A stretch of 46,186 nt of DNA from Amoeboaphelidium occidentale (Eukaryota). Below, piece by piece: positions 1-46,186 of the stretch; position 1 is the stretch's first letter, and each line of letters begins with the position of its first letter. The stretch lies in NCBI GenBank assembly GCA_023515795.1, contig JALGPX010000110.1, positions 1 to 46,186 of the forward strand. The letters are read 5' to 3'. Position numbers and translations under genes: made by a program. The notes under the pieces were generated by a model that had not been told where the DNA came from, ran no database searches, and worked only from the letters and a program-made list of their open reading frames with translations.

Positions 1-183
1 CGCGTAGAGGGCAAACATCAAAAGTTTAATACGTTTGAAGTGCTCAAAGTCTCGCCATTGAGTCAAGACATTGACAACTCATTGAGACAAAAACAACTTG
101 ATATCTACAGGGCTGATAAGCGTATACGTGAACGGGAAGGTATTGAGCCTGATAGGCGAGCTAGCAAACGATTGAGGAAATAG
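1..183 (+). CDS. Possible 3' end of a gene entering from the left edge (unknown product)
   Basis: Frame 1 is open from base 1 to TAG at 181-183 (RVEGKHQ...RRASKRLRK*), convergent with the next gene; no recognisable motif. Confidence 0.3.
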   Translation, partial: RVEGKHQKFNTFEVLKVSPLSQDIDNSLRQKQLDIYRADKRIREREGIEPDRRASKRLRK

Positions 184-246
184 ATGAATGGACCCAACGT
201 ACAATGAATGCTGATCAAGATAAAGAAATATCATAGGATTGATTCT

Positions 247-1390
247 TTATTCAAGAAGACTTTCAGGCGACTGAACGGGGGTTGTTTGAGTGGAGCACAA
301 ATAGCATTGAGTGACGATGAAGTGTACGAAACGATAAACGACCAGTATCTTTTCATCTCGAACCATCGGGATACCAAGAGCGAATTCATCCGAGGCCCAA
401 ACTTGGCCACCATTGTCAATGTAAATGAATTTCCAATTACTGGCATTTGAACAGATACCCCAAACATTACAATTTTGCTTCTTCGCATCTTTCCTTGTTC
501 TGAACAACGCAGCAGCCTCCGCGATACACTGCCATACATCATCTTCATCCCATGCTTTCTTAGCTTCAACTGCAATGATGTGAGATTCTTTAGGAGGCGA
601 AAAACTGTTGATATCTTCCCCGGCTGCATGTCCAATTGTGTAATCGTGTTTTCCTGAAAGCTTTCTCTTCTNNNNNNNNNNNCGCATCTTTCCTTGTTCT
701 GAACAACGCAGCGGCCTCCGCGATACACTGCCATACATCATCTTCATCCCATGCTTTCTTGGCTTCAACTGCAATGATGTGAGATTCTTTAGGTGGCGAA
801 AAACTGTTGATATCTTCCCCGGCTGCATGTCCAATTGTGTAATCGTGTTTTCCTGAAAGCTTTCTCTTCTTGTTCCCAGACACTGATTCAACAGTCATCG
901 ACAACTCACAAAAGATTCTCAATTTTCCAGCAAATTCCTCACGCGCCACAACATCTCGGAGTATAAGATCAATGAACGTTCTCCTACTAGCCTCGGAATT
1001 CATCGACCAGACTCGGCAGTTCTTGTCGTATTGATCTTTGAATCCTTCTGTTGGGAAGACTGATTCATCAAGTGCAACATCTTGCCAAAGTTTCCGAACC
1101 GTATTCACACCAGTAATGGACGCAATAACGCGATTATCCACGCCTCTAAATGTGTGTTCTTCTACATCAGGATTCAACTTTTGGGCAAAAGTGAGTCTTG
1201 AGCTCCATTCTTCTTCTTTCTTCTCCAACTTAGCCAATTGCGATTTAAGCAATGCTAGCCTTCGCTTCTCTCCTTTGCTAGGCCGTTCCTTCGAGTCGAG
1301 ATCAAGGATTTCCTTGTTGATTTCCTTGATTTCCGTCTCGACGGCCTCAAGTTTGGCAGCGCAGTATTGGAATTGCTGAGTTTGGTCCAT
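247..1390 (-). CDS. Coiled-coil plus PD-(D/E)XK restriction-endonuclease-fold protein (Crinkler REase / HsdR-N like); split by an assembly gap
   Basis: ATG at 1390 (MDQTQQ), coiled-coil N-terminus, then motifs NSEASRRTFIDLIL, GKHDYTIG, AVEAKK, WQCIAE, WGICSNASNWKF. Removing the 484-671/683-870 overlap gives one continuous ORF ending at TAA 247-249. Confidence 0.65.
484..870. repeat. ~188 bp near-identical duplication flanking N gap 672-682 (probable assembly overlap)
   Basis: 484-671 and 683-870 differ at only a few substitutions and abut the gap. Confidence 0.85.
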
Positions 1391-1409
1391 GATAAGAAAA
1401 CCGAAAAAG

Positions 1410-1782
1410 AAATTTCGACGCGTTATCCGGCCCGTTATCAAGTGACGTTTGTCTGGTAAACTCAATGGACTTTCACAACGATATTATTGCCGATTTGTTA
1501 ATCTTGGCTTCCGAACATTCACATTCATAATAACCGCTTGAACAGTCGCATCGCTCTTCTTCCCACGGAACCGAATCCTCATAGTGATACTCATANGAAA
1601 TTTCGACGCGTGATCCGGCCCGTTATCAAGTGACGTTTGTCTGGCAAACTCAATGGACTTTCACAACGATATTATTGCCGATTTGTTAATCTTGGCTTCC
1701 GAACATTCACATTCATAATAACCGCTTGAACAGTCGCATCGCTCTTCTTCCCACGGAACCGAATCCTCATAGTGATACTCAT
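1410..1782. repeat. ~185 bp duplication flanking N at 1596 (probable assembly overlap)
   Basis: gaaatttcgacgcg...gtgatactcata occurs on both sides of the single N. Confidence 0.85.
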
Positions 1783-2306
1783 ATTCATAATTCTGGTCAT
1801 ATTCCTCTTCGAATATTGTCGACGTTTCACTAAGAAACGCTTAACTTAGTTAACTGTAAACCTAGCAAGACCGAAATAAACGCACTTCGTTCACTTCGCG
1901 CTTAACTTTATTTGATCTACAGATCTACGTCAAATTACTCAGACACAACTCAGACCAAAACGGAAGTGTTTGTATTGAATCGACTAAACAGGAATTCGCG
2001 TTAATTCCAACACAAAGCACCTACAAGTCGTGTATTAATTCTGTCTAGTGAGGTTAGTGCAAGATTCTGAATCGCGCCTTTTATACTCGCGAGTTTTCAA
2101 GTTTCGTGGTTTCAAGAATCGCCGTTTCAAACAAGTTCATCACTGGCCTGGTTCAGCAGCTTCTGATGCTCTCTTTCACAAATTTCCGCTACGATATTCG
2201 ATGATCCAGCTATGTTACCACGTTGTCGAAAATACAACGTTGCATGATTCGATTACATGTAACAAGAAACCTGGTTCCTGTTAGAACCCAATTTTTCTGC
2301 ATAAAA

Positions 2307-3371
2307 ATGATGAATTGCAGTCCCTCATACAAGCTTTTAACTTTGCTCATCACCATCTTGGGTCTTGGCGCTGGCGTTGGTGCAGTTGTTCTCGACCGCT
2401 GTAATTTGCCAATGTTAGAGGTTGATTTGAAGTTCACTTTGCTGGATTTGGAATCTAGCAATAAATCGCATACATTGCAATTCGAACCCGCGATAGATGC
2501 ACTTATTGAAGGATATGGGACGTGGCAGTTCTCTGTATTCCAGAACGTAAACAACGGGAAAAAAAAGTTTGTTCGCGTAAGAATCAAGTGCGTGGAAAAC
2601 TGCCCTAGTGACGAGGGAAATACTCCCCCTCCCAGTGAACTCAGTTTATCATTGGTCCATCAGAGAAAGATTTTGAACAGCTATCATCCCACCTTAACAA
2701 GCGAGGATACTTGGAAAAGTTGGTCCACGAATATTCAAACGTATGGATTGAGCTACGACATGATGGAGGACAAGCCTTATGGTCAACCAGTTACATTATC
2801 AGTATCATTGAAGGTTCCAAGGCCGGTTGGTCATTGTGCTCGTCCAAACTCTGAAGTTTCGCGTTCAAAATATGCAGATTTATGTTCTAAGGCTATGAGC
2901 GGTGGAGAAGATGTTGTCACTCTACAATTTTACGGAAAGAATTACACGACGTTTCCATCTTTGCTAAAAGAGCATAGTCCTATGATAAAGGAACTTTTAG
3001 ATCTGCAAACTGAAACGGGCTCAAGGTTAAACCTGGATTTCAAAAGGTTCTCTGCTCGAGTTGGTGCAATGTTTCTTGAAGTAACTTGCAGCGGAGGAGT
3101 TTCTAAGGCAGACACTGAAAATCGCGCGCAATACATTTCAAACTTGATGAAACTCTATCAGTTGGGCCATTTTTATGGCATGGACAATATGATGACTGCA
3201 GCTATTAACGCTTTCTCGGATCTTTATCCTAAGCCGAATGGAGTTGAAGCGTATGACTTTATTCATTTGCTAAGGTCGATGCCATCAGCAATTGGGGATG
3301 ATTACGTCAACGAAAAGCTGAAGGTGACTTTGAAGTCGGAAGATGAAGAGGACAAGGATAATTCAGGCTGA
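2307..3371 (+). CDS. Protein with N-terminal signal-like segment and divergent C-terminal BTB/POZ domain
   Basis: Hydrophobic LLTLLITILGLGAGVGA after ATG 2307; BTB-like DVVTLQFYGKNY...LLKEHSPMIKELL...FLEVTCSG...LYQLGHFYGMDNM; middle region is beta-rich and MATH-like. Confidence 0.55.
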   Translation: MMNCSPSYKLLTLLITILGLGAGVGAVVLDRCNLPMLEVDLKFTLLDLESSNKSHTLQFEPAIDALIEGYGTWQFSVFQNVNNGKKKFVRVRIKCVENCPSDEGNTPPPSELSLSLVHQRKILNSYHPTLTSEDTWKSWSTNIQTYGLSYDMMEDKPYGQPVTLSVSLKVPRPVGHCARPNSEVSRSKYADLCSKAMSGGEDVVTLQFYGKNYTTFPSLLKEHSPMIKELLDLQTETGSRLNLDFKRFSARVGAMFLEVTCSGGVSKADTENRAQYISNLMKLYQLGHFYGMDNMMTAAINAFSDLYPKPNGVEAYDFIHLLRSMPSAIGDDYVNEKLKVTLKSEDEEDKDNSG

Positions 3372-3700
3372 AAGTAAAACCGCCGTTTTTGGAGTCGTTT
3401 TAATAAAAATTCTAAATCATATTCTGCAGGTAGTTTGGCGCTAAAGTCAACTCGTTTTTTTGTTCGCTATTGCAAGACTGAATATCAGTTAGCTCCTAAC
3501 TGAAAGCACGAAGCTGAACTGTTTCAATTGATCACTTATTCGCGCTCTAGAGAAGACAATACACTAAACAACAACTTCGGTAATGCTCAAACAATCGGCC
3601 TCGTGATTTTTCGATTTTCCAAAATCGCAATCAAGCATCGTTTGCATAGTTTTCTGCTTGCAATTCTTGTCTGTTTATTCTGAAGCAGCTCCTTTTGAAT

Positions 3701-5119
3701 ATGCGTGAGACAATGAATAATACTGCATCTATTGCTGCTGCTGGTGGGAGTGGTAATCTAAAGAGTGAATCTACAACAAAGCTCGCTGACGTTTCCGATG
3801 TTGATTCTGCTGGCACTGCTTCGCCGCCTAGACCAGGCCACGCTTTGGGATTGAAGACTCAAAAGATTACAAAACATGAGAAACCTCTGCGTCCATTCAA
3901 CCAGAAAGAAATCAAAATTCTGCTTTTGGAGAACATTAATGAATCTGCCATCGATGCTTTCGGCAAGCAAGGATATCAAGTAGAAACTCACTCCAAAGCA
4001 TTACCAGAAGATTTGTTAATTCAAAAGATTGAACATGTCCATGCGATCGGTATCAGAAGCAAGACTCAACTCACAGAGAAGGTCCTGAGACACGCAAAGA
4101 ATCTTTTGGTTATTGGCTGTTTCTGTATTGGCACAAATCAAGTTGACTTGGATTACGCTGCATCCCGTGGAATCGCTGTATTCAATTCTCCATTCTCCAA
4201 CAGTCGCAGTGTTGCTGAGATGACAATTGCGAATATTGTGAATTTGGCTCGTCAGATTGGTGATCGTTCTGCTGAAGTTCACAGAGGCTGTTGGGCTAAA
4301 GTCAGTAAAGGCTGTTACGAAGTTCGTGGGAAAAAACTGGGCATTGTTGGTTATGGTCATATTGGTTCCCAGTTGTCTGTTTTAGCAGAAGCAATGGGAA
4401 TGAATGTTGTTTTCTTTGATATTCTTCAGATCATGCCTATTGGAAGAGCACAGCCTATGGATTCTTTGAAGGATTTATTGAAGGAAGCTGACTTTGTTAC
4501 TTTGCATGTACCAGCTACTCCAGATACTCGTGATATGATTGGAAAGGAGGAGCTAGAAGTTATGAAGAAGGGCAGTTACTTGATTAATGCAAGTAGAGGA
4601 AATGTGGTTGTTATTCCTGCTCTAGTGGATGCATTGAAGGCTGGACACTTGGCTGGCTGTGCTATTGATGTTTACCCACAAGAACCTGCTTCAAATAGTG
4701 ATGGTTTCCAGTCACCACTGCAAGGTTGTCCAAACACTATTCTTACTCCACACATTGGAGGATCTACAGAAGAAGCACAATCTGCAATAGGAGTCGAAGT
4801 ATCAACTGCATTATCAAGGTATGTAAACACGGGCACAACTCTGGGAGCTGTCAACTTCCCAGAGAATGATTTAAGAGCATCTGTTCCGGAATCAAAGACT
4901 GCTAGAATCTGTAATATTCACCACAATGTTCCTGGTGTCTTGAAGGAAATCAATCGTTGTCTGGCCAACTTTAACATTGAAAAACAGATTTGTGACAGCA
5001 AAGGCAGCATTGCTTACATGATGGCAGACGTTAACACAGACAAGGAAGAAGACTTGAAGGAGATTTACAATTCTTTGAATGGATTGAAGGAAAATGTTTT
5101 AACAAGAATCTTGTATTGA
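3701..5119 (+). CDS. SER3: D-3-phosphoglycerate dehydrogenase (Ser3/Ser33 type, C-terminal ACT domain)
   Basis: IGIRSKTQLT, CFCIGTNQVDL, NSPFSNSRSVAE, GIVGYGHIGSQLSVLAE, LTPHIGGSTEEAQ, HHNVPGVL. Confidence 0.96.
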   Translation: MRETMNNTASIAAAGGSGNLKSESTTKLADVSDVDSAGTASPPRPGHALGLKTQKITKHEKPLRPFNQKEIKILLLENINESAIDAFGKQGYQVETHSKALPEDLLIQKIEHVHAIGIRSKTQLTEKVLRHAKNLLVIGCFCIGTNQVDLDYAASRGIAVFNSPFSNSRSVAEMTIANIVNLARQIGDRSAEVHRGCWAKVSKGCYEVRGKKLGIVGYGHIGSQLSVLAEAMGMNVVFFDILQIMPIGRAQPMDSLKDLLKEADFVTLHVPATPDTRDMIGKEELEVMKKGSYLINASRGNVVVIPALVDALKAGHLAGCAIDVYPQEPASNSDGFQSPLQGCPNTILTPHIGGSTEEAQSAIGVEVSTALSRYVNTGTTLGAVNFPENDLRASVPESKTARICNIHHNVPGVLKEINRCLANFNIEKQICDSKGSIAYMMADVNTDKEEDLKEIYNSLNGLKENVLTRILY

Positions 5120-5159
5120 AGAATATATAATAAAAAGGGGATGATGAAACTTTGTATAT

Positions 5160-5672
5160 TTAGGGCAAAGTCAGTTTTTCAATTATTCGCTTTGCTTGAG
5201 GATAATCATTCAACAATTTATCTCTGTCTCCCATTTCGAAATCCCTGAAATTGAATCCAGGCGCTACGACGCAACTCACAAGAGCGTATCCGTGCTGTCC
5301 AGGTTCCAAGTAACAACCAAACCATTTATAACCCTTTACAACGTGTTGTAACTTGCCGTCTTCAGATTGTCCCAATTTCAGTTCTTTAAATCCTTCTTCT
5401 TCATGGTTGTCCAGTACCACAACATTTACAGTATCTCCTTCATGATGGAACCATAATTCATCAGACTTTATGCGATGCAACTTTGACACGTCATCAGCTG
5501 GAACCAGAAACAGAATTGAAGTAACTGCAAAGTCATAATCATCATTACCTGTTTCCTTGTCAGTAACTCTAACCAAACAATCCGATTTGTACACCTCTCT
5601 GTAGTAACCACCTTCAGGGTGTGGCTGCAATCTGTGCTTCTCAATCAATTTCTCGATCGTTGCGCGAGTCAT
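5160..5672 (-). CDS. Cupin_5 (DUF985) family protein
   Basis: LQPHPEGGYYRE, SILFL, LHRIKSDELWFHHEG, LVSCVVAPGFNFRDFE. Confidence 0.93.
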   Translation of the reverse strand: MTRATIEKLIEKHRLQPHPEGGYYREVYKSDCLVRVTDKETGNDDYDFAVTSILFLVPADDVSKLHRIKSDELWFHHEGDTVNVVVLDNHEEEGFKELKLGQSEDGKLQHVVKGYKWFGCYLEPGQHGYALVSCVVAPGFNFRDFEMGDRDKLLNDYPQAKRIIEKLTLP

Positions 5673-5696
5673 GCTTAAAAAAAATTAATTGAATTT

Positions 5697-6686
5697 CTAT
5701 TTCATCAACAACCGCTGTTTCAGTCGTTCATTCTCCTCCCTCAGATTAAGATTATCTTCTTCCAATTTCCGGACATAATAATCTGATGCTTTCATCTTTT
5801 GGACTAAATCAGTAATGATCCTTGTTTGTTGTTCACACATTGACAGCACATTTTGTAAATCATCGGTAATAGCTCTACTAGCCGACACAGCTGCAGCCGC
5901 AGCAGCAGTCGTTGTAGCTGTTGTGCTACTGCCTCCACCTCCACCACCACCAGATGAATATGTACTCACTGGCAATGATATAGACTTGATTGCTGTATCT
6001 TTACGTTCTGGTCTAAGTGTAGGCGAAATAAGTAATAATTGCTGTTGCTGTTGATTAGATGATGCAACAGCAGTAGTACCAGTATTAGCTGCTGCACTTG
6101 TTGTTGCAGTGCTAGCAGTTGTATTTGTTGTAGTATTACTAGCATCTACACACCAGTTAGTTAGAAGCAACTCAAATTAAACTTACCATTGTCTGTCGGT
6201 GATGTTTGTTGTGACATGACTTCAAATCTGCCCCTTCGTGTAGCTGCTTCTGTGACTGTTGTACTATTACTACTCAATGGTGGAGCATTTCCCGTTGCTG
6301 CATTAGACGTTGTAGTTGTAGATGAATCCTTTGCATCTGCTGAAACTAAACTTTTTAATTTATCGACAAGACTTATTGCAGGCGACTGCATAGCCGAACC
6401 AGTTTGAATATGTTCTTCCAATAATGGTTGTTGTTGTTGTTGTTGTTGTTGTTGTGGTATATTTGCAGATGCTGGCGCTGAAGAAGAAGTTTCTCCTCCT
6501 CCTCCTCCGCCAGCACTCAATATACCTGCATTATTATTACCAACTACAAATCTTCCCTTACGAACTTCACTACTGGCTGTGACTGCAGCAGTATTCAACC
6601 CCAAACCAATAGCATCCTTCTGATTCTCCTTAACAATACTACCACTTCTACTCCGATCTTCAGAGTACGGACTGAATGCAGCAGCT

Positions 6687-6717
<31 letters not shown>

Positions 6718-6974
6718 AAGAAGAAGAAGGTGGCGGATGTTGATACTGCAAACCATGCTCATGCTCATCCTGCTGCTTCNCTCCTCCTCCTCCTCCGCCA
6801 GCACTCAATATACCTGCATTATTATTACCAACTACAAATCTTCCCTTACGAACTTCACTACTGGCTGTGACTGCAGCAGTATTCAACCCCAAACCAATAG
6901 CATCCTTCTGATTCTCCTTAACAATACTACCACTTCTACTCCGATCTTCAGAGTACGGACTGAATGCAGCAGCT

Positions 6975-7017
<43 letters not shown>

Positions 7018-8491
7018 AAGAAGAAGAAGGTGGCGGATGTTGATACTGCAAACCATGCTCATGCTCATCCTGCTGCTTCTCCTCACCTACAACCACAAAC
7101 CTACCCTTCTTCTTCCCCTGTTGAGATAAATCATCATTAGAAGATGACTTTGGACTTTCCAGCAGTAAATCATCATCATTAAATGTAGGAACACTACCCT
7201 CAACACCAAAATCCCATGAAGCAATCATATCTTTTGAATCATGAGCAGCTGTGGAGTCTTCTTCTTCTTCTTCGTCTTGTTGTTGTTGATGATGTTTATC
7301 TTTAAAAAAACTCTTTCCCATAATCTTCCGATCACCAACAATACCACCGCCACCACCACCACCACCACCTTCTTTATGATCCTTTTCTTTTTCTTTTACC
7401 AACAGTTGCTGAACCCTCTCCCTTACAGAAGGAACATGAACCAATACTTGCTCATACAAATAATTCTTCTTCTTTGCATTCTTAAACAGAGAATTCTGCA
7501 ACAATTTCTCAACTGTAGGCCTTTTGGATGGATCCTTTTGCAGACATGAATCAACTACATCTTTGAAATGCCTAGAAAACTTCTTATTTGTATTTGGATC
7601 ATTCTGAGCAAGAGTAGGAGGATCATTCTGTAGAGTCATCAGCAGCACCTTCATTGGCGGTAATCTAAAAAAAAACAATTAGTTACAAAGGATAGAATCT
7701 TATATACTTGCTAAAGGGAGCTTTGCCTTGTGTTAATTCTAAACATGTTATCCCAAATGACCATACATCTGCTTTTTGATCATACCCAATCTGCTGCACT
7801 ACTTCAGGAGCAATCCAACAAGGAGTACCAACAAATGTATTCCTCTTTAATTGCTTCTTTTCTACTGTTGTTGTTGTTGTTGCAGTTACATAATACTCTG
7901 AATCATAAAGTGAAGAAGATACTCCAAAATCAGCCAATAGAACTGTACCATCTCTCTCGACTAACAAATTCCCACTCTTTACATCTCTGTGTATATAAGA
8001 ATTCTTGTGTAGATACTCCAATCCAAGTAAACACTGTTTCAGTACACACAAACACACATTCTCATCAAATCCCTGACTGTACTGATACTTCATCAAATCC
8101 AACATACTTCCATACTGACAATAAGGAGTTACAATATAAAGGAAATTCATATAAACAAAAGAAGTATAAATCATTAGTAAATTTTCATGTTTAGAAAGAG
8201 TCATAATTAGTAATTCTCTTCTTAATTCCTCAATTTGGTTTCTTTGAAATTTCTCCAAGTCAATCTTCTTAATGGAAACTTCTTTAGGGTTACTGGAATT
8301 AGGGTTAGGGTTAGAATTATAAGTAGAAGTAGTAGAATGTTTAGTGTAGATTGCATAGTAAACTTTAGAAGAAGATCCTTAATATAAGTTTAAGTATTAG
8401 TATTAGTAGGAATTATTAATAGATTCTTACCGATTCCTATTTGTTCTTTAATTTCATAGTCATTCTGGTTTATAGAAAATTCCTCATTCAT
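5697..8491 (-). CDS. STE20-family Ser/Thr kinase (OSR1/SPAK/Fray-like), multi-exon, with low-complexity tail and C-terminal coiled coil
   Basis: Exon 1 8491-8431 (MNEEFSINQNDYEIKEQIGI), intron 8430-8378, then GSSSKVY..VSIKKIDLE, IHRDVKSGNLL, LADFGVS, TFVGTPCWIAPEV, PPMKVLLMTLQNDPPTL. Further short introns near 7670-7705 and 6150-6185. Confidence 0.88.
6493..7079. repeat. ~290 bp duplication flanking N at 6780, with a (TAG)n microsatellite length difference
   Basis: 6493-6779 is repeated at 6781-7079; the copies differ in the number of triplet units. Confidence 0.85.
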
Positions 8492-8654
8492 TCTTTTTTA
8501 TTAATAAGAGGAAGTTGTTATTGTTATTGTTGTTGTAAGTTTTTGTTTAATTAATTTTCCTGTTGTTCCTGTTGTCACTCTGAAGAAGAAAGAAACTACA
8601 ACAACAACAACAACAAGAAATTTTTCCCTCTTGTCTGTCTTCAAAAAGAAAAAC

Positions 8655-10937
8655 ATGATTGGACGCTTCCGTAGTTATCCATCTTCTACTATTCTATTAT
8701 TACTAAGTAGTAGTAGAAGTAGATGTAGAAGTAGAAATACTTTTAAAAAGTTTTACTCTACAGAAACCCCAAAAAAGAAACTTTTAAATGTCTTTGTGGA
8801 TAATAAAAGAGTCCAAGTCGAAGAAGGTTCTGCTCTGATTCAGGCTTGTGAATTGGCTGGTGTTGTTGTGCCTCGTTTCTGTTATCATGAAAGATTACAA
8901 GTTGCTGGTAATTGTAGAATGTGTTTGGTTGAAGTGGAGAAGGCACCCAAGCCAATTGCGTCATGTGCTTATCCAGTGCAGCAGGATGGGATGAAGGTTT
9001 ATACACAGACGCCTTTAGTCAAAAAAGCTAGGGAAGGTATTCTGTCTTTTCTACTATCGAATCATCCACTGGATTGTCCTGTTTGTGATCAGGGTGGAGA
9101 ATGTGATTTACAGGATCAGGTAATGTCTTATGGGTCAGATCGTGGTAGGTATAAAGAAGTGGAGGGTAAGCGTGCGGTTGAAGATAAGAATTTTGGGCCT
9201 TTGATTTCTACTTCTATGAACAGGTGCATTCATTGTACTCGTTGTGTTCGTTTTTCTAATGAGTTGGCTGGGTATGAGGGATTGGGGACAAGCGGAAGAG
9301 GTAATGATATGCAGATTGGAATGTATTTATCCAATTCTGCTGATGGTGGATTGAATTCTGAAGTTTCTGGTAATGTTGTTGATCTGTGTCCGGTTGGGGC
9401 CCTTACTTCTAAGCCATATGAATTCAAGGCAAGACCATGGGAATTGAAAAAGACTGAAAGTGTTGATGTTATGGATGCATTGGGGTCGAATATTCGTGTA
9501 GATTCTCGTGGGAATGAAGTTATGCGTGTGTTGCCTCGTTTGAATGAAGAAATTAATGAAGAATGGATATCTGATAAGACTAGGTATGCTTATGATGGGT
9601 TGAAGAGGCAGAGGTTGAGTGTATGTTTGGGCAGAAGTGGTAGCAATGGAGAATTGTCTCAGTTGACTTGGAAAAAGGCATTGGAATTATTTGCTCAAAA
9701 GTTGCAATCTGTTCCATCATCCCAGGGAAGTGGTTCAAAAATTAGTCTTGTTGCTGGAAAGTTTACAGATTTAGAGACTTTGGTTGCTGCTAAAGATTTG
9801 TTTTCCAGGTTGAATTGTCAGAGTTACTATGTTGATGGTAGAGATTACTCTTCTTTAGCTGATTATAGAAGTAACTATTTGTTGAATTCTGGTATTCCAG
9901 CTCCAGTTCAAGAAGGTGTTGATGCTTGTTTGTTAATTGGTACAAATCCAAGACATGAGGCTGCGATTTATAATATGCGCTTGAGACAAGGATACTTGAA
10001 TAATCGTATGGATATTGGTTTAATTGGAGAACATTGTCCTGTTAATTATGATTATGAGTATCTAGGAAAGGATTTGAGTAGTGGTATTGAGAAGTTGATT
10101 GCGGGTGGTAGTAGCGGCGGTTTGAAGTTTGCGAAGAAGTTCTTGGAAGCAAAGAAACCAATGGTTGTCATTGGAAGTGGTGTATTTGAGAGTGAAGGAG
10201 GAGATGCAACTGTTGCTTTATATCCATTGATGGAAAAGTTGATCAAGAAAGTTCCTAAATTAGTCACTGAAGAATGGAATGGTTTCAATGTTCTGCAGAG
10301 AAATGCATCACAAGTTGGTTGTATGGATGTTGGATTTGTTTGCGGTCCAAAAGCTGTGCCATTGAAGGATAGTAAAGTTGTAGTTCTGTTGGGATCTGAT
10401 GATTTCAATGAGAATGATATACCAAAGGATGCATTCGTTGTCTACATTGGACATCATGGTGAGAAGGGTGCTGATTTGGCTGATTTGATTCTTCCAGCTG
10501 CTGCATACACTGAGAAGTCTTCAACGTTTGTCAACACTGAAGGTCGTCCACAAATCACAAGAACAGCTGTAACGCCTCCATTCAGCGCAAAGGAAGACTG
10601 GAAAATCATTAGAGCTCTGAGTGAAGTGTTGGGCATGACGCTGCCTTATGATAATGTAGCAGAATTGAGGGAAAGAATCGCACAGATTTCTCCTTCCTTA
10701 GTACGATACGGTTCAATTGAGAAGTCTTCACTCACAAAACAAGGAATTCAATCAGTTGCAGCATTAGCAGCAAAGAAGGGAGGAAGCAAACCAGCATTAA
10801 AACTTCCTGTTACTGACTTCTATTTAACTGATGTCATTTCAAGATCATCAAAGACTATGGCTCAATGCTCTTCTGCATTCTCTAAAGGCATCGTTGAACA
10901 ATTAGAAAAGAGAAAGCAACAAGCTATTTCAGCTTAA
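8655..10937 (+). CDS. NDUFS1: NADH:ubiquinone oxidoreductase 75 kDa subunit (complex I), mitochondrial
   Basis: PRFCYHERLQVAGNCRMCLVE, NHPLDCPVCDQGGECDLQDQ, RCIHCTRCVRF, DLCPVGAL; Arg/Ser-rich presequence. Confidence 0.98.
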   Translation: MIGRFRSYPSSTILLLLSSSRSRCRSRNTFKKFYSTETPKKKLLNVFVDNKRVQVEEGSALIQACELAGVVVPRFCYHERLQVAGNCRMCLVEVEKAPKPIASCAYPVQQDGMKVYTQTPLVKKAREGILSFLLSNHPLDCPVCDQGGECDLQDQVMSYGSDRGRYKEVEGKRAVEDKNFGPLISTSMNRCIHCTRCVRFSNELAGYEGLGTSGRGNDMQIGMYLSNSADGGLNSEVSGNVVDLCPVGALTSKPYEFKARPWELKKTESVDVMDALGSNIRVDSRGNEVMRVLPRLNEEINEEWISDKTRYAYDGLKRQRLSVCLGRSGSNGELSQLTWKKALELFAQKLQSVPSSQGSGSKISLVAGKFTDLETLVAAKDLFSRLNCQSYYVDGRDYSSLADYRSNYLLNSGIPAPVQEGVDACLLIGTNPRHEAAIYNMRLRQGYLNNRMDIGLIGEHCPVNYDYEYLGKDLSSGIEKLIAGGSSGGLKFAKKFLEAKKPMVVIGSGVFESEGGDATVALYPLMEKLIKKVPKLVTEEWNGFNVLQRNASQVGCMDVGFVCGPKAVPLKDSKVVVLLGSDDFNENDIPKDAFVVYIGHHGEKGADLADLILPAAAYTEKSSTFVNTEGRPQITRTAVTPPFSAKEDWKIIRALSEVLGMTLPYDNVAELRERIAQISPSLVRYGSIEKSSLTKQGIQSVAALAAKKGGSKPALKLPVTDFYLTDVISRSSKTMAQCSSAFSKGIVEQLEKRKQQAISA

Positions 10938-11017
10938 GCGCGAAAGAATGTTCATGGTGGGATTCCTTGTGTGCCAAAGCAATAAATTGATGATACGAAC
11001 TCGTGTGTTTCTTTTGT

Positions 11018-11656
11018 ATGCATAGCATGAGGTTTTTGTCGCAGTTCTTGCAACTTCTGAAACAAGAAGATTTACCAGAGACTACGGAATGGAAAGAAGT
11101 AACGGAAACATGTTATGAAATTGCTACGACGAATACAGATTCCGAAGATGACCAGGAAGTAGCAAAGGAAATTCTGTATGAATTGTATGGAAAATCATTG
11201 CACAAAGAATTTTGGCATGCAGAAGCACTTGAGTTCGTTGAAACCACGGCATTATTAACCCTAAGTCGGCAAGAACGAATTAAAAATGCTGCTGATAGTC
11301 TGGCATGGCTTGCTTATGAATTTAAGCTCAGCTTTAAGGAATTCCGAGTGTCTGGGTCATGCTCGTTTCAATTGCTATTTCAGTGTTTCAGAACTTTTCC
11401 ATACGCGCTCATGTACATTTGGCCAGTCCTATCACAATGCAGAGTTCCCATTGAGCAACAGGCGTTATACGAACAATTCATAAAACTGTTCCTGTCTCAG
11501 TGTTACAAGGAGATTCGATGGTTTGATGCGAAAAAGCTTTTGCCTCTAACGGCGCAATTCAAAACGGATGAAGAGAAGAAAATCTATAAATTATTTACCG
11601 ACTATTTCCTTTTCCTCTTCTTTGTTTTCGGTCACTTTCGAATTGGCATTGTATGA
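11018..11656 (+). CDS. Hypothetical protein; 3' end overlaps convergent YTM1
   Basis: ~210-codon ORF filling the intergenic space, helical-looking composition, no recognised domain. Confidence 0.5.
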   Translation: MHSMRFLSQFLQLLKQEDLPETTEWKEVTETCYEIATTNTDSEDDQEVAKEILYELYGKSLHKEFWHAEALEFVETTALLTLSRQERIKNAADSLAWLAYEFKLSFKEFRVSGSCSFQLLFQCFRTFPYALMYIWPVLSQCRVPIEQQALYEQFIKLFLSQCYKEIRWFDAKKLLPLTAQFKTDEEKKIYKLFTDYFLFLFFVFGHFRIGIV

Positions 11657-12859
11657 CAGAACTCTACCATCTTCACAACCACAAATAATACGCTCTTCAC
11701 TCCATTTGACACAAAACAATCGTCCCAAATTATTCTTCTGCTTTGGTTTAATTGTGAACAGCGCAGTGCTAATCGCGTCTAAATCCCATAACTTCATTAC
11801 ACCGTCGTAACCAACAGACACGAACTTTGAGCTTTTTCCTTCCATACAGAAACTAACACCAGTAACCCATGACTTATGAGCTTTCACGGCTTTCTTGTTA
11901 ACTTCCAGTTGTAAATCATTCTGTTTCTTTGAGGACAGAGGATCATTCCAGACTCTGATAACTCCATCTGCATGACCTGCTATTATACAAGCCAATGAAG
12001 AACCTTCTGAGTTGACACGAGCATCAATTGAACAAACTGCGTGATCGCTACCGACACTAGCAAGACATGCGCGCTGTGATAAGGACCAGATACGAACAGA
12101 CTTATCCATACTGCCAGATATCAAATAATCATTTCCAACTGAAGATAAACAAGATACGGCATCGCTGTGCCCCGTCATTATGAATGATGGATCTTGTTTA
12201 ATTAACTTTCTTCGCTTGGATCTTTCTTCGCCAGTTTCTTGCTTTGGCTGCAGAGCGTACAAGCTTATTGAAGCATCATAGCATCCAACAGCAACGAACT
12301 CTCCGCAAATGCGAACACTCTCAACATTCTTAACGTCTGAGCGCCATAATTCTCTTAATTCGACTTCTTCGTCGTCTTCTTTAGGAGGATAATTAGAAAT
12401 CTTTGCAGCGCAAACGCCATTAGAACCACCGTAAACTAAAATATCACCATTGCAATGAATACTTTTAACAGAACCATCGACATCAAATTTCTTGCCTGCT
12501 ACAGTGATATGGCCATATCCACCAAACACTACTGCGCCACTCTTGGTGCGATCTACTGCGAGAACATATGAATCGCTTTCTTCTGTGTCGCATCGACTAA
12601 CGCGTACAGATTCCAATACCTCCAAAGTCAACACGTTCTCAGTTGATAAATGCTCCTTCTCTACGTACTCTTGAAGTGATGTAGAAAGCAAGCTCTGGTT
12701 GATAATAAAATCATAGTGTTTGCTCGATGATAGCAAATGGTTCACGATGGATGACAGTCCGCTTCTTGTCAAGCTCAAAGGAACGCGTAATCGAACATCC
12801 TCCAAAGCTACAGCCAACGGTTGAATAGCGCTTGTGAATTTCACTTGGATTTCTGCCAT
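11591..12859 (-). CDS. YTM1: Ribosome biogenesis protein Ytm1/WDR12 (NLE domain + WD40)
   Basis: QVKFTS..VPLSLTRSGLSSIVNHLL..YDFIINQSLLSTSL..HLSTENVLTLE (NLE/UBL domain); WD repeats GH..SGSMDKSVRIW, HKSWV..SVGYDGVMKLWD. Confidence 0.88.
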   Translation of the reverse strand: MAEIQVKFTSAIQPLAVALEDVRLRVPLSLTRSGLSSIVNHLLSSSKHYDFIINQSLLSTSLQEYVEKEHLSTENVLTLEVLESVRVSRCDTEESDSYVLAVDRTKSGAVVFGGYGHITVAGKKFDVDGSVKSIHCNGDILVYGGSNGVCAAKISNYPPKEDDEEVELRELWRSDVKNVESVRICGEFVAVGCYDASISLYALQPKQETGEERSKRRKLIKQDPSFIMTGHSDAVSCLSSVGNDYLISGSMDKSVRIWSLSQRACLASVGSDHAVCSIDARVNSEGSSLACIIAGHADGVIRVWNDPLSSKKQNDLQLEVNKKAVKAHKSWVTGVSFCMEGKSSKFVSVGYDGVMKLWDLDAISTALFTIKPKQKNNLGRLFCVKWSEERIICGCEDGRVLSYNANSKVTENKEEEKEIVGK

Positions 12860-12984
12860 TTGACAAGGTTTTGATGTTTGATCAGAAAAATTTGCCGAGG
12901 TGCAGGAGTTATTGCGCTTTTCTAGCAAAATGATCAACGAGAAAAACTCGAAAGTCGTAGTCGCACGATCACAATGCGTCACAA

Positions 12985-13132
12985 TACACAGAAGCATCCT
13001 AACATAAGTTAAAACTATAACTTACATTAAGACTACTGCTAATCAAGTCTTTCCCAGAACATCATTGGCTGCCTCTACCTAGTTTCTGCGTCGAGATCAC
13101 ATTGAGGCATTTGATGGTGTTGAAACACCAGA
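12985..13132 (-). ncRNA. Putative Fanzor omegaRNA scaffold, copy 1
   Basis: Directly 3' of the Fanzor stop; shares GCCTC..ATGTGRTC..AGAA..CTAGGYRGAGGCAGCCAA.GATG..GAAAG..TGATYAGC..GRTGCTTYTGTGTA with 45817-45934; terminal hairpin 12996-13033. Confidence 0.75.
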
Positions 13133-16045
13133 TTAGTTTCCCCTACGGAACGCCGGGGGCTTTCTACCACCATTGGCATTCATGTATAAGAAAACTCTTC
13201 TGATATTCCTTGCTCCATTCACATCTCGATTCCAGCGGGTCCGGCAGTTGTTATTGTTGCAACTCTTGATCGTCCAGATATCGGATTGAACTAACTCATT
13301 ATCACACTTCGAGCACAATTTGCTTGTCCTAAACTCAGGAACCAACCTGCACCTTGTTCTTCGTTTCAATTCCAAGAAAAGATGTTTGTTTGGAGTGGGT
13401 GGATGTCCTCTGGAGTTGTGACTGAAACCTCCACCACCATAAGCAATCACAACATCTTCAGCACCAGCAGCAAGCTCCTTATATAAANTATATAAAGTAT
13501 CATACGCCTTCTGTCGTTTAATTCGCGTCGTCCACCGGAGTCTTCTCCAACGCATGGCCCGGTAGAACCCAAGAAACTCATCGCGATATTCCAAAACATG
13601 TAACAAGTGTGTAATGTAACCATCTGTATTAGAACAGCACGGTGTTGGAGTTAAAGTAATCGCCATATGCCTGTCACGATCAGCTGTTATCCAAGTGTTT
13701 GCCTTCTTGGTAGAGTATCTAGTCCCTGATATCTCTTGCCAGCGACTGTTTGAACATTCCAAAACATCAGCAGCGGTATTCCCAGCCACGGCCACATACA
13801 GAGAGTTTCTGCCAGGGTCCAAAGCATCAACACGAGTCTGCCCATTAATTTCCAGAGGTATAAATTCTCCCTCATAGTTGTAACCCCAATCATTGATCTC
13901 AGATCTCTCAAACTGTTTCATGTTANCACGGTGTTGGAGTTAAAGTAATCGCCATATGCCTGTCACGATCAGCTGTTATCCAAGTGTTTGCCTTCTTGGT
14001 AGAGTATCTAGTCCCTGATATCTCTTGCCAGCGACTGTTTGAACATTCCAAAACATCAGCAGCGGTTTTTCCAGACACAGCGACATACAAGGAGTTTCTT
14101 CCCGGGTCCAAAGCAACAACACGAGTCTGCCCATTAATTTCCAACGGTATAAATTCTCCCTCATAGTTGTAACCCCAATCATTGATCTCAGATCTCTCAA
14201 ACTGTTTCATATTATGCTGGTGATATTCAACGCCATTAGTGGAAATAGAAAACCCAAAGCGCTTTGTAGCCGTAGTGAGTTTGTCTACGTTGAATGCTCG
14301 GCGCCACCATTCCATAGCATGAACTCTGAAAACTACTTTATCCCGAGGAACAACAATCCCAATATTCTCAGAAGTCATTAGATCATGTAGAGCGTCAGTA
14401 TCAATGAGTATAAACTTCTGTTTAAAAGTACTGATGGGAATGAGACTAAACAATCTCAAACCTCTCCCGTGNGGTATAAATTCTCCCTCATAGTTGTAAC
14501 CCCAATCATTCATCTCGGATCTCTCAAACTGTTTCATGTTATGCTGATGATACTCAACACCATTAGTGGAAATAGAGAAACCAAAACGCTTTGTAGCCGT
14601 AGTTAGTTTGTCTACGTTAAATGCTCGGGGCCACCATTCAATCGCATTAACTCTGAAAACCACTTTATCTCTAGGAACTACAATCCCAATATTCTCAGAA
14701 GTCATAAGATCATGCAGAGCGTCTGTATCAATGAGTATGAACTTCTGTTTAAAAGTACTGATGGGAGTGAGACTAAACAATCTCAAACCTCTCCCGTGTA
14801 TCCCATTCTCCTAGCGATTCTGAGCATCTTGTTTATAATTATTAACAAACGTTTTCAAAAGCCTGGACATCGGTTTTAAGTATGTCCTATTCAAAGTAAA
14901 AGTAGAGCACGGGGGATTATTAGAACTGTGATAGTTATTTATTAAATAGAATTTCATGGTCCTTTTTATATTTATTTCAGTTTCATCATTCAGATAAAGT
15001 ATCCAATCTTGAGAGGGCAATGACGGTTGTTTCAGGTCATTCATGATGGAATGACGCTTGTCGTCCGTGAACCATCAAACTTCAACACCCCCTCTAGCNG
15101 CTCCGGAGTAACAGCCTCAATGATGTTTAGCGGAATAGCGTAGAATCCTTCGTCCTCTTCAGTTCGTGTGATTTCATTCATTGCTACTGTAACGACTTCG
15201 TTAAAATCATCTGCACATAAGAAAGCTCTCAATTGTTTACCACGTTTCCAAATCAACCACTTCTTGATCCATTTTAAAAGATTAGTGACCACATGGTTTT
15301 GGCAGTTTGTAGAATGCATCCTAGCCATATTTGAAAGGAGCTGCCCTAACTTGGTGGAGTCATTCCAAGCCAAATGATCAGGCCTGCACCTCGAATATAT
15401 CTCATCCATATACTCATTTATCGAAGGAGTTGAAACAATCTTGTGTTAGTGTGGATTTCTAACTGCGTTAATGGAACATACTGCCTGATAGAACTCTCTC
15501 ATTATACCATCACTAAATCTCAAATCTGGAATGGGTCTGTTCTCTTCAATCATCCAAATCACGTATCCATTCAATAGACGTGAAACTTCAACTTGGATGT
15601 CGGTACAGCGTGCAACAGCATCCATAATAATGTCTTTGAGAGGAGCAATGCGCAATACTGAGTTCAAACCAGTAGTGGTCGTGACGGTCTTTTCAGGCAA
15701 CTCAGTATCTCGATACTGCAGTTTCAACCTAGGCTTGTACAGGGGACAGTTCTTGTTGCAGATTCTCTGATGCTCCGTACTGCCACACTTGCACCTTTTG
15801 CCGCCTTCTGGTTCCTTCCGTTTCTTTCCTCCTGCACTTGGGCCAATGCCACCCAAATCACCCACATCAACTGCCACTCCAGAATACTCAACCATACTCA
15901 TACTCAAAAACCCGTCCGTAGTAAATGTCTTTGGCATTTCATTCTCATCAACTCTCATATTTAAATCCAAGTCCATAGCGTCCTCAACTCGTAGTAAATG
16001 GTACTTATTCTTATGCTCGAAAATACTCATTGAATCCGTAGCCAT
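13133..16045 (-). pseudogene. Fanzor1-type RNA-guided endonuclease (TnpB-derived RuvC), disrupted and fragmented by assembly gaps
   Basis: RLFSLxP..FILIDTDAL, SISTNGV, RuvC-I ALDPGR, VIAYG, GHPPTP, RuvC-II VPEFRTSKLCSKC, Zn pair SCNNNNC, RuvC-III WNRDVNGARNI, C-terminal PPAFRR. In-frame stops at 15446-15448 (TAA) and 14811-14813 (TAG); N gaps at 13488, 13926, 14472, 15099. Start codon uncertain (16045, 15976 or 15901). Confidence 0.9.
13638..14798. repeat. Gap-flanking duplicated Fanzor segments (13638-13922 vs 13927-14211; 14134-14471 vs 14473-14798, approximate)
   Basis: Same protein segments appear twice with substitutions (VDALDPG/VVALDPG, AVAGNT/AVSGKT, WWPRAF/WWRRAF), each joined at an N. 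Confidence 0.85.
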
Positions 16046-16899
16046 ACAAAAAGAGCAAAAGCGAGCTAGCTTTCGAAGAAAGAATGCCTTGAAAGATGGT
16101 TTATGCGTGTGGCGTATGATTTCCCTGCTTGGGTCGAGTTGAAACAACGCGGTTCGTGCTGAAGTCGATGGCATCTTATTTACTCTTAAACGACCAAGGG
16201 ACATGGAATTCACGGATTTTCACGACGATATAGCTTGCTAATGATGTAAAACACTCATATTCACTGGTTTGGATCAACGCCTGAAGTCTAGAAGATATTT
16301 GTGGTATTTGTATGCGTTGCCTGTTACAGCCCAAGGGGCTTAAGGCGTTTTTGCACATTGATGCTACAGATACAACGAGCTACAGTAAGGAGTCTCATGA
16401 CTTCCTCATGAAGAATATATGTCTTGTTAATAAAGATCTTTCATCCGTGTTGAATAATCTTCGATTTAATACTTGTATCTCAGTTGTTTGATTCAAGAAA
16501 ATTGCCAGATTGACCTCTGCCGGGAATTGTAAAAATCTCTAGCCTCAAGAACTTTTCAATCAAAACATAATGCTATCACGCTAATTTAAGCTTAGAGAAA
16601 GACAATGGTAGCTTCATATCCTCGGTTACTTCAAAACTAGAGGAGTAATGCGGTCGGAGAAATTTCAGACCCGTTTGTTCTCCGACCGTATAGCTGAATG
16701 ATTCAGGCACCAATTGTAACAGTTGAGGTACCGATAGAAAGGGCGTACTTTGTCCTTAGTTTGGATGTAGATTTTATTGAGTTTTAGAGTAGTATGATGA
16801 ATTTTTAGTCCACTATGAAAATGGGCTGTCGTGAAACAACACCTAAACGTCACAGACACCTATAATATCAATATCAATCGATAGACAATAGAGTAAAGA

Positions 16900-19321
16900 C
16901 GACCATTATGGAAGGTCAGACTAAAATAGTTAGAACTGTTGAAGATATCTCGCTAAAACTGCTTTTGATGCATAAACGGTGCGCTTATGCTACGAAGCTG
17001 AAACTCGAGCTTCGAGCCCTTTGAGTGTTCCTATTACGATATCCATGCTTCTTATACCTCTATTCGTCTTGGTTGTTACGTTTTCAGCACATTTCGATGT
17101 TTGATTCGATCTTCGCTCGCTCTTGCTCGAGATTTGCTGCAATATCAAACAGCCCTCAGAAAAAACTACCATTCTTACGAATAAAATCAAGTGGCTTAGG
17201 GAATAAACGATAATTTGAATTCTGATGGTCTGGAACGCAATTTATTTAGAATGTTCTTGATAATCCTTCCTTCTTTGATTGAAACAGCGCGATCGCGATC
17301 AAAACATGGCGGCATAGCTTGCGTCCCAACAACTTAAGCCNAATTTGAATTCTGATGGTCTGGAATGCAATTTATTTAAAATGTTCTTGAAAATCCTTCC
17401 TTCTTTGATTGAAACAGCGCGATCGCGATCAAAACATGGCGGCATAGCTTGCGTCCCGACAATCTGTGCCAAATCTGATGGATGATTCTGAAAAGACATC
17501 ATGTGAAGCTCCTTACGCGCGAAATTCAACTCTCAAGCGTGAGTCTTGAGAATGCTTGTTGCCAATTGTTTCTCTGATTGTGAACTTTCTTATAGTTAGA
17601 GTGTGTTTAGCTCCAAAATAGCATATAGAGTTCTTTACCTGTCAAAGATAAAGGAATAGAGTCATACGATAAGGACGTTCAAGAAGAAGTCCATTGAGTT
17701 CTCACATGAGATCAAACATCAGTCTGAAACAACACCACCAAAACGCTACCGTTTCCCGAACTTTAAGCGTCATTTGAAAGAATAGTTAGAAAAGACTCTG
17801 AAATGGGAGTTTCATGGGTGCCGACTTAGAGCTGGCTCCGATATCTCGCTGAAACCACTTTTGGCGCATAAATGATGCCCCGACGCTGTGAAGCGGAAAC
17901 TTTGGCATAGAGCTCCAGAGCATCGAAACTACAATAAACATGCTAATTTTTTCCATGTAATAATGTAATTCTTTAGGAATTTCGATTTTGCTCGAATATT
18001 GAAAGTGCGAAAAGTAAAAGAATTTTTCTGACGGAAACAGCTGCAGAGTCTCAACAAGAAACGACATCGTATACAATGGCGCATACTGCGTTGGCAAGCT
18101 ATTGAAACAATCATCCGAGCGCAGGAAGACGGTGTACGAGTGTAACAAAGTGCTGAGTGGAGCGTGGTTCAAGCAGGCTTTCAAGATGTTTATTTCCAAA
18201 GATAGAAGCATAACAGTTCCACAGAGATAAGAAGACGCATTGAACTTCAAACGTTCATTGATATCTCCAGCCGACGCTGTGTCAATTAGAGGCAGGCTCC
18301 ATAAGCGTGTACTCCACACAGACTATTCAGTCTCTCCAATATGATCTTGAAACAGCCGAGGGTGATGAAGCGGAGCATATCTGAAGATTCAAGTCACCAG
18401 TTACGTCTCAGAGATGTAATATCNCCATCCGAGCGCAGGAAGACGGTGTACGAGTGTAACAAAGTTCTGATTTCAGAGTGGTTAAAGCAGGCTTTCAAGA
18501 TGTTTATTTCCAAAGATGGAAGCATAACAGTTCCACAGAGATAAGAAGACGCATTGAACTTCAAACGCTCGTTGAAATTGCCAAATAACGCTGCGTCAAT
18601 TACCGTCAGGTTCCATAAGCGTGTACTCCACACAGACTATTCAGTCTCTCCAATATGATCTTGAAACAGCCGAGGGTGATGAAGCGGAGCATATCTGAAG
18701 ATTCAAGTCACCAGTTACGTCTCAGAGATGTAATATCATCAGTATCGTGACTCTGAACTNTGATCTTGAAACAGCGGAGCCTGATACAGCGGAGTAGATC
18801 TGTGGCTACAAGTCACCAATTACGTCTCAGGGCTGTAGTATCATCAGTGCTGTGACTCTGAACGGTGGTTCCTTTAGTAATATCATAATGTTAATCGACC
18901 GTTAGTCCAACAGAAGCAATAAAAGAAGGTGAGAGGACTTTTCGAGCGTTTTTATTACGTTTTCTCGCGTGAGGAGCTAACTCGGACTCGCTGACCAGCT
19001 AACTCGGACTTCGCGAGCTCGATTTTGCAAAAAGTTTGCAAATCACAATAAAATCTATTTGGTATGGAGTTCATGTNATCTGAAGATTCAAGTCACCAGT
19101 TACGTCTCAGAGATGTAATATCATCAGTATCGTGACTCTGAACTGCGGTTCCTTGTGCAGTATCATAATCTTAATCGACCGTTAGTCCGATAGAAGCAAT
19201 AAAAGAAGGTGAGAGGACTTTTTCGAGCGTTTTTATTACGTTTTCTCGCATGAGGAGCTAAATCGGACTCGCTGACCAGCTAACTCGGACTTCGCGAGCT
19301 CGATTTTGCAAAAAGTTTGCA
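16900..19321 (-). pseudogene. Decayed, tandemly repeated sequence/gene family of unknown function
   Basis: 16944-17025 resembles 17840-17920; 18112-18423 is repeated at 18425-18735; blocks near 18650-18880 and 18800-19020/19078-19321 recur; reading frames carry many stops. Confidence 0.5.
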
Positions 19322-19414
19322 GGAGTTACAAAATCTAACCGTTTACACCGTTTCGTCAAACACTTGTTCATTCGTAAAAGTTTTACTCCTCGGTTTGATC
19401 AGAGATTATTAGCT

Positions 19415-20075
19415 ATGGCTGCAGTTCAAGTAAGATCTGATCTTTAGAAGGATACTGGTACTAATCGCTTCAGGAACACAGAGATGAGATCATCAAGGCA
19501 TATGAAGATGTTCGGTAATATGATCACATAGTAAATGATCTTCTTACAGATTGATAGCAATGACAAGACTGAGACAAACTGGTTACTGTTGAACTATACT
19601 GATGGAAAAGATTCCGTTCATGTTGCTGGTACTGGTTCTGGTGGCTTAGAGGAGTTGAAGCAACACTTGAAGCCTGATCATGCTCAATTCGGTTTTGTCA
19701 GACATGGTACCGCTTTTAGATGAATTGCCAACTTATAACTTTAAATCGAATAGTCTACTCTAACGATCCATTGTCTCAACGTGCAAAGTTCGTTTTCATT
19801 TCATGGTGCGGACCTCAAGTCAAAGTCATGAGAAAGGCAAAGTTGACAGTTCAAATCGCCGACATCAAGACAATTATTAAGGTATAATAGTATGAAATAT
19901 CGACATTGAGTTAACATGGTAGAGTTTTGCAGTTGAAGTTCAGGCTGACGATTTGGATTCTTTGAGTCTTGCTGAGGTTGAAAAATTGATCAAGAAGGCT
20001 GGTGGAGCAAACTGTAAGATTTAAGTTCTATTAAATGCTTATCTTTTAGATGACAGACAAGCTTCAAATTACTAA
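19415..20075 (+). CDS. Coactosin-like ADF-H actin-binding protein (6 exons)
   Basis: Spliced reading MAAVQ|EHRDEIIKAYEDVR|NDKTETNWLLLNY..GTGSGGLEEL..QFGFVR|..SQRAKFVFISWCGPQVKVMRKAK..|SFAVEVQA..KKAGGAN|YDRQASNY* using five short GT-AG introns. Confidence 0.9.
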
Positions 20076-20109
20076 GAAGCTTTCTAGTGGGACAAGAATA
20101 GATTTGATT

Positions 20110-21612
20110 TTAGTCAGAATCCTCGCGTTCTTCTAATGCTCCAACCTGTTTACTATAAGTCTTAATTCCAGCCATGTCCAAAAATTCAAGGACTTCCTGT
20201 TTTTGAGCTCTTTTACCAGAAGCCCTTAGCGCTCTTTCCCTGTCCAGAGTCTGTTTTGAGATTTCTTTCACTCTGATCGCATACACTTTGTCAATTAAAA
20301 ATTCTTCTTGTCCTGATAATGTTGGATTCTGAAATGTAGATGACACAGGATTTGCCTTAGAGTGACCGTGTATAAAATCCGCAGATAAAAAGAAGCCAAA
20401 GTAGTCAAATTGACCTCCCATTCCCAAACCATTCGGTAACGTATGAGTTCCATACTCAAAATATTGATAATTAGTGTTGAATGAAGATGCAGGATAAAAT
20501 GAAAAGCTAGGCCTTAATTGAAACAAAAAATTATTGGATGTACCATACCATTCGGGCCTTACATCCCATTCCTTCTCTGCGAAACAGCCAAAGTAATGAT
20601 TATCCTTGTCTTTTACAATGATCAAAGTAGAGCCTATCATTGTAATGCGATCAATGAAAGGATTAAAAGCATGACCATCTCTCAGAGAGTCATAAGCCAA
20701 GAACCATTTGGTACAAAAATCAGAATGTAAATGAAAATGCAGAAACCAAACATCTTCAACAGTCATGAAATCAGGTACAGCTTTGGTTAAAAATAGAGGT
20801 GGCTTCAGCAGGAACTTCCTTGCTTTTTGCTTAGCGAGCTTTTTATCCATTTGGGTTTTCTGAGGCATTTGATCAGTTGTTGTTGGTGACGAATTAGTAG
20901 CAGCTGTCGTATTCAATTCAGCTTTAGGCGGAGCAAATATTCTGATAAAGAAATTTTCTATAATCCTTCGAATGTAGTTATTGCTACCAACCCATTCAAC
21001 GAATTTTGAGACATCTTTTAAGTCCAATGTTTTATAATCAATAGTCTTCTCTGTATGCTGCAACAGAAACTGAGCAGCTGCTCCGTGCGCAGAAGACGGC
21101 AAAGGATCAGAGTCTTTTCCTGATAAAATACGATGTATGAAGGCGTCACTTAATTGTTCCGGTAACTTCAATTCATCAAAACTTCCCTTGTATAATGTCA
21201 TCTCGATCTTTATGAGCTTTCTGGCCCATGACTCTAAAGATCGCGCATTACTTATGTTCCACAGTATATGAATAGCACGAGCTGTAGCGTAGTATGAATC
21301 GTCAGTAACAAAGCTAGTGAACTTCAACACATCAACGAAACGCAAAGCTGTCCCACTTGCCCTTGGCTCAGTAAGCTTTGCTGAAACAGAAGCTGCACCG
21401 GATAAGTACTCTAAATTGGCGAATATCAGGGGAAACCTCGAAGCAACTTCATCAGGAACATGAGGGAACATCACTTTGAATTGAGCAGCTCTGAATGCTT
21501 TTGTATGACCATCAACCATTCCATCGTAAACCTTCCGTAAATATGCTGCTTCTTTTGCGTCGAAATGCTGTAAAATATTCTGCTCTTCCTCTTTCGAATG
21601 TCCGTGGCCCAT
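20110..21612 (-). CDS. TLDc-domain protein (Rtc5/MEAK7-like), probable N-myristoylation
   Basis: MGHGHSK start; YDSLRDGHAF, TLIIVKD..FGCFAEKEW..YGTSNNFLFQL, PNGLGMGGQFDYFG, TFQNPTLS. Confidence 0.88.
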   Translation of the reverse strand: MGHGHSKEEEQNILQHFDAKEAAYLRKVYDGMVDGHTKAFRAAQFKVMFPHVPDEVASRFPLIFANLEYLSGAASVSAKLTEPRASGTALRFVDVLKFTSFVTDDSYYATARAIHILWNISNARSLESWARKLIKIEMTLYKGSFDELKLPEQLSDAFIHRILSGKDSDPLPSSAHGAAAQFLLQHTEKTIDYKTLDLKDVSKFVEWVGSNNYIRRIIENFFIRIFAPPKAELNTTAATNSSPTTTDQMPQKTQMDKKLAKQKARKFLLKPPLFLTKAVPDFMTVEDVWFLHFHLHSDFCTKWFLAYDSLRDGHAFNPFIDRITMIGSTLIIVKDKDNHYFGCFAEKEWDVRPEWYGTSNNFLFQLRPSFSFYPASSFNTNYQYFEYGTHTLPNGLGMGGQFDYFGFFLSADFIHGHSKANPVSSTFQNPTLSGQEEFLIDKVYAIRVKEISKQTLDRERALRASGKRAQKQEVLEFLDMAGIKTYSKQVGALEEREDSD

Positions 21613-21806
21613 TGTAAGGTTTCTATGCGATTTGCCAGCAACGCTCGACACAAACAAATCAAGATTGCACACAGAAATGTTCATCCCAAAAGTGTTCAGA
21701 AAATTGAAGAGCTGCCCTTGCTTGGGATCCTCTTGAAACCCTCAAATAACGACACAGTCTCATATCTCCTATTTCTTCCTGACAATCTCGACGATCTCTC
21801 ATTTCA

Positions 21807-22667
21807 ATGTCACTTCACTTTCGATGGGATAAATTGGACGAAGAAGCATCGCTTAAGGCTGCTGATACTTTGCGGGATTTCATTGGAAACTCCGAATTGC
21901 CAGAATGGCTTAGAAGGTTGGAAGTTAAAGATTTTCAATGGGGCGATGTTGCGCCAGAGATCGAGATTGTTGATATTACGGATGTGTTCAGTGCCTTTAG
22001 GGAATACACACCATCAAGGAAATACAAGGAACAATCAATTATTAACTCCACACGGTCAAGCCCTGTTAGGGAATACTTTGATCAGACGAAATCGCAGAAT
22101 GGTGGTAAACGCACTTCCAACTCTTTGGTATCTTCAGGACTCGACAAGAGCTTCTCTTCTTCGGCGAGCGATATGGAAGATTCTATAAGTGCTGGCCTTT
22201 CAAATTCCTTTGGTGGCGCAGGCGGAGCTTTTGTTCCGAATCCGTTTGATGTTCAGTTCATCGTGTCATTCAAATACGATGGGAACATGCGCATTGGCTT
22301 AGAGGCTGAGTTCTCTCTGAATTATCCAACTTTCCAATTTTTATCGCTTCCGGTTGCTGTTAATGTAACGCATATTTCAATGAGTGCAACAGCTGTTATT
22401 GGGTTTGTTGGTTCCCATTTGCATTTGTGTCTGCTGAAATCCAATGATCTTAAACTTGGGCTACCTTTGGAATCTCCGAGTCTCAATATGAATATGGAAT
22501 GGGAAGTTGGTGATACAGAAAAGCAAGTTCTTAGAGATACCTCAAAGCTGGAGCGTTTCGTAATTGAAGTTCTACACAAGTTCATTTGGGAAAGATTTGT
22601 ATTTCCAAACTTTCATACAGTCGAGCTCACCAGTGCTGACGATCAGTCTACGGGAGGTGTAGATTAA
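21807..22667 (+). CDS. MDM12: ERMES subunit Mdm12 (SMP domain)
   Basis: MSLHFRWDKL..LPEWLRRLEVKDFQWGDVAPEIEIVDITD; LNYPTFQFLSLPV; EVGDTEKQVLRDTSKLERF..FVFPNF. Confidence 0.88.
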   Translation: MSLHFRWDKLDEEASLKAADTLRDFIGNSELPEWLRRLEVKDFQWGDVAPEIEIVDITDVFSAFREYTPSRKYKEQSIINSTRSSPVREYFDQTKSQNGGKRTSNSLVSSGLDKSFSSSASDMEDSISAGLSNSFGGAGGAFVPNPFDVQFIVSFKYDGNMRIGLEAEFSLNYPTFQFLSLPVAVNVTHISMSATAVIGFVGSHLHLCLLKSNDLKLGLPLESPSLNMNMEWEVGDTEKQVLRDTSKLERFVIEVLHKFIWERFVFPNFHTVELTSADDQSTGGVD

Positions 22668-22679
22668 GTTCTATTTGAT

Positions 22680-24327
22680 CTACTCACATGCCAATTTTGC
22701 ATCGAAACTTGTTAAGGCAATTGAAAATGATTGTAGTGCATTCAACGGGTACTGGAAATCCATGGAGAATGTAGATTCATTAACTCTTCCAAACTGCATC
22801 ACAATATAATCCGCTGAATAGGTTAATTTCTTTGTTAATTTTGAGAAAGAGACTTACGATCATTCTCATGTATGATTTGAAAGTTCTTGACACTTGCCAC
22901 AGTAACACGACCGCTGAAATTCAACACATAGGAGCGGGTGTCTTCATTCCATTGAGGTGGTTTGTTATGTAGAACAACAAGATCCTTTGCTTGTCCAACC
23001 CGATATCTTTCTAGTATTGTATCTTTCTCAAGTTCGGGCTTAAAAACCACTGGATTTCCATCTTTTTGGATTGCTGGTATCAAAGCTGTCATTTTCCTCG
23101 GACCTTTTAAACCCAAAACATTTGTTTCCTTTAAGTTAAAAAGCAACTTTTCAGTAGCAAACTTACGAAAATAACCGACGCATATTCTCTCCGTATCGAT
23201 GTGCTCCTTGAATTGCTGTCTTTTTCTTTGAAGGGGTTCATACCAGAGTCGTAAATTGTGAACGAAGTGCCAAGGAAGTTCGCTCGTATTTTTCCAACAA
23301 CATCTTCCTTCTGTTTGTTATCTCTGAGTTTTGTTGAAGATATCACATAATTAGCACTTGCGCTTTTCTTTCGTTTTCTGGCACTCATTAAAAATATGTC
23401 TCCCATTGTTGGATGCTCAAAGAAAACTTCGTAGTAAGGATACCATTGTTTTCCAACGCCTTCTTTAGATCGCACTATTTTACACAACATCTTCTGTCCA
23501 ACTTCAGCATTTTTATGAATGAATTCTCTGTGAGTTAACCCATTCAGAGCTTTCCTTTCATTGATTTCTTCTGTGCTTTCACTGCCTTTTTTTAGAAAGT
23601 TCTTTTTGATGTCTGCTGTTTCATCTTGATCATCAGAATCTTCAGTTGGTTCATTCGGTGCAGATTGATTACTATTAGAGGTTTCAGCTTTTCCTGTTGA
23701 GACTTCGGGGTCGTTGCTTTCATTCTTTGGGCTTTTAGAACGTGATACTTCTTGTGGTGCCAGAGCTTCTGGTGGTCTTGATGATTGCATATTGGTCGTA
23801 TTTTGAGTAGACGGTGCTATTGATGTTCCTGCAACATGTTGTAGAGAATCTTCAGAATCTGTTGCATCATTTCCTGACATTTGATTATATGAACCCGATC
23901 GAGGTTCATTCCCATCAGCTTTTATAGTTTGATCATGCGGAGTCTTGTCGGCTGGATTAGTTACTTCGGACTGTCTCTCCTTTTGTGAATGATTTGGTTT
24001 AGTATTTGATGACTTTATCAACACGACATCGTCTGGGATGTATGGTTTCACCTCTGTGTCAAACGATGAAGCATTAGACGTTGCAGAGGTTGGTGACTTT
24101 GGTGATAATGGCTCTCCGGAGACAGGTGATCTTGCGGTATTCGGTCTGATGCCTGGTGGTATTGATGCGGCTCCAGTTGTCGGTAAAATCGATCCTTTAA
24201 GTTCCAACTGCTTTCTTCTTTTCTGCTCTGCAAGCTCCTTCTGCTTTAGTAGCCTCTGCATTTTCAGCGATTCCGGATCATTATCACTGAGTGATGAAGT
24301 TGTCACAGGTCTATCAGCTTGAGACAT
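22680..24327 (-). CDS. Tubby-family protein (3 exons)
   Basis: [79 protein letters not shown], last exon [17 protein letters not shown] ending at 22680. Confidence 0.93.
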
Positions 24328-24414
24328 TGAACAATTCCTAAAATAGCATTCGAAACTCGCGAACTTCACTTGAAACAAGAAGTAATTAATTAAAAAGACC
24401 TTTATTGTTGGTAT

Positions 24415-25497
24415 TTAAAGAAGCTGAGATAGAGCCATTACTGAAGCAATTAGGAGCATCCAAGATGGCACGACTGTAGAAGCACCAGAGATCTGACCGT
24501 TGTCATCAATATCATCAGGAGTTGTGGTTGGGATCAAAGTTGTGGTTGCAGTTGAGCTCGTGCTTGAAGATGAAGATGATGTGGAGGTTTTGGTAGAAGT
24601 TGAGCTAGTGGAGGTAGTGGTTTTGGTTGTAGAGGTTGAAGTTGAAGTCGAGGTCGATGAAGAAGTGGAGGTTGATGTTTTGGTGTTGGTGCCAATGACG
24701 CAGAAGTCAGCAAAATTGATTCCACCATACACGCTGTCCATAAGATCAAACATGAACTTTGCTTGATCACGTAGTTTGTTTCTTGTGTCAATACTGTATG
24801 CAAAACGAATGGAGTTGTGATAGATCATTGAAGCAACTGCGAACATCTCATAATGATTTGATCTTAAGTATGCGCCAGTGAATAAATCTGGTCTTGCTGC
24901 CAAATCCAAATCGTAGACTGAAATTATCTTATCGGATATCTTTTTGAATTCAGGCAAGTCATCAATTGCAGCGTTCAAAGCATGAGCGAATTCGTGTTGC
25001 AATACATTTTCACCCAAATAAGCGCCATTAGGTGCTTTTGCAACACTAGGACCATCAACATAAATAGCTTTGTAAGGGCGTATTGAATTTGCCCACATAA
25101 AGACAGCCTTGTATGCATCATAGTGATCAGCTTCGGGGAAATCCAATGCACTCTGAGAACCATCCATCAAGACGATCACAATACCAGCTGATCCCAAGTA
25201 AGAACATAGCTTGGCAGTTTTTTCAGCTGAACACATGCTGTTAACCGTGTATAGAGCATTGATCAAAGCATATTTGTGAGTTGCATCGTTCGTATACTTA
25301 TCGGATGCAGTAATAACAATACCAGATGAATGCTTGACGTATTTTTCGTAATATGTTGGTAACTTGGCGGTTCCTGACACGATAACCTTTCCATCATTAG
25401 TTTTTATGGAAGGATCAGGGCATGTTGCATCAATTAATGCTGAAACAGTTGACAACAACAAAGATAATGTGTAAGCAGAGAATGTTGTAAGTTTCAT
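24415..25497 (-). CDS. Secreted, probably GPI-anchored zincin-like (HEXXH) protein with Ser/Thr stalk
   Basis: Signal peptide MKLTTFSAYTLSLLLSTVSA; HEFAH at 24982-24996 followed by YLRSNHYEMFA; S/T-rich tract; hydrophobic C-terminus. Confidence 0.75.
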   Translation of the reverse strand: MKLTTFSAYTLSLLLSTVSALIDATCPDPSIKTNDGKVIVSGTAKLPTYYEKYVKHSSGIVITASDKYTNDATHKYALINALYTVNSMCSAEKTAKLCSYLGSAGIVIVLMDGSQSALDFPEADHYDAYKAVFMWANSIRPYKAIYVDGPSVAKAPNGAYLGENVLQHEFAHALNAAIDDLPEFKKISDKIISVYDLDLAARPDLFTGAYLRSNHYEMFAVASMIYHNSIRFAYSIDTRNKLRDQAKFMFDLMDSVYGGINFADFCVIGTNTKTSTSTSSSTSTSTSTSTTKTTTSTSSTSTKTSTSSSSSSTSSTATTTLIPTTTPDDIDDNGQISGASTVVPSWMLLIASVMALSQLL

Positions 25498-25702
25498 TTG
25501 TAATGTTTTGAATTTAACGATACTTCACGACTTCGTCCCTGAGTTTATGTACCATTCGTCCATATTGAAATTAGCATCAGATGTTACTAATTCAATTTAG
25601 ACTAATCTCCTGTGGTGCTGCAACATATTATACGTCACCCGCATCGTTAAGTCATCAGGCAACATGTAAAAGTATCATAAGTCTGATCATCGGCACGTTT
25701 TG

Positions 25703-26833
25703 ATGTTGAAGATGATTCAAAGTGTCAAACTTGTGAACAAAGTAGAAACCGATGGTCCAGAGAACTTGAATGTATCAAATAAGAATATCATTGAATTATT
25801 CTCTGTTCCTGTAACAGATAGCACTTCTCTTATGGCCTGCACTTTTACAGAACCTCCTGTTCCTAAAGACATCGCATTTGATTATCAAGTCAGCTATCCA
25901 AAGAATGCAACCGATTATGTGATAACAATGATATCAAATGCTGCAATTGAAATCGATCTTATGAAGGAAGTACTGAAGACTTTTGGAGTGAAGGGCGTAT
26001 ATCTTCGACATGCAAAACGTCTTTGTTCTTCTAATGGCTGTGCCAAAGTTCTGGAATTGCTGGTGTCGTGCGCCAGAGATGAAATACCTGCTCAAGAGCT
26101 AAGGCTTTTGGAAATTAAGTACTCGACCACAAATATTGCTATCCAGCTGGATTCTCCTTTCCGAAAGCACAAACGCTTGGCTGTGTTTGACATGGACTCA
26201 ACTTTAATTCAACAAGAGGTCATTGATGAATTGGCACGAGAGGCAGGTGTAATGGAACAAGTAAAGAGTATCACACACAGAGCTATGAATGGGGAATTAG
26301 ACTTTAAGGCATCTCTTAAAGAACGTGTTGCTCTTTTGGCTGGATCGCCTGTTTCAATTATCGATACAGTCAGGCAGCGTTTATCGTTTACTCCTGGCGC
26401 AAAAGAATTATGCAAAGGACTTAGAAAGTTGGGATGTAAAATGGCTGTTATCTCGGGTGGTTTCATTCCTCTGGCAAAAGTTGTTCAAGAGGAGTTAGGT
26501 TTAGATTATGCTTTCGCGAATAATTTGGCTGTTTCAACAGATGGAGCTGAATTGGTTGGTGAAACTTATGGGCCAGTAGTTGATGGTGTTCGTAAGGCTG
26601 AGCTTCTAGTCACTCTATCGCAATTAAACAATATCTCCAGAGAACAGGTTTTATCAGTTGGTGACGGTGCTAATGATCTTCTAATGCTCGCAGAAGCTGG
26701 AACAGGAATTGCTTTCAATGCAAAACCAAAAGTACAAGAAAAAGCCGCTATTAGGTTAAACAAGCCAAGTTTAGTTGACGTTTTCTACTTGATGGGTTTC
26801 ACTGAGGAGGAGATAAGAGAATTAATCAATTAA
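25703..26833 (+). CDS. SER2: Phosphoserine phosphatase (SerB/Ser2, HAD family) with N-terminal extension
   Basis: AVFDMDSTLIQQEVIDELA, AMNGELDFKASLKERVALL, AVISGGF, SVGDGANDLLML, AFNAKPKV. Confidence 0.93.
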   Translation: MLKMIQSVKLVNKVETDGPENLNVSNKNIIELFSVPVTDSTSLMACTFTEPPVPKDIAFDYQVSYPKNATDYVITMISNAAIEIDLMKEVLKTFGVKGVYLRHAKRLCSSNGCAKVLELLVSCARDEIPAQELRLLEIKYSTTNIAIQLDSPFRKHKRLAVFDMDSTLIQQEVIDELAREAGVMEQVKSITHRAMNGELDFKASLKERVALLAGSPVSIIDTVRQRLSFTPGAKELCKGLRKLGCKMAVISGGFIPLAKVVQEELGLDYAFANNLAVSTDGAELVGETYGPVVDGVRKAELLVTLSQLNNISREQVLSVGDGANDLLMLAEAGTGIAFNAKPKVQEKAAIRLNKPSLVDVFYLMGFTEEEIRELIN

Positions 26834-26863
26834 AATGTCAAAAAATTCTCATATTTATTTGAA

Positions 26864-27928
26864 TTATAAGTCAGCCTTCATGACAACTCTGTACCTAACT
26901 TTACCGTGATGGACACGATCAATAGCTTCATTCACTTCCTTCATTGGACATTGCTCAATCCATGGTTTAACATCATGTTCGGCTGCAAATGCCAACATCT
27001 TTTCGATTCCTGCTTGAGAACCAATTAACGAACCACTCATTGTGACTTGCTTCATGATCAACGCACTTGGCATGATCTTTAATTCTTCTTCAGGCAATGC
27101 TAGCAAAACCAGAGTTCCTTCCGTCTTCAAAAAATTTAAATAATTTCCCCATGGCTGACCTTTGTGGTTGCTAGTGACCAACAACAGATCCAAAGTACCA
27201 GAGAGATCTTGAACATTTTGCTTCTCAGAAATATTTGCAAAAGTCTTGGCACCGAGCTTAGTACATTCATCCTTCTTGGAAGCGGAATGAGAGACAGCTA
27301 CAACATGTGCACCCATTTTACTTGCAAACTGAATCGCCAAATGTCCCAAACCACCAATTCCAACAACACCAACCTTCATGCCAGGCCCAACCCTATAACG
27401 ATCCAAAGGACTGAACACAGTGATACCAGCACACAACAAAGGGGCAGCGACTTCCAAACTCAATTTATCTGGAATAACAAAAGCGTAATCAGCCGGAACA
27501 CGAACTGCTTCAGCGTAACCACCATAAGCAATACAACCATCAGAGTACTTTGCATTATAAGTGAAAACTTTCTTTGGACACAAATTGTCTCTGCCATTTG
27601 AGCATTCAGAACAGGATGGTTCCCTGCACGCAAAAACCATGGCACCAACACCAACTCGATCTCCAACTTTGCATCTTGTGACTTTTGGACCTGCAGCAAC
27701 AACTTTACCAGTGATTTCATGCCCAACAACAACAGGATACTGAGTAGGACCCCAACCAGAAGTCAAAGTGTGGATATCGGAAGCACAAATACCGCAATGT
27801 TCAATTTTGATCTCGACATCGTTCTCACCCAAAGGCCTTGGAGTGTAGGACCACTTCTGCAATGGCTCGCCATTCTTCAAACAGGCGTACGCTTTGAATT
27901 GCTTAGAATTGTTATCTTCGTTGGTCAT
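26864..27928 (-). CDS. Zn-dependent NADP alcohol dehydrogenase (CAD/Adh6 type)
   Basis: CGICASDIH, VVGHEITG, GDRVGVG, APLLCAGITVFSPL, GIGGLGHLAIQFA, VRYRVV. Confidence 0.95.
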   Translation of the reverse strand: MTNEDNNSKQFKAYACLKNGEPLQKWSYTPRPLGENDVEIKIEHCGICASDIHTLTSGWGPTQYPVVVGHEITGKVVAAGPKVTRCKVGDRVGVGAMVFACREPSCSECSNGRDNLCPKKVFTYNAKYSDGCIAYGGYAEAVRVPADYAFVIPDKLSLEVAAPLLCAGITVFSPLDRYRVGPGMKVGVVGIGGLGHLAIQFASKMGAHVVAVSHSASKKDECTKLGAKTFANISEKQNVQDLSGTLDLLLVTSNHKGQPWGNYLNFLKTEGTLVLLALPEEELKIMPSALIMKQVTMSGSLIGSQAGIEKMLAFAAEHDVKPWIEQCPMKEVNEAIDRVHHGKVRYRVVMKADL

Positions 27929-28321
27929 GAGTGATTTTTTTGAAGGAAGAAGTGAGCGATTTTCTGTCGCAGTCGAAACAGCTCGCGTGCTTACGTCAAC
28001 AACGCAACAACCAAGTCGGCGGTCTTCTTCAAAAATTCCTTAAGCTCGTGAGAATTCTGCTAAGTTGAAGCGTTCTGAGATGAAATTTCTATTCTATCGT
28101 TCCTTTTAACTGCCTCAACATCTTGTAACGCTCTCCTTCTGATCTCTGAAATCCAAGAACTTGAACTACAATGAAGTATCCCTTGCGTATCTCGCTAGCT
28201 TAAGATATGAGCGTGAAATTTAGTCGGTCAAGAGACCTGATTCCCCAAGAGATTTACGGCATCGTGTGAATTTCCTACAGATTCAAAGTCAAACAACTTC
28301 TGAACCTTCTGTCTCTACAAC

Positions 28322-30254
28322 ATGACGTCCTACGAAAGATACAAACACTCAAAAGTAGTTAAAGCTCCTTCATTCGATGTAAAGAAGTTGGCCCATTTGC
28401 TTGAGAATGACAACCATGAGAAACGAAAGGCCTTCAAGGAATTCGCAAAGGATCCGCTCTTCATTCCTCGTTTCGATGTGTCCCTGCGCTATGAAAGAGA
28501 ACTAGCTCTGGAGAGGCTGAAGAGATTAGGTGAGCTTTTGGTATTCCGTTTGTTATTGCTTAACTCTTTTTCTAATTGCAGGAGAGAATGGCCATGTGAA
28601 TGTGTTTGACTTTGAAACGAATCCTTTGAATATCTTTGCTAGCCACGAGGTTGGTGGTCTTATTGATGGTTCTATGGCAACGAAGATGACTGTCCAGTTC
28701 AATTTATTTGGTGGGACTGTTCTGAAGTTGGGCACTGAGAGGCACAGGGAATTGTTGAAGAAGGTTAATGATTTCTCAGCCGTTGGTTGTTTCGCTTTGA
28801 CTGAGCTTGGCTACGGAAACAATGCCGTCGAAATGGAGACGACAGCCACTTGGGATAGCAGAACTAAAGAGTTCATTATTCATACTCCATCAGTGTTGGC
28901 TCAGAAGTATTGGATTACTAACTCTGCTGTTCATGCTAAATGGGCTGTCGTATTTGCACAGTTGCTGATGAATGGAACTAATGAAGGCATTCATGCGTTC
29001 CTTGTTCGTATCAGAGAAGAAGACATGTCTGTTTCACCTGGTGTTGTCATTGAAGATATGGGACACAAGTTTGAATGTAACGGAGTTGATAATGGTAAAT
29101 TATGGTTCAAGAATGTTCGTATTCCTCGTGAAAACTTGTTAAACAGGTACTCCGATGTCACACCTGAAGGCAAGTACGTTTCCAAGATCAAGGAAAAGAG
29201 AGCGAGATTCTTAACGGTTGCTGATCAATTATTGAGTGGTCGTTTGTGTATCGCAAGTATGTGTGGCTCTTCTGCAAAATTGTGTTTGGCTATTGCCTTT
29301 AGATATGCTGCTGGAAGATTGACTGTTGGTCCAACAGGTAAATCTGATACTCCAATTTTGGATTATCAATTGCAACAGAGAGCTTTATTGCCTCTTTTGT
29401 CTCGTGCCATTTGCTTCCACATTGGTTTGAATTACGTCAAGAAGAGATGGGCTAATGGAACTAAAGCTGATCACGAAGAAGTTGTGAGATTGTGCTGTGT
29501 TATTAAACCGCTTGTTACTTGGAACGTTGAGAGAATTGCTACTGTCTGCAGAGAACGTTGTGGAGGACAGGGATACTTGAGTTGCAACAGATTCGGACAA
29601 AATGTCGGATTTGCTCATGCGGGTATGACTGCAGAAGGTGATAACTCTGTCTTGATGCAGAAAGTTGCCAAAGAATTGCTGGCTTCTGTTCAAAAGGGAA
29701 AGACTCAGCTTCCTTTAGTTTCTGATGCACAGAATGCCCAAGAATGGGATTTGGAAGACATCAATAATTTATTGAAGTTGTTCCAGCTGCAGGAAATCGC
29801 GTATGTCAAACAGTTGGCTGGAACCATGAAGGAAAAGATTTCCAAGGGCCAATCTTTGTTTGATGTTTGGATGAAGCAAGAAAGTGATACCATTCAAACC
29901 TTGTCAAAAGCCCACGGTGAAAGAATATGCTTAGAGCAAGTAATGGAACAAATTCGCTTATCTGATGATAAGGGAATTAAACAGATCTTGACTCAGCTTG
30001 CAATTCTGTTTGCATTGTCTTTGATCGAGGAACGTTTATCCTGGTATTTGACTACAGGTTTGATTTCTTTGCAGAAGGGTAAATTGGTGCCACAGTTGGT
30101 TAGAAAGTATTGTGCATTGCTCGCTCCACAAAGTTTGAACCTTGTAGACTCATTTGATATTCCTGAACATTTGATTCAGGCGCCTATTGCTCACAACTGG
30201 GCAAAATACAATGAAACTGACAACAAGGGTGAATTATTGCATGCGCGATTGTAA
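28322..30254 (+). CDS. Peroxisomal acyl-CoA oxidase (intron 28530-28581)
   Basis: [48 protein letters not shown]-terminal PTS1-like ARL. Confidence 0.93.
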
Positions 30255-30288
30255 TAAACAAAATTTCATTTAGTCATTAAATAATTAA

Positions 30289-32256
30289 TCAAGCGGCGTC
30301 TATGAAGACAACCTTGGCTGGATCAGCTTCTTTCCAGTAAACTCTATGCAAACGGTATATAAAATCAGAGAAAGTACTGGATTCAGTTCCAATGACAGCC
30401 GATCCTCGTGAGCACACGTATTGCTCAACAAAAGGAACCCAAAGCTTCCCAAAAGTAGAAATAGGAGCTTTCTTAGTTTCCGCTTCTTTGCTTGCTTTCT
30501 GTTCCTTTAGGAGATATCGAGCCATCGATGTGAAAAGTCCTTTGATATAGGCCGTTTGCGTCAACCAATCAAATTTTCTGTCTTTGTCTTGCCTAGTAAA
30601 CAGGATATCAACTTGATTAAGCAGTAGTGACATTTCACTTTCCCATTCTGACGATATATTCTCAAGATTCTTTAGTCTCCAAGAATCTATGTCCTTGAAG
30701 ACGTTTGTGATAATGTCAGTAAAATCATCAAGGTAAACTATTTTTGTGGATATTGAATAGAGTTGCTTAAACAAATAAGCTCTCTCTGACTTGGGGCAGT
30801 CGGTAGCAATGAACAAAGTAAGCGACATCCCTTCGTTTAAGCTAAACTGTTCTGAGTTCGCATTAAGTATTTTGAAAGCTCTGTCCACAGTTTCTTTGGC
30901 TTTGCTCTTAAAATGTCCATCGCCAACTCGAATATGCAATGAAACATAAGAGCCAGCACCACCAATGTCTTTGATAATGCTTTCACCTGCTTTTATCACA
31001 AATTCATTACTCAAAACGAACGCCTCTTCAATATTTTCTTTAAATATCTTGTTACTCTCGCTTATGGTACCAATTCTTCCAGAACCAAACAAAGAACCAA
31101 AATGGACCAAAGTTGGAGCATTCCATAAAGATCCCAAGTTTATAAAATGGTTGTATTTTCCAAGAGGTATTTGTGTCTTCTTTACTTTTCCAAGGTCGAA
31201 CATCTCGAACTCTGTAGTATTCAGTGGAGCAATCAAGTTGAACTCTTCAGCAGAAGAAGCGCATTTATCAAGTTTGTACTCAGAGTCAAAATACTTGGTA
31301 ACATTCGTATCCAAATCTTGTAGTTCATGAGTCAAAGAGGACCAAACGCCCAAAGATTGATCATAGTAACCACTCGTTAATTCCAACTGAAGACCCTTAG
31401 AATAACGACAAACACCAGCAAACATAACAAAGAATGAGTCTCTGTCATCCTCTGCTTTGGTTCTTGAATCCAATTTGTATTTTAAATCATTTGTTTCATT
31501 ATCAACCACAACTCCGATATTAGCACCCGGAAACTCATCAACCAGTTTATAAGCGTATCTCTCAAAGTCGGGAATTATAAGAATGTCATTCATGCTCTTG
31601 AGTAGATTTAAATCAACAAAATCAGCCACTGATATTGTTCTAACATGATCATGTAACGCTGATAAGTTCAACAGTGCGCTCCAAGGCACCAAAGCCAAAG
31701 AATTATGCGGAGATAAAAAGCTTTTGAGTAGTTCTTCAGTTTCACCTTGAAAGAACAGCCGGTTGTAATTCGTTGTCTCAACCTCTTTCAGTTGAAATCT
31801 CAAGTAAGGAAACTCACGCCAAGAGAGAACATCATCGTGACCCAAATACAATGGCGGCACTATCAAAGTCCGATTCAGAGCATAAGCAGCAAGAAAAGCG
31901 TTCTCCAATTCGATGCGTTGATTACTGAAACCAGAGTGTGGAAGATATGCGACATAACCACGAGGATCAACAGGAGGCAGAGGGTTTTTAGTCTTGCTCT
32001 CAGCCCTTCTGCTCGTTGAGAATACTTTTGGCTTCGTTCTGTCTCTGGAAAAGTTCCTGGGATGCTTCTGGTGCGCATGATCTTCTGGATAAATCTCAAT
32101 TAAAGGCTTCAGGGACTGTTTCAAATAGTATTCAGGTCTTCGGCGCTTCACCGGATTGTTCAACAGATACAAGCCCACCAGAACAAACAGAAATGCCAAC
32201 GCTGTTAAAGTAAGAAAGTAGGTGTGCCTCCGTTTAATTAAAATTCCAATGTGCAT
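30289..32256 (-). CDS. O-fucosyltransferase-family type II membrane glycosyltransferase
   Basis: N-terminal TM; YLPHSGFSNQRIELENA..LNRTLIVPP, SLHIRVGDG, LFIATD, EQYVCSRG..IGTESSTFS. Confidence 0.85.
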   Translation of the reverse strand: MHIGILIKRRHTYFLTLTALAFLFVLVGLYLLNNPVKRRRPEYYLKQSLKPLIEIYPEDHAHQKHPRNFSRDRTKPKVFSTSRRAESKTKNPLPPVDPRGYVAYLPHSGFSNQRIELENAFLAAYALNRTLIVPPLYLGHDDVLSWREFPYLRFQLKEVETTNYNRLFFQGETEELLKSFLSPHNSLALVPWSALLNLSALHDHVRTISVADFVDLNLLKSMNDILIIPDFERYAYKLVDEFPGANIGVVVDNETNDLKYKLDSRTKAEDDRDSFFVMFAGVCRYSKGLQLELTSGYYDQSLGVWSSLTHELQDLDTNVTKYFDSEYKLDKCASSAEEFNLIAPLNTTEFEMFDLGKVKKTQIPLGKYNHFINLGSLWNAPTLVHFGSLFGSGRIGTISESNKIFKENIEEAFVLSNEFVIKAGESIIKDIGGAGSYVSLHIRVGDGHFKSKAKETVDRAFKILNANSEQFSLNEGMSLTLFIATDCPKSERAYLFKQLYSISTKIVYLDDFTDIITNVFKDIDSWRLKNLENISSEWESEMSLLLNQVDILFTRQDKDRKFDWLTQTAYIKGLFTSMARYLLKEQKASKEAETKKAPISTFGKLWVPFVEQYVCSRGSAVIGTESSTFSDFIYRLHRVYWKEADPAKVVFIDAA

Positions 32257-32338
32257 TCAGAGGAATCGATCAAACGCAAACACCAGTTCAGTGTCTCTTG
32301 TAAACTTTCCACAATTTCACGAAATTTATTTAAATAAC

Positions 32339-33493
32339 TCAAAGCCATGTCGCCTCATAAGATTGACAGTCCAACTTTTCCAGTTCAACCAACTTATCAG
32401 AATCTAATGATAAAGTAGATCGCTCCAGTTGCTTCTTCAAAAGAACAGCATAACCATTCTGACAAAGGATCTGGCCAAGTTCTTCAATAATGACTTTGAT
32501 ATTTGGCGCAGACAGTTTCTTCAGAGAATAAAATACAGATTCCTTCTGAGTGTCACTTTCGTAAGCCCTCGTAGAATCCTTAACAGCGCACTGAACTCTT
32601 TTCCTCAAATGATCATAATCCGTGTTAACATCCAATTTGTCATCGTCAAAGAGCGTATTCTTCAGTAAAAACTCATTAATTCGAAGTAATTCTCTCTCGC
32701 TGACACCATCAGACTGTTTCAGATCTTCAAATTTCACAAAGAGCGTCGGAATAGGAGCGTCCCTCCAGAATTCGTAATGTCTTTTGTATTTGTCAACGTA
32801 CCAGCGCATTTTACCTTCCTTTATAAGTTCGACAGGAGGCGAATTGGCAGCAGCATCTGCGGCACTTGAGGACTTTATCGTATCCAACTTGAGCGTGTGA
32901 TTTTGGGTCTTGTGATAAGAATGATAACTCCAAATGGCATCGAATGGATTTCGTATAATGTGAATACTTCTGTTGTAATCCCTCCATACTTGAGCCTTCT
33001 CTCCGTATCTCAGCAGTGCATTAACGGGATAATGTGTCTTTTGCAGAAACATATTTGTCTTATTACACTCAGACTTGAATGTGTTGCGCAGGAATCTGTC
33101 ACAGTAAATGCTCGACGTGAGAAAGCCAGTGGATTTTTCAATTAATAATCGCAGGAATGTGTTGCCGGATCTTGGGAATGAAGTCAGCGCAGTTCTGATT
33201 GTTCCGGGATAGAGTTTAGCTATAAAGGAATTAGTCAAAGTATTGAAAAGACTCCGTTGAATACCATTATCTATAGAACAATCCAAAGCTGCATCAACTG
33301 TGTCTGTATTGTCACGAGCGTCTGTCTTGGCTGGCTCGGTCTTGGTTCCATCTATTTTGTTCGATCTTGACAAAGTAATACGGGTGGAGTACAGCGGTGT
33401 GTCTTTAATAAGAAAGAAGGGATAAATTAGAATAATAGAAGAAACTGCCACGATTAGAAAGAGCGTATTGCATCTTATTCCAGAGGTCCTCAT
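32339..33493 (-). CDS. Type II membrane sulfotransferase (WSCD-like PAPS-binding domain)
   Basis: TM anchor; 5'-PSB TSFPRSGNTFLR, KTHYP, 3'-PB IIRNPFDAIWSY, VKFEDLK. Confidence 0.82.
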   Translation of the reverse strand: MRTSGIRCNTLFLIVAVSSIILIYPFFLIKDTPLYSTRITLSRSNKIDGTKTEPAKTDARDNTDTVDAALDCSIDNGIQRSLFNTLTNSFIAKLYPGTIRTALTSFPRSGNTFLRLLIEKSTGFLTSSIYCDRFLRNTFKSECNKTNMFLQKTHYPVNALLRYGEKAQVWRDYNRSIHIIRNPFDAIWSYHSYHKTQNHTLKLDTIKSSSAADAAANSPPVELIKEGKMRWYVDKYKRHYEFWRDAPIPTLFVKFEDLKQSDGVSERELLRINEFLLKNTLFDDDKLDVNTDYDHLRKRVQCAVKDSTRAYESDTQKESVFYSLKKLSAPNIKVIIEELGQILCQNGYAVLLKKQLERSTLSLDSDKLVELEKLDCQSYEATWL

Positions 33494-33560
33494 TAGAGCT
33501 TTGATGGCGTGGAAAAAGTTCAAAAAAGGCTGAAAATGAGCGATTTTGGGTTTACTTCGT

Positions 33561-35125
33561 TTAGTTAGCCTCCACAGTACTAGCAGGCACCTCACTGGAT
33601 AAAACAGTAGCTTGTGCATCTTGCATAAGAGTTTCGGCAGAGTTTGAAGTTGATACCGTCGTTGAGATCACCTCTTCATACACTTCACCCAATTCACCTT
33701 GTTCAAACTTTATCAAAGTACAGAAACCATCAATACTTGAGCATAGTAAGTTCAGACCATCAGGAGACCATGCTAAATCACTCATATTGTCATAATGAAA
33801 CCTTTTGCATTCTGCCACGACAGACATGTGTTGAGTGTCACAAATAAGAACTTCTTCTCTGGTAGCAACAGCAAATATCATTCTATAAGGAAGACTTAAC
33901 CAAGAATTAGGCTGTGAGCTGCCATCTGAATGATTATCCTTTAGTTTGTATTTCAAGGGACTGAAAGAAACAACAGTTGCTGCTTGATTGAATCCTGATA
34001 TGAAGGCTATAGGAGATTTCTTGAGACAGTTCCTTGAATATACAAAAGCCACATGAGAATGATTATCATTTCCCTCTTTCGTAGCAGCATTATTCTTGAA
34101 TAAACCACATGGAGATACTAACAAAGAACCATCAGGCGAGAATGCAGCTCTACGAAAGAATGTCAATAAAGACTCATTGTGATACAAATGTGGCTTTGGT
34201 TGATCACCTTGTGTTTCTTGAGTAGCTTTTGCATTTTCGTCATTTGCATCTGAAGCCAACTTTATATCTTCCAACTTGAAAGACTTTGAAACACAAGCCA
34301 GTGGAGTATTTTTCTTGGCGTCAAAATCAACAGAGTAAACTCTCAATGTTCTATACAGTGTTAAAAGCTAAGAGACCATATAAAAAGCACCTGTCTCGGC
34401 TTTGTGATACACAATATTTACCCAAAGGATCCCATGCTACACCTTGAACAAAGGAAATATGTTGCGTCAATGTTTGAATCGGAGCCTTTGTTTCAACGGA
34501 ATATAAACGAACAGCAAAGTCCATATCACTGCCAGCCAACACGTAATCGCCATCCTTAGTCCAGGCCAAGTCGAATATCGCAGATCTTGTTGGTGATCTA
34601 AAGAATTCAAGGTATTAGAGAACTAGACTTGTAGAAAGATAAATTTACAATAGAACTGTACTTGGCGCCCATCCCTCTGAATTCTCCGAAGGATCTTGAC
34701 CAAAGCCGAAACCAGACGATGAAGCTCCTGTTTGATTCTCCTTCCAAATGATTATGCTTCCATCTGAACATTATTTTAACAACGAAATACTCTGATAATT
34801 ACCATCGCCACCAGATGCCAGGATCCCAGACTTTTTCGGATGCCATCTAACCACATTGACACCTCCAGTGTGTCTGGACAATGTTGATAGAAAAGTAACT
34901 ACACTAGAACTTGTTCCGGAACTATTCTCTGTTTCAGGCTCAATGCGCCAAGTCTACCGAAAGCATTAACAAATCCTCTTCTAAAATATGCGATTGTTTT
35001 GATGTTACCCTTATGCAGGAATCAGCACCACATGTAGCCAAACGAAATGGCTCAAATGGTTCGAAATGACAGGAATACACTGGTTGCTTCTCATGCCAAT
35101 GGATTTGTAGTGTCTTTGCCTTCAT
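33561..35125 (-). CDS. CAC2: Chromatin assembly factor 1 subunit B (Cac2/p60), multi-exon WD40
   Basis: MKAKTLQIHWH, RLATCGAD, VQGVAWDPL, LYHNESLLTFFRRAAFSPDGSLL, LPYRMIFAVAT, DLAWSPDG..SSIDGFC. Confidence 0.93.
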
Positions 35126-35350
35126 TTCACTATTCCGGGAAAGCTTGAAACAGCGTTTGATACAAACAAACAGGCCACAGCGGACTCGGAAGGGTGAAGG
35201 GGAATGAGTATGCGAACACTGGGATATCTGAGGGATCACAAGCATTCAACAGCTTTCTTGCTTTACCCTCATGAAAGATTTTAGACCGATTTCCCGTGCT
35301 TATCTTAGAAGTTGGCGTAAATCTGATAGTTTCATAAGACTGACTGCGGA

Positions 35351-37132
35351 ATGATTAAAACATCTTTAATTAACCTTACAATCCTTCTTTGCATTTGTTT
35401 CAAATTAAATTGGGCTTCGGTGCCATGGAATTTATTCTTACAGACGGACTCTGAAGGTGAAGTAGTCGAAAGCCCCGAGTTAAATGAGCTGAAACAGGTC
35501 TGTCGTGATCTAAAACAGAAGCATGGAGCCAATGGACAGGAAGGAATATTTTGTCATCCAAGCGAAAGCAACAAAATGCTTTACTGTTCTCAAGGGGAAG
35601 AAGCATTCATTATTGACTGTCCGTCAAAATATTCATGCAGAAGTCACGCAAAATTGAAATGGTTGAAGGCAGCTGATGATCAAATTACAGCTGAAGGCTC
35701 TGAAGTGCAGGATGAAGTTTCAACTGAAGATCTGGATGGTGAAGAATTGGAGGAATCTAATGGTTGGCTTCTATCGGAGAAGGTACAGAATCAGAAATTT
35801 GCCAAACACAATTTGGCTCAGTGTGTTCGCGATGATCAACTGGATCTAGACAATTACTGTGAAGATGAATTATTTTCGTTTTATTCTGAGGATGCGTTCG
35901 ATAAGTCTTGGAATGGCACAAAGGAAGAAGAAGAATTGTTGGCTTCCAGAGCGCAGGATTTAAACGATGATTATGATATCAGCAATGACAATGGTGAAGC
36001 AATAGCTGCTGTTTCTCTATGCAATCCTTTCAAAATAGCAAGGAAGCATCTTGTTAAATGTTTCTTTGTCCGAAAGGATTGTGGGCTTAAATTAGATTCT
36101 GGCCGATGCTTTGAAACAAGGGAAGTTCAAATGCAAATGGAAGATTGTCAACAGTATGATATGTGCAGGCATTACAGAAATCAGGATGCTTCCAGAAAAC
36201 ACTCTGCAAAGTGTCATTCTCCTCTGGATGCCCTGTGTTTGGATAGATTCTGGTCAATTTACTCGAGTGATTTCATGAGCTCATTGGAAGAGACAACCTT
36301 AACTTCTTTCCTGCCATTTACAAAACTGTCGAACTTTAAATTTTGTGATCCTTTCAGGTCACAGAAACAGTTGGAATGTCGAATTGAATGGCATGTATCT
36401 CCGTTACCGAGTTTGACACATCAAAGCATTCTCGCTCCATACGAGAAAGAATCCATGAAGAAATACATTAGAGATAGATTTCCTGATCTTTACAAGGAAG
36501 TTTATCCTGTGTCGCAAGGATTTGATGATAGCGTACTTAAAAGAAGATTTTCCATTAGACCTCTGAAAATTGATGTGGTTCATCATTACTGTCCAGGCCA
36601 AGCTGAATTTGTTGCTGGATCATCTGAATTACCGCAAGAGGAAACTGTTACTGATGATTACGATGATATGGAGATTGATGATTCTAGATACTATACAACT
36701 GGTCCTGTTTGTAAGCAGCTAACAAGAAAGACTTCCATTTGCTCTCCTGAATCTGCTCTTAGAATTGGAATTGATATTGTGACGGAGGACAAATCAGAAA
36801 GGCATGGAGAGAATTCGCAATTGAAGTTGGAGGCATTTCCCGGATTTTGTTTAGGACGACAACCTGGTCAGTTCTGTTTACCGGGTACGCCTGATGTTGG
36901 GATCTTTTGCCCTGCTGGTAAAATCATTCGTTGCAGAAGACCAGCTGCAAGTCAAATCTCTGATGTTGACGACAATACATTGAGATGCATTCAAAAACAC
37001 GGCGATATACCAAAAGAAACGTACTCTGGAGATCCTTTCAGAAATGTTAAAATTCAAGATTTGGAAGGAAATGAAGTTTTTTATGGAGCTTGGGCAACTT
37101 GTGGACCTCAAACAGATCAAGTTTCGCAATAG
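35351..37132 (+). CDS. Cys-rich secreted or membrane-anchored protein of unknown function
   Basis: 593-codon ORF, hydrophobic N-terminus, recurring GxFC..P..YC..C and FCDP modules. Confidence 0.65.
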   Translation: MIKTSLINLTILLCICFKLNWASVPWNLFLQTDSEGEVVESPELNELKQVCRDLKQKHGANGQEGIFCHPSESNKMLYCSQGEEAFIIDCPSKYSCRSHAKLKWLKAADDQITAEGSEVQDEVSTEDLDGEELEESNGWLLSEKVQNQKFAKHNLAQCVRDDQLDLDNYCEDELFSFYSEDAFDKSWNGTKEEEELLASRAQDLNDDYDISNDNGEAIAAVSLCNPFKIARKHLVKCFFVRKDCGLKLDSGRCFETREVQMQMEDCQQYDMCRHYRNQDASRKHSAKCHSPLDALCLDRFWSIYSSDFMSSLEETTLTSFLPFTKLSNFKFCDPFRSQKQLECRIEWHVSPLPSLTHQSILAPYEKESMKKYIRDRFPDLYKEVYPVSQGFDDSVLKRRFSIRPLKIDVVHHYCPGQAEFVAGSSELPQEETVTDDYDDMEIDDSRYYTTGPVCKQLTRKTSICSPESALRIGIDIVTEDKSERHGENSQLKLEAFPGFCLGRQPGQFCLPGTPDVGIFCPAGKIIRCRRPAASQISDVDDNTLRCIQKHGDIPKETYSGDPFRNVKIQDLEGNEVFYGAWATCGPQTDQVSQ

Positions 37133-37146
37133 ATTTTTACGGTAAC

Positions 37147-38274
37147 ATGGACAAATTTTCTGTACCCAAGGAACTTCCTTTAAACGATGGTGCGACAGAT
37201 GAATATCACAATATACTACGCCTGGAACAGAACCTCAGCAGAATTCCGCCATGCAGGATTGCGAGAGACAAGTACAACAGGTGGGCTTCTGTTGCAATAA
37301 TATTAAACATTACTCAACAAGAAAGCACAAAAAGGCAATCTTCTTCAAAAGCAACAACAGAATCTCTTGAATACGGCTCACCTGTTGCTTTGGCGATATC
37401 AAAAGTTTTTGGCAACTCAAATGTTAATGCCAAGATCCTGCTTATCAAGAGAGCTGTTAGAGATGGTGATCGTTGGAGTGCACACATGGGACTGCCTGGT
37501 GGAAAGCAGGAACTATCGGAAACTGACTTTGAGACATGCAAAAGGGAGACAATGGAAGAAATTGGAATTGATCTCAGTAGTAACGAATACATTTTCATAG
37601 GACAATTATCTGATCGTCCAGTTATTCTATTCAGTATTCCACATAGAGGAGCAATAATGGGATTATCTTGCTTTTTATTTGTAAGAATAAGCAAAGAGCC
37701 GCTTAGGGTACAGCTGAACCCTTCTGAAGTTGAAGATTGCTTTCTGGTTCCATTGAATCTACTGGAACTTTGTATGAAACAACCTGAAATGCTTTACTGT
37801 GATCCAGTACTTCGAGAGCATTCTAGCGATCAACACCCTTGGAAGCGTCTACTGGTGGGCAATAATCTGTACTTTCCAACGATTTCTCTTTCCAATTCAA
37901 TTACAAAAGACAGATATTATGGTAAAAGTAATGTCGCTTCTTTATCACTGAAAGGCTTCCAACCTGAACGAGATTTAAGAGTATGGGGACTTACTTTTGG
38001 ACTTATATCTGATCTACTTGATCTCTACGTGTTACCGGATTCTTCCATGAAATCGCTTGGTACTAATGCTCCACGCTTCGACTCTTTTGATGTGAACCTG
38101 CTGATAACAAAAGTGTTTCACAGGCCAAGCACTATCGGAACCAGATCAGACACAAGCATAGCACCAAGTGAAGAATCCCAGAAAGCTGTCTACACTGCAT
38201 TATTCTTGAGAGCCTTCTTGTTACTTGGAACCACAATTGGTGTCACATACAAACGATTCTTGGCAAGATTGTAA
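37147..38274 (+). CDS. Nudix hydrolase (CoA-pyrophosphatase-like), C-terminal hydrophobic segment
   Basis: LLIKRAVRDGDRWSAHMGLPGGKQE..CKRETMEEIG Nudix box, LNPSEV, VWGLT. Confidence 0.88.
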   Translation: MDKFSVPKELPLNDGATDEYHNILRLEQNLSRIPPCRIARDKYNRWASVAIILNITQQESTKRQSSSKATTESLEYGSPVALAISKVFGNSNVNAKILLIKRAVRDGDRWSAHMGLPGGKQELSETDFETCKRETMEEIGIDLSSNEYIFIGQLSDRPVILFSIPHRGAIMGLSCFLFVRISKEPLRVQLNPSEVEDCFLVPLNLLELCMKQPEMLYCDPVLREHSSDQHPWKRLLVGNNLYFPTISLSNSITKDRYYGKSNVASLSLKGFQPERDLRVWGLTFGLISDLLDLYVLPDSSMKSLGTNAPRFDSFDVNLLITKVFHRPSTIGTRSDTSIAPSEESQKAVYTALFLRAFLLLGTTIGVTYKRFLARL

Positions 38275-38421
38275 CTGGAATAATTACAATATCGGATTTA
38301 TTTCTTTAAGGCATAATAGATTTACTTCATATAGTACTGTGAGCATAAGAATTTTTTTTTTACTTTTCATAATCAAAGGCTAGCATGAACCAATAGGGAT
38401 ACGAATATACGCAAGGAGAGT

Positions 38422-39252
38422 CTACAATACAACTACACAACGATCAGAACCAGCGTCACCAGTCATACCAGTGTCACCAATAAACGATCTTAACCTTTTT
38501 GGTGTAAAACATTTACGTTCTTCACACGAACTCTTCTTTCCCTTCTTTGGCAATTCATTCTTATCCTTCTTCTTGTGTTGTTGCTCTTCTTCCTCTTGCT
38601 CTTTTGTCTCATCGTAGTCCTGATCCAACAACTTTCGATTTTGCTCAGAAGGACAGCCACATCCTTTCACACAGAGACTGAACGGATCATAAAGACAAAC
38701 CATCAGGACTCTTCCTGAATCTTTTCTGATGTGGCCTCCATTCACACCAAAACATGAAACCAACTCATAAACGCCGGAATAAGCCGAACTTTTACTTCCA
38801 GGTGCGTCGTAAATGTGAAGGTACTTCTTGCCATACTCCAACTGAGCTTCATTACTAACTGAGTCATCATCATTGGGAGACATAACCAACTGGGCCAAGT
38901 AATACTCCTTCACAGCATAATTGCATAATTGATTACCAGCCAATGGGTTCTTGGTCCTCTTGACTGAATTACCGTTACCATTCGCAGTTGTGATTGAATT
39001 AAAGTATGGTGAGATGATCTCAGAAGAGGCGACAATTATGGTGGTTTCCTTTGCTACAGTGCCACTCTGATCATCGACACCATCATCACTGCTGCTGTTG
39101 CTACTGCGGACATGGCGATGCTTCATCTTCATATGATCAGGAAAGTTGTAAGGCACTGCGATGAATGAATTGTAAATAGAATTGGAGTTAATGCCGTAGA
39201 AGGGCTGCTCAGAAAGTGTTTGTGGGTGTTGTTTTGAAATTTGTTTCGTCAT
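38422..39252 (-). CDS. Hypothetical protein
   Basis: ~276-codon ORF with low-complexity and charged tracts; no recognised domain. Confidence 0.55.
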   Translation of the reverse strand: MTKQISKQHPQTLSEQPFYGINSNSIYNSFIAVPYNFPDHMKMKHRHVRSSNSSSDDGVDDQSGTVAKETTIIVASSEIISPYFNSITTANGNGNSVKRTKNPLAGNQLCNYAVKEYYLAQLVMSPNDDDSVSNEAQLEYGKKYLHIYDAPGSKSSAYSGVYELVSCFGVNGGHIRKDSGRVLMVCLYDPFSLCVKGCGCPSEQNRKLLDQDYDETKEQEEEEQQHKKKDKNELPKKGKKSSCEERKCFTPKRLRSFIGDTGMTGDAGSDRCVVVL

Positions 39253-39791
39253 CAATTTGGAGAAAAGAAAGTTTGTGGAATCAAATCGAAGTTTAACCAG
39301 CTGGCGTGATCGACGCTGACTCACACAACTTGTAACTCGAATCGATCAGCACTGTGTCACAGACTAAAACCGCCTAGGCATGGCATTTCACAGGAGTCTA
39401 TGAGTTGTATAATGAGCTTAAATGGATGATAGTCTTTTAAGTAATCAGAGTGAAATTTCAATTGCTTATCATATCACCAGTGAGAATCACGTGATCAAAG
39501 ATTATGAAAGCGATTCTCTGACAATCGAAAGCGTTAGATGCAGTTAAGTTGGTTGATAATAGATATGACTTTAAAGGCAGTGACATATCGCTAGCAACCA
39601 TCCTGACTTAGCTCGAAGTCCTTGCGCTAAATCACTAAGAATACTGAAGCAAGATGTCTATAACCAATTAATGATTTCTTCTTGAAACAGCACTTAAAAA
39701 AAGATGAGCCCCTATTAATACCCAGCTGAACCCTTTATACCTCTTGAAACTGTGAAACGACTGATTTACAACCTCTTTTACTCACTTCGCA

Positions 39792-40780
39792 ATGAATAGA
39801 AAATTCCGTCTTGCCCTGGTCCAGATGCTGGTATCGGAGAATAAGACTCTGAATTTACAAAAGGCACGCTCGCTTGTAAAGGAAGCTGCTGCCAATGGTG
39901 CGAATATTGTAGCATTACCAGTGAGTTCTATCGCAGTCACGTTTTATAAGATTAAATATTCAGGAATGCTTTAATAGTCCTTATGGCACGAAATACTTTA
40001 AAAAGTATGCAGAAGAGATTCCAACAGGAGAATCTTGGAGGGCATTGAGTGAAATGGCAGCTGAATCGAAAGTGTTCCTTGTCGGAGGATCAATTCCGGA
40101 AAAGTTCTTATACAGTGACAAGGAGTCACAACAAGAACAGACAGAATATCATAATACATGTTGCGTATTCGATCCATCTGGTTCCCTGCTTACAACATAC
40201 CGAAAGATGCATCTGTTTGATATTGATATTCCTGGCAAGATCAAGTTCAAAGAAAGCGAAGTCTTATCACCTGGGCATCGTTCAGAAAGTTTTGAGACTC
40301 GTAAGTCTATCCCAGATTGTCCAGTTTCGTTAATTTATAGCATGGGGCCGGGTCCATATTGGCATTTGCTATGATATGCGCTTTCCAGAATTAGCATTAT
40401 TGTATTCAACGTTTGGTAAGGTAAATCTGATGATTTATCCTGGTGCATTCAACATGACCACGGGACCACTTCATTGGGAACTTTTACAGAGAGCAAGGGC
40501 TGTTGATAACCAGGTGTATTTTGCTGCTGTTTCACCTGCACGAGACAACAATGCTGATTATGTTGCTTGGGGTCATTCAACAATTGTAGGACCAAGGTAG
40601 TGGCAATTTAATTACTCGACAGCTTTAACTTGTAGTGGTGAAATCATTGAAAAGGCTGACGAGAAGGAATCCATAATCTACGGTGATTTAGACCTTGATG
40701 AGTTGGGTCGTGTTAGAGAGTCTATCCCAACGTCTAAACAGAAACGTTACGACGTTTATACACCAGTCAGGAATGCTTAA
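39792..40780 (+). CDS. NIT3: Omega-amidase Nit2/Nit3 (carbon-nitrogen hydrolase), 4 exons
   Basis: [73 protein letters not shown]; introns about 39921-39963, 40301-40340, 40597-40635. Confidence 0.92.
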
Positions 40781-40853
40781 TTCGCCTATCATTAGAATCA
40801 ATATCTGAAACTATTCTTCTTTCTGCTCCAGCCTTTTCTTTTTTATAATCGCA

Positions 40854-41768
40854 ATGACGCAACAGCAAAGAGTTCTCTCAATTCAGAGTCACGTCGTTCA
40901 TGGTTACGTCGGAAATAGAGCAGCTACATTTCCTTTACAGTTTTTGGGCTTCGATGTCGACGCTTTGAACTCTGTGCAATATTCTAATCATACGCAATAT
41001 CCCGGAATCAAAGGAACAGTTTTTGATGATAAGCACTTTCTTGATATCCTTGAAGGCCTCAGAAGCAACGATCTGCTGAACTATCAATACATTCTCAGCG
41101 GTTATATGGGATCCAAGTCATCGTTGGATGCTCTCCGGAAGATTGTCCAAGAGGTCAAGGAGTTCAGTCGCGCGCAAGGTCAACAAGCCGTGTATCTTTT
41201 AGATCCTGTTCTTGGTGATAATGGTCGGATGTATGTTCCTAATGAAATTGTCCCTGTTTACAGAGACATGTTGGCCTTGGCAGATATCATAACTCCTAAT
41301 GATTTTGAAGTTGAATTACTGACTGGTGTCAAGGTCATCGATTCTGACACGGCTAAGGAAGCGATTGCAAAATTAAAGTCAATGGGGGCTAAAAATGTCG
41401 TAATTACGAGCTACTTTGACTCTAAAGATTCTCGGCTGGTTCTGGTTGGTAGTGATGACCAGAGTGAAACATTTGAAATAAGATTCTCTAGGTTGAGTTC
41501 TCAATTCACGGGAACTGGAGATTTATTTGCTGCATTACTTTTAGCTCATTTTAAAGAACACGGTTTGAAGCGGGCATGCGAAAAGACGGTCTCTGTAATG
41601 CAGAAAGTTCTAATGCACACAGAAGCGAAAACTAAAAGCATGATGGAAACCAAGAAGGGCAATATCACAAAGGCGTTCCAGATGGATGCGATTGAATTGG
41701 ATTTAATCGGAAGTAGACACGATTTTATTTGTCATGAGCCTCAATTCAAGGCTAAATTACTAAATTAA
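40854..41768 (+). CDS. Pyridoxal kinase (PdxK/PdxY, Bud16-like)
   Basis: VLSIQSHVVHGYVGN, SNHTQY, LDPVLGDNG, TPNDFE, FTGTGDLFAALL. Confidence 0.95.
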   Translation: MTQQQRVLSIQSHVVHGYVGNRAATFPLQFLGFDVDALNSVQYSNHTQYPGIKGTVFDDKHFLDILEGLRSNDLLNYQYILSGYMGSKSSLDALRKIVQEVKEFSRAQGQQAVYLLDPVLGDNGRMYVPNEIVPVYRDMLALADIITPNDFEVELLTGVKVIDSDTAKEAIAKLKSMGAKNVVITSYFDSKDSRLVLVGSDDQSETFEIRFSRLSSQFTGTGDLFAALLLAHFKEHGLKRACEKTVSVMQKVLMHTEAKTKSMMETKKGNITKAFQMDAIELDLIGSRHDFICHEPQFKAKLLN

Positions 41769-41775
41769 TCAAAAA

Positions 41776-43005
41776 TCATTTGGAATAAATCCATACGCAA
41801 TCTGCCTGATCTGTTGCGACAATGTACTTCATATCATGACTTACAGCAACTGATTTGATTCTTTCGGTAGACTCAAGGGTAGATAATTTCCAGACATACT
41901 TTTGAGACGTCGATTTCGCATACCTTTGCTTTGACAAATTTCCCAGATCATACACGAGAACATTTCCATCCAAATCTCCGACTGCATAAAAAGCTGCTCC
42001 AGACTCATCTTTTGATACAGTTCCCTTCATTGTGTAAGCAAGGTCGCCTTTCCATTCTAATCTTTTAATAACATCAGGGCTCTGTTTGGTGGAGGTTGAT
42101 AAATTGCACAAGATCACTCCATCATCGCCTGTAGTCTTCAAAAGAACGACATCGTCTTCGATAAAATGTACATCATCAAATGGGCTTTCAGGCCATCCAT
42201 CTCCATCAAGATAAACTCTCTGTTTCCTTCCATTTAAATTTCTAATATCCAAAGAACAATCACTATCACCAATAATTATTTTAGCACCAGAGAAATCTAC
42301 AGCCACACTTAACGGAAACATATAATTAGATAATTTAAACTCATTTAAGCACTTTGCTCCTTCATTCAAATAAGCATCCCCAATATCCCATCGTTTTACT
42401 GTGCCATCTTCAGATCCACTTAGAAGAATATTCGGATTATCTGTGCAGAACTTTAGGCAAACGACTGGTCTTGTGTGTCCTTGTAAATACTTGAAACAAG
42501 TTCCAATTTCGTAGTTTATCAATTTTACAGTCTTGGCCTCGCCCGCAACAGCCAACAACCGAACAGGATCATCTTCCTTATTCCTCACAACCGTCCAAGC
42601 CAAGCAGGTAAATATTTCATGTACTTCATCCAAATGAAGATACTTCATAAAGACCTTTCCTGTTTCACAATCGGTAAAACATACGGAGTTACTTCCACAT
42701 GTTGCAACAACATACTTGCCTTCGTTGTCGTCACAAAGAGGCATAAACGCAGAGTCTGAAACATCAGGAGCCACCATATCTGCATCAGTATTAGCATCTT
42801 CTCGAAAATGTAGCCTGTAACAGAACTTCAGACTGTAACCGCCATTTGGGGAAGTCTTCCGTGCCAATGGAGACAATAGTAATTCTTCACCTTGGTCATC
42901 TGGGTCAACGAAACAAGACTTCTTTCTACTGATCGAAGAAGCTGATCTTCTATTGCGTAGAGAAGGTGTCGAGTTCTCTTCGTTTGGACTCGTTTGCACC
43001 ATCAT
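41776..43005 (-). CDS. WD40 protein resembling the LRWD1/ORCA WD domain
   Basis: ATCGSNSVCFTDCETGKVFMKY..EIFTCLAWT..LLAVAG..GHTRPVVCLKF..RWDIG follows the LRWD1 WD pattern; no LRR region. Confidence 0.7.
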   Translation of the reverse strand: MMVQTSPNEENSTPSLRNRRSASSISRKKSCFVDPDDQGEELLLSPLARKTSPNGGYSLKFCYRLHFREDANTDADMVAPDVSDSAFMPLCDDNEGKYVVATCGSNSVCFTDCETGKVFMKYLHLDEVHEIFTCLAWTVVRNKEDDPVRLLAVAGEAKTVKLINYEIGTCFKYLQGHTRPVVCLKFCTDNPNILLSGSEDGTVKRWDIGDAYLNEGAKCLNEFKLSNYMFPLSVAVDFSGAKIIIGDSDCSLDIRNLNGRKQRVYLDGDGWPESPFDDVHFIEDDVVLLKTTGDDGVILCNLSTSTKQSPDVIKRLEWKGDLAYTMKGTVSKDESGAAFYAVGDLDGNVLVYDLGNLSKQRYAKSTSQKYVWKLSTLESTERIKSVAVSHDMKYIVATDQADCVWIYSK

Positions 43006-43083
43006 AAGGAAACCACAAATTTTGTGAATGTTTGGAATCTTTTGCCAAGCTCATCTTATCCCCACAGTATTCTCGCCATTAGA

Positions 43084-44049
43084 ATGTCTCCAGTGCTGAA
43101 TTCTGCTGCCAGGCGACATGAGATCAACACTATATATGGTAGTCCAGTTGAGGCTAATGATCATTTGATGCCAACAGCACCACCGATGGATCAAAGACCA
43201 TCTATATGTGGCGGTGCTTCAGCAAGATCTGATCTTAATCCACCTTCATACACTTCAATGGCTCAACCTGCTGCACATATTGAGTTTGGAGATGTTTTTG
43301 ATGAAAGGAGAACTTCGAGCCTTAGCCGTGTTTCAATAGGGACAAGGAAATCCTCATGCTCCACGTCTCTGATATGCCTTCCATTCAAGGCTACAACTTG
43401 GTTTCACTTATCCTACTTAATTACATCGACTGTTTTTACAAGTATCATTGTGTGCTGGCTTTTGATCAGTCTGGTATTGACAGTTGTGATGATGATCATA
43501 CCTCCTTTGGGTTTAATGATCGCCTTGGTATCATTCTCTTCATGGCGAATGATTGCTAACATGGACAGATTTATAATTTTAAACCACATTCATTCTAGAA
43601 CTGTTTCAGATGGTCACTCATCGTCTCAACTCGCAAGAAGAGCAACAATCTCAAGACCACATATCGCGGGAGAATTGGGACCAGATGGAACTACACTAAC
43701 AAAAAGGGTCAAATATCTTGCTACAAATTCATATACCTGGAAACCTTTTTTGTACTTTCCGTTCGTTAAACTGCCATTCACTGCTGTCTCATGTTGCCTA
43801 TTCTTTGCTCTGCTTCTATGTTCTCTATTTGGAATGTTCTACTGGTTGATACTATGGCAATGTGGTGAAGAATGCACTAGATACATCCCTACTGAAGTAT
43901 TTAAGGCCATTACAATCTTCAATACGTTTGAAGCATCGCTTTTCTTGATACCAATTGGAATCTTGCTGTTCTTCCTTTCATTTTTGGTATTAGATATCAT
44001 ATCTGGAATACAGAGACATCTTGTAAAAGATTTCCTGTCTCCATCTTGA
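43084..44049 (+). CDS. Polytopic membrane protein with putative-sensor-like domain
   Basis: TW..YL..TM-TM..WRMIANMDR..TWKPFLYF..KLP..TM pattern resembles the PF13796 sensor module; no kinase domain. Confidence 0.6.
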   Translation: MSPVLNSAARRHEINTIYGSPVEANDHLMPTAPPMDQRPSICGGASARSDLNPPSYTSMAQPAAHIEFGDVFDERRTSSLSRVSIGTRKSSCSTSLICLPFKATTWFHLSYLITSTVFTSIIVCWLLISLVLTVVMMIIPPLGLMIALVSFSSWRMIANMDRFIILNHIHSRTVSDGHSSSQLARRATISRPHIAGELGPDGTTLTKRVKYLATNSYTWKPFLYFPFVKLPFTAVSCCLFFALLLCSLFGMFYWLILWQCGEECTRYIPTEVFKAITIFNTFEASLFLIPIGILLFFLSFLVLDIISGIQRHLVKDFLSPS

Positions 44050-44187
44050 GTTTGTAACGCATCAATAGAATCAATTCAATGAGCCTCAGCGTTAACAGTT
44101 GAAACGGCTCTGTTCGCTCCATTTTTTCACACGAAGCCACATCGCGCTCAATTGCTTTACTTCTAATAGAAATAGCTTTCTAAAGAA

Positions 44188-45725
44188 ATGATAAATTGGC
44201 CTGATGAATTGACAGTTCCTGATAATGAGCAGGTTGGGAACTTATTGCAGAAAATATCGTCCAAGTTAAATTTAAAATCCACAGATTCCGAAGCTTTGGC
44301 TGATTATTTGGATCAGAACGACCCTTTCAAGGAGACACGAAATGATTTCGAAATACCTCGTAGATGCGATGTCGTGAATAAGTCGCATGACCCTTCTAAG
44401 TCCATACAAGAATCTACTCAGTCTGCGTCAAACGACAAGTCAAAGTTGGTGTCAGAGCAAGATATGACAAAGCCTTGCCTTTACTTTTGTGGCAATTCGT
44501 TGGGGTTGATGCCAAAGATTACAAAGAAGTTCTTAAATGAAGAATTGGATGTATGGGCTTCCAGGTATGCTGCTAGTCAATGCTCGTTTTTAAACTTATG
44601 ATTTAGTGGTGTTCATGGACATTTTCATCATGCTTATGGTAGACCATGGGCTCCTATTGATGATAATGTTGTCGAAGGAAGTGCTAAATTAGTTGGAGCG
44701 CTGCCGGAAGAAGTTTCAATACTCAACTCATTATCAGTTAATCTGCACTTGCTTTTGGTGTCATTCTACAAACCAACAGCGAAACGCAACAAGATTTTAA
44801 TTGAGAACAAGGCTTTCCCTTCAGATTATTACATTGTCCAGAGTCAGATTAAGTTTCATGGCTACAATCCTGATGAATGTTTAATTGCGGTGAAACAGAG
44901 AGATGGTGAAGTCGCATGGCGCACAGAAGATATCCTCAAAACAATTGAAGAGCGCGGCGATGAAATAGCACTTGTGATGCTTTCAGGTGTTCAGTATTTT
45001 ACTGGTCAATTGTTTGATATAAAAACAATAACTGAAGCAGCGCATAGAAAGGGTTGCATGGTTGGATTTGATCTGGCTCATGCAGTAGGTAATGTTGTGC
45101 TGAAGTTGCATGAATGGAATGTTGATTTCGCTGCGTGGTGTTCTTACAAATATTTGAATAGTGGTCCTGGTTCGATATCTGGAATTTTTGTGCACAAGAA
45201 TCATCACACCGCCGAGTTGAAACGATTGGCTGGGTGGTGGGGTAACAAGGAAGAAACAAGATTTCAAATGAGACCAGGTAATCTTAATTGAGTTATGATT
45301 TAAGTTTATGTTTAGAGTTTGATCCGATTCTTGGCGCTAATGGTTACAGAATGTCTAATCCCTGTGTCATGGCTGTAGTTTCCCTTTTGGGCAGTCTTGA
45401 AGTGTTTAAAAAGACTTCTATTGAAGAGCTGAACAAGAAGTCTCGTGTTCTGACAGGATATTTGGAGTATCTGATTCTTAATGATCCTTTGTTGAGCAAG
45501 AAAGTTAAAATCATCACACCTTCAGATCCAAGACAGAGAGGCTGTCAGTTATCGCTTGTTTTAGATGGCAACTTAAAGGCGATCTTTGAAAAGCTCTCCA
45601 ATGCTGGTGTTGTTTGCGACAAGAGGGAGCCAGATTGTATTCGCGTGGCGCCTGTTCCCCTGTACAACACTTTTAAAGACGTTTATGAGTTTGTGGTAAT
45701 TTTGAGGTGCAGTTTAGCTGCATAA
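44188..45725 (+). CDS. BNA5: Kynureninase (introns 44565-44606 and 45278-45315)
   Basis: [72 protein letters not shown]. Confidence 0.96.
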
Positions 45726-45816
45726 AACGATCTCGATTACAGTATTTTCCTGAAAGTAAGCAAGGCGATTAAAACAAAATAAAAAATGACCTTGATCAAT
45801 TCCAAGAAAAACACTG

Positions 45817-45944
45817 TACACAAAAGCACCCATCACCATATTACTACAGTGATGAGCTATCGCTGATCATGGCTTTCATGAGAGTCATCTTTGGCTGCCT
45901 CCGCCTAGACTTCTCCACCATGACCACATGAGGCTGTTGTTGTT
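45817..45944 (-). ncRNA. Putative Fanzor omegaRNA scaffold, copy 2
   Basis: Homologous to 12985-13108; terminal hairpin GCTCATCACTGTA-GTAA-TATGGTGATGGGT (45828-45857) with a GNRA loop. Confidence 0.75.
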
Positions 45945-46186
45945 TCAGTTACCATGCGGGTTTCCCCTTCGGAACGCTTCAGGCCTGTAACCACCATTAG
46001 CATTCATATGAAGGAAAACGCGCATGATATTCCTGGGTGCATTGACATCTCGATTCCAGCGGGTCCAGCAGTTGTTATTGTTGCAACTCTTGATCGACCA
46101 GAATCGAGACTGAACCAGTTCATGATCACACAACGAGCACATCTTGCTCGTCCTGAACTCAGGCACCAACCTCGCCCTTGTTCTTC
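45945..46186 (-). CDS. C-terminus of a second Fanzor1-type nuclease (truncated by window edge)
   Basis: VPEFRTSKMCSLC..SCNNNNCWTRWNRDVNAPRNI..PEAFRRGN; 56 of 70 residues identical to copy 1 by manual count. Confidence 0.9.
   Translation of the reverse strand, partial: RTRARLVPEFRTSKMCSLCDHELVQSRFWSIKSCNNNNCWTRWNRDVNAPRNIMRVFLHMNANGGYRPEAFRRGNPHGN

Follow-up and report, generated by a model that had tools for sequence, protein, structure and literature searches.

The region downstream of a Fanzor1 gene in Amoeboaphelidium occidentale is best read as the right terminus of a Fanzor1 element that is multi-copy and likely encodes an omegaRNA, with a scaffold that runs to position 12909 (45737 in a second copy, predicted) and a guide just beyond it. 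The probability of this reading is put at roughly 0.7. The window, meaning the whole 46,186-nucleotide stretch of contig JALGPX010000110.1 analyzed here, contains a Fanzor1 gene (copy 1) and the last part of a second (copy 2), and the comparison rests on two full sequences, the copy 1 and copy 2 regions. In the best reading, the omegaRNA scaffold is roughly 220 nt long, passes through a hairpin (called H here) and a further stem-loop of 76-80 nt, and ends in UAA at 12909. The observations beneath it are D, E and D catalytic motifs in the protein, conserved non-coding blocks, paired hairpins on the strand of the gene, a repeat end at 12909, and direct repeats. The first-pass annotation had described the region as an omegaRNA of a Fanzor element, and this description is supported by position, fold, strand bias and protein family for a Fanzor1 element, the RNA itself being predicted. 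The predicted scaffold, which is also the right end of element 1, occupies 12909-13132 on the minus strand, is multi-copy, and measures 224 nt from stop codon to element end; this region folds with a z-score of -3.2 (1/200 shuffles). A 15-nt guide is predicted at 12894-12908 (minus strand) in unique flank, its length taken by analogy.

Known Fz1 omegaRNAs span the element end plus 14-15 nt of flank kept as guide, include the target-site duplication (TSD), end in a stem and measure 75 to 150 nt, with a length of up to 229 nt given for B. salamandrivorans (PMC10432273). Fanzor omegaRNA directs cutting beside a TAM at the element-free site; gene conversion that restores the element after cutting is shown for prokaryotic TnpB, not Fanzor (further sources on Fanzor are PMC10530073, PMC10288648 and PMC13565253). 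The Fanzor protein of this locus is already catalogued, and omegaRNAs are a known kind of RNA. Its C-terminal frame (13133-13921) matches the A. occidentale model MP638_002260 (KAI3657448.1), which is entered as FZ1 at 13133-15976 on the minus strand in the supplement of Saito et al. (PMC10432273) and is among the Fanzor hits of Yoon et al. (PMC10711439). In the accessible supplements of Saito et al. (1 and 2 aside), “Amoeboaphelidium” occurs in the tree table only and is absent from the tested-orthologue table, and the Jiang supplements do not mention it. Literature searches returned no paper with both Amoeboaphelidium and TnpB, and the omegaRNA and element ends of the A. occidentale Fanzor were not found in print by these searches.

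The Fanzor1 gene of copy 1 lies at 13133-16213 (minus strand). Its protein matches Pfam Cas12f1-like_TNB (E 2.9e-8), and a profile built from 17 relatives finds SpuFz1 (E 4.7e-33), PpFz1 (9e-30) and GtFz1 (4e-25), with a Fanzor2 chain at only 4.7e-9; these profile scores place the protein nearer to the Fz1 structures than to those of Fz2 or TnpB. The RuvC-I DPG motif is present, with D35 and P36 invariant in 19 aligned sequences. The alternative RuvC-II glutamate (E-x-x-TS-x-x-C) before the zinc finger and the RD after it are also present, and E49, T52, S53, C56, C59, R85 and D86 are invariant across 12 sequences. At the place of the WED-domain TDG motif the window protein has TNG, and relatives have TDG or TNG. 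Among the named gene models of A. occidentale, 12 or more are relatives of this Fanzor.

In this assembly the copy 1 gene, for which an intact frame of 600-700 aa would be expected, is in pieces, which counts against the best reading: scaffold joins of a single N, each with a duplicated overlap, lie at 13488, 13926, 14472 and 15099, and the frame is interrupted by stops at 15446 and near 14811. The apparent tandem duplications inside the Fanzor gene were rejected as biology, as every one sits at a single-N join. Further N joins in the window are at 672-682, 1596, 6780, 17341, 18424, 18760 and 19077, and most of the joins are flanked by duplicated overlaps of 67-326 bases at 90-100% identity; they introduce false tandem duplications into public gene models, among them the Fanzor entries of 783 and 1744 aa. 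Copy 2 retains the C-terminal 80 codons (45945-46186, minus strand) and is truncated by the contig end. Its frame is four codons longer than the first-pass annotation had it, with the stop at 45945-45947; it shares 59 of 74 aligned residues with copy 1, and 80% DNA identity over these 74 codons. The window as a whole is a gene-dense eukaryotic contig. A gene at 247-1465 (minus strand) has no Pfam hit and shows a coiled N-terminus and a D...VEAKK...Q motif, which is reminiscent of PD-(D/E)XK nuclease-like domains. The product of 24415-25497 (minus strand; no Pfam hit at E 0.01) appears to be secreted and has an HExxH motif and a tail rich in Ser/Thr, and 42994-44049 (plus strand) encodes a membrane protein with Pfam “Sensor” (PF13796, E 2.7e-8).

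Downstream of both Fanzor genes, the non-coding stretches 12985-13108 and 45817-45934 align as previously noted, with a score of 42 (shuffle mean 15.5) that none of 2000 dinucleotide shuffles reached. Within them lies hairpin H, whose sequence had been said to be swapped between copies while remaining fully paired, and both parts of that statement hold. In copy 1 (12996-13033, minus strand) the arms 13033-13018 and 13011-12996 form 16/16 pairs, 4 of them G:U, around a 6-nt loop. In copy 2 (45828-45857, minus strand; probability 0.95-0.98) the arms 45857-45845 and 45840-45828 form 13/13 pairs, again with 4 G:U, around a GTAA (GUAA) loop. The arms do not align between the copies: their score of 10 is reached by 1587/2000 shuffles. 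These two are the only uninterrupted hairpins of at least 13 bp on the minus strand of the 46-kb window, and the plus strand has two others, located elsewhere. Richness in G:U on the minus strand was likewise borne out, since all eight pairs that depart from Watson-Crick pairing in the two hairpins read as G:U on the strand of the gene, an outcome of 1 in 256 by simple arithmetic if transitions were random. The fold energies of the two copies are -48.3 and -45.6 kcal/mol on the plus strand versus -68.6 and -74.1 kcal/mol on the minus strand.

Contigs of four public runs (X1, X2, X3 and X5) were mapped on 12700-13480; X1 is possibly the assembly's own sample, and the others come from three other studies. 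Among the variants listed, a loop letter varies between UUCG and UACG in the run contigs, both of the UNCG tetraloop pattern. Two smaller helices proposed earlier fared unevenly. Closure of H by AGC/GCT can form in both copies but has a low ensemble probability (0.00-0.34), and a neighbouring register (GCAG/CUGU versus GCGA/UUGU) is an equal rival. GCCTC/GAGGC, a helix with a variable insert at 13070-13109 (minus strand), can also pair in both copies, but its probability is 0.995 in copy 1 and about 0 in copy 2. As a candidate first stem-loop it has 5-6 bp and is unstable in copy 2, the corresponding Fz1 feature having 7 bp. Among the X1 variants listed, one depth value (105.2) is common to the changes at 13104-13105 and the loss of one base at 13074, so they are probably on one contig; together they would convert a U-A pair of this helix to C-G. 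A loose end at 13117, found once per run in four runs among those listed, speaks against it, as it appears to be without the GCCUC 5' arm.

Pairwise similarity of the copies does end at TGCTTYTGTGTA, as had been observed, and this exact match occurs only at 12985 and 45817; beyond it, the two tails score 20, a value reached by 104/2000 shuffles. The conclusion that TGTGTA marks the boundary of scaffold and guide is not supported. In copy 1, multi-copy sequence runs 76 nt further, to 12909, and the supposed flank can itself form a stem-loop in both copies. The loss of similarity at TGTGTA would thus reflect a further helix whose sequence is swapped between two subfamilies, and not the end of the element. 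In all four runs single-contig depth is flat to 12888, steps up in the bin holding 12909, and is high across 12985. Depths across the step, which are sums over contigs and not copy numbers, rise from 101 to 1060 to 3917 in X1, and through 10, 82 and 361 in X2, 27, 171 and 749 in X3, and 6, 15 and 64 in X5. Among the loose ends listed (24 rows), six X3 contigs and five X5 contigs stop just before 12909 with low agreement (0.5 and 0.56), which indicates different flanks, and none lies at 12985. One X1 contig covers 12910-13127 at a depth of 730, against 101 for the flank contig, and has 4 differences. Sequence that is multi-copy to 12909 with divergent flanks beyond it places the end of copy 1 at 12909, where the minus strand reads ...GCGCAATAA.

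Element 1 lies between divergent host genes, an NLE+WD40 gene, which we take to be YTM1/WDR12, and an ADF/cofilin-domain gene, presumably coactosin. It adjoins the NLE+WD40 gene, 50 bases (12859-12908) upstream of the likely start, so its 3' transcript would enter the 5' region of that gene on the same strand; the predicted copy 1 guide is 35-49 nt upstream of the likely start codon (12859). The long frame 11591-12997 extends into the element by chance only. For copy 2, the element end is predicted at 45737 from the anatomy shared with copy 1, 11 bases past the stop codon of a convergent kynureninase gene (45723-45736), and element DNA would then make up most of the 3' UTR of that gene. The guide predicted from the fold, at 45722-45736 (minus strand), would lie antisense to the 3' end of the kynureninase gene, its stop codon included.

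The tail at 12909-12986 (minus strand) is a candidate terminal stem-loop region that the first-pass annotation missed. Both tails can be folded into a long stem-loop that runs from the TA of TGTGTA to TA-A, at 12986-12909 (78 nt) in copy 1 and at 45818-45737 (82 nt, minus strand) in copy 2. The copy 2 stem is strong (z -4.5 to -6.7, 0/200 shuffles), with a base helix probability of 0.85. The copy 1 stem is weak (z -1.0 to -1.5), with a base helix probability of 0.00-0.43, and competes with a second pairing, which counts against the best reading. In this pairing the linker at 13041-13053 (minus strand) is complementary to tail positions 12950-12962, with 10/13 pairs in the window and 13/13 with the letters of X2, X3 and X5. 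The copy 1 duplex has an energy of -21.3 kcal/mol, reached in 4/1000 shuffles (360 and 901/1000 for flank controls); for copy 2 it is not significant (192/1000), a further point against the best reading. Read with the letters of the other runs, the linker finds full pairing at one minus-strand site in the window only, and that site is the tail. Among the variants listed, the X2, X3 and X5 letters at 13041, 13043, 13046 and 13048 each make a Watson-Crick pair with 12950-12962, the letter at 13046 being found in 1/4 contigs of X5 only, and the letter at 12951 in most contigs breaks 1 of the 13 pairs. A second register pairs 13045-13039 with the UUGAUCA motif of both tails, with 7/7 pairs in copy 1, its variant and copy 2. 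Either predicted copy 1 fold, terminal stem or linker-tail, places the tail within the scaffold.

How much of the region belongs to the RNA is the subject of an alternative that is unlikely but has several observations in its favor. According to it, the omegaRNA is the last part only (the tail of about 76 nt plus guide, or H plus tail), and the blocks upstream have another role, in processing, at the mRNA 3' end or for the transposon. The tail with TAA measures 76-81 nt, the size of the SpuFz1 scaffold, and a fold started at 13045 gives H a probability of 0.95 and the terminal stem its best value of 0.43. In CrFz1, a conserved upstream region is missing from the small RNA. Conservation between subfamilies upstream of the tail and the linker complementary to the tail argue for the longer scaffold of the best reading instead. 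The guide boundary is identical under both.

The element itself can be bracketed by an 11-bp direct repeat, a putative TSD, at 12901-12911 (right copy) and 19318-19328 (left copy). It encloses 6.4 kb, and 0.0008 such repeats are expected by chance in 3.2 kb; its first three minus-strand bases, TAA, are the constant end of the other copies. Among the contigs listed, four (from X2, X3 and X5) match 12702-12904 and continue for 316-1896 bases without the element, and the insertion thus seems absent in those samples. All four depart from the window at 12904, inside the direct repeat, and one is 11% divergent. The departure is 7 bases short of the inner edge of the repeat (12904, not 12911); this is not what a simple TSD would lead one to expect, and it weighs against the best reading. 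The 5' part of the element, about 3.1 kb (16214-19317), contains scaffold duplicates, and the 10 frames examined yielded no Pfam family and no transposase (DDE, RepHel); no Crypton or RepHel fragment was found in element 1. The element may be non-autonomous. A 178-aa frame at 17789-18322 was not accepted as a gene, having no Pfam or Atlas hit. A 62-base direct repeat (77% identity) at 16944-17005 and 17840-17901 is also seen in the 5' part, not at an N join.

The left end is less sharply defined. A paralogous left end in scaffold filler at 18798-19040 is 90% identical to that of copy 1; the two are alike through TGCA, then differ over 9 bases, and then share TAGATTTT (p about 1e-4), with which the first hairpin arm of the element itself can pair. 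The paralog has no TAA at the position where copy 1 has it, contrary to what the best reading would lead one to expect. These differences, the lack of TAA and the divergence at 12904 place the left terminus between 19317 and 19337. In the filler at 18798-19076 the 36 bases upstream of this second left end differ in sequence, and TTATTG, the reverse complement of the last six bases of the right end, is also present. End-to-end inverted similarity of the element is marginal, at 13/19 in register (38/2000 shuffles, 22/2000 random windows; p 0.01-0.03). A 120-nt unanchored comparison of the ends was not significant (147/500), and an inverted-repeat search for a TGTGTA copy at the left end gave none.

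These ends bear on a second alternative, in which the hairpins serve a Helitron2-like HUH transposase as end signals in single-stranded DNA and RNA folding is secondary. It fits the lack of a strong TIR and of a transposase inside the element, the TTTG that precedes the direct repeat, as described for CRe-1 Helitron2 copies (PMC3627910), and a 5' hairpin that can form at the left end. The candidate ATIR is only a 7-nt match, 16-22 nt from the 3' end (Helitron2: 8-15 bp, 20-30 nt), and the G:T-rich stems are weak as DNA (-6.4 and -6.2 kcal/mol), which makes this improbable. The CRe-1 3' region also yields the small RNA, so DNA-end and RNA roles need not be mutually exclusive. Highly doubtful is the form of the earlier boundary in which TGTGTA closes the scaffold and the 15 nt after it act as a fixed, element-encoded guide. 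The stop of pairwise similarity there, a SpuFz1 scaffold that ends in TA, and the fixed-guide TnpB derivatives on record would suit it, but the next 76 nt are multi-copy and base-paired, and known Fz guides derive from variable flank. A neutral leftover, with an alignment due to shared ancestry and hairpins that are decayed inverted repeats of a dead element, would suit the broken gene and the one variant without the GCCUC arm, but is scarcely credible given that unalignable arms are completely paired at the same place in both copies with all wobbles on one strand.

The best reading has counterparts in described systems. SpuFz1 of Spu-1 (Saito et al., 2023; PMC10432273) likewise combines a Fanzor1 protein with a structured stop-to-end region, a last stem that closes at the end, and a scaffold that ends in TA(A). 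The present element differs in its length from stop to end (about 220 nt versus 75-80 nt), in having 13/19 at best in place of 30-nt conserved inverted repeats, and in its 11-bp direct repeat where Spu-1 has TA. GtFz1, PpFz1 and B. salamandrivorans Fz1 omegaRNAs (PMC11423790, PMC10432273), likened by description, have several stem-loops with distal stems unconstrained in sequence, and their range of 71-229 nt covers the size found here. Distal stems of Fz1 omegaRNAs are described as dispensable or unconstrained, and the swapped H arms fit this. MCi-2 of Mucor circinelloides and the CRe-1 Helitron2 (Bao and Jurka, 2013; PMC3627910) share the lack of a clear TIR, an intact 3' end and a fuzzy 5' end, with TSDs of 11-12 bp or 7-19 bp that have a fixed start or a T-rich tetranucleotide before them; the present case is one locus only, with TAA as the fixed part. 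The SfAV Fanzor1 reRNA (Yoon et al., 2023; PMC10711439) has a three-stem scaffold with a terminal stem, TSD bases in the scaffold and an extension of about 15 nt. Unlike in SfAV, only the first 3 repeat bases are constant here, which would leave the remaining 8 to the guide.

Searches beyond the window gave no relatives of the 3' region. Of 38 viral and 37 metagenome loci, none of the 75 matches it beyond chance hits of 17-28 nt; the scaffold motif had 0 matches in viral contigs, and no further full copies were found. A 16-nt motif gave 120 chance matches in prokaryotic genomes, and one 38-nt hit at 84% (80 loci checked) was treated as chance. The one Rfam match, a snoRNA fragment at another place in the window (E 0.44), was put down to chance. 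In a metagenome locus (L039, 4578-7915), on a contig with a VLTF3-like gene, a Fanzor1 relative (47% across the C-terminus) neighbors a DDE_3 transposase; the inverted repeats there are imperfect and 25 nt long, the right one ending about 150 nt past the stop. Transposons of different types carry related Fanzors.

Under the best reading, the element transcript would read about 15 nt into the flank and be processed into an RNA, at most about 240 nt long, that loads on Fanzor. The complex would recognize a TAM ending in TAA together with the flank-derived guide sequence, the two being adjacent only at the element-free allele. Fanzor would cut this allele, and repair from the filled allele would restore or spread the element. 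As the right junction also holds TAA and the full guide, the TAM would have to exceed TAA and discriminate against the bases that the element itself presents at this junction. At the left junction TAA is accompanied by only 8 matching bases, a match predicted to be too short for cutting; an 8-bp duplex in PpFz1 was an intermediate without DNA loaded. The H arms may drift freely because distal stems would be held by shape and not sequence, as in solved Fz1 complexes. A broader proposal, put forward as a long shot, is Fanzor-assisted insertion of a nearly TIR-less, transposase-free unit that is precise at TAA on the right and fuzzy on the left, with a TSD split into TAA in the scaffold and 8 guide bases, and an omegaRNA that switches between the terminal hairpin and the 13-bp linker-tail pairing.

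Where whole helices are swapped, placing omegaRNA ends by the loss of pairwise similarity can mislead. Cloning with the TGTGTA boundary would truncate the scaffold by 76-80 nt and put element sequence in the place of the guide. The corrected end yields a guide, a TAM prediction (TAA-ending, 4 nt or longer), and, in other samples, an allele that naturally lacks the element. If Fanzor-assisted insertion were true, the element would offer a multi-copy, strain-polymorphic system for testing whether the unusually long TSDs of CRe-1 and MCi-2 elements arise from Fanzor cutting.

Follow-up and report, generated by a model that had tools for sequence, protein, structure and literature searches.

A broken Fanzor1 gene of Amoeboaphelidium occidentale lies in a multi-copy element that is likely to be mobilised in trans by a pogo/Tc1-mariner transposase

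Analysis of a 46,186-nucleotide stretch of the genome of Amoeboaphelidium occidentale (contig JALGPX010000110.1, hereafter the window) indicates that its Fanzor1 gene, broken and mosaic as assembled, probably belongs to a multi-copy element of about 5 kb, which is likely to be moved in trans by a TA-duplicating transposase of the pogo/Tc1-mariner type and whose intact sister copies would encode omegaRNA-guided DNA nucleases. A. occidentale is a parasite of algae, and Fanzor1 is a eukaryotic cousin of CRISPR-Cas12. The locus is real, correctly named Fanzor1 and previously catalogued; what is new in the present analysis is the anatomy of the element. The protein itself holds no surprise for specialists, because Fanzor-like sequences number in the thousands (7,007 representatives at a threshold of E 0.001) and this one already stands in two published tables.

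The window gene corresponds to the annotated model MP638_002260 (KAI3657448.1), which is the best homologue of its C-terminal piece. This protein is row 1432 of Supplementary Table 1 of Saito 2023 (PMC10432273), labelled FZ1 (node338) with the coordinates 13133-15976 on the minus strand, and also row 196 of Table S2 of Yoon 2023 (PMC10711439); the tables of these papers name the genus 38 and 112 times, respectively, and include sister copies, among them the copy-2 type described below. Since the locus is already in these tables, the novelty implied by the preliminary description does not hold. The two published rows, however, contain only an automated 783-aa model that splices round both premature stops and retains the gap duplicates, and they are silent on element ends, the empty site, the omegaRNA and the target-adjacent motif (TAM), with further detail possible elsewhere in the Saito supplement. 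Full-text literature searches recovered no paper combining Amoeboaphelidium with Fanzor, A. occidentale with 'transposable', or Fanzor with target site duplication and microhomology, and the supplements of Jiang 2023 held no match.

The gene runs on the minus strand from MATDSMS at 16045, a start shared by two further A. occidentale models that align from this position, to a TAA stop at 13133-13135. It comprises the following features:

13133..16045, minus strand: Fanzor1 gene, a five-contig mosaic broken in the assembly (KAI3657448.1, published FZ1)
14094..14114, minus strand: RuvC-I DPG motif (ALDPGRN), contig C, from motif search
13805..13825, minus strand: duplicate of the RuvC-I DPG motif (ALDPGRN), contig D, from motif search
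13319..13339, minus strand: RuvC-II glutamate in PEFRTSK, from motif search, the E lying six residues before the CxxC
13244..13315, minus strand: TNB zinc finger CxxC...CxxxxC, from motif search and Pfam
13217..13234, minus strand: RuvC-III aspartate in WNRDVN, from motif search
15746..15793, minus strand: N-terminal CxC-G-x3-H-x-R-x5-C, a putative zinc knuckle, from motif search

ALDPGRN is present twice because of assembly overlap. With the RuvC motif definition (regular expression) taken from Yoon 2023 (PMC10711439), the DPG-to-glutamate distance is 158 residues, 3 gap-derived codons being counted in, and PEFRTSK aligns with the equivalent motif of SpuFz1, GtFz1 and PpFz1. The zinc site scores 34.2 bits against the Pfam Cas12f1-like_TNB model (cut-off 26.3). 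The D/E/D triad with its repositioned glutamate, the zinc site and the long N-terminal region noted in the preliminary description are all present.

Sequence, profile and fold searches converge on the Fanzor1 assignment first proposed from motifs, in agreement with the published FZ1 label. Among PDB sequences the window piece best matches PpFz1 (6e-5) and GtFz1, and a family profile of 17 sequences groups the protein with Fanzor, reaching SpuFz1 at 4e-18 and GtFz1 at 7e-7 as against 0.07 for TnpB. For the fold comparison an intact relative with 61% identity (P0003) was used instead of the broken window protein. Its AlphaFold model (pLDDT 82.5) matches the three Fanzor1 structures with E values between 1e-18 and 1e-22, SpuFz1 being reached at E 1e-22 and TM 0.63-0.75, but Fanzor2 only at 7e-5; as modelled, the family would have a large REC/WED N-terminal half and an overall fold that is Fz1-like, not Fz2/TnpB-like. 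The N-terminal knuckle motif, which is shared by 32 of the 98 homologues that are at least 600 aa long, falls in a low-pLDDT region of this model. None of 31 long homologues carries a fused transposase domain, and searches of viral-contig and genome-contig collections found no relatives.

The scaffold joins the gene from five contigs, with N gaps at 13488, 13926, 14472 and 15099. The duplicates flanking the Fanzor gaps are 95.5% and 92.6% identical as against 98.4-98.9% at two host-gene gaps, and their synonymous divergence is 0.16 and 0.28 as against 0.05-0.08; because this exceeds the host-gene values, they stem from different copies, i.e. the scaffold mixes paralogues, and indeed supply additional family variants as earlier supposed. 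Comparisons among such variants gave dN/dS of 0.07, 0.06 and 0.24 (Fisher p at most 2e-5), the signal peaking in the Fanzor frame, and judging by these substitution patterns the variants are under strong purifying selection; a working nuclease in the family is plausible. The reading frame of the assembled copy is interrupted as follows:

15446..15448, minus strand: premature TAA, where the sister models P0002, P0008 and P0031 have Gln
14811..14813, minus strand: premature TAG, where sister models have Leu
14887..15098, minus strand: 212-bp insert with a pyrimidine-rich AG end, an intron or small repeat without homology to the Fanzor protein

The TAA lies inside a contig of metagenome run X1 that is identical to the window, at a depth of 50, half the single-copy depth; X1 is possibly the source sample and so is not independent support. 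The TAG is absent from the listed contigs of runs X1-X3, in which the frame is open at this position. At the N gap at 15099 about 34 codons are missing relative to sister models. Two ways of reading through the stops were rejected: an alternative genetic code, as TAA, TAG and TGA each terminate long host ORFs, and a 24-nt micro-intron around the TAA, as the sister models are colinear with Gln at the site. Contigs of runs X2 and X3 diverge from the window at 14887, and one of them carries on with in-frame coding letters. Separately, the 212-bp insert is multi-copy, has an acceptor-like 3' end and is missing in some X2/X3 contigs, and one X1 contig joins it in inverted orientation (14465/15087); it may be a polymorphic intron or small repeat within the Fanzor gene.

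The preliminary description had also pointed to a second copy of about 80% identity and to a recently mobile, multi-copy family, and both stand. The second copy lies 32.8 kb away (45886-46186; 77.7% nucleotide identity over 305 bp, 80% amino acid identity over 75 residues), with only its last 75-80 codons falling within the window:

45945..46186, minus strand: 3' end of the copy-2 Fanzor1 ORF, a diverged subfamily, truncated where the contig ends

Its C-terminus matches KAI3657602.1, listed as FZ1 in Saito 2023 (PMC10432273). Depth in X1 jumps sharply from about 100 in the flanks of the window element to 165-4200 within it, summed depth not being equal to copy number. Two X1 contigs of 218 and 340 nt reach depths of 730 and 753 against 101, about 7x single-copy, implying near-identical recent copies. 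Thirteen A. occidentale gene models fall in the same subfamily by identity or 90% cluster, and the insertion site is empty in three runs. These data bear on the notion that the family is dead or nuclease-inactive in A. occidentale and that the selection signal is left from an earlier active phase. The two stops and the insert of the assembly, with the TAA in a read-derived contig, would fit this, as would the fact that none of the 13 same-subfamily models is complete and free of duplications. However, the models break at assembly gaps, the ~7x contigs indicate recent copies, and the catalytic residues are intact with dN/dS of 0.06-0.07, so that we regard a dead or nuclease-inactive family as highly improbable.

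Beyond this subfamily, A. occidentale has several more divergent Fanzor1 families (P0027, P0024, P0028, P0006, P0018 and P0040), of which P0027 (MP638_000897) resembles two Fanzor-like units within one gene model. Four related metagenome loci (L002, L003, L004 and L005) carry Fanzor1 genes in which what appear to be spliceosomal introns interrupt the RuvC region at common positions.

The ends of the element were delimited from contig ends, depth and empty-site contigs:

12909..19321, minus strand: non-autonomous Fanzor1 element as assembled, 6.4 kb
16046..19321, unstranded: left part of the element, without recognisable gene, about 2.45 kb non-redundant
12909..12922, plus strand: right terminal inverted repeat and adjoining TA; loose ends of runs X4 and X5 begin at 12909
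19038..19051, minus strand: full-length left inverted repeat of another copy, 11 of 14 bases matching the right repeat
12901..12911, plus strand: first copy of an 11-bp direct repeat, right junction
19318..19328, plus strand: second copy of the 11-bp direct repeat, left junction

Freed of its gap-flanking duplicates the element measures about 4.96 kb, plus the length hidden in N gaps, and its neighbours are a divergent NLE+WD40 gene on one side and a gene of the cofilin/ADF family on the other. When contigs were mapped on 12300-20300, unique X1 contigs stopped at 12935 and resumed at 19292. In all three of the other metagenome runs compared (X2, X3 and X4) contigs of an empty site join 12904 to 19342, bridging them by 21-32 letters that resemble window 19322-19341; these alleles are not the direct pre-insertion sequence, because the strains they come from are diverged and have another 20-bp spacer, without the TA. 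The left part contains an internal repeat of 61% identity (16835-17049 and 17731-17944). As a separate observation, its summed depth in X4 is 4-160 as against about 0-13 over the central Fanzor ORF (single copy 5.7), a pattern suggestive of numerous 'ghost' derivatives that lack the ORF in the X4 organism.

The left end, for which an alignment of left flanks had been proposed earlier, is marked by an 11-bp duplication here, and a full left end is present in other copies. The full left end lies in a contig (18761-19076) that is a stray from another copy, put here by the scaffolder, and six X4 contigs diverge behind 19051. The terminal inverted repeats are 14 bp long and imperfect, and both arms begin with TTA, the left arm being that of another copy; the repeat pattern was built from the two ends 12909-12922 and 19038-19051 themselves, which makes its chance figure circular. 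A TA abuts three separate ends, namely both right ends (copies 1 and 2) and the full left end, and as the latter is known from a misplaced contig and one other run's loose ends, no single insertion with both TA ends was observed in A. occidentale. The copy-1 repeat begins with TTG as against CAG/CTG in copy 2 and in the pogo-type relative L001 described below. Repeats of pogo/Tc1 elements often begin with CAG.

The insertion at 12909-19321 itself has a precise right end and lacks about 8 left-terminal bases. Its left junction lies, with the 11-bp repeat, within a unique X1 contig without a single difference; the repeat has 2 matches in the window against 0.01 expected, the first 4 bases of its 19318-19328 copy double as subterminal bases of the element (microhomology), and a TTTT stands one base before this left copy. 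The published Fanzor1 elements MCi-2, with 11-12-bp target site duplications and fuzzy 5' ends, and CRe-1/2/3, with 7-19-bp duplications after TTTT (Bao and Jurka 2013, PMC3627910), provide a precedent for another interpretation, in which duplications of 11-12 bp or variable length and ragged 5' ends are the norm for the family and the element moves by a one-ended or target-primed route (Helitron2-like or retro-type) or through a Crypton-like recombinase. The only insertion with both junctions, having the 11-bp repeat, precise right and clipped left ends and nearby TTTT, is what such elements would leave, but a longer left end, mirroring the right one, is common to six X4 contigs, the pogo element of the relative L001 has TA at its ends, and no recombinase, HUH or reverse transcriptase domain was found in the element. 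We accordingly consider movement of the MCi-2/CRe type unlikely. Because the single 11-bp duplication recalls these elements, a repair-completed or one-ended mechanism does retain some probability. In a more specific form, repair of a break, instead of a transposase that joins both ends cleanly, would complete the insertions, and the junction would be the footprint of a Fanzor-assisted cut-and-copy step; this we hold to be improbable. On the favoured reading, movement in trans by a TA-duplicating transposase, the window insertion would be an imperfect event, with a precise right end, about 8 missing left bases and an 11-bp duplication ending in 4-bp microhomology.

In keeping with the preliminary description, which had seen no transposase, a Pfam search of upstream ORF pieces found none within the element: 15 pieces (of 41 listed) gave no match to a transposase, recombinase, HUH or RT domain or to any other Pfam model. 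The region 16046-19321 is matched by none of 203 fetched proteins, and no frame in it is under significant selection. A 178-aa ORF at 17786-18322 was considered as a partner gene and rejected, having no Pfam match, no homologue of 313-2000 aa, no Atlas match and no sign of selection. The clue to the mobilising partner comes instead from L001 (contig JACCDR010440871.1), one of five related metagenome loci, in which a pogo-type DDE_1/CENP-B transposase is encoded just upstream of a Fanzor and both are enclosed by a 32-nt inverted repeat with T-TA and TA-A at its borders. The L001 Fanzor (P0007) is 48% identical to that of the window, and the window model falls in the same clade (SH-aLRT 98) in a quick tree of RuvC-region pieces from 78 of 161 proteins, from which mosaic, short and motif-lacking rows had been dropped and which was built without named Fz1, Fz2 or TnpB references. 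Since this relative sits in a complete pogo element with a TA duplication, pogo/mariner mobilisation in trans is likely for the window element. The L001 transposase has no match anywhere in the window, and none of its 33 homologues is named A. occidentale, most of them bearing no name. L001:133-4075 appears by itself to be a complete autonomous pogo element with transposase and Fanzor1 in two open frames.

The right end of the element is predicted to yield a guide RNA, by analogy with characterised Fanzor1 systems:

12909..13132, minus strand: predicted omegaRNA scaffold of about 225 nt, from folding, its shape shared with copy 2
12894..12908, minus strand: predicted guide, the genomic flank read through by the omegaRNA, from SpuFz1 and the SfAV Fanzor1
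45737..45944, minus strand: predicted omegaRNA and right end of copy 2, with TA beside a CAGT-type repeat start, the boundary placed by analogy

In copy 1 the 227 nt from the stop codon to the right end fold better than all of 200 shuffles (z -3.75) and the last 132 nt give z -3.26; in copy 2, whose right end lies 11 bp from the stop codon of a kynureninase gene, the values are -4.06 over 224 nt and -7.6 over the last 128 nt. The last ~130 nt of both copies adopt one shape in spite of different sequence: a 4-bp stem, a 2x4 internal loop, a variable hairpin, a G and a long stem in which, in either copy, the terminal repeat would pair with a complement further inside. In copy 1 the predicted core stem with its loop spans 13040-12987, and the terminal stem, which takes in the right inverted repeat, 12986-12909. 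L004 and L005 give the same core shape in hand-delimited blocks with boundaries set by eye, and across the four loci 2 of the 4 pairs of the core stem change on both sides; over 261 nt L004 folds weakly (z -1.35), and L001 did not yield the shape (z -0.96). Automatic RNA alignments and consensus folds did not recover the shared structure because of misalignment, and Rfam returned 0 matches. A further locus, L006, matched by the RNA-core pattern, was rejected as a chance hit with no Fanzor nearby. Folding of terminal inverted repeat and target site duplication into the scaffold has been described for Fanzor1 (Yoon 2023, PMC10711439), and known Fanzor1 RNAs extend 14-15 nt beyond the right end (PMC10432273, PMC10711439). 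The TAM is predicted to be TTA/TA.

Conservation across the four loci ends at GTGTA, after which copy 1 continues with 8 bases identical to those that open the full left end. The scaffold might hence be thought to stop at the conserved GUGUA past the core stem, with the next 15 nt acting as a fixed internal guide that resembles the element termini, and the nuclease would then be directed to the ends of related transposons, not to the vacant site. Yet in both copies this stretch is predicted to be locked in the long stem with G-U pairs, the copy-1 match reaches only 6 nt past the TA, copy 2 is mismatched at the fifth base, and the RNAs of known Fanzor1s run past the right end; a fixed internal guide thus seems very unlikely. 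With a flank-derived guide, the preferred reading would be as follows: a non-autonomous, TA-targeting element is moved in trans by a transposase encoded elsewhere, and its guide would direct Fanzor1 to cut sites that are vacated or empty, with both cutting and repair modelled on SpuFz1 and TnpB.

Elsewhere in the window several long ORFs have no Pfam match. One of ~360 aa (24415-25524, minus strand) has a signal-peptide-like start, a HEFAH zinc-peptidase-like motif, a Ser/Thr-rich tail and a hydrophobic C-terminus, which we take to resemble a secreted or anchored metalloprotease. Another (231-1483, minus strand), duplicated across a gap, has a coiled-coil start and an EAKK motif that is presumably reminiscent of PD-(D/E)xK nuclease-like domains. 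Those at 35330-37132 (plus strand; cysteine-rich with a hydrophobic start), 2205-3371 (plus strand) and 38422-39345 (minus strand) lack matches at E 0.01.

The biological role of Fanzors was stated to be unknown in Saito 2023 (PMC10432273). The locus supplies a test case in this regard: its ends are mapped, related strains have the empty allele, an omegaRNA and a TAM are predicted, and an autonomous pogo element falls in the same clade. With these the TAM can be assayed and cutting at the empty site put to the test. Should insertions indeed be finished by break repair, a present/absent site in a culturable host would make an in vivo role of Fanzor directly testable.

The window element can be compared with several described systems. 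Like the MCi-2 and CRe elements it shows a long duplication and a ragged 5' end, seen once, at the window insertion; however, MCi-2 as described lacks recognisable inverted repeats whereas the window family has a mirrored left end in other copies, and the CRe elements, unlike that of the window, are Helitron2 derivatives (Bao and Jurka 2013, PMC3627910). L001, too, differs in having its own DDE_1/CENP-B transposase, another repeat sequence and a non-matching 3' RNA shape. The best fold and profile match is SpuFz1 of the Spu-1 elements of Spizellomyces punctatus (Saito 2023, PMC10432273), to which the P0003 model is 16-18% identical in structural alignment. Relative to Spu-1, the window element has 2.4 kb of additional left sequence, short imperfect inverted repeats as against 30 nt, and a predicted scaffold of ~225 nt as against 75 nt in SpuFz1, and the putative N-terminal Cys/His knuckle of its Fanzor may be a further difference. 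Nevertheless, both elements are multi-copy, bear inverted repeats, lack an internal transposase and have an RNA at the right end, here a predicted one.
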